Source: a virus | IMG/VR virus record: IMGVR_UViG_3300032334_001128 | Span: 32,001-96,000 of that record | Length of the DNA stretch: 64,000 nt | Strand: one strand, 5' to 3' | Shown: in pieces, positions 1 through 64,000 of the stretch | Numbering within the stretch: position 1 is the first letter of the stretch | Layout of the letters: every line of letters starts with the position of its first letter | The notes under the pieces: generated by a model | What the model was told of the DNA's origin: nothing | Databases searched by the model: none | Seen by the model: the letters and a program-made list of their open reading frames with translations, nothing else | Program-made: the position numbers and the translations under genes

Positions 1-1
1 A

Positions 2-325
2 AACATTACTGTATTAGAAGTTCATTCTAAGTATGGTAAAGCTCTTAGAGCTGAACCTGTTACATTGGCTTATGAGCAGGGTAGAGTTCACCATTTAGGT
101 TATCTCGGATCCTTAGAGAGCCAGATGTATTCCTGGATCCCTGGAGAAGGTAAATCTCCCGATCGTGTTGACGCATTAGTTCACGCTCTCACTGCTCTAA
201 TGATCAAGCCTCCGTCTGGCTTTACTGGGGGAAAGATTACAGCTCGATCCGTGGCCGGAAGAAAGATCCCTAATGTTCGTGGTAATGACGCAACTGGATC
301 TAGGGGAATCTTTAGAGTTAGATAA
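2..325 (+). CDS. terL: Terminase large subunit, C-terminal nuclease end (5' truncated by window)
   Basis: The frame is open from base 2 (NITVLEVHSKYGKALRAEPVTLAYEQGRVHH...). It contains the K-x-x-RAEP and SPDRVDALVHA motifs typical of TerL RNase-H-like C-terminal domains. Confidence 0.85.
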   Translation, partial: NITVLEVHSKYGKALRAEPVTLAYEQGRVHHLGYLGSLESQMYSWIPGEGKSPDRVDALVHALTALMIKPPSGFTGGKITARSVAGRKIPNVRGNDATGSRGIFRVR

Positions 326-330
326 TTATT

Positions 331-401
331 TGGGAATAAATCCCTTGCTTTGTCGGTTGTATGTAGTAGAGTGTAATCAACTACTACGAAAGGCTCTAAC
401 T
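331..401 (+). promoter_or_regulatory. Promoter + RBS cassette, copy 1
   Basis: TTGCTT (345-350) - 16 nt - TAGAGT (367-372), then GAAAGG RBS before ATG 402. It aligns with 867-936 (shared TGGGAATAAATnCCTTGC..GGTT..TAGTA..AATCA..GAAAGG). Confidence 0.6.
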
Positions 402-527
402 ATGGACGCTTCTAACCTTTACTATGGCGACGAAACCCTAGACGATTGTACCCGTGAAGAATACGACGCTTGGGTAAATCGTCCTGAAGTTTGGGACGAC
501 AACTGGGACAAGAAGGAAACTGACTAA
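402..527 (+). CDS. Small acidic hypothetical protein (41 aa; start reassigned from 273 to ATG 402)
   Basis: ATG 402 follows a GAAAGG RBS, and its stop overlaps the next ATG (TAATG). The upstream part of the track ORF overlaps terL and the promoter. Confidence 0.6.
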   Translation: MDASNLYYGDETLDDCTREEYDAWVNRPEVWDDNWDKKETD

Positions 528-751
528 TGGCAACTACTAACCCTTACACCAACTACTCGGCCGAAGCTTTGGGCTATGCTCTGGAAGCAGCAAATCGCAA
601 GGTATCACTTGGCGACACTAGCGAAGACTTGCTCACTATGATTGAGCAGATGGGCGAAGCTTTAGAACAGAAGCAGGGGACGGATAGGTGCCAACACGGC
701 GTCTATCTTTATGGTGATGTGTCCCCGTCTTGTTGGGAATGTGAAGCCTAG
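527..751 (+). CDS. Hypothetical protein with a C-terminal Cys/His cluster (CQH...CWEC)
   Basis: Translationally coupled to 402-527 and followed by a terminator hairpin. The Cys/His pattern suggests Zn binding. Confidence 0.65.
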   Translation: MATTNPYTNYSAEALGYALEAANRKVSLGDTSEDLLTMIEQMGEALEQKQGTDRCQHGVYLYGDVSPSCWECEA

Positions 752-760
752 TAATCTCTT

Positions 761-801
761 AATAAATAATCCCTTATCAAGCTGGTAAGGGATTATTTAT
801 T
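761..801. terminator. Bidirectional intrinsic terminator, copy 1
   Basis: Perfect inverted repeat AATAAATAATCCCTTA / TAAGGGATTATTTATT around a 9-nt loop, just after the stop at 751. Confidence 0.75.
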
Positions 802-866
802 ATGCTGATCGGTTGCTTCTATGATCATTACCAGGCTAAAAATAGATCCAAAATAAATAAAAAATC

Positions 867-936
867 TGGGAATAAATACCTTGCCTGATTGGTTATTTAT
901 AGTAAGATGAAATCACCACTCCGGAAAGGAACCCTA
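867..936 (+). promoter_or_regulatory. Promoter + RBS cassette, copy 2
   Basis: TTGCCT (881-886) - 16 nt - TAAGAT (903-908), then GGAAAGGA RBS before ATG 937. Homologous to 331-401. Confidence 0.6.
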
Positions 937-1284
937 ATGAACCTAGAACACGCACAACTTTTTGAGTTTATTTGTGATGACGCTAGTTATGGTGGCATTG
1001 GCTACTGGGCTAGTTTGGCTGATAATAACCCTGAGAAGCAGACCTACTCTGTGGAAGTAAGACCTGAATACAGAGATGATGAAATCAAGGACAAGGTGCT
1101 AACTTACCAAGACCTTTATGACGCTTGCGAGAAGTTAGCCACTGGTAAGGTGTCTGTAAATAGCAACACCAAGAAAGTCTGCCAACAGATTATTCTTGAC
1201 CCTACTGATGATGTAGATTATGACGCAGAAGACGCAGACTGTATTGTCCAAGTTGCTATGTTCGGTGAAATCCTATTTGGCTAA
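937..1284 (+). CDS. Conserved-looking phage hypothetical protein (115 aa; start reassigned to ATG 937)
   Basis: A strong RBS precedes ATG 937. The GGIGYWA and DAD.IVQ.A.FGE..FG motifs resemble a hypothetical family I recall from actinophages. Confidence 0.7.
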   Translation: MNLEHAQLFEFICDDASYGGIGYWASLADNNPEKQTYSVEVRPEYRDDEIKDKVLTYQDLYDACEKLATGKVSVNSNTKKVCQQIILDPTDDVDYDAEDADCIVQVAMFGEILFG

Positions 1285-1296
1285 TCACTAATCTCT

Positions 1297-1337
1297 AATA
1301 AGTAATCCCTTGCTGAGCTAGCAGGGGATTATTTATT
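1297..1337. terminator. Bidirectional intrinsic terminator, copy 2
   Basis: AATAAGTAATCCCTTGCT-GAGCT-AGCAGGGGATTATTTATT hairpin, clearly related to 761-801. Confidence 0.7.
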
Positions 1338-1344
1338 TATACGG

Positions 1345-1806
1345 ATGATCATTGCTACTGATCATTGATCATTGATCATACGGATCCGATCATTTGATCT
1401 GATCATTTGATCTGATCATTGATCATAGGCAGATCCGATCATATACGGTGATCCTGATCCATAGATCATTGCTGCTTAGATCCATTTGTGATCATTGATC
1501 TTGATCTGATCTTATACGGTGATCTGATCTGATCTGATCATAAGTTTTGATCTAGATCTGATCTGCCGATCTATTACGGCTATACGGTTGATCATTTGTC
1601 CCTGATCGTTGCTTTGATCATTGATCTTGATCTGATCATTATTAGATCAGCTGATCTAATTATTTTTTATTCGTTAGATCATTTGATCATTGCTTTTTTA
1701 TTTTTATTTGATCGTGATCAATAAGACGGAGCCTCTATCTAATGATCATTGCCTATCACTAATGATCAATACCCCCCTGTCCTTTATCAAGTGGAATACG
1801 GTGATC
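1345..1806. repeat. Non-coding GATC-saturated array (TGATCA/TGATCT/AGATC units, interspersed ATACGG)
   Basis: Manual count of ~44 GATC in ~460 bp, against ~2 expected at uniform composition. No ORF. Confidence 0.95.
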
Positions 1807-1810
1807 ATTT

Positions 1811-2190
1811 ATAGCTCATAGCTCAGCTGGGTAGCTCAGCTCATAGCTCAGCTGGGTAGCTATCTAAGCTCATAGCTCAGCTCATAGCTCAGCTGGGTAG
1901 CTCAGCTCATAGCTCAGCTGGGTAGCTCATAGCTCAGCTCATAGCTCAGCTCGTATCTGGTAGCTCAGCTCATAGCTCGTAGCTCAGCTCATTAGCTAGC
2001 TCATAGCTCAGCTCAGCTCATAGCTCAGCTCGTTAGAAGTTTGTAGCTCAGCTCATAGCTCGTAGCTCAGCTCATCAGCTAGGTAGCTCAGCTCGTAGCT
2101 CAGCTCAGCTCGTAGCTCAGCTCATAGCTCATCAGCTAGGTAGCTCAGCTCGTAGCTCAGCTCATCAGCTAGGTCATCAGCTCAGCTCGT
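1811..2190. repeat. Non-coding AGCT-saturated array (CAGCT/TAGCT units, e.g. TAGCTCAGCTCATAGCTCAGCTGGG)
   Basis: Manual count of ~56 AGCT in ~375 bp. The tandem units are imperfect and the region is rich in stop codons. Confidence 0.95.
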
Positions 2191-2216
2191 TAGAAGTTTG
2201 TGTGTTATTTGGTTAG

Positions 2217-2317
2217 GTTAGGCTTGCCTAACTTACTAGGTCTGGTCTGGTTCGTTAGAAGTTGGAGCGTTTGTCTGTCCAAATAGTTATGTAAAGTTAG
2301 GTAAGCCTTACCTAACT
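2217..2317. promoter_or_regulatory. Two related palindromes (GTTAGG...CCTAAC arms), candidate operators
   Basis: GTTAGGC-TT-GCCTAAC at 2217-2232, and AGTTAGGTAAG-C-CTTACCTAACT at 2295-2317 (perfect 11-bp arms). Both lie upstream of the HTH gene. Confidence 0.5.
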
Positions 2318-2472
2318 GACGGCATCTCAGGAAAAATTCAGGAAACGATTTAGAGTGCTCCGAAAAACATGCGTTGCCGTCTCGCAGGCCAAAGTCAAAA
2401 AACGTTAAGGTATCACTTTTACGTACAGTACAGTCTTTCAATCAATGTCTCATCTTCTGCTAAACTGTACAC

Positions 2473-2973
2473 ATGTCTAGACGTCCAGCTCGTAATCAAA
2501 AACTTCCGCCATCGGAGATCCAACTCTTCAAAACTCTCGACTACAATCACACCGTAGTCCGAGTCAAGGCTCTATTTGCAGCCGGTTGGACCCTGGCTTC
2601 CATTGGGGCGGCTTTCTACCCGTCTAAAGGACGTTCGTCTATCAAAGCTTGGGTGGATCGTCCTACGCCCCCGAACGTTGTCGTCGACGTCCCTATTCCC
2701 GATCCAAACTATAAAACCCCCAAAAACGGCTACGTCCGTAAGACTCCAGTTTCCCCGGGAATATCTACAGTCACAGAAGGTACTCTCAGACGTCTGGCAC
2801 CCATAGCTAAACGCTACAGATCGGGTATGGCATCGACGTCCCCAGAAGCTATCGCAAACGCTGAGATGGACAAACTCGTGAAGGGACTTAGAGAAGTCGA
2901 CGTCACTATTGCCGAGATTGCTCGTGCAGCCGGCGTAACACATCGAGCAATTTCCCGTAGACTGAGTAAATAA
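2473..2973 (+). CDS. DNA-binding protein with two predicted helix-turn-helix motifs
   Basis: GWTLASIGAAF...RSSIKAWV near the N-terminus and VTIAEIARAAGVTHRAISRRL at the C-terminus. Confidence 0.7.
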   Translation: MSRRPARNQKLPPSEIQLFKTLDYNHTVVRVKALFAAGWTLASIGAAFYPSKGRSSIKAWVDRPTPPNVVVDVPIPDPNYKTPKNGYVRKTPVSPGISTVTEGTLRRLAPIAKRYRSGMASTSPEAIANAEMDKLVKGLREVDVTIAEIARAAGVTHRAISRRLSK

Positions 2974-3341
2974 TGCAGATATTAGCCGACGTTTTTCCAG
3001 CACACTTTTCCGCTGCTTCAGCAGGCGTTCTTACGGACGTCTTTCAACTCAACCCGATCTCTCAAAGTTCAGGAACGTTCTACGTCGCCACGACAAGAGT
3101 TATCGTCTCGGAGACTCACATCACAGTAGCTTCAGACTCCCCTGAGGGACCCCAGATAGTCTTTCACGAGCCGTATCTCTCTTTCTTTAAGGCAGAGTCT
3201 CAGACAGGCGTATATCGCGTTTTAACGACGTCTGGGAAGATGCTTGCATTTCAAAAAGACACATCCTGCGGTTGTGGCTCACGTCTACGTGCGTGGAATC
3301 CATATCGCACCCTACAATCGATCATGGACCCAACGGAATGA
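2973..3341 (+). CDS. Hypothetical protein with a C-terminal CGCGS motif
   Basis: TAATG coupling to the upstream gene and ATGA overlap with the downstream gene. Confidence 0.7.
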   Translation: MQILADVFPAHFSAASAGVLTDVFQLNPISQSSGTFYVATTRVIVSETHITVASDSPEGPQIVFHEPYLSFFKAESQTGVYRVLTTSGKMLAFQKDTSCGCGSRLRAWNPYRTLQSIMDPTE

Positions 3342-3631
3342 CAGATATTCCCCTAATTCATTTCCTAGTTCTATCTCTCGCAACGTTTAGACTTGCACGT
3401 CTGTTTACCACCGACGTTATTTTTGACTGGCTACGTCAACGAGTTTGGAAGCGATTCCCACCGTCCACAACCCTAGGCTATTTCTTCACTTGCAACTGGT
3501 GCATGTCCATTTGGTTCGGATCACTAGTAACTATTTCCTATACAATATATCCATCAGTAACGTTTGTCTGCTTGCTGCCGCTAGCTCTTTCTGCAATTGC
3601 AGGGCTGGTATCTAACAAGCTTGATAACTAA
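3338..3631 (+). CDS. DUF1360-like membrane protein (97 aa; start reassigned to ATG 3338)
   Basis: LATFRLARLFTTDVIFDWLR and FTCNWCMSIW (CxxC) motifs plus hydrophobic helices; ATGA overlap with the previous stop. Confidence 0.7.
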   Translation: MTDIPLIHFLVLSLATFRLARLFTTDVIFDWLRQRVWKRFPPSTTLGYFFTCNWCMSIWFGSLVTISYTIYPSVTFVCLLPLALSAIAGLVSNKLDN

Positions 3632-3657
3632 CTAGATAACTACAGGAGCCTCCCTCA

Positions 3658-5424
3658 ATGGCAGTTTTCAGACGTGAACAGAATCCAATTCGTGGATCAG
3701 TTCCACCTACCCGAACTCAGGTAACATCAACACCTACTCCGTTCGGCTACACCCAGCTATCCCCGGCTACATACAACGTTATGCGTCCTCTAACTGCTGC
3801 CGCTGCACAAATCAAACTTAATGATCGCAGCGAAGCAGACCAGTTCAGAAACCGACGTCTATCATCTTCTTCTGCATGGCAGTCAGAAGCTTGGGAGTAC
3901 TACGACGCAATTGGTGAAATCAAGTACGCATTCTCACTTGTTGCATCCGTTGTCTCACGTATCCGTCTTTACGCTGCAATCATTCTTGACCCAGCTGAAG
4001 CTCCGACTCCAATTCGTAATGCAGCTAGCATTGAAGAACGTCTAGCATCTGCCGCTGAGCGTGCTATCCAACGTCTAGACTCAGCCTACGGAGGCCAAGC
4101 AGGTCTCTTGCGTGACGCTGCTCTAAACCTCGCTGTTACCGGTGAATGTTACCTCGTACAGATTCCTGAACGTCAAGGATCAGGAATTCCTGAGTCCTGG
4201 GACATTCGCTCAGTTGATGAACTTCAGATTGACCAGAAAGGTCAGTACTCTGTTATCGCTAGACGAGAAATGCTTCAGGGAACTGCTAACGGAAAAGGCA
4301 TGGGAATCAAACTTCCTGCGAACGCTTTTGTTGGACGTATTTGGAGAGCCCACCCACGTTTCTCAGAAGAGGCAGACTCCTCTTTACGCGGTCTGCTAGA
4401 CCTCTGTGCTGAACTACTACTTCTAAACCGTACATTCCGTGCAACTGCACGTTCACGCCTAAACGCTGGTGCTCTCTATCTACCGGACGGCTTGAGCGTA
4501 GCTTCTAGTGCTGACCCTAACTATCCTTACGATGACGCTGACGGTCTATCTGCAGAACCTACTCCAGAAGAAATCGCAGACGAGTTCGAAGACCAGTTGA
4601 TCGACGCGATGACAACCCCGATTCGCGACGAAGACTCTGCCAGCGCAGTTGTTCCACTTATTATTCGTGGTCCTGCCGAACTTGGTGACAAGATTAAGCA
4701 GTTCAAGTTCGAGCGTTCATTCGATGCAACTCTTGTTCAGCGTGCTGACCGTGTGCTAGAGCGTATTCTGCAAGGTCTCGACGTCCCTAAGGACATCGTT
4801 ACCGGTCTTGCAAACGTAAAGTACTCAAACGCTGTTCAGATTGACGAGTCACTTTACAAGGCTCACATTGAACCGTTGATGCTTCTTATTGCTGACGCAA
4901 TCACAGTTGTTTATCTACGTCCTTATCTACTTGCCAACGGTTTCTCACAGACCGACGTTGACAGAGTTGTTGCTTGGTATGACCCATCTGCTGTTGCAAC
5001 TCGTAACGACCGTGCAATGGATGCTGACTCAGGTTTCGACAAGATGGCTGTCTCATACGACACATGGAGACGTGCTCACGGATTCTCAGACCAAGATGCA
5101 CCTAGCCCATCTGAAGTAGCTCTACGTATGATTATGGACAAGGGTATGATCACTCCAGAACTTACTGAAGCAATGCTTAATGCTGTTGCTCCAGAGGTCA
5201 TGGAAGCCACTCGTAAGGCCTCACAGGCTAGCTCAGTGGCTCCAATTCCACCAGGCTTAGAGCAGATGCTACAGGGTGCCCAACCAGGCGCTCCTGCCCC
5301 TGCTCCCGCTGCTCCGGCAGCTCCAACTCCAGAGGCAATTCCGCCTTCTGGAGCTCCAACACAAGAAGCTCCGGCTCAGGAAAACCCGGCAGCTCCCCCA
5401 ATTCCGCTAGCGGAACCACAGTAA
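3658..5424 (+). CDS. Portal protein
   Basis: 588 aa and first large gene of the head module after terL. W-x-YYD-x-IGE and RSRLNAG motifs resemble cluster-B-like actinophage portals. Pro/Ala-rich tail. Confidence 0.8.
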   Translation: MAVFRREQNPIRGSVPPTRTQVTSTPTPFGYTQLSPATYNVMRPLTAAAAQIKLNDRSEADQFRNRRLSSSSAWQSEAWEYYDAIGEIKYAFSLVASVVSRIRLYAAIILDPAEAPTPIRNAASIEERLASAAERAIQRLDSAYGGQAGLLRDAALNLAVTGECYLVQIPERQGSGIPESWDIRSVDELQIDQKGQYSVIARREMLQGTANGKGMGIKLPANAFVGRIWRAHPRFSEEADSSLRGLLDLCAELLLLNRTFRATARSRLNAGALYLPDGLSVASSADPNYPYDDADGLSAEPTPEEIADEFEDQLIDAMTTPIRDEDSASAVVPLIIRGPAELGDKIKQFKFERSFDATLVQRADRVLERILQGLDVPKDIVTGLANVKYSNAVQIDESLYKAHIEPLMLLIADAITVVYLRPYLLANGFSQTDVDRVVAWYDPSAVATRNDRAMDADSGFDKMAVSYDTWRRAHGFSDQDAPSPSEVALRMIMDKGMITPELTEAMLNAVAPEVMEATRKASQASSVAPIPPGLEQMLQGAQPGAPAPAPAAPAAPTPEAIPPSGAPTQEAPAQENPAAPPIPLAEPQ

Positions 5425-5435
5425 GGTAAACCAAG

Positions 5436-6551
5436 ATGACTCACTCAAAAACTACTCTAAAAGATCACTTAGCAGTGTCTCTAGCTAACGCTGTGGTTAT
5501 GTATCACACTAGCCACGGTTACCACTGGAACGTCAAGGGACTTGACTTCAGAGAGTTCCACGAATTCTTTGGCGAAATATATGAAGACGTCTTTGGTTCT
5601 ATAGACGAGTACGCCGAGAACATTCGTAAGATCGGATTTGACGCTCCTTTCACAATGCAGGAGTTCTTGGAGCTAGCTACCTGCGTTCCAGAGAAGGTCA
5701 CCGTTAGCGATCCGACTCGCTTGACCGCTTCTCTGCTAGACGTCAACCTAAAGCTTATTAGCAGCCTAAAGGCAACCTTTGACTGTGCTAACTCTCTAAA
5801 CGAGCAGGGCGTTGCTAACTTCCTAGCTGAGCGCATTGATGCACACCAGAAGTGGGATTGGCAGCTTGCTGCAACCCTTGGTAACCAGACTTACTCAACG
5901 TCATTCATTGTTGTAGAAGCTGATATGCAGCCACTACCTCAGACTCAGGAAGGCTGGGATGACGAACTTGCATTCCTAGATGGCTACGACAACGAAGGTA
6001 CTGCATTCTTTGCATCTGGCCGATCACGTGAACTAGTTCTTCCACAGAACGTTGAAGCAGAGCTAAAGTCTTTGGTTGACGCTCACAACGCTTCAGCAGG
6101 AGAAGGTCTGAAGACCACTTTTGCTAAGTGTAAGACCGTCTACCGCCGTGGAGCTCGTAAGTATGCTGGCGAACTAGCTGAAGGTACTACACGCCACCGC
6201 TTTGCAGTTGCTCGTGTTGAACAGTTCCTATCTCAGATTGGCAGCGAAAAGCTACTAGCTACATTTAGCACTGACGATGCAGATCTTCTACCAAACTCAC
6301 ACCCTAAGGCTCTAAGCATTGATCCTCTAGTAGCTTCTGCTGCTGTTAAGAAGGGTCTAACTGTGACTGTTAAGAAGCCTGGAGAATACAAGCGTAACGA
6401 GGACGCAGTCCTAGATATCGCTGAGTTCTCTGGTAAAGGCTACGACGCAGTGAGCCAGATCAAGGATGCTTGGATCTATGGACAGTCTAAAGGCAAGTCA
6501 GGCTACAATACAGCTCTGGCATTTGCACTAGGCTATTTCGTACACGGATAA
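5436..6551 (+). CDS. dps: Dps/ferritin-like domain fused to a C-terminal phage domain
   Basis: The first ~150 aa carry the Dps signature HGYHWNVKG..F..FHEFF.EIY.....SIDEYAENIR and the ferroxidase ligands (H,H,D,E), ending HQKWDWQL. They are followed by ~220 aa ending in a DLLPxxHP domain. Confidence 0.85.
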   Translation: MTHSKTTLKDHLAVSLANAVVMYHTSHGYHWNVKGLDFREFHEFFGEIYEDVFGSIDEYAENIRKIGFDAPFTMQEFLELATCVPEKVTVSDPTRLTASLLDVNLKLISSLKATFDCANSLNEQGVANFLAERIDAHQKWDWQLAATLGNQTYSTSFIVVEADMQPLPQTQEGWDDELAFLDGYDNEGTAFFASGRSRELVLPQNVEAELKSLVDAHNASAGEGLKTTFAKCKTVYRRGARKYAGELAEGTTRHRFAVARVEQFLSQIGSEKLLATFSTDDADLLPNSHPKALSIDPLVASAAVKKGLTVTVKKPGEYKRNEDAVLDIAEFSGKGYDAVSQIKDAWIYGQSKGKSGYNTALAFALGYFVHG

Positions 6552-6656
6552 TTAAATCCGATACTAATCAAAGTTTAGATAATAGGATAAACTTTTTCTA
6601 AGCTTGTTACAATATAAACAGTTAAGCCATACCTGTAAGTAGGAAGGTACTCTTCA

Positions 6657-9600
6657 GTGAGTCAAAATCTTAGTGCCCTTGTTGCCGCGTTAGAAACTAT
6701 CAACCAGAAAGATCTGGAGCTCAGCGTTGTTGAGACCGAACAGATATTCAAGAAGGGCGTTGTAACTCACGTTCTCCAGCAGAATGCTCTAGTTGCATCA
6801 ATCCGACAGGTGGCAATTAAAGACGTTCTAAAGTTCACCGACCGCTACATCGCTAGCAAGCTAGATAACGAAGACCCTCGTGATGTTTTCTTCAACGCTG
6901 CACGCGAGGTCACAAGTTTTGTTGAGTACGCTGTCAACGGTCCAGCTCTAGAAAGAGTGATGGCAGTTGAGCACAGGGACCTACTCCCAGCGGCTCACCC
7001 GTTCTCAACAAAAACCATTAGCCCAATTACCGCATCAGCACTTCGCGTACGCAATGCTGCCTGGGTAGCCTGGGACCCACGTATTACTGATGATGCAGCA
7101 CGTAAGGCTGTATTTGACGCATACGTACAGCAACCAAACACAACCAAGGGTTTGTATGCAGTTGCACGCCTTGAATCACTAACTGCTTCTGTTGTTCCAG
7201 CAGACATCAAGCTTGGTGCAGTTACAGCTGCATTTGGCGTTGGTAACCCATTTGCTGGTAACAACTCTTCAGCTGCTCGTTCTGCTCGTGCTAAGTTGCA
7301 GCGTCGTGACCGTAAGGGTCGATTTGCCGAGATGGGTGGAGGATCTCGTATCCTTGCAATGATCGGCAACATGATTAAGTCATTCACCGGTAAATTTGCT
7401 GGTATCCCTCAAGACAGCAACAACATTGAAGTTGAAATTGCTGGCAACTCAGATCTTCCTGGCGGTATTTACTCTGTACCAGCATCAAAGGTTGAAGGTC
7501 TTAAGGCTATTCTTCGTGGCAACATGGTATCTCCTGCAGTACCAGCCAACTCACGTAACTCACGTGCAGCTATCGACCTACAAGATCTACTTGCAAGCCG
7601 TAAGAGTGCTCCTACTGGTTGGACAGATAACGGTGATGGTAAATTCACATCTGCAGACGGTTATTCAGTTTCACAAATTGATATCCCTCAGGATGCAACT
7701 GGAATGAATGATAAAAATGGTAACTTTTTACCATTTGAACTTCAAGGCAAATTTATCGGTGCTGGTCCAAACGGATCATACGACCGATCTAAGCCTGTGT
7801 TCGAACTTAAAGATGCTAACGGCAACGTAGTTGGTCGCGCTCAGGAATGGGCAAACCTTCAGAAGCTTGCAGCAGACTCAGACGAGTCTAAGGGTGCAGC
7901 TCCTAAGACAAAGGCACGTCTAAGAACCCCACAGCCTGCTGGCTTCCGTCAAGAACCTGGCGACAACACAGAGCCTATTGACGTAGTTGGCGATTCTGAA
8001 GTAGAGCCGCTACCGGCACCTCCACGTAAAGAAGATGATAATTTTGAAGCTAACTACATAAACTATTTAGCCACTAAGGATTACAAAGCTAAGGACGTTA
8101 CAGATACCGATGGCAAGTACTTCCTATCTGAGCAAGAGCTAGCCGATGGCGGTAAACTTTGGCAAGTAGGCGACGATATGGACGACAACGGTCCTCAGTA
8201 TGTAGCCCAAAAAGCAGACGGTACTTTTGAAGTTAATGGTAAGACTTTCTACCCAAAGAACTACGGCGGGGATGTTATTTCTGCTGCAGATGATGCCTTT
8301 AGTACTGCTGATAAGAATAGATCTGCTGGCAAACGGGGCTTTGCACAGGAGGCTGGTAGCGAAGAAAAAGTTAACAGCGAAACACTGGACGGCTGGGCAA
8401 AAAAGTACGGTGCAGTAGAAACTACTACTCCAGATGACACTGCTAAAAACATGAGAAGATGGGCATTAGATGGCCATGATATTGTTATGGAGAACGCTAA
8501 TACTGATTCTATTAAGCCTTACAATTTTAAAATAAAGATTACTGAGGGCCCAGACGCTGGTAAGTTCTACTGGGGATCAAGCGTTGCAGATATCCCATCT
8601 AACTATCAGTACGGTCTATCTAGGGAAGAGGATTTAGAACAACTCTTTTCATTCCCTAAAAATATAAAACGTAAAAAAGATGGCTTAGAGCCACTAAAAA
8701 CAGATAAAAATCAGCAACGCGATAGCAAGATTGAAAGAATTAAAAACAATCGTGCTCAAAGAGCTAAAGTAACTAATGCTATAGCTACTGCAGACCCAAA
8801 AAAGATTCAAGAAGCCTTAGATGATGCAGCAATTCCAGAAAAATACCAGGATGTTCTAAAAGCTCAGCTCAAAAAAGCTCAGGATTTTGAAAATGGATTG
8901 AGCGAAGATCCGCACTGGACTAAAGACGAAATTGCTGCTATCGAACAGATGGCAAAAGATTACGGCTATGAAGGCGATATAGTTCCTAATGAAGAAGGCG
9001 TGTACTCATTTACGCTAGGAAGCGAGGATGACTATAGTTGGGCCGAGCTAACTATATTCCCTGGCAATAGAGCTGACTTAACTCAGTATACTACTGGTGC
9101 ATATAGTCCTGGTGGATGGGATGAGCCTCCTAGCCAGGATGTAGATTCAGAAACTAGATCAATCCCTGTAGGGTCTTCTATGGACGATCTCGAGAATATA
9201 TTTGCTGGTGGAGATAATAGCTCCGATGCGCCAGAACCACCAGAGCGTGACGAAGACGAGGGCTTCTACCAAAAGCCGGGCGAAGAACCAGAAATTAAAA
9301 CCGTTGATGACTACGTAAACTCAAAGTACGGTAGAGGTTTCAAGGAAACAACTACTGAAGCTGATAAAGCAGCTGGAAGACGCGTTTGGTTCTATGAAGA
9401 CACAGACACTGGCGGTGGCGGTGAGGTCACTCAGAATGCTGACGGCACTGTTGATATTTCAGGTACCACTTTCTCTCAGGGTATGTTTGGCGAGAGACAA
9501 TCAGAATTTGATGACAGCTTTGACCCTAACTTCTATGGCGAGGGTGAAGACGGTAGAGTCGGTGCAATTGACGACGCCTTTGGTACTATTAAGTACAAAA

Positions 9601-12600
9601 CAGGTGATCCTGGCGTACCTGACTCTGACGGCTTCGAGCAGGCTCCTGGCCTCCCTGGATTCAGACAGAAGTCCGGTAAGGGTAAATTTGAACTACCTGA
9701 AGACTTTGACAGTGTTAAGAACTGGAAAGATCTTGGCAATGGTAAGTACGAGTACACCTCTAAAGACGGACGTCTAAAGGTAAGGTACAACGAAGAATTT
9801 GACGCCGAGCCTGACGGTGAAGGCGGTATGCGTGGCTACGAAAACTCATACGCTGAGATTGAACTAGACGGTGAAGTAATTGAAGACAGTCTAGATGCTA
9901 ACGGTGCTTCTTTCCTTTTTGGTGAGGGTGAGAGAGAATTCGAACCAGCTGAGCTAGCTGACAGAGTAGTTAAGTCTCTTAAGGATGCCCAGAGCAAGGG
10001 CTTCAAGCAAGAAGCTGGGAAAGACTCAGAGGCCCAGGCCGAGTCATACTTAAATGAACTAGAGCAAGATGCTTCAGAGATTCTCGATAGAAACCCGATG
10101 GGCACCACTGAATGGACATCTAAAGATGGAAGAGTTAAGGCAGTTCACGGTGATGACGGCAGTGCTGGTGAATACGTCGAGGTATTCCTAGATGGTAAAT
10201 CCATTGGAGGTGTTGGTAAGTATTCCCCTGTGGAAGATCCAAAAACTGGAAATTATAGTGAACCATGGGATAGCCCTGATAAAGAGCCAGGTTGGGTAGC
10301 TGATGGGATCTACGAGCTTCTAAAGGAGAACCTAGCTACTGAAGGCTTCAAGCAAGAAGCTGGTAAAGAAAAATTTGAACTTTCAAAAGAGTTTTACAAC
10401 GACAAGAACTGGTCTAAGGAACCATTTAAAAATCCTGAATGGACTTCTGCAGACGGTAAGGTAAAAGTCAAGTACGTCTCTGATGGCGACGTAAATGATG
10501 AAGGACGTCCAGTTGACACTTCTTACCTAGAAGTATCCGTTGATGGCGAAGTCATTGGAGATATTTCCGCACCTAATGCCCTTCAGTACAACGCAGGTGA
10601 TCCTAACGACCCTGAATACATGAGGACCGGAATTCCAAGTTCTAAACTAGAACTAGACGAGTACGGCGACGATGTCCAGGCTATGGTTGACAATCACCTA
10701 AAGTCTAAGGGTGGCTTCAAGCAGTCTGCTGGTGAAGCAGGTGGAGTTCGCAAGTCTCACATTTCTGACCTAGACAACTGGTCTAGTGACCCATCAGATG
10801 GTGGAGAAGGTACATACACCTCTCCAGATGGACGTCTAACTCTCGAGGCTATGGCTGACGCTGACACCGACGGTGAAGGCGGAATGAAGGATCTATCTCG
10901 CATTGCTGTTTCTTATGACGGTGAAGAGATTGGAACTCTACCTAAACTTGGCGTAATGTACAACGAGGCAGATCTTGCTGACGACGTCGACAATCTAGTT
11001 AGCAAGTACCTAGAAAAGCAAACTGGTGGTTTCAACCAGCAGCCTGGTTCTGGCAGACGAAAAGTTGGAAACTTTAGAGTAATTCCTAGAGAAGAATTCA
11101 CCGACATTGTTGGTGCAGCTGATACTTCTGATGGCGGAATTGTACGTCTTGAGAAAACTAAGAACGGTACAATTACCCCTACCGCTTATAACAGATTTGG
11201 TCAGGTGATGGCTCAGAGCGAGCCTACAACTGATCTAGACGCTGCTCTAAAAGAGGGTGAGCGACTGCTATCTGGTCTTGAAGGCAAGGCCCAGGACAGC
11301 CCTGAAGTTTCTGGATTCTCTCAGAAGCCAGGCGAAGAGCCACCAGCCTGGACTAAGGATCCAGCTACTCCTTTGCAGTACAACAAGCTTCAGGGTATTC
11401 TTGACAACCAGGCTGACAGGCTTCCAACTGATGTCCGTGACATGGTTGAAGAAGCCGTTGCTAACAAGGCTCTAACCAAGGGCGAGATGGGCAAGCTCCT
11501 TGCTGAGGTTGGTAAGAGTGCTGATCTTTCAATTAGCTACACTCCTAAGGTTGATAAGGCTCATGCTTCTGATAGAGCTAACTGGAAGTATGATAAAAAA
11601 TCTAAGAGTTACTCATACACCTCTGCTGACGGAAGACTGTCTATTAATGCTGTGTCTCCAGAAGACGGTGCAACTACAGTAACTTATGACGGTAAGCCAG
11701 TTCAGATATCTAGACCTTACGGCAGTGAGATCTGGCAATCAGTCGATAACGGTGGAGTTCCTATTGGAGATTCTGTCGATACTGCTATCAAAGATCGACT
11801 AGATTTTGAAAATAAAACAGGCATCTATTCAGATAAGTCAGGCTTCGCTCAAGCTCCTGGATCTACTTCAAAAGCAATCCGTACTCCTCAGCCACAGGTT
11901 GACGAGGGTCGTGCGGCATCAGCTAAATTTGCCAAGGACGGTTTCCTAGAACAAACAACCAACTACGGCAGTGGTGACTCTGACTTGTCATGGGAAATTG
12001 ATGTTGATGACATGGAAAGTGCTGCAATAGTTGTTAAGTACTCTCCTAACCGTGGAACATGGTACGCATACGCTCAGTACAGAGATAAGAGAGGTAATCT
12101 CAGTACTGCTGAAAATGGCGACTTAGGAGACTTTAAGACTGCAGAAGAAGCTATGGCTGCAGCTAGTGCTTTTAATAACGATGAAGATCGTATGGATGAG
12201 TACAATGAAATCATTCGCGATGCTAGAAAAGCTCGTATGCAGGCAGTTGCAACTAAGTTTGAAGAGGCAGTTGCAAACAAAGACTACGATGCTCTAAAAG
12301 AGCTTTTAAATGATGAAGATGTTCTAACTTCAGAAGACTCCGATTTCTTAGAGAATGACATTCTAGAAGAGATGAACTCTATATCTCTTGAAGAAGAGCG
12401 CCAAAGCGATGTTGAGGATGCTCTCGCTTCGAATGATAAAGATAGATTAGAAGAGCTACTGGGTGATGACGACTACGAGGAGTATCACTCTAGGCTGGAA
12501 GACGCTATCAATGACTTCAAACATGGAGAAGAAGATCCAGACGGCTTCGAGCAAGCTCCAGGTAAAAAACTAACTCCTCGAAACAACCAAACTCTCAAAC

Positions 12601-15600
12601 CAAACAGTATTGGTGGCTACGATACAGGAACCGACGGGGATGGCTATATAGAAGTAAATCCTAACAAGGACGGAACATGGGAAGTAAGTCACGCATATAA
12701 CTACCTGATCGATGAAAATGGTCCTGAAGGTGTTATGGATGAGGGCTCACAGACTTTCAAGACTAAAGAAGAAGCTATGGCGTATGCTAACGATAAGCTT
12801 GAATATTACAATAGTCAGGAAGTCTATGATGATGCCTCTGATCACGCTATGGAAGCTGCATACCGTGGTGGAATGTACGATGAGGGCTTTGAGCAACGTC
12901 CTGGAAGACAAGTCAACATTGGTGATTTTGAGGTCTTTAAGGGTAACTATTCTCTAAGTGATAAATTTGAGGACTTCAATGTCAGAATTGAAAAGACTCC
13001 AGAAGGTAAATGGAAAGTAACTCCATCAGTCTTTGGATTCCCTGGAAACGATGTAAACCGCCGCGAGGACTGGTTTGATCAAACTCCTCAAACATTTGAC
13101 AACTTAGAAGATGCTAAGAAGTCAGCTGTTAAAGAAGCAAACTATCTAAGTAATGACACCAATAGATCCGGTGCCCTCGATGAGAGGGGACCAGGTTATG
13201 GTTTCGCTCAGAAGCCTGGAAAGAAAGTAAGTCCAGAAGTTTCTGCTAAGAACAAGGAACTAGCTAAGAGACTTATGGAAAAGGGTGCTTTTGATCCTGA
13301 TGGTGGTTTAGATGAAGATGACCCAGACTATGAAGCTCTTCAAGATATTAAGGATCGTAACGAGGCTTACCTAGATAACCTTGCTGCTACAGATCCAGCA
13401 GAGTATTTCTATACTATTGCTAAAGCTGGAGAGTTTATGGGCGCTGAACCATCTGACTTCAGACGTATGATTGAAAAGCCATACAACTACCATGCTGAAG
13501 TTCTTGAATCAGAGATGAACAGCTGGGTCGGAGACAACAACAGCGGCTACTGGTTAGATGAAATCGGTCACGGCTCTGAGGGCGAAGGCTTCGCTCAAAA
13601 AGCTGGAACTAAGAAAGTAAATCCAAAGGCAGCAATTCAAAAGATTATTGATGCAGCTCCTAAAGATCAGGGCTTTGCTCAGCGTGCTGGTAAAGAAGAC
13701 GGTTTAAAGAGCAACGGTACAATTGCTGGAGATATCTATGATCCAGAGACCTACGGCATGATGGACTGGGCATCTAAATGGACAGATTTCTCGGTTTCTG
13801 AAGGAGAAAATAGGCTTGGCGAGTGGTGGAAGTGGCAAGAAGAGTTTGGTCAGTGGGCAGTTAGCGAAGATCCAAAAGAAGCTGCGGGTCAGGGTCTAGT
13901 TGACGTCTACACTCTTCGTGATATTTTAGATGGAAACGTTGGCACGTTTAATCCTCTAAGCAAGAGAGATTCCGGTTGGCGTGATCGAGGAGATGGTAGT
14001 CACGAGTTTAAATCTGAGACTATAAATATATTCCCTACTAAAAATGATGACGGAACATTTGATTACACCATTACTAATGCGGCTACCGATGAGTTGATTG
14101 ACACAATCGAAAACGTAGGTGCGGCTGATAGTGTTGAAAATCTTATTTCTGGTGAATTTAGATCAGATTTGGAAGATATTGGCTATGAAGTCAGTGGTAG
14201 ATCTAGTAATGCTGTTAATCTATTCTCAGATCCATATGACAGAAGTAGAGGGTTTGCTCAAAAGTCTGGATCTGACTCCGGGCTATTAGAAGAAAATCCT
14301 GCAGCTATTAAACTCAGCGGTAAATTTAGTGATACCGGATCTGGTGGAATAAACTATCAGGATTCTGAAGGTAGATCCAAGGGTAGCGTACAAATGTTCT
14401 TTACTAAAGATAAGAATGGTAAAGAAAGCTACGGTTGGATGGTCGAGTACCTACCATCTAATGGAGAAGGTATTGTACGTAAGAGTTTTATGCAAAAATA
14501 TGACGGTGCCTACGAAGGAAAACCGTGGATTGCAGCTGAAAAACATCTAAGAAATCTAATTGCTAAAGACAATGCTAGCCAGAACAAACAAAAAACTGGT
14601 GGATTCTCTGCTAAGCAGATGGAACCTGCAACTCCTGCCCAGTATGCTCTTCTACAAGAGTACGCTGACGAGAGAGTACCAGCTGATGATCTAACTGCAC
14701 AGGCAATTCAAGACGCACTTGCTAACAGGAACCTAACTAAGGCACAGATGAGTGCTCTTATTGGTCCTATGAACGATGCTGAATTCAAGCCGGGCGTTGA
14801 CCCTAACAAGCCAAGCGACCGTGCTCTTAAGTCATTAAACAGCAAGCTTGTCACTAAAGATCTAACTCCAGAAGAAGTCAAGGACATCCTAGACAACCTA
14901 CCGAACATGAACCGTGCAGAAGTTGATGCTCTAAACGACAGGCTTCGCAGGAAGAAGGATCGTCCAGAGACCATTGGTTTCGCTCAAGAGCCAGGTGGTT
15001 CTGATGACGAGAACATGGAGCAGCTAATGGGCGACGACCTAGGCAACGACAGAAACGTTGAAACCCAGGGCGAAATGTCTGACTACTACAACTCTCTCAA
15101 AGGTGACCGTATTGCAGAACTTCAAAAGAAACTCGATGCTGCAAATGAAGAAATCAATATCTTCGGTCTAGATGACTTGCAAGAAATGCTAGACGAGGCT
15201 GACCCAGATAGCGAAGCTAACCTAAAGAGATATGGTAAAACTTGGCCTGCAGAGCAGTCTTACATTGCAGCTCAGGATCTTAGAGACGCTGCAGAGCAAA
15301 TTAGAAACAGCAATAACCCTAACGTTGACAAGAGTCTAGCTGATGATCTAGACAATGCCGCCAATCAGGTTATGAAGCGTATGGAAGATAGGATCAATCC
15401 ACTACTGTTCGCTTCAGTTGAAGATCCATATGGTACCAATTTTGATCTAGGTGATGTAGACACAGATCTAGACCAGATGCGTGAACTCTACTTTGAGACT
15501 GACACAGATGAGATCAAGAAATATCTAGATCAAACTGGAGTCTACGGTGACGTTAGATCTGGTGGAGCAGAAGCAGTAGTTTCTGATAAACCAGAAGAAG

Positions 15601-18600
15601 ATGGCGAAAACAAAGGCAAATACAGAGCTTCTGTAAGTTACGGTGGCGGAACTGCTGCTGATGATCAGGTAGAGTACTTTGATGACCCAGAAGATGCTAA
15701 AGACTGGGCAGCTAATGAAGTTTCTAACTTAAGTAGCTATCACCAAGTAGGTCTTACTCACCCAGACAAATCTTTCTCAGATCTTGATGCAGAAAGAGAT
15801 GCTGCAATTGCAAATGGCACTGAGCAGGAGTTCCTAAGTAGACTATCTGACGTAGCAAAAATAATGAGAGATCAGAGAGGCGATGAAAAGCTATCTCGTG
15901 AACTTGATGACTACGTTGAACGTGCCCAGGCAGCTCTTGACAAGAAGAAGGGCAACGCAGGAGGTCAAGGCTTCGCTCAAAGACCAGGATCTGATGAGAA
16001 CGAGCAAGATATAATCGACGACATCAAGTCTCGTGGACAAGATATCATTGATGGTCTTAGAGACAATGGCAAAATCGATGTTGAAACTGATGAAGAGTTC
16101 GAAGCTAGAATTGCTGACTATCAAAGGAACTTGGATGGTCTACTATTCCAACTAAACTTTGGCAATAGCGATACTTTAGAGCGTTTTGGGATGGATTTCG
16201 ATTCCACAGCATGGACAAGTTCTGGTAATGACGAACTTCTTGCTCAGCTAGAAGATCTAGTTCCAGAAGCTAGAAGACGTCGTAGTAGTGCTATTTATGG
16301 ATCCCGTGGCTTTGCTCAGGAACCAGGCTCCGGAACCCCTGTCAGAAATGACAAACTAAACCCAACCAGTGATGGTGGATTTGGTACTAATCCTTACTCT
16401 GATAGTCAAATTGAAGTCAATCCTACCAAAGATGGTAAGTGGGAAGTAAATCATGCTTATAACTACATGATTGACGAGAATGGTCCTACAGGTACCATTG
16501 ACGAGGGTTCTAAACTCTTTGATTCCAAAGAAGAGGCTCTTGCATTTGCTAATGAAAAACTTGACTACTACAACAGTTCTGATGTAGACAGAGATGCAGA
16601 AGATCACAATGCTGATCGTTATACTGGGTTTGATCAAAAGCCAGGCAACGCAGTTGTCTCTCCTAAGATGGGTGAACCAGCTTCAGATGCTCAGTACGAC
16701 TACCTCAAAGAACTTGGCGATACTCAGGATGGAATCAGTCCGGATCTAGCTACTGCAATCCAGGATGCTCTATCAAGTAAAAACTTGACAAAGGCTCAGG
16801 TGGGTGCATTGCTAGGACAACTTAGAGCTCTAAAGCCTAAGGCTGGTATTGATACAAGTAAGCCGACTCCTCGTCAAATTCAGAGAGTCAAAGATCTTGC
16901 GAACTCACTTGGCCTAAGCCCTGCTGAAAAGCGTAAGCTTGGTCTTAGCAAGGTGAGCAGCATGTCTTCTGATGAAGTTCAGAAGCTCATTGACAACCTA
17001 AAGCGTAGAGGCGGGGGAGACGAGGGGTCAGGTGGTGTCCGCCCAAAAGGTAGACCCGGCGATAAGCCGGGTGGTGGCGGATCAGTAGGTCAAGTACCCG
17101 GAAAATTAATTTCTTATACTCCTAGAAGTAAATTCTTAGAAAAAGATAGATCTGACGCTAAAGAAATTTATGACAGAGTAAATAAGAATCTTGACAAATA
17201 TGCTAGTCAGGATTCTGAATTTGCAAAAAAATTAGAAGAGTCTAAGAAGAAGTACCCTGAAGGCATCTACAGCATGATTGACATTGCTGCAGATCCTAAC
17301 TCTACTCAGCAGCAAATTGACGATGTTATAAAAGACGTCAATGATCTTAATAAAGCTCTGCAGAGTAGTAAAGCGGATGTATTTGCTGGAGACACTAATG
17401 TATTAGATGGTCTTGCTAAATATAAATTTGCCGAGCTAACCCCAGAAGTTAATAAACAAAAACTATCTGGAGGAAGCAAGAAGCACTCTGAAGGTGACAC
17501 TGTAGATTCTAGATTTAGTGCTATGTATAACCCTAACCTAGTTGAATACAAGAGCTCAGAAAATGGTAGGGGCTCCACTAATACAGCAATTGGTTATGTA
17601 ACTACCGATGCTTTAGAAGGCATGGCTGGAAATGAAATTCGTAATGCAAGTGTAGTTAACGATATTGCAAAAGATCTTAAAAATGGAGTTGGATTTAAAG
17701 AACCGATAATCATGATTTACGATCCAAAAACCGGTAAAGCATTTATTACTGAAGGTAACCATAGACTTGCTGCAGCAAAAAAGGCTGGAGTTAAATACGT
17801 TCCAGTAAGAATTGTAAATCTAGATGTAGCTCCAGGTGACCAGATTAAGATGGAGCGAGTTGGTAAGCCTCTAGGACGTAGAGCTGCCCCTATTGGCGGA
17901 GGTGAGTGGTCTTCAACAATTCAGCCTAGTCAAATATTTGATGACTCTCAGCTTCTCCAAGAAGATGCCGGAGGTTTTGCTCAAGCAGCCGGATCACCTA
18001 GAGCCAAGAGATTCAACGAAATGGCGGCTGACCGTAAGTTTGTAGACGCTACAACTGAAAAAGATGCTAAGAAAGATATTAGCCGTTGGAGTAGAGAAGA
18101 AAACGGTCTAAAAACTGAAATTACTGAACGTAATGGAAGATTCACTGCCAAGTTCAGCGATAAGCCTAAAGAAGAAGTAGACCTTGGTATCAATGAATCT
18201 GCAGCGTTTAAAGAGGCAGAACGCCAGATTATGCTCAGAACCGCTGAGTTTGACACTGTTGACCTAGATGGCTTTGCTCAAAAAGAAGGCGACAAGGGTC
18301 CTAAGCGTCAACGCGTTCTAGAAGCCATCGCTTCAGTAAGCAACGCCCTCGGTCTATTCGACGAGTGGAAGGGTAAGACTACCAAGGTTCGTGAAGATGT
18401 AAACAACGTTGGCGAATTTGTCAACAACATGCGTTACGTCAAGGCGGATCTTGAAAAAGCAATCAATAACCTAAAGAACTCTAAGGGTGTTGAAGAGAAG
18501 ATGGCTGCCATCTCTGAGCTGACTGCTGCAATCAAGAAAGCAAAACTTGCTGCAAGAATTGCTAAGGATCGTTGGAAGAGAAATCACCCTGAAGACCTGA

Positions 18601-21044
18601 AGCCTAAGGCTCCAAAGACTCCTAAAGCTATTGAAGCTCCTACAGTTGAAAAAGTTAGCAAGAAGTTTGAAGACGATTTAACTGCAGCTGAAGAAGCAAT
18701 CAGTCCTACCCCTGGACGACTTCCTAATCCTGAGCCTTACAACATTCCACGTGGTGGAGTGTACATGTATGACGAAAACGGTAACCGCCTACGTCAAGAT
18801 GGCACACCTTTTAGACCGATTGGTCCTTCAGATCTGGATGGCTTCGCTCAGTCCCTACCGACCGAGACAGTATCTCCTAAAGATTTCAAGGCTAGACAAG
18901 CTAAAGCTATAGCAGATAACAAGGCTGCTGCGGCTTCTATGATGGATATTTTCCGTAAGCGTATAAAGAACCCAGCTTGGCACAAATGGCAAGCTCCTTA
19001 CTCAGATTATCCTGCCGACGATCCAATGACTGCTCCGGTTAATCCGAGCAACATGCCATTTAACCCTTCATCTAATCATCAATATAGTGCGATAAACCAC
19101 CACGCTCTAGCTACTGCAGCTGCTGAACGTGGCTATACAGACCCTCGCTGGATGACTTCAGCACAGGCTAAAAAACTTGGTGCTACTGTTCGTGATGGCG
19201 AGCAGGGTGTGAAGATCATGACATTTATGACTATTGAAGATGAAGAATCTGGAGAGCGCTCAATAGTCCAAGTACCTAGATTTGTTTTTAACGCTCAGCA
19301 AATGGATGGTCTAGAGCCTTATAGTCCTAGCCAACAACCAAAGATGGATGCTGCACAGGCTATTGATTTCGTTCTTGGTAGATTTAGTGAAGCCGAGAAA
19401 AAGCGTGGCAAGAGTGGAAATATAAAGATCTGGGAGGATCTGTACGGTAGTGACACCCCTATGTGGAGTCCTGCAGGAGCTCGTAGGCCTGAAAATATTA
19501 GAATGCCTGATCGTAGCAAATACGACAGCCCTGAAGATTACCTATATAGTTTATTCCACGAACTAGCCCATGCAACTGGAACTCAGGATAGACAGGGTAG
19601 AGAAGCCCACCTAGCTCAAGCGCGTGGGGACATGACTATGGGTCAGCTAGCGGTTGAAGAAGCCACTGCCGAGATTGCTTCTCAGCTATTACTACAGCGT
19701 CTAGGTCTAAACTATAATCCAGACAGAACAGCCGAATACCTAAGATCTCACGATCTTAATGATGCTCAGCTAAATGAAGCAATGGCAAAAGCAGAGCTAG
19801 CAGTTGATTATGTACTAGGTAACGATGTTCTCCCTCCATGGCATAACAGCTCTAGCGACATGATGGAAGCTGCAGAAGTCCCTGGATATACTCCACCTGC
19901 TTCACGTAGCTGGAACCCTAATACTAACCTAGGTCCTCAGGACGCTCCTTCAGCATTCCCTGCTGGAACTCCAGGATCTGATGAAAACCCAGAAGTAACT
20001 GGTTTTGCTCAGAAGCCTGGAAAGTTTGACAGAACTGGTAAAAAGTCTGTAACTGATAGCAAGACTGCAACAGAAAAAGTTATGGCCGGTCTTCTTGAGA
20101 AGATCAAGCAGGGAGAGACTCCTTGGCGTAAGCCTTACAAAGAGGGCGAAAAGTACGCAGGTATAGCTCTACCTAGAAACCCATCGTCTAAGCACATCTA
20201 CTCGGGTGTAAACGCTATGGCTCTAAGATTTGCTCAAGAAGAGAATGGCTATAGCGATCCTCGATGGATGACCTATAACCAAGCTTCGGCAATGGGTGGT
20301 CAGGTACGTAAGGGTGAGAAGGGTACATTCATTCTTGTTCCTATGCGTATCACTCAGCAGGATGAGAAAGACCCAAACAAGAAGCGTTCATTCACCATGT
20401 TCAAAGCTACTGCAGTATTTAACGCTGAGCAGATTGATGGTCTGAATCTACCTGAACTATCTACAGAGAGCCTCCCTAAGATGACTCCTCTAGATGCACA
20501 GGAATTCATTGTTGAGCGTTACAAGAAGGCAATGGCAGCTCGTACCGGCAAGGCTCCAAACATCAAACATACTTATGTTGGAAGTGGTGGAGCACACCAG
20601 GCTCCAAACTGGGGAACCTTATCGGATGAAGTTACTCTACCTAACCTAGAGCAATTTAATTCTCCTGAAGATCTGTTTGACACAATCGCTCACGAACTTG
20701 TACACAGTACAGGCCACCCAGATCGTCTAGACAGATCGGATCTAACCAAGGACTATGCCAATGATTTAGAGTCTAGAGCTAGAGAAGAACTTATTGCTGA
20801 AATTGGAGGTGCTCTACTAGCTAATATGTTTGGTGTAGATGCAACATTTGATAACAGTGCAGCATATGTTCAAAGCTGGCTAAAGCACCTACAATCCAAC
20901 CCAGACGAGATTATCAATGCAACTAGCCAGGCCCAAAAAGCTGTAGACTATATTCTTGGTACAGATCTTGGAGACTGGAGCCCGATTGACGGATATAGCA
21001 TTGGAAATGCTGTCCAAAAACCTACAGAAGAAGAGGAGTCATAA
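6657..21044 (+). CDS. Giant (4795 aa) polyvalent head-module protein: GFxQxxG-delimited modules, a ParB/Srx-like domain, two ArdC-like ssDNA-binding + zincin units
   Basis: Single uninterrupted ORF with an AGGAAGG RBS. Contains EGNHRLAAA (ParB-like, ~17586-17816), NPSS.H.YS.+N / DPRWMT..QA...G..VR.GE.G / VFNA.Q.DGL (ArdC N-domain) twice, and HELAH (19557) and HELVH (20691). Confidence 0.85.
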   Translation: MSQNLSALVAALETINQKDLELSVVETEQIFKKGVVTHVLQQNALVASIRQVAIKDVLKFTDRYIASKLDNEDPRDVFFNAAREVTSFVEYAVNGPALERVMAVEHRDLLPAAHPFSTKTISPITASALRVRNAAWVAWDPRITDDAARKAVFDAYVQQPNTTKGLYAVARLESLTASVVPADIKLGAVTAAFGVGNPFAGNNSSAARSARAKLQRRDRKGRFAEMGGGSRILAMIGNMIKSFTGKFAGIPQDSNNIEVEIAGNSDLPGGIYSVPASKVEGLKAILRGNMVSPAVPANSRNSRAAIDLQDLLASRKSAPTGWTDNGDGKFTSADGYSVSQIDIPQDATGMNDKNGNFLPFELQGKFIGAGPNGSYDRSKPVFELKDANGNVVGRAQEWANLQKLAADSDESKGAAPKTKARLRTPQPAGFRQEPGDNTEPIDVVGDSEVEPLPAPPRKEDDNFEANYINYLATKDYKAKDVTDTDGKYFLSEQELADGGKLWQVGDDMDDNGPQYVAQKADGTFEVNGKTFYPKNYGGDVISAADDAFSTADKNRSAGKRGFAQEAGSEEKVNSETLDGWAKKYGAVETTTPDDTAKNMRRWALDGHDIVMENANTDSIKPYNFKIKITEGPDAGKFYWGSSVADIPSNYQYGLSREEDLEQLFSFPKNIKRKKDGLEPLKTDKNQQRDSKIERIKNNRAQRAKVTNAIATADPKKIQEALDDAAIPEKYQDVLKAQLKKAQDFENGLSEDPHWTKDEIAAIEQMAKDYGYEGDIVPNEEGVYSFTLGSEDDYSWAELTIFPGNRADLTQYTTGAYSPGGWDEPPSQDVDSETRSIPVGSSMDDLENIFAGGDNSSDAPEPPERDEDEGFYQKPGEEPEIKTVDDYVNSKYGRGFKETTTEADKAAGRRVWFYEDTDTGGGGEVTQNADGTVDISGTTFSQGMFGERQSEFDDSFDPNFYGEGEDGRVGAIDDAFGTIKYKTGDPGVPDSDGFEQAPGLPGFRQKSGKGKFELPEDFDSVKNWKDLGNGKYEYTSKDGRLKVRYNEEFDAEPDGEGGMRGYENSYAEIELDGEVIEDSLDANGASFLFGEGEREFEPAELADRVVKSLKDAQSKGFKQEAGKDSEAQAESYLNELEQDASEILDRNPMGTTEWTSKDGRVKAVHGDDGSAGEYVEVFLDGKSIGGVGKYSPVEDPKTGNYSEPWDSPDKEPGWVADGIYELLKENLATEGFKQEAGKEKFELSKEFYNDKNWSKEPFKNPEWTSADGKVKVKYVSDGDVNDEGRPVDTSYLEVSVDGEVIGDISAPNALQYNAGDPNDPEYMRTGIPSSKLELDEYGDDVQAMVDNHLKSKGGFKQSAGEAGGVRKSHISDLDNWSSDPSDGGEGTYTSPDGRLTLEAMADADTDGEGGMKDLSRIAVSYDGEEIGTLPKLGVMYNEADLADDVDNLVSKYLEKQTGGFNQQPGSGRRKVGNFRVIPREEFTDIVGAADTSDGGIVRLEKTKNGTITPTAYNRFGQVMAQSEPTTDLDAALKEGERLLSGLEGKAQDSPEVSGFSQKPGEEPPAWTKDPATPLQYNKLQGILDNQADRLPTDVRDMVEEAVANKALTKGEMGKLLAEVGKSADLSISYTPKVDKAHASDRANWKYDKKSKSYSYTSADGRLSINAVSPEDGATTVTYDGKPVQISRPYGSEIWQSVDNGGVPIGDSVDTAIKDRLDFENKTGIYSDKSGFAQAPGSTSKAIRTPQPQVDEGRAASAKFAKDGFLEQTTNYGSGDSDLSWEIDVDDMESAAIVVKYSPNRGTWYAYAQYRDKRGNLSTAENGDLGDFKTAEEAMAAASAFNNDEDRMDEYNEIIRDARKARMQAVATKFEEAVANKDYDALKELLNDEDVLTSEDSDFLENDILEEMNSISLEEERQSDVEDALASNDKDRLEELLGDDDYEEYHSRLEDAINDFKHGEEDPDGFEQAPGKKLTPRNNQTLKPNSIGGYDTGTDGDGYIEVNPNKDGTWEVSHAYNYLIDENGPEGVMDEGSQTFKTKEEAMAYANDKLEYYNSQEVYDDASDHAMEAAYRGGMYDEGFEQRPGRQVNIGDFEVFKGNYSLSDKFEDFNVRIEKTPEGKWKVTPSVFGFPGNDVNRREDWFDQTPQTFDNLEDAKKSAVKEANYLSNDTNRSGALDERGPGYGFAQKPGKKVSPEVSAKNKELAKRLMEKGAFDPDGGLDEDDPDYEALQDIKDRNEAYLDNLAATDPAEYFYTIAKAGEFMGAEPSDFRRMIEKPYNYHAEVLESEMNSWVGDNNSGYWLDEIGHGSEGEGFAQKAGTKKVNPKAAIQKIIDAAPKDQGFAQRAGKEDGLKSNGTIAGDIYDPETYGMMDWASKWTDFSVSEGENRLGEWWKWQEEFGQWAVSEDPKEAAGQGLVDVYTLRDILDGNVGTFNPLSKRDSGWRDRGDGSHEFKSETINIFPTKNDDGTFDYTITNAATDELIDTIENVGAADSVENLISGEFRSDLEDIGYEVSGRSSNAVNLFSDPYDRSRGFAQKSGSDSGLLEENPAAIKLSGKFSDTGSGGINYQDSEGRSKGSVQMFFTKDKNGKESYGWMVEYLPSNGEGIVRKSFMQKYDGAYEGKPWIAAEKHLRNLIAKDNASQNKQKTGGFSAKQMEPATPAQYALLQEYADERVPADDLTAQAIQDALANRNLTKAQMSALIGPMNDAEFKPGVDPNKPSDRALKSLNSKLVTKDLTPEEVKDILDNLPNMNRAEVDALNDRLRRKKDRPETIGFAQEPGGSDDENMEQLMGDDLGNDRNVETQGEMSDYYNSLKGDRIAELQKKLDAANEEINIFGLDDLQEMLDEADPDSEANLKRYGKTWPAEQSYIAAQDLRDAAEQIRNSNNPNVDKSLADDLDNAANQVMKRMEDRINPLLFASVEDPYGTNFDLGDVDTDLDQMRELYFETDTDEIKKYLDQTGVYGDVRSGGAEAVVSDKPEEDGENKGKYRASVSYGGGTAADDQVEYFDDPEDAKDWAANEVSNLSSYHQVGLTHPDKSFSDLDAERDAAIANGTEQEFLSRLSDVAKIMRDQRGDEKLSRELDDYVERAQAALDKKKGNAGGQGFAQRPGSDENEQDIIDDIKSRGQDIIDGLRDNGKIDVETDEEFEARIADYQRNLDGLLFQLNFGNSDTLERFGMDFDSTAWTSSGNDELLAQLEDLVPEARRRRSSAIYGSRGFAQEPGSGTPVRNDKLNPTSDGGFGTNPYSDSQIEVNPTKDGKWEVNHAYNYMIDENGPTGTIDEGSKLFDSKEEALAFANEKLDYYNSSDVDRDAEDHNADRYTGFDQKPGNAVVSPKMGEPASDAQYDYLKELGDTQDGISPDLATAIQDALSSKNLTKAQVGALLGQLRALKPKAGIDTSKPTPRQIQRVKDLANSLGLSPAEKRKLGLSKVSSMSSDEVQKLIDNLKRRGGGDEGSGGVRPKGRPGDKPGGGGSVGQVPGKLISYTPRSKFLEKDRSDAKEIYDRVNKNLDKYASQDSEFAKKLEESKKKYPEGIYSMIDIAADPNSTQQQIDDVIKDVNDLNKALQSSKADVFAGDTNVLDGLAKYKFAELTPEVNKQKLSGGSKKHSEGDTVDSRFSAMYNPNLVEYKSSENGRGSTNTAIGYVTTDALEGMAGNEIRNASVVNDIAKDLKNGVGFKEPIIMIYDPKTGKAFITEGNHRLAAAKKAGVKYVPVRIVNLDVAPGDQIKMERVGKPLGRRAAPIGGGEWSSTIQPSQIFDDSQLLQEDAGGFAQAAGSPRAKRFNEMAADRKFVDATTEKDAKKDISRWSREENGLKTEITERNGRFTAKFSDKPKEEVDLGINESAAFKEAERQIMLRTAEFDTVDLDGFAQKEGDKGPKRQRVLEAIASVSNALGLFDEWKGKTTKVREDVNNVGEFVNNMRYVKADLEKAINNLKNSKGVEEKMAAISELTAAIKKAKLAARIAKDRWKRNHPEDLKPKAPKTPKAIEAPTVEKVSKKFEDDLTAAEEAISPTPGRLPNPEPYNIPRGGVYMYDENGNRLRQDGTPFRPIGPSDLDGFAQSLPTETVSPKDFKARQAKAIADNKAAAASMMDIFRKRIKNPAWHKWQAPYSDYPADDPMTAPVNPSNMPFNPSSNHQYSAINHHALATAAAERGYTDPRWMTSAQAKKLGATVRDGEQGVKIMTFMTIEDEESGERSIVQVPRFVFNAQQMDGLEPYSPSQQPKMDAAQAIDFVLGRFSEAEKKRGKSGNIKIWEDLYGSDTPMWSPAGARRPENIRMPDRSKYDSPEDYLYSLFHELAHATGTQDRQGREAHLAQARGDMTMGQLAVEEATAEIASQLLLQRLGLNYNPDRTAEYLRSHDLNDAQLNEAMAKAELAVDYVLGNDVLPPWHNSSSDMMEAAEVPGYTPPASRSWNPNTNLGPQDAPSAFPAGTPGSDENPEVTGFAQKPGKFDRTGKKSVTDSKTATEKVMAGLLEKIKQGETPWRKPYKEGEKYAGIALPRNPSSKHIYSGVNAMALRFAQEENGYSDPRWMTYNQASAMGGQVRKGEKGTFILVPMRITQQDEKDPNKKRSFTMFKATAVFNAEQIDGLNLPELSTESLPKMTPLDAQEFIVERYKKAMAARTGKAPNIKHTYVGSGGAHQAPNWGTLSDEVTLPNLEQFNSPEDLFDTIAHELVHSTGHPDRLDRSDLTKDYANDLESRAREELIAEIGGALLANMFGVDATFDNSAAYVQSWLKHLQSNPDEIINATSQAQKAVDYILGTDLGDWSPIDGYSIGNAVQKPTEEEES
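7941..20021 (+). repeat. 25 dispersed in-frame copies of the peptide G-F-x-Q-x-x-G (24 complete, one GFAQSLP)
   Basis: First-G positions: 7941, 8337, 9261, 9630, 9657, 9999, 10344, 10713, 11028, 11313, 11841, 12543, 12885, 13200, 13587, 13671, 14250, 14976, 15969, 16308, 16626, 17973, 18270, 18840, 20001. A degenerate GFSAK lies at 14601. Confidence 0.95.
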
Positions 21045-21214
21045 TGGCTAAAAAAGAAATGCCAGAAGATCCAATGGAGCCTAAACGTTACACAGAAGAT
21101 GACCCAGAGTACTGGGCTCTGATGGCAAGAATTATTGGCAACCCTGTTCCAGACTTTGAAGATGATTCTGATGAAGTCGATGAAAATGGCGTCTACCGCG
21201 GAAAATCGAAATAG
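21044..21214 (+). CDS. Small acidic protein (56 aa), absent from the ORF track
   Basis: The ATG overlaps the giant gene's stop (TAATG) and follows GAGGAG. Translation: MAKKEMPEDPMEPKRYTEDDPEYWALMARIIGNPVPDFEDDSDEVDENGVYRGKSK. Confidence 0.65.
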   Translation: MAKKEMPEDPMEPKRYTEDDPEYWALMARIIGNPVPDFEDDSDEVDENGVYRGKSK

Positions 21215-21275
21215 TCACTTTTACAATAGAAGTGTACAATAAATATAAATACTACTCAACAACAGGACTTTTTAG

Positions 21276-24200
21276 ATGATCACATTTATCGGCCAATCTG
21301 GGTCGTTGCTCTTGTTTACAAGTGAGCACCATGGTGTAGTTGTCGACACCGATTTTAATATGGTTGTTGAGTCAGGCGTTCCTGAGACTCTATTTTCTAG
21401 CCGTAGCTGGGAAAAATCTGATACAGAGCCTGGTCAAGATCTAACTGCTTTAGCCTCCATCTCTTTACAGACTATGGATGCAAAAACTATTATTGCGTCT
21501 GCTGGACGTATGTATACCATTCCAAAATCTGCTCAAGCAGAAGCCAAGAAAGCTCTTGAATGGCACAAGGAGCACCACCGTGGCGGCACTCCTGTCGGCA
21601 TGAATACAGCAAGAATTCTTGCTAAGGGTGGGCAAATAAGCCTACAAAAAGTACGCCACATCGCAAAGTACTTCCCTCGTCACGAAGTTGACAAAAAGGG
21701 TAAAGGCTGGAAGCCAGGCCAAGATAACTTCCCAAGCAACGGCAGAATTGCGTGGGCCTTGTGGGGTGGTGATTCAGCTTGGCGTTGGGCTGTTGATATT
21801 GTAAAACACGCAGATCCAAAACCAATTAAAGCTGGTGGCGGTTATCTGGCTCAGCAACAGCCTCAAGACCCTTTCCACAATGCGTTCACTCTTGAAGAAA
21901 ACTATGGTCCAGAGTTTATGGCTCGTGTATGCCTTGATGGATCTGGACTAGATCGCCTATACAAAGTTGACATCGATGGTCAAGTTTACGTGTGGGATAA
22001 CGACTGCTGGGACGACATGGGAAATGTCGACAGCGATGTCTGGGACTATGACCAGGGGTTAGATTATGAAGATGATGGCATAGAAAAAAGTCACATTCTT
22101 ATTGATGCATCGTCTGCTGTAATGATTGCAGCTCGTTTGGCAAACAATCCTTTCGGCAAAGTTTCTGTTTTTGATCTTGATGAGGACGAAGCTAGACTAG
22201 CTGCCCGATCAATTCCTGAAGAAGACTGGGAGATGATTGACCTAGGTATGGTAGCTGCTGGTGAAGGTGGTATTGGCCCAGCGTCATATACTCCAAAGGA
22301 ACGTGCAGCAAACGTAGCTAAGCAACCTCGCTCTGCGGGTGGAAGATTTGGATCAAAGGGTAGTAAGGCTCAAGTTGGCCAGAAGACTACACCTGGAGCT
22401 AGCAACCCTGGTTCAGCTCCAAGTGCTGGAAAACCTGGGGGCATAAGCCTGGAAGATCAGAGAAAGAATGCTAACTCCGGTCTTCCTCCTCAAGAAATAC
22501 TTGAAGGTCCTCTAGATACTTCTGGAATCCTTGGAGAACCTCGTACTCCAATCGATAGACCTAACGCTCGAATATCTGGCACTCTTCCTGCAATGACAAA
22601 GGAAGATCTCCACCAGGTTCTTTATGACTTCCCTGCTTGGGTTCAGAGCCAGCGTGCTTCTTATAGTCCTGGTGATTACCACACTCCTATGACTAGTGCT
22701 GGTGATGAGAAAAAAGAATCAGAAGACCCAGAATCTTACGACCACCCTTTACTTAAAAAGTGGCGTGCCACTAAACTCCGCGAAGAGATCAAACCTTCTA
22801 CAGACACTAGCTGGGCAGCCCCGGTTGTTGCTGCTGCAGGAGTGGCTGAGGCTCAGAAGCCAGCCGTAGATCCTGAGAAGGAAGTTCAAAAAGATGAAGC
22901 CAAACCAGAAGGTGCTCCAAAGAGCAATCCAAAACCTAGCGATCCTGGTAAGCCGGTACAGCTTACTCCTGAAACTTCTGACGTACAGCCTCTGTATTTT
23001 GCTATTGTTGCTCCAGATGACCCTCAAGCAGTAACCGATCTAATTAGCATGGTCCCAGCCAGCTCAACGTCAACTGCTCCTATGATCTACAAGCGCTTAG
23101 ATAAGAAGTGGGTTCGTGATGAGAAGACACTTGCTGATCTAAAGTCTGCAACTCCTCCACCTGTTGTCCCTCTTGACTCTGCAACTCTGAACGATGTTCT
23201 AAAGCAGGTTGACGGTCTAGTTGCATCTGCTGGTTACCTACAACACCAGATGATAGTTCTATGGGGACCTAGAGAAGATATTCTTGTTGCTGCTGGTGGC
23301 CTTGATAAAAACAGAGGTAACGCAGAAGAACTTCGCCGTTACTGGACTGTTGGCAAGGGTGCAGCCAAGATTCGTTGGAACACTAAGGGTGACTGGACTC
23401 GTTGTGTTCGTCATTTAGAAAAGTATCTAGGCCCACGTGCTAAGGGATATTGTGCTCTACGCCACAAGGAAGTTACTGGTCTGTGGACTGGTGATAAGCG
23501 CCATCGTGAGCTATATGGACGTAAGGGTGTAAATAGTAACAAGGCATTCTTCAGTGATGAAGTCCTTAAGTCTTCAGAAATGGTCATCGACTCAGTAACC
23601 TTAGTTGCTCGTGCTAATGATGCTAAGCACCGTCTAGGTCTATTGGCAAGTGCACCTATTGCCACATCTACTAATGGAGGAATGTTCCGTATTCCTTTAG
23701 TAATCCCTGAGGGTAAGCAAACCGGAGATGGTCGTACTTTCCGCAAGGGATCAATCACAATGCGTGAACTACCACTGCCATTGCTATGGCAAGTTAGAAC
23801 TTCAGACGGACACAATGGGTCCGTTGTAATCGGTCGAATTGACCGAATGGAGCGTACTGAAGAAGGTATTGGAAATGCTGTTGGCATTTTTGATACTGGA
23901 GAGTATGGGCGTGAAGCCGAACGTTTGGTTCGCAACGGATTTATTCGTGGCGTATCAGCCGATATGGATCAGTTCGAGGCTGAAGAAGAAAAAGAAAAGA
24001 AAACTTCTAAGTCAAAGACTGAGAACGACATCGACATCGATGACGATAAAAAAGTTGGTGGGGACAAACTCACTATAAATAAAGCTCGGGTAATGGCAGT
24101 CACTATGGTGCCAAAGCCCGCGTTCCAAGAATGCAAAATCTTCCTCGTAGAGGAAGGTGAACCCCAGGAGGATAATATGATTCCACAAGATGGAATATAT

Positions 24201-25988
24201 GCCGAAGACGTGGATTCACCTGACAATGCTGCACTTGTTGCATGTGCAATTGTTGCTGGTGTAATTCCTGTCGTGCCACCTGCTGAATGGTTCAACAATC
24301 CTAAGCTAAGTAAGCCTACTCCTATCACCGTTACTGACGATGGTAAAGTATTCGGCCACATTGCAGCTTGGAACGTTGATCATATCGGTTTGGTAGCAGG
24401 CACCAAACCTCCTCGCAGCAAGAGTAACTACTCTTACTTCCACACTGGCGTGATTCGTACTGCCAATGGTAAGGATGTACCTGTAGGTCAACTTACGCTA
24501 GCGGGAGGACATGCTTCACTAGAGGCTAGTGCCCTAGACGCTGTAAAGCACTACGACGACACTGCATCAGCAATTGCTGACGTACATGCCGGCGAAGATG
24601 CTCACGGTATCTGGGTATCAGGAGGTCTACGCCCATCCGCAACCCCTGAGCAGATCCGTTCGCTTCGTGCATCGGCTCCATCAGGTGACTGGCGTCCAAT
24701 CCGTGGCTCACTTGAGCTAGTAGCTGTATGCCAGGTAAATGTTCCTGGTTTCCCGATCGCTCGTGCTCGTGTTGCTTCAGGTGCTGTTATGGCTCTTGTA
24801 GCGGCTGGTGCTCGTCCACTTGCTGAGCTAAAAGCTTCGCAGTTGTACGGCCCAGAAGCATTGGCTGCTGCTGCTAAGGCTAAGTTCGACCAGCTTCGTG
24901 CTGAGCGTGCTGCTGTTTTTGCAGTTAAGTCAGCTGAGCTATCAAACAAGATCCATGGTTACGTTGATGCTCTAGCAATTACTAAAGCAGAACGCGATAC
25001 CGCTGCCAAGAAGCGTCAGGCTCTACCGGACGGTTCATATCCGATTCGTAATGAAGACGATTTGAAGAATGCTATCCAGTCATTCGGCCGTGCTAAGGAA
25101 GAAGACCGTGGAAAGGTACGTCGCCACATTATGCGTCGTGCTAAGGCCCTTGGCAAAATAGATCTAATCCCAGAGAAGTGGAATAAGCAACATGTTGCAT
25201 CTACTTCAGAGTCAATCACAGCTTCAACTCAGCCGAATGAACTTCGTGCTCGTGTTGCAGCAGCTGCGGCGGCTCTGGGAAAATCTGATGCGGTTGAGCC
25301 TGTAAATCCTCTCCCTACAGTACCTGTTAAGGCTGAAGCACCTCTTGGTGTAGAACCTAAAGACAAGCCTGTAATGGAGAAGCAACCAGTCGATGAACGA
25401 CTTACTCAGGAACAAATTGAGCAGAAGGTTATCCAAGAAGTTAAAAAGGATGCCGACCCATATGCTCAAGCTGGAGGTAAGTACATCCCTGGTAAGACTC
25501 AACCGCGTGATGAGTATGGCAAGTTCCGTAAGGTTCTAGCCAGACTTAAGCTCAACCTAGGTGTTGCAGGTCTTGAAGATGTAGCCAGAAAAGTCTCAGC
25601 GGCAGAGGGGTACACCGAAATCGGTGACTACGGAACTGCTGCTAAGGCTGCTGGTGATCTGATTGACACTGTAGATCGTTTGGACACTGGTGCTTTGAAT
25701 GCAAAGTCACTAGAGAACATCCGTACTACAACGCAAGAACTAGGTAAAACTATTGCCAACCTACCACTGCCATTTAAGGATCCAAACGCGAAACTTAGAT
25801 ACAGTGACCTCCCACCTGTTCTGAAAGAGTTGCTTGACAACATGACAGATCGAGTGGAGCAGAAAATTGGTTCTAAGGATGCGGCCGTCGCTACCCAAGA
25901 CGTACGTTCCTTTAAGTCAGGATCTAAGCTTTATAGCCAGTCGGATATTTCGACTCAGTTTAATAAGCTTCTAAGACTCCTAACCTAA
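21276..25988 (+). CDS. Multidomain capsid maturation (prohead) protease fusion
   Basis: Located directly before the major capsid gene. The central IPEG..TGDGR...LPL......GH..SV.IG.I...GVS.D segment fits an HK97/herpes-type serine protease (His 23811, Ser 23955). Additional domains: GGTPVG...RIAWALWGGD, RYW..GKG..KIRW...GD..RC and ALPDGSYPI. Confidence 0.75.
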   Translation: MITFIGQSGSLLLFTSEHHGVVVDTDFNMVVESGVPETLFSSRSWEKSDTEPGQDLTALASISLQTMDAKTIIASAGRMYTIPKSAQAEAKKALEWHKEHHRGGTPVGMNTARILAKGGQISLQKVRHIAKYFPRHEVDKKGKGWKPGQDNFPSNGRIAWALWGGDSAWRWAVDIVKHADPKPIKAGGGYLAQQQPQDPFHNAFTLEENYGPEFMARVCLDGSGLDRLYKVDIDGQVYVWDNDCWDDMGNVDSDVWDYDQGLDYEDDGIEKSHILIDASSAVMIAARLANNPFGKVSVFDLDEDEARLAARSIPEEDWEMIDLGMVAAGEGGIGPASYTPKERAANVAKQPRSAGGRFGSKGSKAQVGQKTTPGASNPGSAPSAGKPGGISLEDQRKNANSGLPPQEILEGPLDTSGILGEPRTPIDRPNARISGTLPAMTKEDLHQVLYDFPAWVQSQRASYSPGDYHTPMTSAGDEKKESEDPESYDHPLLKKWRATKLREEIKPSTDTSWAAPVVAAAGVAEAQKPAVDPEKEVQKDEAKPEGAPKSNPKPSDPGKPVQLTPETSDVQPLYFAIVAPDDPQAVTDLISMVPASSTSTAPMIYKRLDKKWVRDEKTLADLKSATPPPVVPLDSATLNDVLKQVDGLVASAGYLQHQMIVLWGPREDILVAAGGLDKNRGNAEELRRYWTVGKGAAKIRWNTKGDWTRCVRHLEKYLGPRAKGYCALRHKEVTGLWTGDKRHRELYGRKGVNSNKAFFSDEVLKSSEMVIDSVTLVARANDAKHRLGLLASAPIATSTNGGMFRIPLVIPEGKQTGDGRTFRKGSITMRELPLPLLWQVRTSDGHNGSVVIGRIDRMERTEEGIGNAVGIFDTGEYGREAERLVRNGFIRGVSADMDQFEAEEEKEKKTSKSKTENDIDIDDDKKVGGDKLTINKARVMAVTMVPKPAFQECKIFLVEEGEPQEDNMIPQDGIYAEDVDSPDNAALVACAIVAGVIPVVPPAEWFNNPKLSKPTPITVTDDGKVFGHIAAWNVDHIGLVAGTKPPRSKSNYSYFHTGVIRTANGKDVPVGQLTLAGGHASLEASALDAVKHYDDTASAIADVHAGEDAHGIWVSGGLRPSATPEQIRSLRASAPSGDWRPIRGSLELVAVCQVNVPGFPIARARVASGAVMALVAAGARPLAELKASQLYGPEALAAAAKAKFDQLRAERAAVFAVKSAELSNKIHGYVDALAITKAERDTAAKKRQALPDGSYPIRNEDDLKNAIQSFGRAKEEDRGKVRRHIMRRAKALGKIDLIPEKWNKQHVASTSESITASTQPNELRARVAAAAAALGKSDAVEPVNPLPTVPVKAEAPLGVEPKDKPVMEKQPVDERLTQEQIEQKVIQEVKKDADPYAQAGGKYIPGKTQPRDEYGKFRKVLARLKLNLGVAGLEDVARKVSAAEGYTEIGDYGTAAKAAGDLIDTVDRLDTGALNAKSLENIRTTTQELGKTIANLPLPFKDPNAKLRYSDLPPVLKELLDNMTDRVEQKIGSKDAAVATQDVRSFKSGSKLYSQSDISTQFNKLLRLLT

Positions 25989-26039
25989 ATAATAAACAAC
26001 TCAAAAACAGGGTAAAATAAAGTCTGGGTAGAGTGCCTG

Positions 26040-26124
26040 CCGCATGGTGCGGTAAGTCCCTTTGCTTTGGACCGAACAGCAAGGTATGTGAAATACGCAT
26101 ATCTCTAACTATCCTAGGAGGATA
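26040..26124 (+). promoter_or_regulatory. Structured 5' leader of the major capsid gene; RBS inside a hairpin
   Basis: Four consecutive stems: CCGCA/TGCGG, CCTTTGCT/AGCAAGG, TATGTG/CGCATA and TATCCT/AGGATA. The last overlaps GGAGG. A TAAAAT -10-like element lies at 26013. Confidence 0.45.
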
Positions 26125-26125
26125 A

Positions 26126-27958
26126 GTGGATCACATTAAATCGCAGGTAGATGGCCTAGCAGAACTAAGCGACGAGCAAGTCGCCGCTCTGCAAGAGTCA
26201 ATCGTACGTGAATTTGAATTGGTCGAGGGTAAAGACCCATCTCCTGAGGTTGTTGACGCTATGACGTCACTTGCCGACATGTTGGACACCGTACGCGGTG
26301 AAACCAGTCGTCGCGAGGCCGCTAAAGAAGAGCTTGCTGCTCGTGCTGCCGAAGCGACTATGCGTGTTACAGGTGAGGACGGGGAGAACCCAGTTGGCGA
26401 CATGCCAGTTGAGGAAGCTCCAGCTGAAGGTACTCCTGAAGAAGAGGCTACAGAAACCCCTGAAGAAGAGGCTGTAGAAACTCCTGAAGAAGAGGCCAAA
26501 GAAACTCCAGCTCAAGAGGACGAGGAAAAAAAGAAGGCTTACTCAGCTGAAACCTCTGACGCATCAATGACTCAGGTTGAAGGATCTGAACTATCAACCG
26601 AAGAAACCCAAACAACTACAACCGCTGACGCAGTTCAGCAGGAAGAGCAGGCCCCAGTGACCGCAGCAGCAGAAGAGAGCTTCCAGGCTCCAGCTGACCG
26701 TCAGCCTGTTATTCAGGTTTCAGAGCCAGCAAAGGTAGCAATTACCGCTGGTGCTGACATCCCTGGCTACAGTGCTGGATCATCCATCTCTGACATGACC
26801 GAAGTTGCATTAGCAATGGAGAAGAGAATTCATTCTCTACGTCGTGTTAACGGTGGAGATGGAGAGCAGCACATCGTTGCATCCATCACAACCGAATACC
26901 CAGAGGCTCGTACTCTAACAACTGACGCAGAGTCAAACGCTCTGAAGATTGCAGCCGTCGCAGGCCCAGAAGCACTTGTTGCTGCTGGTGGTCACGCAGC
27001 TCCATTCGAAGTCAAGTACGACATCTACTCAATCGGCTCAAGCAACGTTCGTCCTCTACGCGATGCATTGCCTCGCTTCCAGGCTGACCGTGGCGGTATC
27101 CGTTTCGTAACTCCTCCATCATTCGCAGCTGGTACTTATGACACAGCTGTTGGTGTATGGACTGCAGCTAACGACTCAGCTACCACTCCTAGCCCAGCAA
27201 GCAAGACTAGCTACACTGTTACAGCTGCTGCTGAAAACACAAAGGCTACTGACGCTGTAACCCTACAGCTACAGTTCGGTAACTTGATGACTCGTGCTTA
27301 CCCAGAGTTGATTGCTCGTCACAACGAGCTAGCTCTAGTTCAGCACGCTCGTGAAGCTGAGCAGAACCTACTAAGCGCACTAAGCAGCGGTTCAACTGCT
27401 GTTACAACTACTAACCTAATCGGTTTTGGTCGTGACTTCCTAGTTCAGATCCGTCGTGCAGCTGTTGCTTACCGTAACCGTCACCGTATCGCTCATGACA
27501 CTCAGCTTCAGGCTTTCATCCCTGAGTGGGTATACGACGCTATGGCAGCAGACCTAACCTTGGCAATGCCAGGTGACGGTACTCTGTCTGTATCTAAGTC
27601 AGAGATCGATGGTTACCTAGCACACAGCAACGTAACTCTAGTTGCTTCTCCAGACATGACTGTATTTGGTTCACAGAGTGCTGCTGCACTTCTTGAGTTC
27701 CCGGACAGCTTTGACTGGTACCTATTCGCTGAGGGAACATTCTTGTTCCTTGACGGTGGAACTTTGGACCTTGGAATTATTCGTGACTCCACCTTGGTTG
27801 GCACAAACGATTACAAGATGTTCATTGAAACATTCGAAGCTGTTGCAAAGGTTGGTATTGAGTCTCTCAAGGTCACCTCAACCATCAGCATCAACGGTGT
27901 TGCTGCTGCATTGCGCGACACCACAGGCGGTACTGCTGCCGCTACTATCGAGCTTTAA
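26126..27958 (+). CDS. Major capsid protein (hexamer type) with an N-terminal scaffold-like acidic region
   Basis: 610 aa, with a helical/acidic N-terminal ~200 aa. The GGxxAP..+.YDI, LP.F...RGGI.F and YPEL motifs resemble Rosebush-like (cluster B) capsid proteins. Strong RBS. Confidence 0.8.
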   Translation: MDHIKSQVDGLAELSDEQVAALQESIVREFELVEGKDPSPEVVDAMTSLADMLDTVRGETSRREAAKEELAARAAEATMRVTGEDGENPVGDMPVEEAPAEGTPEEEATETPEEEAVETPEEEAKETPAQEDEEKKKAYSAETSDASMTQVEGSELSTEETQTTTTADAVQQEEQAPVTAAAEESFQAPADRQPVIQVSEPAKVAITAGADIPGYSAGSSISDMTEVALAMEKRIHSLRRVNGGDGEQHIVASITTEYPEARTLTTDAESNALKIAAVAGPEALVAAGGHAAPFEVKYDIYSIGSSNVRPLRDALPRFQADRGGIRFVTPPSFAAGTYDTAVGVWTAANDSATTPSPASKTSYTVTAAAENTKATDAVTLQLQFGNLMTRAYPELIARHNELALVQHAREAEQNLLSALSSGSTAVTTTNLIGFGRDFLVQIRRAAVAYRNRHRIAHDTQLQAFIPEWVYDAMAADLTLAMPGDGTLSVSKSEIDGYLAHSNVTLVASPDMTVFGSQSAAALLEFPDSFDWYLFAEGTFLFLDGGTLDLGIIRDSTLVGTNDYKMFIETFEAVAKVGIESLKVTSTISINGVAAALRDTTGGTAAATIEL

Positions 27959-27982
27959 GCCTTAGTAGTAAATCAGTAATCG

Positions 27983-28012
27983 TTGAGGGGGGCCCGGAAA
28001 CGGGTCCCCCAA
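27983..28012 (+). terminator. GC-rich GAAA-tetraloop hairpin between the two capsid genes
   Basis: GGGGGGCCCG-GAAA-CGGGTCCCCC stem, with no immediate U-tract on the + strand. Confidence 0.55.
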
Positions 28013-28050
28013 TACGAAAAAACTTTAAACTTTTTTATTAAGGAATATAA

Positions 28051-29190
28051 ATGGCCACTTTTGACGGAGCGTTTCCAGCCCCGAAGATCGTACCTTCCGC
28101 ATTTGGATTGTTTTCTGTAGTTAAGCCGGAAAATCCAAATTCTGAAGATAAGTGGGTTCGTGGTTTTAACCAATGGTGGGAGACCAGACCTAACTATGTA
28201 CGTAACTGGGATGAAACTAGCACTACTTCTTATGTAGTTGATACTAATCCAGCTGCTCCTCGTTACAGCTACCACATTCCATTTTTTATCGAATCTGAAG
28301 ATTTTGCTTCGACTTTTGGTCTTAATGGTGAAGACAGATTTGCAAAAGTTCTTCGTCAACTTGAAGGTGTCTCTCAGAAAGCCTGTGAAGTAGAACTTTG
28401 GGATGGTGCAGTAGCACTCCAAGGAACTGGCACTGACTTAGTAAACCCATACCTATCTAAGGGATCTAGCGTCACGGTTCTTTCGGGACGTAAGTCTGAT
28501 GGCTCAATTGCAGATCCTACTTCTGATGGTGCAGCAATTTCTGTTAAGCATGGTGTAGCTGTGCTTGAGTATCAAATTGGTCAGTACTCTTCTGGTGGTG
28601 AGCAGGGCTGGATCCACATGACTCGTGATGCAGCTGCAGTTCTTAGTTCTTATAATCAAATGGTATTCCACCAACCCGGAGCTTTAAATACACAGCACCT
28701 ACAGACTTTTGGTGGTACCCCTCTAATAGTCGGATCTGGCTACTCAGGTAACGGTCCAGTAGTTAACGTAACTAATAAGGCTGCTGACGGAACTAACGCA
28801 ACTTTAACTACAGCTAACAACCACGGCCTTGCTGTTGGTGACACTGTAGTTGTTACTGGTGTTGACTCTACTTTCAATGGTACTTATGTGACTACCACTG
28901 GTACTACCGCAACTACGATTAAGTATGCTAAAGCATCTACTGTATCTTCTACTGCCGCTACTGGCACTGCTCAAATGCAGGCTAATAGCCGCTACAAATG
29001 GATTTACGCATCAGGTGAAGTACGAGTTTATCTCGGAAAAGCTGAAGTGGTAAATGACAGCTTAGCTCAAGGCTATGGTGTTACATCAAATCAAAATGAC
29101 ATGAAAATTAAAGCTACTCGTGCAGCCGCCGTGTACTTTGATACATCCATCCACCTAGGTGTCAAGGTTGACTTGACTCTAACAAACTAA
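28051..29190 (+). CDS. Probable capsid pentamer (second capsid) protein with an inserted beta-rich module
   Basis: Position after the major capsid gene and the N-terminal P...P..FGLFSV motif fit the dedicated pentamer protein of cluster-B-like phages. An HGL..GD.V.V.G....NG.Y insert lies at ~28800-28930. Confidence 0.6.
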   Translation: MATFDGAFPAPKIVPSAFGLFSVVKPENPNSEDKWVRGFNQWWETRPNYVRNWDETSTTSYVVDTNPAAPRYSYHIPFFIESEDFASTFGLNGEDRFAKVLRQLEGVSQKACEVELWDGAVALQGTGTDLVNPYLSKGSSVTVLSGRKSDGSIADPTSDGAAISVKHGVAVLEYQIGQYSSGGEQGWIHMTRDAAAVLSSYNQMVFHQPGALNTQHLQTFGGTPLIVGSGYSGNGPVVNVTNKAADGTNATLTTANNHGLAVGDTVVVTGVDSTFNGTYVTTTGTTATTIKYAKASTVSSTAATGTAQMQANSRYKWIYASGEVRVYLGKAEVVNDSLAQGYGVTSNQNDMKIKATRAAAVYFDTSIHLGVKVDLTLTN

Positions 29191-29209
29191 CAATTAAGGA
29201 GAATAGGTA

Positions 29210-30754
29210 ATGCCTACTCAAGACTATGCAGCCAGCATCCAAGGTGTGTCGATCCGTGTCACCCGCTTGGACGCATCTGGCAACTTGATGACAGGTCCCG
29301 GTGACAGCTACGCAACATCAGCTTTCATGCGCTTGTCATTCACCCCTGAATACGAAGAAGGTGACGAGATCACTGAGAAGTCAGCAAACGGTACAGTTTG
29401 TGTAACTTACAAGTCTCCAGACACTCTGAAGCGTATCACTATGGAACTAGCTATTTGTGAGCCAGATCCAGAACTAACTGCTCTATTATCTGGTGGTCTC
29501 TTGCTTCGCAAGAACCTAGGTACTTTTGCTTCAGCTAACAACCAGTCAATTGGTTGGGCAGCTCCAGGTGTTGGCGATGACCCAGCAGGTAACGGTGTTG
29601 CTATTGAAGCTTGGTCATGGGCTATTAAGAACGGTAAGAAGGCAGGAACTCTTCCTTACTTCCACTGGGTATTCCCATACGTTAAGGTTCGTCAGTCAGG
29701 TGACCGCGTTATTGAAAACGGTCTATTGGCTAACACATTCGAAGGCTACGGTCTAGGAAACCCTAACTTTGCATCTGGTATTGATGGTCGCTGGGAGTTC
29801 CCAACTGCAGCTGAGCGTCCTTACTCATACGCACGTTCTGCTTGGGCTCCAGTAGGTCTATCTGGTTTCTACACTTGGAACTACGCTGGTGAAGGTACTA
29901 CCGAACTTGGTACTCCTAACTACACAGCTGTTACTTCACTTGATGGTCTTAACTACAGCCTATCTACTGAAGCAATCACAACTGCTGGTGCGATCACTCT
30001 AGTTACTTCAGCTAGCCACACTTACAGCGTTGGCGACAGCATTACAGTCGGTAACGCAGATACTACTTACCTAGTAACTAACAAGGCTGCTACTACTTCT
30101 ACTGTAACTTTGACACTTGCGTCTGGTCACGGTGTTGTAGTTGGTGACAAGATCATTGTTTCAATTGGTGACAGTGCATTTGACGGTACTTATGGTGTAG
30201 CTACAGTGTCGACTAACGACATTACCTACGCTAAGACCAATGCGGTTGCTGTGACTAGCGTTGCTGTAAACAGTTCATCTGCTGTTGTTACTCGCAGCAT
30301 CTTCAATGGTACATTCACTGCTCTTGCAGGTACAACTGGAACTAGCGTTGCTGTTGCTCGTCGTGTTGCAATTTCAGCATGTACAGGCGCTACAACTACT
30401 GGTACATACACTGCTACAGCTCACGGTCTAGTTACTGGTCAGCTAGTGACAGTGACTGGTTTCTCGACTAACGCAGCATTCAACGTTACCGCTGCTGCTA
30501 TTACAGTAACTGGTGTAAACACCTTCACTGCAACTATCTCAAGCACAACCGCTACAGAAACTATTGCGGCCGTTGCTCAGGTAACTCGTGGTACTGCAAT
30601 CACTGCAACTGCGGTTCCTTACGGTGCTTCTGTTTCATCAGCTGTGGCTGGTACTGCAGGTACAACTGGATACAACGTTCCTGGTAACATCAACTACAAC
30701 CCTGATGTTGCAATTGACCGCGTTATCAAGTCTAACGAGGACCCAACCTCTTAA
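29210..30754 (+). CDS. Major tail (tube) protein with a C-terminal Thr-rich decoration region
   Basis: N-terminal +R+TRLD..G...YEEG.EIT.K.ANG..C....PD.LK..T.EL..C..DP motif typical of actinophage tail tubes, plus three beta-module repeats C-terminally. Confidence 0.8.
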   Translation: MPTQDYAASIQGVSIRVTRLDASGNLMTGPGDSYATSAFMRLSFTPEYEEGDEITEKSANGTVCVTYKSPDTLKRITMELAICEPDPELTALLSGGLLLRKNLGTFASANNQSIGWAAPGVGDDPAGNGVAIEAWSWAIKNGKKAGTLPYFHWVFPYVKVRQSGDRVIENGLLANTFEGYGLGNPNFASGIDGRWEFPTAAERPYSYARSAWAPVGLSGFYTWNYAGEGTTELGTPNYTAVTSLDGLNYSLSTEAITTAGAITLVTSASHTYSVGDSITVGNADTTYLVTNKAATTSTVTLTLASGHGVVVGDKIIVSIGDSAFDGTYGVATVSTNDITYAKTNAVAVTSVAVNSSSAVVTRSIFNGTFTALAGTTGTSVAVARRVAISACTGATTTGTYTATAHGLVTGQLVTVTGFSTNAAFNVTAAAITVTGVNTFTATISSTTATETIAAVAQVTRGTAITATAVPYGASVSSAVAGTAGTTGYNVPGNINYNPDVAIDRVIKSNEDPTS

Positions 30755-30768
30755 TAGACAAGTAAGAA

Positions 30769-30810
30769 CGGGCGGCGCGTTAGAGTGTTTATCACAAAAC
30801 GCGTCGCCCG
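30769..30810 (+). terminator. Strong hairpin after the major tail gene
   Basis: CGGGCGGCGCGTT / AACGCGTCGCCCG 13-bp stem with one G-U pair and no U-tract. Confidence 0.5.
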
Positions 30811-30831
30811 CTTCACTAAGGAGAAGATTAA

Positions 30832-31941
30832 ATGACAGCTCTATGGGTTACACCATCAGATCTAGGATCTTACGAAAACACAGAGTTTGCTCAGGAGGCC
30901 TGCGAAATGGCATCCTATCTAATGTGGACTATGTCTGGTAGAAAGTTCACTGGAGAAGTAACTGTAACTGAACGTTACGTTTGTGCTAAGCGTGCATACC
31001 GTATGGGCCCTTCTTCTAAAAACTACTATGCCACACTAATTTCTGGTGAGGTATACAATATTCCGATCACTGATTTCCAAGAATATGCTGAATTGGTATC
31101 GGACGGTCTCTCCCCTGAGTCACGTATTAAGTTACGTGGTAGACCGATAACAAAGATCCATTCAGTTCGTATTAGGACCGGAGCTATCCTTAGTGAGGAT
31201 AGTTATTACCTAGTGGATCACTCTACGTTACAGGCAGCAGCAGGTGTTCCATGGACTCCTTGTAACGTTGAAGTAACCTACACTTATGGCTCTCCTATTC
31301 CAACAGCTGGAAAAATGGCTGCTCGTACTCTTGCCATTGAGTTTGCAAAGCTCTGGGCTGGAGATGATGACTGTATGCTTCCACAGCGTATTACATCTAT
31401 TTCTCGCCAGGGTGTTTCATACACACTTCTAGACTCACAAGACTTTATTGAGGACGTTAGAACCGGTCTATATATAGTAGATCTATTTCTGAAGTCAATC
31501 AACCCAGACAAGGCTAGAGCTAGAGCTAAGGTGTTCTCTCCTGATGCTCCTAGAGGACGTCGCTATACTCGTAAGGAATTACCACTTGCAGTTAATGCTG
31601 CTACTGACATTACCTTAAACAGGGATACTACTGCAACTTGGACATCTGCTGGCAAAGCCGGTGTTGATGTAAGTCTATTTTTTGATGAACCTGGATGGAC
31701 CCCTAGCGTGACTCTAAGAAGTTATTCTGGATCTAAAACAGTAGAAATTACTGCAGCTGACATCACCCTTAACAGCGGTGCTGAGACTGTAACTTTTCCG
31801 GTCACATACAAGAATGCCTGGGGTGCTCTTGGAATGGTAGATCCTGGAACATGGACTCTATACGCAACTAAGACTGTTGCTGGTGTTACGACCGTATCAG
31901 AGATTGAGACTGGAAACCTCCAGATCAAGTTATATAACTAG
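30832..31941 (+). CDS. Head-to-tail adaptor
   Basis: Synteny, plus the L....GRKF.G...V and LP.R+TSI.RQGVS motifs that resemble cluster-B-like adaptors. Confidence 0.6.
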   Translation: MTALWVTPSDLGSYENTEFAQEACEMASYLMWTMSGRKFTGEVTVTERYVCAKRAYRMGPSSKNYYATLISGEVYNIPITDFQEYAELVSDGLSPESRIKLRGRPITKIHSVRIRTGAILSEDSYYLVDHSTLQAAAGVPWTPCNVEVTYTYGSPIPTAGKMAARTLAIEFAKLWAGDDDCMLPQRITSISRQGVSYTLLDSQDFIEDVRTGLYIVDLFLKSINPDKARARAKVFSPDAPRGRRYTRKELPLAVNAATDITLNRDTTATWTSAGKAGVDVSLFFDEPGWTPSVTLRSYSGSKTVEITAADITLNSGAETVTFPVTYKNAWGALGMVDPGTWTLYATKTVAGVTTVSEIETGNLQIKLYN

Positions 31942-31954
31942 AAAAGAGTAGAGA

Positions 31955-32164
31955 ATGTCAGTTCAGACAAACTTCCGTGCCGTCGACATGCTCGGTGGCG
32001 TAAAGGCTGCAGAGGTTGTAGTTGATGCCCCTAAGAAGGTAGCACCTAAGCCAATTGCTAAGAAGGTTGAAGAACCAGAGGTTGTAGTTGAGCCTGAGGT
32101 TGTAGTAGAGCCTGTAGTAGAAGAGCCAGCCGTAGTAGTAGAAGACGACAAAGTAGAAGAGTAA
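31955..32164 (+). CDS. Small Val/Glu/Pro-rich hypothetical protein
   Basis: RBS-like GAG run, and the ORF fills the gap between its neighbours. VVVEPE repeats. Confidence 0.55.
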   Translation: MSVQTNFRAVDMLGGVKAAEVVVDAPKKVAPKPIAKKVEEPEVVVEPEVVVEPVVEEPAVVVEDDKVEE

Positions 32165-32168
32165 ATAA

Positions 32169-32675
32169 ATGGCATTAGCGGTAGATATATCTAACGTGTC
32201 TGAAGACGCACTTGCGTTGAAAGATATGATGGATGGTGTTGTTGAGCGAGTGGGTACTATATACCAGTCGTATAACGTACCCCTACCCGCTCGTCGTTAT
32301 TGGACTTTTGGTACTCCAATCGTTGACTGTGAACAAATGGTGGTGGCCGTGCAGCAGCTATATCTTGGCCCTCCGGGAGATCAAGCTAGCAGACCACAGC
32401 GTTGTAACGTACCTAGAACGGTAGTTATGAACATCATGGTCGCACGTGCCGTCCCCATTGTTGGACAGAATGGACGTCCACCTACAGCAGAGCAGATCGA
32501 GAAATCTGGTCACATTTCGGCTGTAGATTCCTGGGTGCTCATGCAAAGTATCAATTTGTTAGATCAGTGGGATGAGACTGGTTTTGGTGCAGGCGTTATT
32601 GCCACATTGGAGGCCCCGTCAGCTGAGGGTGGTTACCAGGTAATCAACCTGCAGGTGACAATGGCGGTTCCATAA
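32169..32675 (+). CDS. Putative tail completion/terminator protein
   Basis: Synteny in the head-tail joining block; 168 aa. Confidence 0.45.
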   Translation: MALAVDISNVSEDALALKDMMDGVVERVGTIYQSYNVPLPARRYWTFGTPIVDCEQMVVAVQQLYLGPPGDQASRPQRCNVPRTVVMNIMVARAVPIVGQNGRPPTAEQIEKSGHISAVDSWVLMQSINLLDQWDETGFGAGVIATLEAPSAEGGYQVINLQVTMAVP

Positions 32676-32676
32676 A

Positions 32677-33225
32677 ATGCCAGCATATGTAATTAATGAC
32701 AGCTGGCTAACGTACGCCATCGGACAGGGTAGACGCCTAGCTAAAAGAAGCGTACGCCGAGGCCGTGGATTTGGTGGAAATCCTTCTGGTATAGGTGCGT
32801 CATCACGCCCTTCTCTTACTTATAAATTTTCTGGTGTAGTTTTTTACGAACCTGTTTTAGAAAGATATTTACACTCTCCTACCGGAGCCGTGGGACGCTG
32901 GATGACTGTCCAAGGAAATAAAGTAGTTGTCGGTGCTAAGGCTCAGGTTGGTGTACGAACCGGACGTCTAAGAGAATCTATTAGAATCCAGGACCATAGA
33001 GCCGACGCACGAGGCCAAGTAATGAAAATTGGATCTACTGTCAATTATGCCTACGTGCATCACGAGGGTATGAAACCAGTCGTAATCACCCCTAAGGGTA
33101 ATCACAAGACCCTCAGATTTAGAACCGGTGCTCGTATTATTTACAGTAGAAGAGTGGTTCACCCTGGATTTAAGCCAAATAGGTATTTGAAAGATAGCCT
33201 AAAATTAATAGATGGAGTTAAGTAA
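32677..33225 (+). CDS. HK97 gp10-like neck/tail protein
   Basis: AQVGVRTGRLRESI and +GS.V.YA.+HHEG motifs, with a basic V.HPG..PN.+L..+L C-terminus. Confidence 0.65.
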   Translation: MPAYVINDSWLTYAIGQGRRLAKRSVRRGRGFGGNPSGIGASSRPSLTYKFSGVVFYEPVLERYLHSPTGAVGRWMTVQGNKVVVGAKAQVGVRTGRLRESIRIQDHRADARGQVMKIGSTVNYAYVHHEGMKPVVITPKGNHKTLRFRTGARIIYSRRVVHPGFKPNRYLKDSLKLIDGVK

Positions 33226-33270
33226 ATAACTTCATGTCCACATTCAATACTAAATTAAGGATACGTAAAT

Positions 33271-33597
33271 ATGGCTAGATTCAAAGACTTTGGTGGATCA
33301 GTTGACACAACTGCTGAACCAGTAAAATTCAAGCTTTTTAACGAAGAGTTCGTATGCGTGAAGCAGCTTCAAGGCAAGGTTCTACTAGAACTTGTTGCTG
33401 ATTCAGGTTCGGACGATGCTGCAAAAACTGCATCAGTAATGACTAAGTTCTTCAAGACCGTTCTTCTCGATGAGAGCTACGAGCGATTCGACGCACTTCT
33501 AAACGACAAAGAAAAGATTGTTCCAGTAGAAACTCTTGCTGAGATCACATCATGGCTTGTCGAGGAGTACTCAGACCGCCCCAACGATCGGCCATAG
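33271..33597 (+). CDS. Tail assembly chaperone (gpG-like)
   Basis: Short acidic gene two ORFs before the tape measure gene. Confidence 0.65.
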   Translation: MARFKDFGGSVDTTAEPVKFKLFNEEFVCVKQLQGKVLLELVADSGSDDAAKTASVMTKFFKTVLLDESYERFDALLNDKEKIVPVETLAEITSWLVEEYSDRPNDRP

Positions 33598-34031
33598 GGT
33601 TAATCGAGTGGGGGCTCGACTTATGGCCGTACGTAAACGGTAAATGCATTTTAAATGGAATACGACTAGAAAGTTTGGAGGCATCTGACATGCTAGATGT
33701 ACTTCACTATCTTCTAGAAGATGCTTTTGATGTGAGCTCTGCGGAACAGGCTCAGGCTAGAGATCAGATTCGAACTACTTTATACAAAGACTTTTATGGC
33801 AAAACATACAAGTATGCTGCTAAAAAGAAAAACGATGGCTTTAGTACAGCTAGCGGATTTGACGATCAAGAGTTTGCTGAAGAGAATAAGTTGTCTGCTG
33901 AAGAAGATTCAGACATTAAACCATTTAATCCTAGGTATAAAGAACCTACCAAACCATTTACCCCTGCCACCGAAGTTGGACCTGACATGTTAGATCCTTT
34001 TGGTGGAGTACTAGATAGTCCATTGGGATAG
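33552..34031 (+). CDS. Second tail assembly chaperone ORF (gpT-like; start uncertain)
   Basis: Overlaps the previous gene in the -1 frame and directly precedes the tape measure gene. Confidence 0.55.
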   Translation: MACRGVLRPPQRSAIGLIEWGLDLWPYVNGKCILNGIRLESLEASDMLDVLHYLLEDAFDVSSAEQAQARDQIRTTLYKDFYGKTYKYAAKKKNDGFSTASGFDDQEFAEENKLSAEEDSDIKPFNPRYKEPTKPFTPATEVGPDMLDPFGGVLDSPLG

Positions 34032-34040
34032 AGGTGACGC

Positions 34041-37000
34041 ATGGCAATTGTAGGTGAAGCTCATATTATTGTTCGCGCTTTAACAAATAGAGTTAAAGGC
34101 GACATTCGTAATGGGTTCAGCGGATCTGAAAAACTTGGATCTCAGGCTGGTAAACAGATTAGTGGTGCTTTTTCTAAAGCATTCAACGCGGCTGGAAAAG
34201 ATGGTATATCTTTCTTTGGTCGCGTCTCTAAGGGCCTACAAGCCTTGCGTCCTGGTGCTGCTCAAGCATACGATGCATTTGCCTCTTTGCAACGTAAATT
34301 CTACACAATGGGAACCGCAGCTGGCGGTCTTATTGGTGGAATATCATCACTAGGTAGTGCTGCACTAGCACTTGGTGGTGCACTGGCAGCTGCTGCTCCA
34401 GCTGCAATAGCCCTTGGTGGAGCCATGGTGTCTCTCAAGCTTGCTGGCTTTGTAGGCAAACTTGCTATGAAGGGAGTTGCGGAAGCAGCTTCTGCCTTAT
34501 CTGAGCAACAGAAGGGTCTAGGCAAGACTGCTAGAGAACTTAGAGAAGATATGCAGCAGCTGGCTTTTGAAGCCGAAGAAGCTGCACTGGGGGAAATGAG
34601 AGCAGGACTGTCCCTAGAGCAGGCTAGAGAAAACCTAGCTATGGTACAGGATCTACCTCCTAACTCTAGAGCTAGACGAGAAGCTGAACTGGCATATGCC
34701 GAGGCCGATCTCAATATGAGACAGGCTATAGATCGAAATAAAGATCTACAGGAGCAGCAGGAGAAAGGCTCCAGAGGCTTCGGGCGTAATCCTATGGAAG
34801 ACGCTCTAAAAGGTCTAAACGTATATCAAAAAACTTTTGCTAAATTCTTAGCCGGATTATCTAAGTACATGACTAGACTTCGTCTAGTTGCAGCTAGAGG
34901 TCTATTGCCACCTCTTCAAAGTGCCATATCACTAATTGTTAAAAAGGGATTCCCTGTACTTGAAAAGGGTGTTGGTGCTATTGCAGTAGCAATGGGCAAG
35001 GCTGCTAAGGATTTTGCCAAAATAATCACCACCACTCAAAATCTTAAAGCAGTAAACTCCGTAATGCAAATGTCTGCTCATTTTATTCAGCAGATGGGAA
35101 AACCTTTAGGTAACATATTTGCAATATTAGTTTTGCTACTAAAACAAGCTGCTCCTTTGCTCAGCATGTTTACTAAATTTTTAAATAAAAAAACTAAAGG
35201 ATTTTTGTCTGATCTAAGGATCAAAGAGGCAACAGGTGAGCTAAGAAGATTCTTTGTTAGAGCTGGAAAGCTTGCTGCCCAGCTTGGAGCTATCCTCGGT
35301 AATACTTTTGGAGCTTTTGGTGGAATTGTTAAGGCTTCTGTAGGTAAGAACTCTGGCGGTGGATTACTACTAGATTGGTTCCAAGAAGTAACTGCAAAGT
35401 GGAAAGCACTTAGAAACGCACCTGAAGGCATTGAAAAAATGCGTGAAAGTCTTTATGTTGGGGCTAAAAATGCTAAAAGTCTGTTGCAGCTTGTTGGTGA
35501 CTTATTTAGAACTTTGTTTGGAACTCTTCAGACTCCAAATCTTCAACTATTCTTTGATGCGGTTAGAGCGGGAATACCTTCACTTAAAGACATGTTTGAA
35601 GAAGTTGGATCTGCTTTGCCAATTATGGGTGAGCTTATAACCAACATCCTAAGGTTTTTTGGAGCATTTGCACAGTCTGGTGCTGTAGTTGAGTTCTTTA
35701 AGATCTTAAATGGTGCAGCCAAAATGCTTGCAAACTTTATGGAAAAACCTATGGTAAAGGCGTTCTTTAAAGCTACTGCTAAAATTCACGCCTTTGCTCT
35801 TGCTTTTGGTATGCTAGCCATATATGGTGGCAAAGCCCTAGATATTGTTGTCGGTGGTGCAGCAAAATTTATGGGCTTTCTGGATAAGATGGCTCAGCAC
35901 CCTATTCTGACCTTTCTTGGCTTATTAGCCGGTGCATTTATATATTTATATAAAACTAATGCGGATTTTAAAGCTTCTATGGATGAGTCCTGGAAAGCAA
36001 TTCAGGATTTAATAAAGCCGGTTGTTGACGTAATAAATCTAGCTCTCAAAGAGTTTGGTCAATTAATTTCTTCCGAAGTTAGTGCTGGGGTTAACAAACT
36101 TATAGTTCCTTTGACTAAGTTGGCAGAGGTTCTTATGGCTTTAATTCCCCCGTTAATGGAAGCAATTGTTCCAACTCTAAAAATATTTGTAGATATTCTT
36201 GTACTGGTAATCAAATATGGATCTGATCTAGTTGCACAGTTTGTATCTTCATTAGTTCCTGCCATACAAATTCTCTCGGAACTAGTAGGAACTTTGCTTA
36301 AAGCATTTGCTCCTTTAGTAGAGCTTTTGATTAAAGATCTAATCCCAGTAATTGCCTTATTTATATCTCATATCATAAACTTGGCACTAACCCTATTAAA
36401 AGATTTTACTCCAGTAATTAAATCAATTATTGAAGCCATAACTCCACTTGTAAAAATATTTACGGAAATGGCTGGGACTGTACTTAGAGAGTTAATGGAT
36501 GCTTTCTATCAGCTTACCGCTGCATTTGTAGGTAAGGGTAACGGACTTAATGGAATAATTGGTGGACTAGTAGATCTGTTCGGTTCACTAGGTAAAATCA
36601 TTGCCGACACTGTAGTTCCAATATTTAATAATCTAGTCCAGCATATTTTCCCTCTGTTTAATCAAATGGTTGCTGAGCTTGCACCTGTAGTTATAAAACT
36701 TATTACTGACGTTCTTCCAATAATTGTAAAAATTGCAGAAGCTTTTGGAGAAGTATTTCTTCAAATTGCTAACGTTGCTATTCCTGTAATTTCTGGTCTT
36801 GTTAGCGCATTCCTGCCTATTATTAAAGTTCTAGCTGAGCAGCTAATTCCTATATTTGATTCCCTGCTCACTGCGGTTCTCCCTCTATTTAAGAGCATTA
36901 TTCCGGCAATTACTCCTTTAATTAGTGAATTAGCTTTGTTTATTCAAAAACTATTTGAAGCAGTTGTTCCATTTATAGAGAAACTTATGCCAAGCATAAT

Positions 37001-38756
37001 GTCTCTTATTGGGATGCTTCAACCTATATTTATTAAATTAATGGAAGTTATAACTCCAATAGCAGATCTCTTTATCCGACTATTAGATCCAATTCTATCT
37101 TTAGTCATGCTAATGCAGGATCTATTTTTAGAAGTTATTCAACTTGTAATAGACATAGTAATTTCTTTGGTAGAAACCCTACTGCCTCTTTTTGACATCT
37201 TTGTAAAGCTTATAGACCCGATCGAATCTCTGATCAAGAGTTTGCTTCCTCCACTAAAAACTATTATTTCCACAGTGGTGGATGTATTTATTACATTATT
37301 TAAATCAATTATGCCTGTAATTGACGCTCTTCTAGACATACTTATTCCAGTTATTGATACTTTAATAAGAACCGTAATTCCACCTTTGACTCAAATTATT
37401 ATGGTTCTTGTTGACTCTTTCCTTGATCTATTTAATGCAGTTATGCCAGCAATTTCTGGTGTACTAAAGGCTCTGCTTCCAGCGGTTGCTGATGTTGTTA
37501 AGGCTGTATCTCCACTAGTTCAGGTGCTTGTTAATCAGCTTGGCCCAATAATTTCAGACGTAATAATTCCTGTAATTAAGTCATTGATTGATCCTTTAAT
37601 CTCTATAGTTACAGTTTTTACAGATATTGTTAAAGCTCTTGCTCCATTTATTGCTCAGGTGGTTCAGCAATTAATGCCTGTAATTACAGAATTAGTTAAA
37701 ATTCTTGTGCCTCTTATAGATAGTTTAATAAAAATGTTACTGCCTGTTATTAAAGATATTTTGACAGCAATACTACCTTTGATCTCAGTTCTAATTGCTG
37801 ATCTAGTTCCGGTATTTGGCGATATTATTACGGCATTGATGCCTTTTATTACAACTTTGCTTAACCAACTTATTCCTGTAGTTATGCAATTACTTCATGC
37901 TTTAGAACCAATTATAGATTTATTGTTGGATATACTCAAGCCACTTCTTCCTATAATTAGTGATCTATTTAAACAATTATTGCCCCCTATTCTTGAAATT
38001 GTTAAAGCATTTTCTAAATCTCTTGGACCTATACTAGAGCTTCTTCTTACACTTATAGAACCAGTGATTGACGTCATAACTACTTTGGCTAGCATTCTCT
38101 CTGGTACGTTGAGCATAGGGATTGCAGGTATGGTAAATGGGTTAAAACTTATAATGCCTGCAGTCATCGGCGTTACAGATGTGATTGCCAAGCTTGCAAC
38201 AGGAATTGTAACTGGTCTTGCTAATGCGTTTACTTTCCTTATTAATATGGCTAAAGGTTTTGCAATTGTTTTTAAGCAAATATTTACTGGAATAAATATA
38301 GTCATAAAAGCAGTACTAAATGGTCTTTTAATTGCAGTTGAAGCTGTACTTAACTTTATTATTGCTTCAATTAACACCTTGTTAGATGGAATTAATATAG
38401 TTCTTGATGGCATAAAGATTGCAACTTTTGGTGCTGTAGACATACATCTAGATCCAATTAAGCCAGTAAAACTTACTAGGCTAGCTGAGGGTGGTACTGT
38501 AATGCCTAGCCCTGGTGGATCTATTGTTAACATTGCTGAAGCTGGTAAGCCTGAAAGAGTAGTCCCTCTGGACTCAAACGGGCTATCTGCTGGAGATAAA
38601 GCTGTTTTAACTGCGATCAAAGACATGGCAGCTTCTGGTGCCGGAGGACCTGGCATTGAAATTAACGTCTATGCTAGTGAAGGAATGAGCGTCAAGGATC
38701 TAGCAGCTGAGGTATCAAGACAACTTTCATTCTCAATGCGTAAGGGCACGATCTAA
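34041..38756 (+). CDS. Tape measure protein
   Basis: 1571 aa; MAIVGEAHI.V.A N-terminus, coiled-coil and hydrophobic segments, a long amphipathic repeat region, and a LAEGG.V.P..GG....AEAG.PE.V+PL C-terminal motif. Confidence 0.9.
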   Translation: MAIVGEAHIIVRALTNRVKGDIRNGFSGSEKLGSQAGKQISGAFSKAFNAAGKDGISFFGRVSKGLQALRPGAAQAYDAFASLQRKFYTMGTAAGGLIGGISSLGSAALALGGALAAAAPAAIALGGAMVSLKLAGFVGKLAMKGVAEAASALSEQQKGLGKTARELREDMQQLAFEAEEAALGEMRAGLSLEQARENLAMVQDLPPNSRARREAELAYAEADLNMRQAIDRNKDLQEQQEKGSRGFGRNPMEDALKGLNVYQKTFAKFLAGLSKYMTRLRLVAARGLLPPLQSAISLIVKKGFPVLEKGVGAIAVAMGKAAKDFAKIITTTQNLKAVNSVMQMSAHFIQQMGKPLGNIFAILVLLLKQAAPLLSMFTKFLNKKTKGFLSDLRIKEATGELRRFFVRAGKLAAQLGAILGNTFGAFGGIVKASVGKNSGGGLLLDWFQEVTAKWKALRNAPEGIEKMRESLYVGAKNAKSLLQLVGDLFRTLFGTLQTPNLQLFFDAVRAGIPSLKDMFEEVGSALPIMGELITNILRFFGAFAQSGAVVEFFKILNGAAKMLANFMEKPMVKAFFKATAKIHAFALAFGMLAIYGGKALDIVVGGAAKFMGFLDKMAQHPILTFLGLLAGAFIYLYKTNADFKASMDESWKAIQDLIKPVVDVINLALKEFGQLISSEVSAGVNKLIVPLTKLAEVLMALIPPLMEAIVPTLKIFVDILVLVIKYGSDLVAQFVSSLVPAIQILSELVGTLLKAFAPLVELLIKDLIPVIALFISHIINLALTLLKDFTPVIKSIIEAITPLVKIFTEMAGTVLRELMDAFYQLTAAFVGKGNGLNGIIGGLVDLFGSLGKIIADTVVPIFNNLVQHIFPLFNQMVAELAPVVIKLITDVLPIIVKIAEAFGEVFLQIANVAIPVISGLVSAFLPIIKVLAEQLIPIFDSLLTAVLPLFKSIIPAITPLISELALFIQKLFEAVVPFIEKLMPSIMSLIGMLQPIFIKLMEVITPIADLFIRLLDPILSLVMLMQDLFLEVIQLVIDIVISLVETLLPLFDIFVKLIDPIESLIKSLLPPLKTIISTVVDVFITLFKSIMPVIDALLDILIPVIDTLIRTVIPPLTQIIMVLVDSFLDLFNAVMPAISGVLKALLPAVADVVKAVSPLVQVLVNQLGPIISDVIIPVIKSLIDPLISIVTVFTDIVKALAPFIAQVVQQLMPVITELVKILVPLIDSLIKMLLPVIKDILTAILPLISVLIADLVPVFGDIITALMPFITTLLNQLIPVVMQLLHALEPIIDLLLDILKPLLPIISDLFKQLLPPILEIVKAFSKSLGPILELLLTLIEPVIDVITTLASILSGTLSIGIAGMVNGLKLIMPAVIGVTDVIAKLATGIVTGLANAFTFLINMAKGFAIVFKQIFTGINIVIKAVLNGLLIAVEAVLNFIIASINTLLDGINIVLDGIKIATFGAVDIHLDPIKPVKLTRLAEGGTVMPSPGGSIVNIAEAGKPERVVPLDSNGLSAGDKAVLTAIKDMAASGAGGPGIEINVYASEGMSVKDLAAEVSRQLSFSMRKGTI

Positions 38757-38759
38757 AAA

Positions 38760-40400
38760 ATGATAAAGACAAACTATGTATATAACCCAACGTTTAGTTT
38801 GGGCACGGCTGGGTGGTCTACATCCAACGCTACTCTTTCTAAAGTAGCTAGCTCTATAGCATCTCCGTCATACTATGGGGATTCTTACGGCAGCTTATCT
38901 AAGACTGGAACTAGCAACCCGTCTATCTATACAACTACTAAGTTAGCTACTACCGTGGGGTCTACATATACCTTCTCGGCATATGTAAAAATTCCTACTG
39001 GCCAAGAGTCAGGAACTTATCAGCTATCTATTGGATGGTATACAGCGGTACCTGCTTTAGTTTCTACATCAACTTCAACTAGTACATCACTGACTAGTTC
39101 GTCTGGCTGGACAAGGATCACTGTTACTGGTACTGCTCCAGCTACTTCTACTCAGGCTCAGCTGAACATTATAAATACAAGTGGAAGTACAGTCGGTCAA
39201 ATATTTTTGGTTGACGCACTTCAGTTTGAAAATAATGCTACTGCTAGCCCCTTTGTTGAGCCAATCAGTCAAGATCAAGAAAATAACAAAACTAACAATG
39301 TTTTACGTCCGGTTCCTCCTCCACATCTAACCGGTATTGAGCTTAACGCTGATATCATGCTTAATGGACTTCTTCTTAACACAATTGACAACAACAATGT
39401 TTTGTGGGTATGTACTGACATTAAAGGTTGGTGGGATCTTCCAGATCCTGAAATTCTAGATCTTACAAGAGGTCTGGATGACGGTTCATATGATGTGAGC
39501 GGAAGATACACAGCTAGAAATCTAACTTTAACTGGGTCAATTCTTGTACCTAGTAGAACATACACAGCTGCGGCTAGAGATAGATTGATTTCAGCTATAA
39601 ACTTAGTAGCTACTGGTGGGTGGTTGTATGTAGATGAAAGCCCTACTAAAGCAGCTTACGTACGTTTGAGCGGACGTCCAAACATCGAGGTTGTTAACGC
39701 TAGAGGTCGTATTGACTTCTCTATTGGCCTAAAAGCAGCTAATCCAGTAAAGTTTAAATGGAACTGGAATGATGCTAATGGCTATGAGTACTCATCAGTG
39801 TCTGCAGGCGGATCTACTGCTATAACTAATGCAGGAAATTACCCCGTACCTGTTGTGTACACGCTTACTGGAGGAACCAGTGGCTTGACTGCTCCTATAA
39901 CAATTGTAAACTCTACTACCGGTAAAACACTGACTGTAACTAAAAAAATCCGTGGGTCTACCTACTCCGAGTCTATTGGGACTACCCTGGTAGCTTCTGG
40001 TGTAGTGACTATTGGATTTGGCGCAACTGTTCACTCTTTCTTAGTTGGAGATATTGTAAACGTAGCCAGTATTAGTACTGCTGGTCGTACCGGTCTGAAT
40101 ACTACTGGTGCTGTTATCACAGACGTAACTGATACAACTTTAAGTTTTGCAAAAACTACTGGTGATTTAGCGTCTCTTTCTACTAATGGAACTGTAACTT
40201 TAGCTGCGGCTGACATTTTAGAAATTGATACTTATAATAAGTCTGCCGTATTTAATGGATCTTCAAGTATTGCTAGATCTTATATTGATACTTTGACAGA
40301 TTGGACAACTCTTCTACCTGGAAGCAATACCATTCAATTTACCCCGACGTCTGGATCTACATCCTTAACTGTAAAATACAGATCTGGTTGGATCGGTTAG
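38760..40400 (+). CDS. Distal tail (Dit-like) protein with an N-terminal carbohydrate-binding-like module
   Basis: First gene after the TMP. N-terminal NP.F..G..GW...YTFSAYVK...W.R+.VT...DA.Q.E (CBM-like), then a Dit-like GWW..P......R...DG...AR.+TL.G region. Confidence 0.7.
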   Translation: MIKTNYVYNPTFSLGTAGWSTSNATLSKVASSIASPSYYGDSYGSLSKTGTSNPSIYTTTKLATTVGSTYTFSAYVKIPTGQESGTYQLSIGWYTAVPALVSTSTSTSTSLTSSSGWTRITVTGTAPATSTQAQLNIINTSGSTVGQIFLVDALQFENNATASPFVEPISQDQENNKTNNVLRPVPPPHLTGIELNADIMLNGLLLNTIDNNNVLWVCTDIKGWWDLPDPEILDLTRGLDDGSYDVSGRYTARNLTLTGSILVPSRTYTAAARDRLISAINLVATGGWLYVDESPTKAAYVRLSGRPNIEVVNARGRIDFSIGLKAANPVKFKWNWNDANGYEYSSVSAGGSTAITNAGNYPVPVVYTLTGGTSGLTAPITIVNSTTGKTLTVTKKIRGSTYSESIGTTLVASGVVTIGFGATVHSFLVGDIVNVASISTAGRTGLNTTGAVITDVTDTTLSFAKTTGDLASLSTNGTVTLAAADILEIDTYNKSAVFNGSSSIARSYIDTLTDWTTLLPGSNTIQFTPTSGSTSLTVKYRSGWIG

Positions 40401-40445
40401 AATAGATATATAAATGACGATTAGACGCAAGGTTAAATATATCCA

Positions 40446-43400
40446 ATGGTAGATGCTGCAACGTATAAATACTTTACTGTTGACATAGTAAGTAACACAA
40501 TACTCGCTGAAATTCCTTTTAGTGATGTGAGTTTTGAGCGAGCTCTAAAAGGTTCTGGAAAATTTGCTGGAACCATAGCTATTAGCGAAGAAACAAACAA
40601 TTTAGATCTATATGAATCAACTATGCCTGGTAGAACTGCTGTTTACGTTTTACGAAACGGAGTTTGCGTATGGGGCGGAATTATTTGGTCAAGAGACTAC
40701 AAAGTAACAAGTAAGGAGTTATCTGTAGACGCTTCTGAGTTCACTAGTTATCTACAACACAGGTACGTATGGAAAACTTTTAATTACAATCTTGAAGCAA
40801 AGGCTGAAAAAACTGTAGCTGGTGGAAATGTTAAAATTACTTTCCTAAATAGAAGCTACACCATGCCTACTCTGGACAGCGCTGGAAATAGAGTAAAAGC
40901 GTACATAAGTTTTGGTGAGCAAGGCTATGCCCAATACGGTGGATTCTATGAAGTTCTAAGTAGTCCTGCACCCACAAATACTTATTTTTATGTCAAGATC
41001 CCTAAGCTACCTACTAGAGCTAGCAGTTACTATTCAAAAGTCACTGTCACTGCAAAAGTAGATACGTATCAATACATACGAGATATGCTTGATGGAGTTT
41101 TTAGTGATTTTATTGATACTGAATTTGCTAACGAGTTAATTGCACCTGGTGTTAAAGAAGCTAATACAATTACATATAGAAAAGTAGATAATTCAATAGC
41201 TACAATAACAACGCTTTCTGCCCACGGGTTAATTCCGGGCCAACGTGTAGAAATTGTAAATTTATATGTAACTGAATTAAATGGTACTTTTACGGTTCTC
41301 TCTGTTCCGTCGTCAAATACTTTTACTTATGATGTAACTGGTTTAATTTCTACACTTGCAATAAATACATCTCCACTAACTAGCGTTTACTATCCAATAA
41401 AGAGCAGACGCGTCACCGAAACAAGTAAGCGTGGAATTACTAAAGTAAAAAGAATTTCAAATGTGGCTTATATAACCACTAGATATCCTCACAAATTTGC
41501 TGTTGGAGATATTATCACAATGAAAGTTGAAGAAAAATATAAAGCTTTCAACAACGGAGATCCTGCGGTACCTGTAACAGTTACATCTGTTCCTAGCGAT
41601 AAAGTGTTTACTTATGCAAACACTGGGTCAAATACTTCATCTGATGGAGTAACTGTGACAGACTCTAGATGTGAGTTTTCTGTTAGTAGAAAAATTCTTG
41701 AATTAACAGTATACGATGGCTACAGTTTAAACTTTAGTGCTGATGACTATGTATTAGTAAATGGTGTAGATGATCCGTCATGGGGAGTACCTATGTATGA
41801 TGGGTACAAATATGTGATTGCTACTGATACGGCTTCTCCTAAAACTTGGTTCCAGTTTGATCCTGAATTTGATATGACTGTAGAACCGTCAAGTGTTACT
41901 CAGATCAAAACTAAAAAATATACAACATCTAGTAATTTAATTACTATTGTCACGAATTCTGCTCATGGATTTATGGTTGGTGACACCATTATCATAAATA
42001 TGGCTAAAGCTGATAAATTTTATGATGGTACTCAGACCATAAAAACAGTCACAAATTCTACAACTTTCTCATACACTCCTAAAGACCCTGGAACTGCTGA
42101 TACTAAACAAGCAATGGCAGCTGGAACTGCTAAACGTATAAAGACTCAGCTTGCCCCTATTGCAAACACTTCTTACACTATAGAGGCAAAAAAGCGGGTA
42201 TTGTCTACTGCAACAATTAGAACTACTGCGGCCCATGGCTTTGTTGTTGGAGATACAGTACTTGTTTCTTGTGATGATACGACTTTTAATAACTCAGACT
42301 CTCCTGTGCTCATCCTTGACGTACCTACTACTACAACTTTCTCATACACAAGTGTTGGAACATCGGTGCCCACCTTGATTGCTGCTACTGGTACAGCAGT
42401 TGCTGTGTATACAAATTATGGCGTGGCTAGATACCCAACTCATATATCATCTAGCGGAACTTCTAGAACTATCTATTTCTATGGAGACGAGCATGGGTTT
42501 ACTGCAAATCAATTTGTAACTGTTTACATAAAAGGTAAAACAAAATATAACAACAATAGTATTCCTGTACAAATTACATCTGTTACTGATAACAGCTTTA
42601 CATACACTGTTACTGGATCATATACTGAATCTTATGTGGCTGCCCCGGATGATAGCAAAGTTCTAAAATCCGCCACAGTTTCTAAAATTCCTACTGCATT
42701 CTCTAGAACTTATGGAGAGTTTCCTAATAATGCTGGCATGGGTGGAATTACTTATAGTAGTAATAACTATAGCCAAAAGGAGATCATCAATGCTCCGGTA
42801 ATTGGAAGTGCCTTGACAAACGTTGGGGATATGCTTAACAAATACTCAAATAGCGTAAATGGATTCCAATATAGAATAGATTGCTCCGTCGAGAGTGTTG
42901 GCGGTATAAATGTATTCAAACGAAAATTTGTTCTTATACCTAGAACTCCTACTAGTCTTACTACTTACTTACTAACAAATCCTCTTGATCCTGGAGAGTA
43001 TGCTCCTATAAGTGCTTTTGGTGCAGACAAACTTACTTTTGAGTACCCAGCGAATATTAACGATGTAACTCTGCAAGAAAATGCTGAAAATGGGGTAACT
43101 CGTATGTTTGTAGTAGGTGATGGTAAGGGATCTGGCGGTGGAGATACTGGTGCTAGATATTCTGCTGCATCTGATAATGCACTACTAGATGATGGATGGC
43201 CTTTACTAGAAAGTAGTGAAAAAGTTAGCTGGCCTTTAGTAGGTTACAATCAGATCAACTTGGATAACTGGGGTAATTACGATGTTGAAGGAGATCTACA
43301 AAAATCTGCAGAACGTTTCTTAGCTGAGTCAAAGCCACCTATGGGTGAGTATTCAGTAGAAGTTAATGGATCTATTGACCCTGCCGTTGGTTCATATAAT

Positions 43401-43595
43401 CCAGGAGATTGGTGTCAAATAGTTATTAAGGATGATTTTATCTCTAAGCGTCTAAATAGTGCACTCGAGCCAAGAAAGAATGCAATACTTAGAAAAATTG
43501 AATCTATTAAGGTAAAAGTTCCTGAGGGCCCGGAAGCCACCGAAACTGTAACATTAAACTTAGTTCCAGAATGGGATATTGATCGACATGGGTAG
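40446..43595 (+). CDS. Minor tail / baseplate hub protein with five inserted beta modules
   Basis: N-terminal F.R.L.G.G.F.G.+...PGRT.+.V.R.G..VWGGIIW motif and C-terminal ...GDW..+.+.D motif, typical of actinophage minor tail proteins. Confidence 0.75.
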   Translation: MVDAATYKYFTVDIVSNTILAEIPFSDVSFERALKGSGKFAGTIAISEETNNLDLYESTMPGRTAVYVLRNGVCVWGGIIWSRDYKVTSKELSVDASEFTSYLQHRYVWKTFNYNLEAKAEKTVAGGNVKITFLNRSYTMPTLDSAGNRVKAYISFGEQGYAQYGGFYEVLSSPAPTNTYFYVKIPKLPTRASSYYSKVTVTAKVDTYQYIRDMLDGVFSDFIDTEFANELIAPGVKEANTITYRKVDNSIATITTLSAHGLIPGQRVEIVNLYVTELNGTFTVLSVPSSNTFTYDVTGLISTLAINTSPLTSVYYPIKSRRVTETSKRGITKVKRISNVAYITTRYPHKFAVGDIITMKVEEKYKAFNNGDPAVPVTVTSVPSDKVFTYANTGSNTSSDGVTVTDSRCEFSVSRKILELTVYDGYSLNFSADDYVLVNGVDDPSWGVPMYDGYKYVIATDTASPKTWFQFDPEFDMTVEPSSVTQIKTKKYTTSSNLITIVTNSAHGFMVGDTIIINMAKADKFYDGTQTIKTVTNSTTFSYTPKDPGTADTKQAMAAGTAKRIKTQLAPIANTSYTIEAKKRVLSTATIRTTAAHGFVVGDTVLVSCDDTTFNNSDSPVLILDVPTTTTFSYTSVGTSVPTLIAATGTAVAVYTNYGVARYPTHISSSGTSRTIYFYGDEHGFTANQFVTVYIKGKTKYNNNSIPVQITSVTDNSFTYTVTGSYTESYVAAPDDSKVLKSATVSKIPTAFSRTYGEFPNNAGMGGITYSSNNYSQKEIINAPVIGSALTNVGDMLNKYSNSVNGFQYRIDCSVESVGGINVFKRKFVLIPRTPTSLTTYLLTNPLDPGEYAPISAFGADKLTFEYPANINDVTLQENAENGVTRMFVVGDGKGSGGGDTGARYSAASDNALLDDGWPLLESSEKVSWPLVGYNQINLDNWGNYDVEGDLQKSAERFLAESKPPMGEYSVEVNGSIDPAVGSYNPGDWCQIVIKDDFISKRLNSALEPRKNAILRKIESIKVKVPEGPEATETVTLNLVPEWDIDRHG

Positions 43596-46500
43596 TGACA
43601 GACTTTCTAGGCACAGAAGTATAGGATCTTATTTAAATTATCTAGATGAAAAATCTAGGTATAGCGAATATAGAACTGACTACTCTAGTGTTATTGCCAC
43701 AAATGCTATTGGTGAATCTTCTTTATCTGAAGAATTATCAATAATTGAAAAAGCTATACAAAGTGGTAACTATATCTCTGGTGAAGCTGGCTGGAGAATA
43801 ACTGGTAATGGTGACGCTGAGTTTGGCAACGTTGTGGTTCGTGGAGACATAACTGCTTACTCCGGTGCTATTGGATATTGGAATATATCTAGTCCGGCTG
43901 TTACCCGTGTAGTTGGAACTACAACACTACTGGGAACCTTTCTTGAGAGCTCTGGTATTGGTGATAATGATGATAGCGTCACGTCAGGCACATACGTAGG
44001 TCTATTTAAGTCTTATTCTCCAGATCCATTTGACGTATCCGTTAAAAGTAGAACTAACAACGTAGCCACTCTTACAATACTTGGTCACGATCTATTAATT
44101 GGAGACTACATAATTGTAGCTTTAGAGGATGACACTACCTTTAACTCTAACGGTGCGATAGTTCAAATCACCGATATTGATTATGAAACAATTAGTTACG
44201 CTAACACTGGTGCTGATGTAGCTAAGTCAGACTCTATTGGCTACGTATATTTCCAGAACAAGGACGTAGCAGGTCTTTACCTTCGTGACTATTCAAAATC
44301 TGAGTTTGATTATGGGTATTTTTCTAATACTGGTATAAAGTATGTTTCAGCTGAAGACGTAAACTTAATTGAAAACCCTAGTTTTGAATATAAAAATGAC
44401 TCCAATGTCATTACATCTTCTACAACATCTTGGTCTCAGGGTACAGGATTAACTTTAGCATCTTTAGATATTAGTTCTATATATTCTAGTGATAGCACTT
44501 ACGGTGGAAAACTTACATGGGCTGGCACTGGGCTATCTACCTATTTATCTTCAAAAATTGACTATTCTTCCGGAAGTAGTTATAGCGTATTTAATTCAGG
44601 AAAGAGTCTTTACCTTGATCTGACAGTTTTTCCTTACTATGTTCCTGTAGCCAAAACTATAAGCTCTATAGCAAGTTGGTCAGTGGGAAGTACTTGGTAT
44701 CTAAAAGTATACTCCACAGCTCACGGATTTTCTGCAGGAGATACTGTATTTTTAGACGTTAATGCTACTTTTACTAAAGATGGTGTAACAACAACCCACT
44801 GTCCGCATACAATTGCTGATGGTACACTTGGATACACCTTTACCGTCCTATCTAGCCCTGCCCCGGCTGCTAATTATTTTTATGTAAATGCAAATCCAAG
44901 TGGAAGTTTTAACGCTCCTGAGCAAACTTTAACAACGGCTTCTGCCACCGGCGTGTCTAAATCTGCTTATAAAGCATATGAAGTTGCTTTGGATTTAACT
45001 GCAATACGGTTTAGATATGAGAACGGTACTACAACCCCAATAACTGATGTTGTATCTATTGCAACAGAAGCTTTATGGAATTCTGGAAAAAATAAATACT
45101 TATTTAGTAATTCAAATGATTACATTTTTTCTTATATTAAGCATCAAAATGACCCAACTTTCGTGGTTGCGCCAATGTATAAAACTGATCCTATTATTAT
45201 TGATGCTGAAAGCCTTGAAACTAGTTACAGAAGCTCTAACATTGATAGTTTAAATGATCAGTTAGATTTTTATTTAGATATTCCTGGCTGGTTGCTTAAG
45301 CACGACGGTAATTACGTAGTTTCTGGTACAAAAGTAACTAATTCTTCTGGAATAGGTTACATTGTAGATAATGTTTTATTGTCAACTGCATCTAATTTTT
45401 TCTATGGTTCTTATCTAGCCACAAATAGTTGGGCTGATGGTAATAATAATCCTGCTCAAGCGTCTATTGAAAGCAGTAAAACTTGGTTAAATGTAGACTT
45501 AGCGAGTCAATCTGCTAGCCTAGATTATTTTGATTACGTTAAGTTTAGAAATAATACTTTTACTAAAACTATGATTCAGCGGCCATCTTTAAGTATGAAT
45601 GATTCTTTAGAATTATATGTACCTTTTTCTGGAAATACTTATGACACACTTACTCTTAGTTCTGGAGAATATCAGTATTTAGCTAGTGAATCTAGTTATA
45701 AAAACATTAACTCTAATTTAAAACTTATAACTGGAGATAATAATTCTCAGTTTGAGCTTTCTACTAGCAGTAGATATATAGATACTACTACTGGGATTCT
45801 AGATTATAGAGTTGCAGCTGTTATATCTGGAAACGTAGAGTCATCATACGGTTCTGAAACTTCTACTATTAGAATTGCTAGCGATAAATTTGTTTGGACT
45901 TATCTACCAGATGAAATGACAACTGATGAAAGAGTTGTTTTTGATCAGGATCATATACTTTTATCTGCTCCTCAAACTACTATAAATGGTGATTTATTAG
46001 TTACTGGAGCTGCGGTTTATGACGGTGGAGCTACCTATTCTGGAGATACTTCTTATCAAAGAATAAGAATTACATCCGTTGATGGTGTTGGAAGCGGTAC
46101 CCAAGGTTTTCAGTTGGGAGCTACTCTTGGCTTAAATCTTCAAATGGATAGAAATAGTATTCAGGGGTATAACAACAGCGTTGCATCAGCTATAGATATA
46201 AATGCTTCAGGTGGATCAGTTAGTATTGGAAGTACCTCATCTGATGTGGAGATTAAAAAACTAACTGTTGCAGGATACGTCACTAATACTTCTGGTGGAG
46301 TACTAGGAACTACTACAACCATTCCTAATGCTGGTTTAACGAACTCTGCAATAACAATTAATGGATCATCAGTGTCATTGGGTGGTTCAATAACAGTTGC
46401 AAACTTTAATGGTTCTGGAACATCAATCACTGGTTTGCAATCTGCTGCTGGTATTGCACTACCTATATCAACTGCAAATAACACTACTGCATCTGGTGCA

Positions 46501-48588
46501 ATCACACTTCAAACTGGTACTTCTTCCACTTCTTCAACTACTACTGGCACATTAACAATCGCTACTGGAAGTCACTCAAATACAAGCAGTGGTCTTTCTG
46601 GTGCAATAAGCATTAAGTCTGGAGATACTACTGGTGCTGGAGGTAACTCTGGTGCAGTGACTATTGATGTTGGAACTGGTTCTGGTACTGGTGCTCCAGG
46701 AACACTGAGCATCGGTAATACAAATGCTAAAATCATAAATCTTGGTTCTAGTGCTAGTGGGACTAAAACTTTAACTATACAACCTAGTGCAAGTACTGGT
46801 ACTAATACAATAGGTATTGGAACAGGAACAGTCTCTACTGGTGCTATGGTCATAAACATTGGTACCGCATCTATTTCTTCTGGAAGTTCTTCTATTACTA
46901 TTGGTGCTTCTGGTGCTACAACTACAATAAATGGAACGCTTGTAGCGTCTGCTCCTGCTGATTCTCTTACAGGCACATCTTTACCTGCTGCAATTACGTC
47001 TGCTTCTGGGTTAGCAACCGTTGGAACTATTGATACAGGAACTTGGAATGCCACTGCAATTGCTGATGGAAAAATTGCATCAGCTCTTACAGGTAAAACT
47101 TACAATGGCCTAACAATTACAACTAGCACAGGTACTTTGACAATTGCTGCTAGTAAAACTCTTACCGTAAATAACACAATTGCAATAAGTGCTACTAATG
47201 ACAGCAATAGCGGTCTTAACATTGGGGGTGGTGGAACATTAGGAAGTGCGGCGTTTACAGCATCTACCGCATATATTTCTTCTACATTAATGACTGCATT
47301 AGGTGACATTATATACGGTGGATCTTCTGGTGCAGCTACTAAACTACTTGGAAATACCACTACTACTAGGAAGTTTTTACGTCAAACTGGTGATGGTACT
47401 AACTCGGCTGTCCCTGCTTGGGACACCGTCACTAAAACTGATGTCGGACTCGGTAACGTAGACAATACTTCAGATGTTAATAAGCCAGTATCGACCGCCC
47501 AGCAGACTGCGTTAGATCTAAAGGCAAATAAAAATAATGCTGTATTTACTGGAACTATGCCATCAGTCACTAGCTCTACTTCTTCAAGTGTTAAGTCTAG
47601 TACTGATTTAGTAAACAGAGCGTACATAGATTCTGTTGTTAATCCAACAACTTGGAAAGTTTCAGTCGTATGCGCGACTACAGCGGCTTTAGGTACTACT
47701 GGTAATCTAGTTGGCGGAACCATCACTACTACCTATAATAATGGAACTTCAGGTGTAGGGGCAACTTTAACTATTGCTACTTCATCGAACTGGACAGCTA
47801 TTACTATTGATGGATATAGTTTTACCACAGGTGATCGTGTACTTATTAAGAATCAAGCATCAGCTTTTCAAAATGGTATTTATACAGTTACAACTAAAGG
47901 AACTGTTGGAACAACTACTTCATTTGTTTTTACTAGAGCAACTGACGCAGACACTTCTACAGAAAATTTTGAAAAACATTCCTTATATGTTGAATCCGGA
48001 ACTAATTATGCTGACAATGCTTTTGTAAATATTATAAATGGTGATATCGTAATGGGGACTACCGATATAGTCTACAGCCTTGGTGTTTTTAATTCAACTG
48101 TCCCAATCTCAGGATCAGGTAGAATTCCTTATACAAACTCTAGTAGAGGGATTACCTACACATACCCATCTTCAAAAACTGGTCAGGTTTTAAAAAGTGG
48201 ATTTGCTTCACCTGGTGCAGATTTAGGTTGGTATGATCCAGTCCCATTTGATATGAAAACTGGAAAAATTGCTTCTGCTGACTGGGATAATGTTGCTAGT
48301 CCAGTTGGTGAAGTGATCGTTACTTTTGATGCTCCTTTTCAAACAGGAGCTGTTCCTAATATAACACTTAGTCCGGTATCTACCTCCACAACTACAATTT
48401 TTACAGTTACCTTAAAATCAGCGCCTACGGCAACTGGTTTTACTGCCATTATTAGAACTTGGAATGGTACAGCTTTTTCAGTTACTACGGCTCCTACTGT
48501 ATATTGGACTGCAGTGCAAGGAGCAAGAATAGTAGGTGATCCATCTAGCACTAATGATGGTAGAACAGACTATGGAGCTGTTGGTTAG
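43588..48588 (+). CDS. Large tail fibre / receptor-binding protein (start probably ATG 43588)
   Basis: S.NY..G..GW.I...G.AEF.NV..RG N-terminal motif, Ser/Thr/Gly-rich beta repeats, the TK.DVGLGNVDNTSD.NKPVSTAQQ.AL and GDRVL+KNQ.....NGIY.V fibre motifs, and a lectin-like C-terminus. Confidence 0.8.
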   Translation: MGSDRLSRHRSIGSYLNYLDEKSRYSEYRTDYSSVIATNAIGESSLSEELSIIEKAIQSGNYISGEAGWRITGNGDAEFGNVVVRGDITAYSGAIGYWNISSPAVTRVVGTTTLLGTFLESSGIGDNDDSVTSGTYVGLFKSYSPDPFDVSVKSRTNNVATLTILGHDLLIGDYIIVALEDDTTFNSNGAIVQITDIDYETISYANTGADVAKSDSIGYVYFQNKDVAGLYLRDYSKSEFDYGYFSNTGIKYVSAEDVNLIENPSFEYKNDSNVITSSTTSWSQGTGLTLASLDISSIYSSDSTYGGKLTWAGTGLSTYLSSKIDYSSGSSYSVFNSGKSLYLDLTVFPYYVPVAKTISSIASWSVGSTWYLKVYSTAHGFSAGDTVFLDVNATFTKDGVTTTHCPHTIADGTLGYTFTVLSSPAPAANYFYVNANPSGSFNAPEQTLTTASATGVSKSAYKAYEVALDLTAIRFRYENGTTTPITDVVSIATEALWNSGKNKYLFSNSNDYIFSYIKHQNDPTFVVAPMYKTDPIIIDAESLETSYRSSNIDSLNDQLDFYLDIPGWLLKHDGNYVVSGTKVTNSSGIGYIVDNVLLSTASNFFYGSYLATNSWADGNNNPAQASIESSKTWLNVDLASQSASLDYFDYVKFRNNTFTKTMIQRPSLSMNDSLELYVPFSGNTYDTLTLSSGEYQYLASESSYKNINSNLKLITGDNNSQFELSTSSRYIDTTTGILDYRVAAVISGNVESSYGSETSTIRIASDKFVWTYLPDEMTTDERVVFDQDHILLSAPQTTINGDLLVTGAAVYDGGATYSGDTSYQRIRITSVDGVGSGTQGFQLGATLGLNLQMDRNSIQGYNNSVASAIDINASGGSVSIGSTSSDVEIKKLTVAGYVTNTSGGVLGTTTTIPNAGLTNSAITINGSSVSLGGSITVANFNGSGTSITGLQSAAGIALPISTANNTTASGAITLQTGTSSTSSTTTGTLTIATGSHSNTSSGLSGAISIKSGDTTGAGGNSGAVTIDVGTGSGTGAPGTLSIGNTNAKIINLGSSASGTKTLTIQPSASTGTNTIGIGTGTVSTGAMVINIGTASISSGSSSITIGASGATTTINGTLVASAPADSLTGTSLPAAITSASGLATVGTIDTGTWNATAIADGKIASALTGKTYNGLTITTSTGTLTIAASKTLTVNNTIAISATNDSNSGLNIGGGGTLGSAAFTASTAYISSTLMTALGDIIYGGSSGAATKLLGNTTTTRKFLRQTGDGTNSAVPAWDTVTKTDVGLGNVDNTSDVNKPVSTAQQTALDLKANKNNAVFTGTMPSVTSSTSSSVKSSTDLVNRAYIDSVVNPTTWKVSVVCATTAALGTTGNLVGGTITTTYNNGTSGVGATLTIATSSNWTAITIDGYSFTTGDRVLIKNQASAFQNGIYTVTTKGTVGTTTSFVFTRATDADTSTENFEKHSLYVESGTNYADNAFVNIINGDIVMGTTDIVYSLGVFNSTVPISGSGRIPYTNSSRGITYTYPSSKTGQVLKSGFASPGADLGWYDPVPFDMKTGKIASADWDNVASPVGEVIVTFDAPFQTGAVPNITLSPVSTSTTTIFTVTLKSAPTATGFTAIIRTWNGTAFSVTTAPTVYWTAVQGARIVGDPSSTNDGRTDYGAVG

Positions 48589-48625
48589 TAATGATAAAAT
48601 TAAGTAAAGTTTTGAAGGATAAGCA

Positions 48626-48754
48626 ATGTACACGATTCTAAAAATAACTACTGATGAAGTAGACAAATTTATTGTATATAATAAACTAACTAATTTAGAG
48701 GTTGCTCGATATTCTACTTATCGTGAAGCATTTCAAGATTTATTATCTAGATAA
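48626..48754 (+). CDS. Small hypothetical protein (42 aa), absent from the ORF track
   Basis: GAAGGA RBS, ATG 48626 and a TAAAAT -10-like element at 48595. Confidence 0.5.
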   Translation: MYTILKITTDEVDKFIVYNKLTNLEVARYSTYREAFQDLLSR

Positions 48755-48756
48755 AT

Positions 48757-48906
48757 TTAATTTTTAGGTCTAGGTTCTTGTCTAGGATCTCTGACAAAGA
48801 CTACTCCTTTATGCTTTAGCTCACAGCACTCGGCTAATTTTCTAACGACAAACATTTGTCTACATACCGTACATTGATATGGATCCTGATACTTATTATT
48901 CTCCAC
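48757..48906 (-). CDS. Small Zn-finger-like protein (49 aa), absent from the ORF track
   Basis: GTG start with AAGG upstream. Translation: MENNKYQDPYQCTVCRQMFVVRKLAECCELKHKGVVFVRDPRQEPRPKN (C-x2-C...CC-x3-H). Confidence 0.55.
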   Translation of the reverse strand: MENNKYQDPYQCTVCRQMFVVRKLAECCELKHKGVVFVRDPRQEPRPKN

Positions 48907-48967
48907 GCGGGCCTTACGGTCGTCGATCTTATAGATTAATTATCTCATCTAACCGGCTAAGTCATAT

Positions 48968-49018
48968 GGTAAATTAGATGTATAAGCTTAAAGTTAAGTT
49001 TATACATCAAATTTTACC
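48968..49018. promoter_or_regulatory. Long imperfect inverted repeat upstream of the recombinase operon (candidate res/operator site)
   Basis: GATGTATAAGCTTA (48977-48990) / TAAGTTTATACATC (48995-49008) with one mismatch, and weaker outer arms. Confidence 0.5.
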
Positions 49019-49074
49019 CAAAAATGATGTACAAAACTGATACATTATTATATAACTAGTTAGGTTCGATAGAA

Positions 49075-49419
49075 ATGATGCCAAAACAGGTAAAAGTTGG
49101 TCTACAAACTTTTAAGATCGTAGAAAAGACTGCTTTAGATGATGGAATGCTAAATGAGGGTAGCTACGGATATACTTTAGAGAATCAAAATCTAATAGTG
49201 ATCGATAAAAATATCCCTAAAAGCAAAAAACAAGTAACGGTGCTTCATGAAGTTCTCCACGCTTGTAGAATGTCGCTTGAAGGCCCTACAAGGCCTAAAA
49301 AGTCTGATGACTACGAAACTTGGGAGCATCATTTCATTGGAATATATGAAAATGCTGTTCTCATGGTGATGAGAGACAACCCTACTCTTTTAAAATGGCT
49401 ATTAGAAGTTGGTGAATAG
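49075..49419 (+). CDS. Small zincin-like metallopeptidase-motif protein
   Basis: YG......+I.I......+....T+LHEVLHA (HExxH); 114 aa. Confidence 0.65.
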   Translation: MMPKQVKVGLQTFKIVEKTALDDGMLNEGSYGYTLENQNLIVIDKNIPKSKKQVTVLHEVLHACRMSLEGPTRPKKSDDYETWEHHFIGIYENAVLMVMRDNPTLLKWLLEVGE

Positions 49420-50071
49420 TTTGACTGAGCCAGGTAAAGCCCTTTTATATGCCCGTGTATCCACCCAGCTTCAGGTAAATGACGGTGTATCTCTCGACGT
49501 CCAGGAAAGACAGCTTATAAGTGCTGCTGGACTAGCTGGATTTACGGACTATGAATTGATCAGGGAAGAGGGTCGCTCAGGTAAGTCAATTACGGGCCGT
49601 CCGGCTCTTACAGCGGCTTTAAAGCGTCTAGACACTGGTGATGCTCAAGCACTGTTCGTGACGCGTATCGACCGCCTAGCCCGTTCTACAAAGGACTTTT
49701 TGAGCATAATAGACCGGGCAAATGCCAATAAATGGCGTCTAGTTATGCTAGATCTAAACTTGGACACAGCCAGCTATCAGGGCCGCTTTGTGGTTACAAT
49801 TATGTCCGCTCTAGCTGAGATGGAACGTGGAATCATTGCAGAACGTCAAAAGGACGTCCATAAGGATCGCCGCGCTCGTGGAATCAAATGGGGCATTGAT
49901 ATGGGTCCTAAAAACAAGACTCCAGAAGAGATAAAAGAACGGATTAGATCTGAACGATCTAAGGGTAAGTCTTTTAGGGCTATAGCTGATGGGTTGAATA
50001 AGGATGGCATACCCACTCAAAATGGTGGAAAATGGTATGCAACCACGGTCAAGAATATTCTAGACAAATAA
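49409..50071 (+). CDS. Small serine recombinase (resolvase/invertase family) with a C-terminal DNA-binding domain
   Basis: Catalytic YARVSTQ, E.G.SG....RP.L, V.R+DRLARS and AEMER..I.ER motifs, and a C-terminal S.R.IA..LN..GIPT..GGKW....V..IL motif. At 220 aa it is too short for a large serine integrase. Confidence 0.9.
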   Translation: MVNSLTEPGKALLYARVSTQLQVNDGVSLDVQERQLISAAGLAGFTDYELIREEGRSGKSITGRPALTAALKRLDTGDAQALFVTRIDRLARSTKDFLSIIDRANANKWRLVMLDLNLDTASYQGRFVVTIMSALAEMERGIIAERQKDVHKDRRARGIKWGIDMGPKNKTPEEIKERIRSERSKGKSFRAIADGLNKDGIPTQNGGKWYATTVKNILDK

Positions 50072-50075
50072 AAGA

Positions 50076-50107
50076 AACCGGATCCTTTTGAGATCCGGTT
50101 CTTTTTT
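50076..50107. terminator. Bidirectional terminator between the convergent recombinase and primase genes
   Basis: AACCGGATC / GATCCGGTT stem followed by CTTTTTT, with an A-run upstream. Confidence 0.75.
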
Positions 50108-50149
50108 GTGTCTCTCCCCGAGATCACATTTATACCTAAGTATCTCTAC

Positions 50150-52765
50150 TTAAAAGTTTCTAGCCATTCTTGTAGCAGTTCCCCAGTCTACTTCAGCAGA
50201 TGGAACTGCTCTAGGTGGGACATATCTACCATGAATTACAGCTGACTTACCTTGGCCTTTAATATCTAAGCCCCGATCATTTAGTTTACGAGTAAATCCA
50301 ATAGTGCTGAGTGGACGTTCTCCACGTTCTTCGCTCCACATTCTATAAATTGCATATAGACCTGATAGCTGAGTTTCACGTTCTGGATCTTCTACAGTCT
50401 CTTCTTCAAGGAATAGGCCAATACGATCCTCATTCTTGCGATACATCTCGGCTGCTTCTGTTACTGCTGAACACCAACCTAGTGGATCTCTAAGAGAAGA
50501 TCCTAAATACTTAATAGCACCTTCAACTGCCCATGCTAGGACAGCTGGAAGACCACCCTCGGGGTCAGTTAGATATGCTTTTAGGTCTGGATCTGACTTA
50601 CCTTTTTCTGGTGCATTCATCCATGGGATAGGACGTAGACGTCTCCACATCGCATCATCATTGATGATAGGTCTGTGGTTTGTTGTAATCCACAACTTAC
50701 CCTGAGCTTTGAATGTAAATGGCTTTTCACCTGGGGAACGACCTTGGATAGTAGATGAACCAGTTAGGTTCTTAACTTGATTTTCGTTAAGACGTTCTGA
50801 TTCAGGAAGCTCGTCTACCCAGATCATACGCTTACCACGAAGCTCGGCCAAGTAGTACTGGTTTGAACTATTTTGTCCACCGCCATTTGCAGCCAGTTGA
50901 TCTGATGGAAGTACACCAGCATATTGGTCAGTACCCATTGCCTTAACAATAGTCTCAACAAAAGTGTTCTTACCGGAACCTGATGGACCATATACAAGGA
51001 ATAGAACGTCTTGATTACTCAATCCAGTCAATGTATAACCAACTGCACGCTGAATCCAGTCTTGTAATTCTTTATCTCCACCGGTAGCAAAGTCAATAAA
51101 CTGCTCCCAACGAACGTTACGCATACCTGGAGTGTAGTTAACAGGAGCACGCTTTGTGATGTGGAGATCTGGTTGACCTTTAAGAAGTTCTCCAGTGCGA
51201 AGATTAATTACTCCATTCAGTACACCGAACAGGTGGTCATTGTTATCCCACTCTTCGACTTCATTTACGATTCGAGGGTCTGACTTAGCACTGTCGATAG
51301 CTGCACGCATACGTGAGTTAGCTCTCGCCTGATATGCCCATTTAACCACTTCACGCTTTTTGTCATCGTCAGAGTACTTGGCTGTTTCAGCCGCAATGAT
51401 TGTAGCTAAGTGCTTAGCAATTTCTTGTGTAGACAAATCTTCAGCATCTGGTTTCCAGTACTGACCGTCCCAGATGAACCAACCGAGTCCAGGTGTGTAA
51501 CGCATCACGTTACCAAATGAGTCAACTAGTCGACGTCCATTACCGATGTCTGAAAGTGATCGACGTTCAGGATCTCCACCCTCTACTTCTGATAGAGCAT
51601 CGGGGTTATTTGGTACGTCGACGTTATTACCACTAAAAGCACCTGATACTGAGACACCAGAGTGTGCAGCTGCAGAGATTGCTTCACCAATTGTATTTTG
51701 CATACGTGGAGATGGAGCTCCTGGGTCAACTGGAGTTGTGGTAACTCTAGGGGTACCCGACCCTGTGCCATCTACCGGTCTTGAAGCCCAGGCGGTTAGA
51801 CCTGGATACATAACTTCAATAATCGGGTTCTCAGCTACAAAGTCAATAGCACGGCGAACGTGCATTAGTAATCCACCCTGTCCCTCGATTTCTAGAGGTG
51901 GACGAACCTTTTCGTGATTAAAACGGATCATGGTTGTTTCAATCATCAAACGTTTTTCAGGAGTATCGACTCCAAACTTATTTGCAAGGGCGCATGTTAG
52001 TTTGTAGATGTCTACGGCACGTGAACCTTCATCGATTCCGTCTTCAAGCATCTTAGTAATATCTACACGCTCACCTTTGTAGTCAAGACCGCTCATCCAG
52101 TCCCACTCGCCATTACCTAGAGCTGTACCACTTCTACGTGCACGCTTTCTAATGACTTGTAAAAGTTCTTCTGGAGCTTCAGCAATCTCCATTTGCCATG
52201 GAGCATGACCGTCTCTCCATTCGTACTCAACACCAGATGCGTGACGAGATGGGGCAAGCATTACGTAACCGTTATGTTTGATATCAATGCCCGGAAGATC
52301 GGTAGCTTTTAGGTTTCCCTGGAACTGCTCACCCTCGGAAACTTTAAAGTATAGGTGGCGACCACGTGCAGTTACACCATTGTATGTATATACACCTGTA
52401 TATGCTTCAACGGTTGGAGGTAGGCAGTAGTTAAGCTGCTCTTCAAGTGTTTCAAAAGATGCAACACCACCAGAACGTGGGTCAATGTCGATAACAATAA
52501 AACCTGATGCCTGACAGTAAACACCAATATTGTTCTCTGATCCTTTTGACCACCAGTTATCCACGGTCTCTAAATTATCCGTAGCCTGTGTGTTCCAGGC
52601 ACCAATCACAGGGTGCTTACCAGCATCTTTAGGCTCACCGTGTGGCCCTCCACAGGTACAACGTCCACCTGAATTAATTCCGTAGCATGGTAGAAGTTTC
52701 CACCCGTGTCCCGCATACCACTGGGCTCCAGCGGATAGTTTGTCGGCATGAGTTCTGTCGTTCAT
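50150..52765 (-). CDS. Bifunctional primase-polymerase fused to a D5-like SF3 helicase
   Basis: N-terminal Prim-Pol motifs (NIG, VIDIDPR, GRHLYF, DIK..GYV..APS.H) and a C-terminal P4/D5 helicase region (SDIGNG.RL, GPSGSGKNT Walker A, DEL Walker B, TN..P). Confidence 0.9.
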   Translation of the reverse strand: MNDRTHADKLSAGAQWYAGHGWKLLPCYGINSGGRCTCGGPHGEPKDAGKHPVIGAWNTQATDNLETVDNWWSKGSENNIGVYCQASGFIVIDIDPRSGGVASFETLEEQLNYCLPPTVEAYTGVYTYNGVTARGRHLYFKVSEGEQFQGNLKATDLPGIDIKHNGYVMLAPSRHASGVEYEWRDGHAPWQMEIAEAPEELLQVIRKRARRSGTALGNGEWDWMSGLDYKGERVDITKMLEDGIDEGSRAVDIYKLTCALANKFGVDTPEKRLMIETTMIRFNHEKVRPPLEIEGQGGLLMHVRRAIDFVAENPIIEVMYPGLTAWASRPVDGTGSGTPRVTTTPVDPGAPSPRMQNTIGEAISAAAHSGVSVSGAFSGNNVDVPNNPDALSEVEGGDPERRSLSDIGNGRRLVDSFGNVMRYTPGLGWFIWDGQYWKPDAEDLSTQEIAKHLATIIAAETAKYSDDDKKREVVKWAYQARANSRMRAAIDSAKSDPRIVNEVEEWDNNDHLFGVLNGVINLRTGELLKGQPDLHITKRAPVNYTPGMRNVRWEQFIDFATGGDKELQDWIQRAVGYTLTGLSNQDVLFLVYGPSGSGKNTFVETIVKAMGTDQYAGVLPSDQLAANGGGQNSSNQYYLAELRGKRMIWVDELPESERLNENQVKNLTGSSTIQGRSPGEKPFTFKAQGKLWITTNHRPIINDDAMWRRLRPIPWMNAPEKGKSDPDLKAYLTDPEGGLPAVLAWAVEGAIKYLGSSLRDPLGWCSAVTEAAEMYRKNEDRIGLFLEEETVEDPERETQLSGLYAIYRMWSEERGERPLSTIGFTRKLNDRGLDIKGQGKSAVIHGRYVPPRAVPSAEVDWGTATRMARNF

Positions 52766-52807
52766 AACTTTCCTTGTCTATGTCTATATCGATAAATTTA
52801 AATTACA

Positions 52808-52879
52808 CCTAAAAGCTAATTTTGTCTAATTGACACACTACCTGAAAAAGAGACAGGTATCCCAAAATCAGCTTTTAGG
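52808..52879. other. Nested inverted repeat in the divergent intergenic region upstream of the primase gene
   Basis: CCTAAAAGCTAATTTTG (52808-52824) / CAAAATCAGCTTTTAGG (52863-52879), 16 of 17 matching, enclosing TACCTG/CAGGTA. Confidence 0.55.
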
Positions 52880-52935
52880 GGAATAGGTTACAATTATACG
52901 AGAAACAATCTCCCCTTATTTTTGTTTAGGAAATT

Positions 52936-53274
52936 ATGACTCAAGAGCTAATCCTCAGTATAGCAGCCATATTCAGTGGAATTGGCGTAATATTTGGCGG
53001 TGTACTATCCGTCTATAAGATCTCCAAGCGTATTGACTCCGCCATTGGTTTAGATAGTAGCGGTAGAACTCTAGCTGAAAGATTAGAGCGTGTAGAGAAC
53101 CAACTTTGGGAGAATGGTGGATCTTCACTGGCGGATAGAGTAAACGTTATTGAAAAGCATACCGTGAAAACCTCGGCAGAAGTAGAACTCATAAAAAACT
53201 TAATTATTGCTAGCACTGGTGCGCAAGTAACTGCTGTAGAAACCCCAGTTAAAAGACGTAGAAAAGCTTCGTAA
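52936..53274 (+). CDS. Membrane-anchored protein, possibly lysis-associated
   Basis: One N-terminal TM helix, a coiled coil and an NGGSSL.D.V motif seen in actinophage membrane proteins. Confidence 0.55.
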   Translation: MTQELILSIAAIFSGIGVIFGGVLSVYKISKRIDSAIGLDSSGRTLAERLERVENQLWENGGSSLADRVNVIEKHTVKTSAEVELIKNLIIASTGAQVTAVETPVKRRRKAS

Positions 53275-53354
53275 TACATCGGTGTAGTTCTATGGATTAT
53301 AGATAAGTAATCCGCTAATATTGAAAAGACAAATACGCATCGAAGGGATCCACT

Positions 53355-53624
53355 ATGTCGCTATCAGATCGACTAAACTCTGCAATCAATGCCACACCTT
53401 CTCGTAAGTGTAAACTTATGATTATCCTTGATAGTGAAAAGCTTACTGACGAGGACAGAGCAACCTTTACCTCACTACTGAATGTTCCAGACGGTAATCC
53501 TTCTAGAGTTAGTAATGTAGTTTTAGCTCAGGTTCTTAGAGATGAAGGTTTTGATCTATCAGATAGTGCAGTTGATAGACACCGTCGTAAATCATGTAGC
53601 TGTAGCCGAAACTTGGGAGAGTAA
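53355..53624 (+). CDS. Small Cys/His protein with an HTH-like region
   Basis: CK+...S...+..+L...G..+S...+.RHRR..CSC pattern; coupled to the phosphoesterase gene. Confidence 0.65.
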   Translation: MSLSDRLNSAINATPSRKCKLMIILDSEKLTDEDRATFTSLLNVPDGNPSRVSNVVLAQVLRDEGFDLSDSAVDRHRRKSCSCSRNLGE

Positions 53625-53626
53625 AA

Positions 53627-54826
53627 ATGGCACTTTCAGAAAACTTAAAAAAATTAGCAGAACCTGGGCAGACTGGTTCTGATATCAAAGCACTGGGTAC
53701 CCCAGAAGAATGGCGACCACGTTTAGACGTCGATGACTCTAAAGGTGGTTTTGTTGTATCTAAGCCTCACCCAGTCGGTGAGATTCCTGACACAGCTGAC
53801 GTACTAAAGGAATTTGATCTTGATCCAAACTCTTGGACTGTAACTTCTTTACGTCGTTCTCGTTGGCAGACGTACAGCGGTGAATGGTTGGAGTCAGTTC
53901 GTGTAAACGTAACTCCATCTGGTCTAGTTGTTGCTGATCAGCTTGACGCTGAAAAACTTATTGATGAAGTTAAGAAGTGGCGTCCAGAACGTGGTATCAA
54001 AGCTGGTACCGGTAACGGAGCTTACCTAGTCTCTCCTAGCGATCAGCAGATCGGTAAGAAAGCTAATGGCCAAGGTACTCAGCAGTCAATTGATAGAATT
54101 CTTCACTTGACTGAGGCTTCAGTAAACCGTCTACATGACCTTCGTAAAATTGGTCTTAACCTTGGAACTGTAGTTCTAGCACTCCCGGGAGATCACGTAG
54201 AGGGTCTTACAAGCCAAAATGGTCGTTTGCAGGGTCAAGCAGCATCTGACCTAGGACTCACTGAGCAGGTGCGTGTTGCACGTCGTTTGCTTATGGCACA
54301 GATCAAAGCTTTAGCCCCACTAGCGGAGCGCGTAATTGTTCCGGTCATCAACGGAAACCATGACGAGGTAACTCGTCAGGTAGCTGCCGATCCCGCTGAT
54401 GGCTGGAACGTTGAGATTGCATCAGCAGTGCAGGACGCATGTGCTGAGAATCCAGCGTTACAACACGTCGAGTTTAGGTATCCGTCATCTGGTCACCAAA
54501 CTCTAACTGTTGATATCAACGGAACTATGCTTGGACTATTCCATGGTCACCAGGTTGGTAGGGATGTAATGAAGTATCTATCTGGTCAAGCTGCAGGTCA
54601 GACTGCTCTCGGATTAGCAGACGTATGGATCTCTGGTCACTACCACAACTTTAAGACTATGGACATCGGTCAGCGTCTTTGGGTTCAATGCCCTACTACT
54701 GATCCAGGATCGGAGTGGTTCCGTGATCGTGCAGGTCTAGAATCAAAGCCAGGTCTATTGACTATGGTTATTGGTGGAGACTACGAGCCACGCGAACACA
54801 TCAGCGTTCTAGCTGTTAAGCTTTAG
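53627..54826 (+). CDS. Calcineurin-like metallophosphoesterase
   Basis: SDQQIG, GDHVEG, GNHDE, HGH and GHYH motifs in canonical order. Confidence 0.85.
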   Translation: MALSENLKKLAEPGQTGSDIKALGTPEEWRPRLDVDDSKGGFVVSKPHPVGEIPDTADVLKEFDLDPNSWTVTSLRRSRWQTYSGEWLESVRVNVTPSGLVVADQLDAEKLIDEVKKWRPERGIKAGTGNGAYLVSPSDQQIGKKANGQGTQQSIDRILHLTEASVNRLHDLRKIGLNLGTVVLALPGDHVEGLTSQNGRLQGQAASDLGLTEQVRVARRLLMAQIKALAPLAERVIVPVINGNHDEVTRQVAADPADGWNVEIASAVQDACAENPALQHVEFRYPSSGHQTLTVDINGTMLGLFHGHQVGRDVMKYLSGQAAGQTALGLADVWISGHYHNFKTMDIGQRLWVQCPTTDPGSEWFRDRAGLESKPGLLTMVIGGDYEPREHISVLAVKL

Positions 54827-55313
54827 GGCTTTTACTTTTAGCTTTTTTACTTGCTTTTTCTTCAGCTAGTGCGTGGAAAGCATTAACCGCGTTAGCACTG
54901 GTACGACTACGCCATTTAAAATTACATTCGGTGCACTCTACTACTCGCATGGTAGTCCAACGTCCACCGCCTGGTTTATCAACAATCATTGTTTTTAAAA
55001 ACTTTGTATTTGCCGAGCAATATGGGCATATCGGGTATCTACTTCTTCTTACTTCGGCTCCATCGACGTTGACAGATAGAGTTCGTCTAATCTCGTCTTC
55101 ATCTCGCCCTCCCCAAATTCCCCATATTTGTTTACTTTCCAGGGCCCATTTAAGGCAATCTTTACGCACTGGGCATGAGAAGCACATATTTTTTGCTTTA
55201 TGTCTTTCTTCATATTTTGGAGAGAAGAACATCTCAGCTAAATGTTTATTTTCTAACTTCCCACATTCGGATCCATTCATCCAATCTAGATCTTCTGGAT
55301 TATTTTTAGACAT
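54816..55313 (-). CDS. whiB: WhiB-family transcription factor with a C-terminal Zn-ribbon
   Basis: W....C...FF......AK..C..CPVR..CL.WAL......GIWGG, then CPYC...CTEC. Confidence 0.9.
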   Translation of the reverse strand: MSKNNPEDLDWMNGSECGKLENKHLAEMFFSPKYEERHKAKNMCFSCPVRKDCLKWALESKQIWGIWGGRDEDEIRRTLSVNVDGAEVRRSRYPICPYCSANTKFLKTMIVDKPGGGRWTTMRVVECTECNFKWRSRTSANAVNAFHALAEEKASKKAKSKSPKA

Positions 55314-55648
55314 TAAAGCTCCACAACTGTAATTAGGATGATTTGATCTACGGTATCTCCGTACTCAGTCTCACCGTTTTCATCACAGATGGTTAGATAA
55401 ACTTCACCGTTTAATTCACCAGCATAAGCGTGAGTAATTTTTCCACGCTCTACTAAATGAAATGCCTCGCTTAATGAATCTACAGATCCATCTCTTTGTA
55501 CAGCTGAGGCTAGGGCTCGTTTTATTACATCGATATCAAGATCAACGTGATCTTCAGTATAAAAAACAATAGGATTTAGCCTACTTGTTTCGTAACCTTC
55601 ACCAAACCATTCAGACCATAAAAATTCGCCTGGGCGTTTGTCAATCAT
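55313..55648 (-). CDS. Acidic hypothetical protein
   Basis: Co-oriented with and coupled to whiB. Confidence 0.65.
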   Translation of the reverse strand: MIDKRPGEFLWSEWFGEGYETSRLNPIVFYTEDHVDLDIDVIKRALASAVQRDGSVDSLSEAFHLVERGKITHAYAGELNGEVYLTICDENGETEYGDTVDQIILITVVEL

Positions 55649-55710
55649 ATATAACCATCCTAAAGATAATTATATATTTGTCTTCGTTAGAAGTTGCCGA
55701 TGTATTGTTA

Positions 55711-56205
55711 TTAGGCTACTGGCCAGATATATTCGTAAGTTTCTGGCTTTGATCCTGGATCTTCTTCCCAGTCAAACTGGGAATACCACTCGTAATCTTT
55801 ATTAAGTAGTGCCAGTCTGTGACTTGCAGCAATTTCTTCGTATTGAGGCTGATACCTCATCCACTGAGGATTAAACATGTTATCGTCTCTAATGAGCCCT
55901 AGCTCGATCGCACGAAAAACTGTTGTTTTAGCTTTGTCGCCAATGGTTGACTTATAGCCGCGACGCTTCCATTCGTCTACCATACATTGAATGTAGTAGT
56001 GCAAAGCCATTTCGTGACCACGCCACATCTTGACTGCAGGATGGTTTACCCAGCCTTTAGGGGTACGATGGTTTCCTTGCGGATCAAGCTCAAGCAGAGT
56101 CATAAGGATTTGCCATCCTTCAAGAGCTTGCTTGTTTAGACGCTTATTATCAAGCACTTTAGCAATGTCTTCAAAGCTGGATGTTAGTGGTACAAATGTT
56201 TGCAT
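55711..56205 (-). CDS. Pyrimidine-dimer DNA glycosylase-like protein (DenV / MSMEG_6728 family)
   Basis: MQTF+P......A..LD.KRL.KQ..E..QI...GW.NHPAV.MWRGH motif. Confidence 0.8.
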   Translation of the reverse strand: MQTFVPLTSSFEDIAKVLDNKRLNKQALEGWQILMTLLELDPQGNHRTPKGWVNHPAVKMWRGHEMALHYYIQCMVDEWKRRGYKSTIGDKAKTTVFRAIELGLIRDDNMFNPQWMRYQPQYEEIAASHRLALLNKDYEWYSQFDWEEDPGSKPETYEYIWPVA

Positions 56206-56225
56206 ATTATTCCTTTGATATGTAG

Positions 56226-56432
56226 TTATTTGATTTTGACGTAAACGTGGCCGGTGAAACCAACACCCTCTGATTCTAGTACAGCTTCCATCTCCACGTC
56301 AACTAGATCTTCAATATCTTCGTAATTATCTAAAAGGAAATAATCTAAGATAACTTGCTCGGCTCTGCGTTTTAGTTCTTCCTGATTTTCACCAAAAACT
56401 TCAAACTTTAGTTTAGTTCTCCAAGCAGCCAT
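56226..56432 (-). CDS. Hypothetical protein (68 aa)
   Basis: Coupled in the - strand operon. Confidence 0.6.
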   Translation of the reverse strand: MAAWRTKLKFEVFGENQEELKRRAEQVILDYFLLDNYEDIEDLVDVEMEAVLESEGVGFTGHVYVKIK

Positions 56433-56851
56433 TATCTGATCCTCTTCTCCAGCTGAGCCGGTCTGTAGTGGATTCCATCAAGAATTGGATTTAAGCCATC
56501 TGTTGAGTTGAAGATAACATCTCCAGATCTAATTGCAGCTACAATTCCTGGACGACCGTTCTGATTTGCCCCTACAACGCCGTCAAAGGCATCGTGGCGG
56601 ACTCTAACAATATCTCCTACAGAGATTTGCCCTGGCTCTGCTTGAACCCACAGCTCGGTCTTAGGGGTCTCGATGATGGCATGTCCTAGAGCTACTTTTG
56701 AAAAAATGTCTAATACTGCTCTAAGATCCTGGGGAGACATCTCAATAGGTTCCCAAGCTTTCAGCAGATCTAGCACAGCTAGCCCTACTCCTTTTTTAGT
56801 TTTTGTAGCTACAAATTGCTGTTTTACCCAGTCAATATCGACTTTACTCAT
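56432..56851 (-). CDS. Hypothetical protein with an SH3/KOW-like C-terminus
   Basis: +.VGD.VRV...G.+......G.V pattern; coupled to its neighbours. Confidence 0.6.
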   Translation of the reverse strand: MSKVDIDWVKQQFVATKTKKGVGLAVLDLLKAWEPIEMSPQDLRAVLDIFSKVALGHAIIETPKTELWVQAEPGQISVGDIVRVRHDAFDGVVGANQNGRPGIVAAIRSGDVIFNSTDGLNPILDGIHYRPAQLEKRIR

Positions 56852-57875
56852 TATTATTCTCCTGATTATTATTTAGACCGATGGTCGTTTCTAAAATTTT
56901 TCCTGCCAAGCCTTTTGATGGTATATACGATTTGTACAGATCTTTCTGGGCCATAGCTAGAATTCTTCTGTTTTCTGGATGCATAGCTTCAATGCTAGAA
57001 GCTAGTGCTTCCCACGCATCACCAAGTTTACTGGACTCTTTCCACTCCGTAGCAATTGGTGTGAGAGTGTTTAAAGCTTGAACATATCTGTATGTCCACC
57101 AAGTTCCATCTTTTTTGTGTGGACTTATTAGCACACCGATAGATTTTTCAATCTGAGATAAGACTTGATCGTCTGTCCAGCCTTTATTCCACTTCATAGG
57201 AGAATTTGGGTAGATCAATGATGCGGTAGTTGACTTAGCCCAGTCTGTTTTATGTGTATCAGCTACCCATTTATCTCGTCTTGACTCTTCAGATTCTAAG
57301 TCTTGTAGTAGATACGAATCTAAATTAATTCCAGATAAAACTTTTAAATTAGGTGGCAGAAGACTTTTAATTTTTCCTGGAGTTGACCAAGGGAGTGTTG
57401 GATAGATTACATCCGGCCAATCCTGATCCATTAATTTTTCTACAGCACCAAATAATCTGGTTTTTAAAAGTTCGTCAGAAGTTACTAAAGAAAAGTCTTT
57501 TCTATATGAAAAGAAAGATTTTGTAAATGATTCAGGATTTGAATGTATTGATTTGATACTAAAAGTAATTTGATTAACTTTAGGAGCATCAATAAAAAGT
57601 TTAAGTTTCGGTGAGTCCCACATTAGATCAATAATGCTAAGTGCACCGTACAGTCTATTTGCAGCAAGACTTGTTAGTGGGGATATTCCCACCAAAATAG
57701 AGTCGTAAGAATCTAAATCTTCATAAGAAAAATTAATGTCTGGATCTACCCAAGTCACATCGTGACCTACTTCTGTGAGTACTTTATTTAGTACTCCAGC
57801 AAAATTTAGAGATTTTTTATTAGCTGACTCTGACGCTTGAGATGCAGACATACCTGTCAATAAAATGTTACTCAT
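56844..57875 (-). CDS. Putative GT-B-fold glycosyltransferase
   Basis: N-terminal ILLTG...L..VL...GHDV.WV Rossmann-like start. The C-terminal segment SIGVLISP.K.DGTWWTYRYVQAL...TPI resembles the T4 beta-glucosyltransferase nucleotide-binding region by eye only. Confidence 0.4.
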   Translation of the reverse strand: MSNILLTGMSASQASESANKKSLNFAGVLNKVLTEVGHDVTWVDPDINFSYEDLDSYDSILVGISPLTSLAANRLYGALSIIDLMWDSPKLKLFIDAPKVNQITFSIKSIHSNPESFTKSFFSYRKDFSLVTSDELLKTRLFGAVEKLMDQDWPDVIYPTLPWSTPGKIKSLLPPNLKVLSGINLDSYLLQDLESEESRRDKWVADTHKTDWAKSTTASLIYPNSPMKWNKGWTDDQVLSQIEKSIGVLISPHKKDGTWWTYRYVQALNTLTPIATEWKESSKLGDAWEALASSIEAMHPENRRILAMAQKDLYKSYIPSKGLAGKILETTIGLNNNQENNNE

Positions 57876-57943
57876 AAAATCTCCTTAATAAATTGTGTAA
57901 GGACACCACGCATGTAGCGTGGTGCCCCCACAAGCAATCTAAT

Positions 57944-58468
57944 TTAGAACGGCGCACCTGGGGCAGGAGCCGGAGCAGGGGCAGGAGCCGGTGCTGGAGG
58001 TACAGCTGCACCTGCAGTAGTAGCGGCAACTGAGTCGATAGAAACGCCAGGAGTAGCCGCAATGCGGTGGTACTTCTTGATCTCGTTGCTAACGTTTCCG
58101 TTGTAAGTCTTTTTACCAAGAGTTACACGGAAGTGTGCACCACGAAGAGCATCTTCAATCTGAGCGTCAGTACGGTCAGGAGTGAAGTAGCTCTGAGGTA
58201 GACCAAGGGCAGCCATCTTAGAGAAGAATGCACCTAGGGCCTTAGGGTTGTCAAGAACAACAACGAGGTTGTCCCAAACAAGACGCTTAGCATAAGCGCC
58301 GTTCTGAACCTCTGCCTTGATCTTGAACATCTTACGTCCAGTCGAAGCAGTGGTAGCGGTAGCTTCAACGACCTTTAGGTCGTAGTCGCCGTCTGGTAGT
58401 GGCTCGTAGTTTCCACCTGCTGAATCTCCAGCAAGTTTGACAATGTCAGCCCAGTTTGTTGTACTCAT
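57944..58468 (-). CDS. Single-stranded DNA-binding protein (DUF669-like)
   Basis: YEPLPDG.Y...V..A....+S.G..M+.+...V..G.+..R.+WDN+ motif, a Pro/Ala tail ending PF, and position next to the AAA ATPase. Confidence 0.8.
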   Translation of the reverse strand: MSTTNWADIVKLAGDSAGGNYEPLPDGDYDLKVVEATATTASTGRKMFKIKAEVQNGAYAKRLVWDNLVVVLDNPKALGAFFSKMAALGLPQSYFTPDRTDAQIEDALRGAHFRVTLGKKTYNGNVSNEIKKYHRIAATPGVSIDSVAATTAGAAVPPAPAPAPAPAPAPGAPF

Positions 58469-58485
58469 AATTTATGAATACCTTT

Positions 58486-59250
58486 CTACTTAGTAGTTGA
58501 TTTGTTAGTTGCGGCTTTTGGGCCAAAGATGATGTCAAGCATACGCTCAACACCAAGGTCACCCTGCTCGACAATCGAGCCTAGGCGTCCCTGAACGCGT
58601 TCACCGGCATCGTACTTGTCAGTACGCTCGACATACATACGACGAGCTTTGTATGCTGGTTGGGTTGGATCAGGGTTTGGGATGTTCTCCAAAGCAATGG
58701 CACCAAGAACATCATAGAAGTATGGAGCCTGAACTGCAAGTTGACCCTGCAAGTAAGGCTTCATATGTCCATTCTGATCAGAACGAGCCATAGCTGTTAG
58801 AACCACTGCCTCAAGAGGCTGTGTTGGATGCATCGTTAGGTCACGTAGGTCGCGTAGAAGAGCACCCATGTGGCGAAGTAGTTCGCCCCACTGCTGCATC
58901 TTCATCTGCTCTGTACCAGCGATGTTGTCCATGCACTTGACCTGCAGCTCCGAAATGGAGTCGATGATCAAGGACTTGAACTGGTGCTTACCAGCTTGTA
59001 ACCACTGGAAAGCTTTTAGAACTACGTCATAGTCACGCACTGGCACTACGACGGTGTCCCAAGTTCCGTCCGCTACAGGAGGTTCTTCCCGCATTGGATC
59101 CCAATACTTTACGTTGATTGGGAGGAATCTGTGTCCACCCTCAACGTCAAGCATCAGACGAGGATATGGTGCTGTTACTGCGAAAGTTGATTTACCAACC
59201 TTTGACTCGCCGTAGACCATAAGAGTAAGAGAACGTTGTACGTCTGACAT
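58486..59250 (-). CDS. AAA-family ATPase (Sak4/AAA_24-like recombinase)
   Basis: Walker A YGESKVGKS, LD.EGG and Walker B IIDSISE; adjacent to the SSB and exonuclease genes. Confidence 0.8.
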   Translation of the reverse strand: MSDVQRSLTLMVYGESKVGKSTFAVTAPYPRLMLDVEGGHRFLPINVKYWDPMREEPPVADGTWDTVVVPVRDYDVVLKAFQWLQAGKHQFKSLIIDSISELQVKCMDNIAGTEQMKMQQWGELLRHMGALLRDLRDLTMHPTQPLEAVVLTAMARSDQNGHMKPYLQGQLAVQAPYFYDVLGAIALENIPNPDPTQPAYKARRMYVERTDKYDAGERVQGRLGSIVEQGDLGVERMLDIIFGPKAATNKSTTK

Positions 59251-60203
59251 TACTCACTACCTTTCTTTTCTTCTGTGTTGTAATAACCGTATGGATCGGA
59301 GACCTCATACATATCTGCAATAGCTGCTTCAGCTGATGATCCATCATCAATCATTGGGCAGATAGTGTAGAACTGGCACTTCCACTTGCAGTCCTTGGTA
59401 GGACGTGGGTAAGCGACAAAATTAGGATCAGCACCTGCATCAAGTGACTTTTTCACGTTGATTAGGTCTGTTACTGCACCGTGAATACGTTGCCAAAAAG
59501 CACGCATTGTAAACACGTTGTGACGAACTTCAATCTGCTCATAGAAAGGTGGCTTAGCGTTAGCTGTACGCTTTACTTTCTTTAGCATAGTAAAGATACC
59601 ACCCTCAGCACGTTCTTCAGGTGCTTTGTTCTGGGCGTGTTCCAAAAGCATGTAAGTCAAAATCTGCTCATTCATCTGAGCCTGGTTTGCAAAGTCTGCA
59701 AAAGATCCACCAACAGTTTTGAAGTCACGGAACATACGAACGCCATCGATCTTACGACGGACACGCATGTCAAGTTTTCCCTGCAGAATTACTTCTCCAT
59801 CAAACATTGGCATCTCAATGATTTCTTCTGTAGAGATCATCTCAAGTTCAGCATCAATACCCTGATCTTCTACCCATTGTAGGTAGCCCTCAAGCATGAT
59901 TCGACCAAGTTCTGCCTCTGACTCTAAGTCTGAAGTATCTCTAAACTCTTTAACCAAAGATTCCAAATCTTTCTTCACTAAAGCAGCATGTGCTTCTAGA
60001 AGACCGATTGCACCTTCAGACGAGTAATACTGATCTAAAGCTTCGTGAATACGAGATCCAAGAGCAAGTGCGCCGGTGTATTGAGTTTGCTTTGGCATTA
60101 GACGACGGTAGTAGTTTAGCCACCATTTACGTCTGCAGTCTTTGAATACCTGAAGCTCTGAATTAGAGAGACGGTATGGTACTGGGGTGTTGTCTTCTGT
60201 CAT
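59250..60203 (-). CDS. PD-(D/E)XK exonuclease (Cas4/RecB-like)
   Basis: S.S.+..F..CRR.W, GS.IH.ALD, G.LD...DFKT, Q..TY and a C-terminal C...C.F..IC cluster. Confidence 0.85.
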   Translation of the reverse strand: MTEDNTPVPYRLSNSELQVFKDCRRKWWLNYYRRLMPKQTQYTGALALGSRIHEALDQYYSSEGAIGLLEAHAALVKKDLESLVKEFRDTSDLESEAELGRIMLEGYLQWVEDQGIDAELEMISTEEIIEMPMFDGEVILQGKLDMRVRRKIDGVRMFRDFKTVGGSFADFANQAQMNEQILTYMLLEHAQNKAPEERAEGGIFTMLKKVKRTANAKPPFYEQIEVRHNVFTMRAFWQRIHGAVTDLINVKKSLDAGADPNFVAYPRPTKDCKWKCQFYTICPMIDDGSSAEAAIADMYEVSDPYGYYNTEEKKGSE

Positions 60204-60205
60204 GA

Positions 60206-62014
60206 TTACAGAATACCTTTCTTGTCGTCTTTTAGCAATTCGAGAAGTTTACCCTTATCTTTCACGATTTGCTCAAAGTTATCGGCCTTACTTTCTAAGA
60301 CTTGGATAACACGTTCCTCGATAGTACCTTCAGTTACATAGTCCATGATAATTACTGAGTCATGGATTTCAGAACCGATGCGGTGAATACGATCGAGAGC
60401 TTGTTTGTGGTCTACAAGAGACCATGGTCTTTGTAGCATAACTAATCTACGTCCGGTTGTCAAGGTGACACCAACACCACCAGCCTGGGCAGTGAATAGG
60501 ATCCACTTAATCTTGCCTGATTGGAAATCATCAATAGCTTTTTGACGCTCGTCTCCGCTTTGAGCACCAGTGATTAGACCATGTGGAATTCCTTCTTTGG
60601 TCATACGAGCACTAAGTAGATCAATTAGCTGACGTGATACTGCACATACAGCTACGCTGTCGTCACCAAAGTCGCCTTCTTTAATATCATCCATCAGAGC
60701 ATCTACCTTACATGATGGCTCTGACAAAGTTACAGTGGTTTCTCCAGTAGCTTCATCAATTACTGACTCAGCAAATGAGCTAGCAAACTGATGTAGACGT
60801 ACAGCTTGAGTCAGAACACTAGGAGCCACTACAGAATCTCCGCCCTCAAGCTCAGCGATCATATTGTCACGCATCTGCTCGTAAGCTTTCTTCTGCTTAG
60901 TAGACATCTCGACGTCACGACGTTCAAACATCATCTCTGGTAGCCAAGGAAGTACACGAGCCTTGAGCATACGACGCATACGCGGGTTGATAGTTGCATG
61001 GAATTCTTCTTCCATATGAGACTTAAGTCCAAGAACCATCATTCCACCAAACGCATTTAGCATTGTGTTGACCATACGATCAATCCAGCGTGTTTTGCTA
61101 GGCCACTCGTCTGGAGAAATCCAGTGAAGAATTGGCCAAAGATCAATGACGTTATTAGCAATAGGGGTACCGGTAAGTGCAAAACGAATATCTGCATCGC
61201 CAGTAGCTGCCCATAGGGCACGAGTCTGTTTAGACTTAGGTTCTTTTGAACGGTGCATCTCGTCAGCAATAACTGCCTTGAAATCAATTTCGTTTAGTTC
61301 TCTTTTGTGAACTTCACATCTAGTCTCAGTGACGCGGTCGTCCATGCCACCACACTCTTTACAGCGAGCTAGTGCAATTGATCCATATCCAGAAAGCCTT
61401 GAGTGAGAACGCAATGATTCCCAGTTGATAACGTAAACGTCAGCTGGCTCTTCAAACTGCTTACGGCGTTGCGTAGCTGTGCCAGAAATTACTTGCACCT
61501 TTACATCTGGCCACCACTTAGCAAACTCTCGTTTCCAGTTTTTCTTCAAAGTGTTAGGGCAGACAATCATTGCAGGAAATACTTCCTGACCCTGGTCTTT
61601 CAAAAGTTTTAGAGCACGGATAGCTTGGGCTGTCTTACCTAGTCCAGGTTCATCAGCTAGAAGTGCACGACGTGCAGTTGCTAGAAACTTTACGCCAGCA
61701 CGCTGGTGTGGGAATAGATCTTGATCGCCTTCGCCATCTGGCAGAAGTTCTAAGTCTCTAAGAAGATTAGCTGGATCTACTCGATTATTACGCTCTTGAG
61801 TAGCCCACTCAACGAGCTTTGGACCTAATACAAGATCGTCTCTAAAAGTAGATCTAAGAGCTAAACAAGCAGTCCAAGATACTGGAATTTTCCATACTTG
61901 CTCTTTTGGATCCCAGGTAGCACCTGGAATGCTTTTACATAGTTCTTTGAATCGCCAATCCGTATAGATGGCAATGTGAGAACCGGAGTCGTTCAGTTCA
62001 ACATTTACTGGCAT
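60206..62014 (-). CDS. SNF2-family helicase
   Basis: LADEPGLGKT, IADEMH, LTGTP, R.......I..FQ, AGGVG+TL and QALDRIHRIG motifs. Confidence 0.9.
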   Translation of the reverse strand: MPVNVELNDSGSHIAIYTDWRFKELCKSIPGATWDPKEQVWKIPVSWTACLALRSTFRDDLVLGPKLVEWATQERNNRVDPANLLRDLELLPDGEGDQDLFPHQRAGVKFLATARRALLADEPGLGKTAQAIRALKLLKDQGQEVFPAMIVCPNTLKKNWKREFAKWWPDVKVQVISGTATQRRKQFEEPADVYVINWESLRSHSRLSGYGSIALARCKECGGMDDRVTETRCEVHKRELNEIDFKAVIADEMHRSKEPKSKQTRALWAATGDADIRFALTGTPIANNVIDLWPILHWISPDEWPSKTRWIDRMVNTMLNAFGGMMVLGLKSHMEEEFHATINPRMRRMLKARVLPWLPEMMFERRDVEMSTKQKKAYEQMRDNMIAELEGGDSVVAPSVLTQAVRLHQFASSFAESVIDEATGETTVTLSEPSCKVDALMDDIKEGDFGDDSVAVCAVSRQLIDLLSARMTKEGIPHGLITGAQSGDERQKAIDDFQSGKIKWILFTAQAGGVGVTLTTGRRLVMLQRPWSLVDHKQALDRIHRIGSEIHDSVIIMDYVTEGTIEERVIQVLESKADNFEQIVKDKGKLLELLKDDKKGIL

Positions 62015-62093
62015 TTGTGTTATTCCTTTTGTCTTTATGTATACATACTAGCATAAAAAATCTAGTTTAGTTTTAAATTTTTTGCTAGTATCT

Positions 62094-62564
62094 CTAACTT
62101 TGTAGCAATTTTACTGGTTTCCAGCCACTTTTTACTAATCTTAATAGGGCGTGTCGGATTGCATCAAGTGCGTGTCCCTCACCACCACGGTGCCAATAAT
62201 CCAAAATTCTGATCTTTTCATTAGTGAACATGGCTTTAGCATCTGCTGGAGATTGAAAGAAAATATCATCCGGAGCTCTGCCATGATCTAACATGACTTG
62301 TTTAAGAATTCCGATCTGCTCCAATGAGTATGGAGCCTGAGAGTTCTTGACGGTCTGAGCATTGATAGTAAATCTCTCACAGACTACTTCTAATCTATTA
62401 CCAGTACCACTGGCATAAAGAAAAGCTCGGCGAATTGGATCAGCGTACTCGTGTTGCTGGTATTCACCGGACCAGAGCATTTCTGGTTCGCTTCCCTCGT
62501 CCCATCTAAAAAAGCAAACCCCACTGGCTTTACCTGGGTCAACTGCCAAAATCAATCTACTCAT
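62094..62564 (-). CDS. RuvC-like Holliday junction resolvase (start probably ATG 62564)
   Basis: ILAVDPG..SG, VVCERF and HALDA.RH motifs. Confidence 0.75.
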   Translation of the reverse strand: MSRLILAVDPGKASGVCFFRWDEGSEPEMLWSGEYQQHEYADPIRRAFLYASGTGNRLEVVCERFTINAQTVKNSQAPYSLEQIGILKQVMLDHGRAPDDIFFQSPADAKAMFTNEKIRILDYWHRGGEGHALDAIRHALLRLVKSGWKPVKLLQS

Positions 62565-63999
62565 ATTTTTCTCCCCAATTGTCAAACGGTCCGTCTACTC
62601 CAGCTGTAAGGGGGACTTGCCAGCCATCACGGGTGGTCATACATTCTCTAACTGTTTCCATAATCTCTGCAGCTTCTGAGCGTGGAGCTTGTAGAACAAT
62701 TTCGTCATGTACTGGAACAATAAGATACTCTGTCAAATCTGCTTGGTCAAGTTTGATTAAGTTCTGCTTAAAGATTTCAGCAGCACTTGCTTGAATCAAA
62801 TAGTTAGTAAGTGAGTAAACACGATCATCATCGCAAGGCAGACGACGTCCAGTACGAGTTCTTACGTATCCGGTACCTTCGTCTTTTAGACGACGCATTC
62901 CAAGATCTTCAATTTGATGTTGCATCATTTTTACACCTGGGTAGTTGCCATCAAAGGCATCTACAACTTCTTTCATCTGATGATCTGGAACTCCAGCTGT
63001 AAGAGCCATCTTAGATACACCAGCACCATAGAGCTTTCCATAGACAACACCTTTAATAAGTTTACGTCTAGGATCTGACTTTTGCAGACTTGGGTCTTGA
63101 TATACCTGTTGCATAATCGAAGTAAATACGTCACCGCCTACTCTATCTGCTTCATTGAATAGATCGATAAGTTGTTGATCTTCACTGAAGTTTGCAGTTA
63201 GACGGAACTCTACCTGATCTAAGTCAGATGAAATAATTACATGGTCTTCATCCTTAGGAATAAATGCACGACGTACAGTTGCGTCTCCAGACGGAAGAGT
63301 TTGTAGTGCTGGGTCGGTGATAGACATACGACCGGTGCGAGCACCAAGGGTTTTTACAGATGGATGCATGATGCCATCAATATTCCCATCAAGGAAATTT
63401 TTGAAATAAGTATTAGCTAGCTTGTCAGCTTTACGTTGTTGTAGAACTGCCTCTGCTAAAGCACGTTGTCCAGGATCTCCGTCGCGAGCAATCAACATTA
63501 GCTGTTCTTTAGATGCTGATTTTTGACCGCTGGCAGTTGTCTCTGTGATTTCAAATCCCATGGTTTCAAACTGACGAACTAGTTGGATATTGCTTGTAAT
63601 CATGAGACCGTTATAAGTATCTTTGGCCCAATCACGAACTGACTGGCCATAGTTATTTAGTTCATCAAACTTACGCTGAGAATAGTCAAGGTCCACGCGA
63701 GCACCATTGATTTCCATGCGAGTAACAATTTTACGAGTAGCCATTTCTAATTCGTATGCTTGGCTGTAAGGCATTCCAGGGCCACACTTATCCCAGAACT
63801 GCTCGAATAGACGCATAGTTAGGACTGTATCTAGAGCACCATATGCCCAGTAAGGCTCAAAGTTAGTTGGAACGGTTCCCCAGGTCCATCCATTCTCTGT
63901 TAGCGACTGATCTAAATGTGCTTGAAGTCCAGCAGCTCTACGATCTACATATTGCTGTGTAAGTTTTTTCAAAGCACCGGAACCAAGTGGATCAATAAT
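62557..63999 (-). CDS. polA: Family A DNA polymerase (5' end truncated by window)
   Basis: The frame is open to the window edge. Contains YGALD (ExoIII), TGRMS...P.LQ, SDLDQVEFR (motif A), K..VYG.LYGAG (motif B) and VHDEIV (motif C). Confidence 0.95.
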   Translation of the reverse strand: MIDPLGSGALKKLTQQYVDRRAAGLQAHLDQSLTENGWTWGTVPTNFEPYWAYGALDTVLTMRLFEQFWDKCGPGMPYSQAYELEMATRKIVTRMEINGARVDLDYSQRKFDELNNYGQSVRDWAKDTYNGLMITSNIQLVRQFETMGFEITETTASGQKSASKEQLMLIARDGDPGQRALAEAVLQQRKADKLANTYFKNFLDGNIDGIMHPSVKTLGARTGRMSITDPALQTLPSGDATVRRAFIPKDEDHVIISSDLDQVEFRLTANFSEDQQLIDLFNEADRVGGDVFTSIMQQVYQDPSLQKSDPRRKLIKGVVYGKLYGAGVSKMALTAGVPDHQMKEVVDAFDGNYPGVKMMQHQIEDLGMRRLKDEGTGYVRTRTGRRLPCDDDRVYSLTNYLIQASAAEIFKQNLIKLDQADLTEYLIVPVHDEIVLQAPRSEAAEIMETVRECMTTRDGWQVPLTAGVDGPFDNWGEKYE

Positions 64000-64000
64000 T

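What the first reader, a model, noticed from the sequence alone, without database searches (positions are those of the whole stretch)
6657..21044. Candidate phage polyprotein: a 4795-aa head protein punctuated by 25 GFxQxxG motifs into small, mostly acidic modules
Seen: 25 in-frame GFxQ motifs (24 with the final G). They use all four Gly codons and both Phe and both Gln codons, so conservation is at the peptide level. About half of the intervening segments are 95-135 aa and D/E-rich, and the motifs fall at domain borders (each ArdC unit starts right after one). Established: polyvalent proteins of phages and conjugative elements combine ArdC, zincin metallopeptidase and other effector domains and were proposed to be autoproteolytically processed; many anti-restriction and anti-CRISPR proteins are small and acidic. 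Inference: this is a virion-packaged anti-defence polyprotein cut at a fixed recognition site into ~25 effectors, by its own HExxH domains, the prohead protease or the 49075 HExxH protein. I know of no description of such a regular internal cleavage code in a phage.
Basis: partly seen in the sequence, partly recalled or inferred. Interest (0 to 1): 0.93.

Follow-up and report, generated by a model that had tools for sequence, protein, structure and literature searches.

The report
Cut-site code in phage cargo polyprotein
A lake-water phage of actinobacteria joins about 25 small protein modules into one 4,795-residue protein encoded among its head genes, using a short Gly-Phe-x-Gln peptide that most likely marks where its capsid-maturation protease cuts the chain, though no cut has been measured.

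Summary
ORF 6657-21044 encodes 4795 aa with 25 GFxQ motifs (24 end in G), against 0.55 expected by chance. All Gly, Phe and Gln codons are used.

New evidence:
- The motif delimits cassettes that relatives shuffle, duplicate or lose.
- In an AlphaFold model, both motifs tested lie in low-confidence coil between well-folded domains.
- Sister lineages carry GLDQ or DLxQD at the same junctions. The motif Gln is the only invariant column in an 18-row alignment.
- The three lineages form one clade (support 99), and all 12 members are punctuated.
- The neighbouring 1570-aa protein contains an assemblin-fold prohead protease. Its best structural match is T4 gp21, whose cleavage rule (L/I)-x-E parallels (F/L)-x-Q.

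Best reading (0.55): these are protease sites, cut after Gln, that release cargo modules from an N-terminal head-targeting domain. The enzyme is unresolved: the chain's own two zincin domains remain possible, and a phage prepilin peptidase is an untested lead. Anti-defence function is supported only for the ArdC units.

This scan has already reported the same kind of punctuated polyprotein on other phage genomes, including a G-[LF]-D-Q one. I found no published description. No cleavage has been observed.

The parts
6657..21044 (+). Giant polyvalent protein gene (4795 aa, P0001)
   Evidence: Open frame. Pfam finds ArdcN x2, MPTase-PolyVal x2 and Tc-38-like; PHROG finds an anti-restriction protein and a ParB-like domain. 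It lies between the portal gene and the protease/capsid genes.
6657..7940 (+). Conserved N-terminal domain (about 428 aa) shared by a large family of giant phage proteins; the inferred head-targeting or anchor domain
   Evidence: It hits 50 giant proteins of 2646-7986 aa carrying very different cargo domains and 79 metagenome loci. It has no Pfam or NCBIfam family. In every punctuated lineage the first motif follows it directly, at residues 429, 455 and 521.
7941..20021 (+). 25 GFxQxxG junction motifs. First bases: 7941, 8337, 9261, 9630, 9657, 9999, 10344, 10713, 11028, 11313, 11841, 12543, 12885, 13200, 13587, 13671, 14250, 14976, 15969, 16308, 16626, 17973, 18270, 18840, 20001
   Evidence: Coordinates, codons and shuffle control are. 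Cassette borders in relatives fall 0-2 aa after one motif and exactly at the next. Flanks are more hydrophilic than random positions (KD -1.18 vs -0.82, p = 4e-4).
14598..14618 (+). Degenerate junction GGFSAKQ (residues 2648-2654), conserved as GG[FL]SAKQMEP in relatives
   Evidence: Seen. It aligns with canonical motifs in front of other copies of the same helical module.
16272..17042 (+). Two modules folded as a test case (residues 3206-3462): a beta-sheet plus two-helix module and a helical-bundle module, with motifs at 3218 and 3324
   Evidence: AlphaFold2 on alignment A2. The domains have pLDDT above 90; both motifs lie in coil with pLDDT below 50. There was no significant PDB match.
17583..17825 (+). 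ParB-like domain (residues 3643-3723)
   Evidence: phrog_8071, E = 5.4e-5.
18852..20012 (+). ArdC-N + zincin MPTase unit 1 (residues 4066-4452), HExxH at 4304
   Evidence: Pfam PF08401 and PF18818; HELAH is present; it starts right after motif 4062.
20013..21044 (+). ArdC-N + zincin MPTase unit 2 (residues 4453-4795), HExxH at 4682
   Evidence: Pfam ArdcN at 4471-4588 and MPTase at 4654-4758; HELVH is present; it starts right after motif 4449.
21276..25988 (+). 1570-aa protease-scaffold fusion protein (P0051)
   Evidence: PHROG head maturation protease, phrog_18402, E = 4.4e-57, plus others. It is highly conserved across lineages A, B and D. It contains no GFxQ.
23655..24116 (+). Assemblin-fold prohead serine protease domain (P0051 residues about 794-947); candidate catalytic His846 and Ser894
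   Evidence: VIA-align gives T4 gp21 5jbl_A at Z 8.8, rmsd 3.6, 121 aa; then VZV protease at Z 7.5, HCMV at 5.7 and KSHV at 4.8. The model is only pLDDT 60-75 in this region. ESM-atlas neighbours are Peptidase_S78/S77. His and Ser are invariant in alignment A3; their catalytic role is inferred from spacing.
3658..5424 (+). Portal protein
   Evidence: phrog_776, E = 4e-103.
5436..6551 (+). Ferritin/Dps-like fusion protein directly upstream of the giant gene
   Evidence: Pfam Ferritin at residues 11-150, E = 5.6e-17. Its C-terminal half contains DLLPNSHP, like DLLPAAHP in the giant's N-terminal domain.
26126..27958 (+). Major capsid protein with an N-terminal extension of about 190 aa
   Evidence: NCBIfam MCP_Sipho, E = 6e-98, over residues 132-600; phrog_777; N-terminal alignment.

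Best explanation
The 4795-aa protein is a head-associated cargo polyprotein. An N-terminal domain of about 428 aa, shared by a large family of giant phage proteins, is inferred to target the chain to the prohead. It is followed by about 25 independently folding cassettes: mostly small acidic modules of unknown function, a ParB-like domain and two ArdC-N/zincin units.

The cassettes are joined by exposed, disordered linkers carrying G-F-x-Q-x-(P/A/S)-G. The functional core is hydrophobic-x-Gln. I propose it is a protease recognition site, cut after Gln (P3 = Phe, P1 = Gln). The most likely enzyme is the assemblin-fold prohead protease encoded in the next gene, during head maturation, so that the modules become separate proteins that can leave the capsid with the DNA.

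Shown: the motif statistics, its position at cassette borders, its coil context in one model, its concerted replacement in sister lineages, and the protease fold.

Inferred: packaging, cleavage, the scissile bond, the enzyme, and the fate of the modules.
For: 1. There are 25 motifs against 0.55 expected, with synonymous codon diversity.
2. Eight distinct clade-A proteins carry 9-25 copies each. In P0007 the downstream half changes at all sites together, to GFxQGxR.
3. Homologous cassettes occur in different orders and copy numbers. Their alignments begin 0-2 aa after one motif and end at the next.
4. In the AlphaFold2 model of residues 3206-3462, two domains have pLDDT above 90 and both motifs lie in coil with pLDDT below 50. 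Motif flanks are more hydrophilic than random positions.
5. Sister lineages are punctuated with GLDQ (L013: 9 GLxQ sites, 8 of them GLDQ, against 0.5 expected) or [DE][LM]xQ[DG] (L067, L070, L071, L074: 7-9 against 0.3). These stand at the same junctions of homologous modules. The only invariant column of the 18-row alignment A2 is the motif Gln.
6. Lineages A, B and D form one clade in the N-terminal-domain tree (SH-aLRT 99) and 12 of 12 members are punctuated. The other 44 rows have no such motif.
7. P0051 contains a prohead protease: phrog_18402 E = 4e-57, and a best fold match to T4 gp21 (Z 8.8), followed by herpesvirus assemblins. T4 gp21 cuts after L/I-x-E, and phiKZ and SPN3US cut after S/A-x-E, including in ejected head proteins (PMC9026906, PMC5694885). 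Those rules have the same P3-x-P1 grammar.
8. In relatives where the chain is split, a conserved -1 frameshift signal re-joins the ArdC part to the N-terminal part, and a motif follows 13-20 residues later. All cargo is therefore made in cis with the N-terminal domain.
Against: - No proteomic or biochemical data exist. Cleavage, packaging and the scissile bond are all inferred.
- The protease-scaffold protein carries no GFxQ, and its homologues show no lineage-specific version of the motif. The capsid protein has none either. The usual prohead-protease substrates therefore do not visibly share the code. At the likely capsid maturation point the window reads SFQ|APADRQ and relatives read PFE|APADRQ, which is a different register.
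- The protease model is of low confidence overall (mean pLDDT 42), and Z 8.8 is only modestly above background for this search.
- Every punctuated lineage also carries two zincin MPTase domains, so the enzyme cannot be assigned by presence or absence.
- Many non-punctuated relatives have the same prohead protease family.
Confidence: 0.55

Rival explanations
1. The same cleavage-site reading, but the enzyme is the chain's own zincin-like MPTase (ArdC C-terminal domain). It would act in cis or trans, in the head or after injection, as Iyer et al. proposed for polyvalent proteins. A zincin could cut at G|F, with a hydrophobic P1' residue.
For: P0001 has two MPTase domains with intact HExxH. Every punctuated lineage (A, B, D) ends its array with two ArdC-MPTase units. 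Autoprocessing by MPTases is the published hypothesis (PMC5512222).
Against: Many relatives with ArdC-MPTase (P0032-P0046) have no punctuation motif. In lineage B the residue before the hydrophobic one is Asp or Glu rather than Gly, while Gln is invariant; this points to Gln-centred recognition. Known MPTase-bearing proteins (N4 vRNAP, ArdC, TraC1) are delivered uncleaved (PMC5512222). No substrate rule is known for this family.
Confidence: 0.15
2. The motif is not cut. It would be a conserved linker or docking peptide, repeated so that the chain is tethered or organised inside the head or during ejection (for example by binding the capsid interior, portal or scaffold). Alternatively it would be a preferred, selection-tolerated joint for cassette swapping.
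For: The motif lies in disordered linkers at cassette borders. Concerted change across lineages fits any single binding partner, not only a protease. The usual protease substrates lack the motif.
Against: Most non-punctuated relatives join their modules with generic Pro-rich linkers such as PTPE, EAPE and PEVP, so a specific peptide is not needed merely to link or swap domains. The P3-x-P1 form with an invariant Gln resembles protease rules of the same enzyme fold. A 4795-aa unprocessed chain would have to pass through the tail as a single molecule.
Confidence: 0.17
3. The cut is made at G|F by a type IV prepilin-type aspartyl peptidase (Peptidase_A24). This would be the 160-aa one the phage encodes at genome position 13611-14093, or the host's own, at the cytoplasmic face of the membrane as the chain enters the cell.
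For: The phage encodes an A24 peptidase above the Pfam cut-off, with both catalytic Asp motifs. The canonical prepilin site is G|F (established knowledge). A homologue is present in a motif-bearing relative and absent from the motif-free phage DSL-LC01.
Against: No hydrophobic transmembrane stretch follows the motif. Lineage B has Asp or Glu, not Gly, before the hydrophobic residue. A phage with an A24 homologue (G003) has a 3613-aa ORF in its head-gene region with no such motif. The correlation could not be extended.
Confidence: 0.05

Closest known systems
Polyvalent proteins of phages and conjugative elements (Iyer, Burroughs, Anand, de Souza, Aravind 2017; PMC5512222)
   Same: A giant multi-domain protein in a phage late or virion gene cluster that combines ArdC-N, zincin MPTase and ParB-like domains. 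It is predicted to travel with the DNA and to be proteolytically processed.
   Different: That work describes 2-15 domains and names no cleavage motif. Here about 25 cassettes are separated by one sharply defined peptide that drifts in concert between sister lineages. Most cassettes are small acidic modules without a known family.
Motif-specific processing of head-internal and ejected proteins by assemblin-fold prohead proteases: T4 gp21 (L/I-x-E), phiKZ gp175 and SPN3US gp245 (S/A/G-x-E) (PMC9026906, PMC5694885)
   Same: A protease of the same fold is encoded in the head module. The motif is short, with determinants at P3 and P1. The substrates are cargo proteins carrying a removable targeting part.
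   Different: The invariant residue is Gln, not Glu. The sites punctuate a single chain 25 times instead of trimming a propeptide from many separate gene products. The phage's scaffold, protease and capsid proteins do not visibly carry the motif. The targeting part is a domain of about 428 aa, not a 10-20 residue tag.
Polyproteins of positive-strand RNA viruses cut by 3C/3C-like proteases at Gln|Gly/Ser/Ala
   Same: One translation product holds many functional units, separated by a short site whose key residue is Gln.
   Different: No chymotrypsin-fold protease was found among the ORFs I scanned, though the scan was not exhaustive. This is a DNA phage with a capsid-cargo context, and the units are accessory cargo rather than the replication machinery.
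MuF/SPP1 gp7-type head proteins with C-terminal toxin or effector domains
   Same: The gene lies next to the portal gene, and a conserved N-terminal part carries variable C-terminal cargo.
   Different: The N-terminal domain here matches no MuF/gp7 family in Pfam, PHROGs or NCBIfam. The cargo is an array of many modules rather than a single one.

Membership tests
Polyvalent proteins (Iyer et al. 2017) | One polypeptide of a phage or conjugative element combining several unrelated effector or nucleic-acid-binding domains | tested here: met
   ArdcN x2, MPTase-PolyVal x2, a ParB-like domain and many further independent cassettes.
Polyvalent proteins (Iyer et al. 2017) | Presence of a zincin-like MPTase domain as the predicted processing hub | tested here: met
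   PF18818 at 137.8 bits against a cut-off of 27.5, in two stretches. HExxH is present at residues 4304 and 4682.
Polyvalent proteins (Iyer et al. 2017) | Encoded among late or virion genes of the phage | tested here: met
   The gene order is portal, Dps-like fusion, giant gene, protease-scaffold, capsid, tail. The order is syntenic in relatives.
Polyvalent proteins (Iyer et al. 2017) | Packaged in the virion and delivered with the DNA | not testable with these tools
   Needs virion proteomics or an injection assay.
Substrates of assemblin-fold prohead proteases (T4 gp21 type) | The phage encodes an assemblin-fold serine protease in its head module | tested here: met
   phrog_18402, E = 4.4e-57. 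Best fold match is T4 gp21 5jbl_A (Z 8.8, rmsd 3.6, 121 aa), then herpesvirus proteases. The model is only pLDDT 60-75 in this region.
Substrates of assemblin-fold prohead proteases (T4 gp21 type) | A short exposed site with determinants at P3 and P1 | tested here: inconclusive
   The (F/L/M)-x-Q core is conserved across lineages and lies in predicted coil. The register and scissile bond are inferred, not observed.
Substrates of assemblin-fold prohead proteases (T4 gp21 type) | The same motif marks maturation sites of the capsid, scaffold or protease proteins | tested here: not met
   There is no GFxQ in P0051 or the capsid protein, and no lineage-specific motif in P0051 homologues. The capsid protein has SFQ|APADRQ against PFE|APADRQ in relatives, in a different register.
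Substrates of assemblin-fold prohead proteases (T4 gp21 type) | Demonstrated cleavage at the motif | not testable with these tools
   Needs N-terminomics or an in vitro assay.
Type IV prepilin peptidase (A24) substrates | Gly at -1, usually Phe at +1, followed by a hydrophobic transmembrane segment of about 20 residues | tested here: not met
   G-F is present, but what follows is polar, x-Q-x-P-G, and the flanks are hydrophilic. Lineage B has D/E-L instead of G-F.
3C-like-protease polyproteins | Gln at P1 together with a virus-encoded chymotrypsin-fold protease | tested here: inconclusive
   Gln is invariant. No such protease was found among about 40 ORFs scanned against Pfam or PHROGs, but not all ORFs of the 126-kb genome were scanned.

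The most novel reading that the evidence does not exclude
A whole clade of lake actinophages uses a heritable junction code. A single N-terminal address domain loads 20 or more swappable effector cassettes into the capsid as one chain. A Gln-specific variant of the assemblin-fold prohead protease then cuts at hydrophobic-x-Gln sites. The flanking positions drift in concert at every junction (GFxQxPG, GFxQGxR, GLDQxA, DLxQD). This would yield natural, mutually distinct protease/site pairs and a modular route for evolving injected counter-defence arsenals.
Probability: 0.4. Interest if true: 0.85.

Novelty: new variant of a known kind. Interest (0 to 1): 0.7.

Why it matters
If the junctions are cut, one gene delivers about 25 separate proteins into the host with the DNA. 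That would be a polyprotein strategy so far associated with RNA viruses, used here by a tailed DNA phage for cargo.

It would explain how polyvalent proteins are turned into working parts. It would also give an explicit, testable site rule for annotating injected proteins in uncultured phages.

The module borders it marks identify dozens of small acidic proteins as candidates for anti-defence screening. Finally, it would provide a series of related protease/site pairs (GFxQ, GLDQ, DLxQD) of possible use as orthogonal processing tools.

Concerted drift of the site within one clade is a clean natural experiment on enzyme-substrate co-evolution.

Tried and rejected
The genomes of P0004-P0007 could therefore not be fetched, and P0007 has no relative in IMG/VR.
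- Complex prediction (protease domain against a junction segment) was unreachable in six attempts. No result exists.
- Metagenome records cannot be searched through handles, so A24 co-occurrence with the motif could not be extended.
- The A24 lead was weakened, for the reasons given under rival explanations.
- The portal GFSQ at residue 428 was rejected as chance, because it reads GFSR in the closest relative.
- The sequence D[ML]DQF directly after the putative catalytic Ser of P0051 is conserved in all lineages. I take it to be part of the protease core, not a site.
- The 114-aa HExxH protein at 49075 is below the Pfam cut-off. It has no homologue in relative G001 as far as that contig reaches.
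- A Foldseek search of the two-module model against PDB gave no match at E <= 0.001.
- P0051 has no Pfam, NCBIfam or PDB sequence match.
- The fold of P0051 residues 790-1235 was poor beyond the first 160 or so residues, so the second conserved half (about 999-1232) remains unassigned.
- Motif discovery in 43 more distant family members found only Pro-rich linkers. P0008 has x-[ED]-Q-E-M-A four times, which is too few to call.
- DNA-level repeats as an explanation were rejected because of the codon diversity.
Full report
**Context.** The window is bases 32001-96000 of a single 126,293-bp viral contig. The contig's first 100 bases recur at position 125101, so it is a complete, circularly assembled phage genome of about 125 kb. 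Its replication and structural genes are 50-83% identical in protein to those of Actinomycetia phage DSL-LC01 from a Chinese lake. One of these matches an ORF that the DSL-LC01 record annotates as WhiB-like. The phage is therefore most likely a siphovirus of freshwater actinobacteria. Gene order around the finding is: portal (3658-5424), a ferritin/Dps-like fusion protein (5436-6551), the giant gene (6657-21044), a 1570-aa protease-scaffold protein (21276-25988), the major capsid protein (26126-27958), then the major tail protein and a head-tail adaptor.

**Observation.** The ORF is real and gives 4795 aa. It holds 25 GFxQ motifs, 24 followed by G at +6, against 0.55 expected (maximum 4 in 2000 shuffles). 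All four Gly codons and both Phe and Gln codons are used, so selection acts on the peptide. Thirteen of the 24 internal segments are 95-135 aa, and most are acidic. Recognisable domains are confined to the C-terminal quarter: a ParB-like domain and two ArdC-N plus zincin MPTase units, each starting right after a motif and each with an intact HExxH.

**The motif delimits cassettes.** A search with the first 430 residues found 50 giant proteins (2646-7986 aa) that share this N-terminal domain but carry very different cargo: helicases, exonucleases, ADP-ribosyltransferases, NUDIX and ArdC. Only the closest ones (P0002-P0007, and later P0053) carry the motif, with 9-17 copies each. When P0001's inter-motif segments were compared with these proteins, homologous segments were found at different positions, in different orders and in different copy numbers. 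Their alignments begin 0-2 residues after one motif and end exactly at the next. In P0007 the downstream half of the motif is different at nearly all sites (GFxQGxR, 13 times). This change of many sites together within one protein argues for a single reader of the motif.

**Structural context.** I aligned 18 copies of two module families with their flanks, taken from four lineages (A2), and folded residues 3206-3462. AlphaFold2 gave two confident domains: a beta-sheet with two helices, and a helical bundle, both with pLDDT above 90. Both motifs (3218-3224 and 3324-3330) lie in coil with pLDDT below 50. Across all 25 sites the 12-residue flanks are more hydrophilic than random positions. Only two of the 25 sites were modelled. 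The two domains have no significant match among solved structures.

**Sister lineages use other versions of the same site.** This is the most informative result. A metagenome scan with an N-terminal-domain profile returned 79 loci.
- Four of them (L067, L070, L071, L074; "lineage B") carry 7-9 copies of [DE]-[LM]-x-Q-[DG], typically PDLDQD, against about 0.3 expected.
- An IMG/VR relative (L013; "lineage D") carries 9 GLxQ sites, 8 of them GLDQ, against 0.5 expected, spread over three consecutive ORFs.

These sites stand at the same junctions of homologous modules. For example, after the shared ending LRRKKD[RK]P of one helical module, the window has ETIGFAQEPG while lineage B has SDLNQGTG or AELNQGTG. 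In front of another copy, the window has GFDQKPG, lineage D has GLDQNAP and lineage B has DLDQDQ. In the 18-row alignment the only invariant column is the motif's Gln.

A tree of the N-terminal domain (56 rows) places lineages A, B and D in one clade with SH-aLRT support of 99. All 12 members are punctuated. The 44 rows outside the clade have no comparable motif and mostly use Pro-rich linkers. This was the quick tree, because the careful search did not finish. The simplest history is one origin of a hydrophobic-x-Gln junction site, followed by concerted drift of the neighbouring positions. That is the signature expected of a site recognised by one co-evolving trans-acting factor.

**Which factor?** Four candidates were examined.

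- *Prohead protease.* The next gene's product, P0051, has strong PHROG matches to head maturation proteases but no Pfam, NCBIfam or PDB sequence match. A fold of residues 790-1235 from a shallow six-row alignment was poor overall (mean pLDDT 42), but reached 60-75 over residues about 794-947. A Foldseek-independent search of 48,161 chains placed T4 gp21 first (Z 8.8, rmsd 3.6, 121 residues), followed by the varicella-zoster, cytomegalovirus and KSHV proteases. Language-model neighbours are Peptidase_S78 and S77 clusters (a lead only). This is therefore an assemblin-fold prohead protease. Enzymes of this fold read very short sites with determinants at P3 and P1: T4 gp21 cuts after L/I-x-E, and phiKZ and SPN3US cut after S/A/G-x-E, including in proteins that are ejected into the host (PMC9026906; PMC5694885). 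The (F/L/M)-x-Q core has the same grammar, with Gln in place of Glu. Against this candidate, P0051 and the capsid protein carry no GFxQ, and P0051 homologues show no lineage-specific motif.
- *The chain's own zincins.* All three punctuated lineages end their array with two ArdC-MPTase units. Autoprocessing by such domains is the published proposal for polyvalent proteins (PMC5512222). However, many relatives with ArdC-MPTase are not punctuated.
- *Peptidase_A24.* The genome encodes a 160-aa Peptidase_A24 (prepilin peptidase type, whose canonical site is G|F) with both catalytic Asp motifs, outside the window. A motif-bearing relative has it and DSL-LC01 lacks it. Against it, the motif is not followed by a transmembrane segment, lineage B lacks the Gly, and a phage with an A24 homologue (G003) has a 3613-aa ORF in its head-gene region with no such motif.
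- *The 114-aa HExxH protein at 49075.* This is a sub-threshold Pfam match with no homologue in the available part of a motif-bearing relative.

**Cargo is always made in cis with the N-terminal domain.** In the P0002/P0003 sub-lineage and in lineages B and D, the chain stops before the ParB/ArdC part. An overlapping frame continues with further motifs. At each of these points there is a slippery heptamer (C CCA AAA or A AAA AAG) next to the stop codon. It is followed 6-7 nt later by a conserved CCCCC-N5-6-GGGGG hairpin. This is a classical -1 frameshift signal, conserved across three lineages. The first junction motif follows 13-20 residues after the shift. In the window the two parts are fused in frame. 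This supports the N-terminal domain acting as the common address for the whole array.

**Assessment.** Taken together, the evidence supports a protease-site reading of the motif (about 0.75 summed over the three candidate enzymes). The prohead protease is the best candidate, with cleavage after Gln. I put the specific model at 0.55, the MPTase variant at 0.15, a non-cleaved docking or linker peptide at 0.17, and the A24 variant at 0.05. The claim that the modules are anti-defence effectors rests only on the ArdC units and on analogy. The acidic modules are of unknown function.

**Novelty.** Polyvalent proteins and motif-specific prohead proteases are each known. I found no paper describing a giant phage protein punctuated by a regular junction motif, or the concerted replacement of that motif between lineages. 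This literature search was limited. The scan itself has already reported the same kind of object on other genomes with other motifs. These include a G-[LF]-D-Q polyprotein with a frameshift to ArdC units, which corresponds to my lineage D, and GFASRG-type chains in other lake actinophages. I treat those notes as leads. The lineage-D motif and the frameshift signal I verified independently on L013 and L014. I classify this as a new variant of a known kind.

Noticed in passing
L028:13611-14093 (+), = genome G000:13611-14093, outside the window: A 160-aa Peptidase_A24 (type IV prepilin / TadV-like aspartyl peptidase; 36.1 bits against a cut-off of 26.5) with both catalytic Asp motifs (TDARVHRLPN, GMGDVKLF). 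A 55%-identical homologue is in relative G001; none is in DSL-LC01. No pilin-like substrate gene was seen beside it. Its canonical G|F specificity echoes the GF of the motif.
   Followed up: partly
L014:19575-19610; L013:13845-13875; L067:15083-15117; L074:9043-9075: A conserved -1 frameshift signal in relatives: a slippery heptamer (C CCA AAA or A AAA AAG) next to the stop codon, then a CCCCC-N5-6-GGGGG hairpin 6-7 nt downstream. It joins the N-terminal part of the polyprotein to the ParB/ArdC part. The window has the two parts fused in frame instead.
   Followed up: partly
L013:12100-12130: In lineage D the first and second ORFs of the split polyprotein are in the same frame, separated by a single TGA. 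GLDQ motifs lie 13 aa before the stop and 26 aa after it. This could be readthrough or re-initiation.
   Followed up: no
window 5436-6551 (+): A 371-aa protein between the portal and the giant gene has an N-terminal ferritin/Dps domain.
   Followed up: partly
window 26126-26700 (+): The capsid protein has an N-terminal extension of about 190 aa: a conserved helical part, then a variable acidic E/P/T-rich stretch. It ends at SFQ|APADRQPV in the window, PFE|APADRQPV in two relatives and VE|APADRQPV in DSL-LC01. This is a likely maturation site where Gln and Glu alternate.
   Followed up: partly
window 5230-5424 (+), portal C-terminus: All lineages conserve PPG[LI][ED]Q[ML]L followed by a Pro/Ala-rich tail at the portal C-terminus. 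This is another hydrophobic-x-Gln element, of unknown meaning.
   Followed up: no
window 7300-7340 (giant residues about 215-228); P0051 residues about 350-360 and about 1405-1415: A recurring (Q)PR/RRD-x-x-G-[RK]-F peptide: RRDRKGRFAEMGGG in the giant's N-terminal domain (nearly invariant across the whole family), and QPRSAGGRFGS and QPRDEYGKFRK in the protease-scaffold protein. It may be a shared assembly or targeting element.
   Followed up: no
P0008 (protein found): A distant family member has x-[ED]-Q-E-M-A four times (residues 414, 1597, 2137, 2894), the first directly after the N-terminal domain. This may be another Gln-centred junction site, but there are too few copies to call.
   Followed up: partly
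P0003 residues about 1335-1578, = L014:13567-14300: Two adjacent copies of the module of about 115 aa containing WTSxDGRxKV are joined without a motif (the junction reads KHLNSSPKRRNLAKDY). This shows that individual junction sites can be lost.
   Followed up: no
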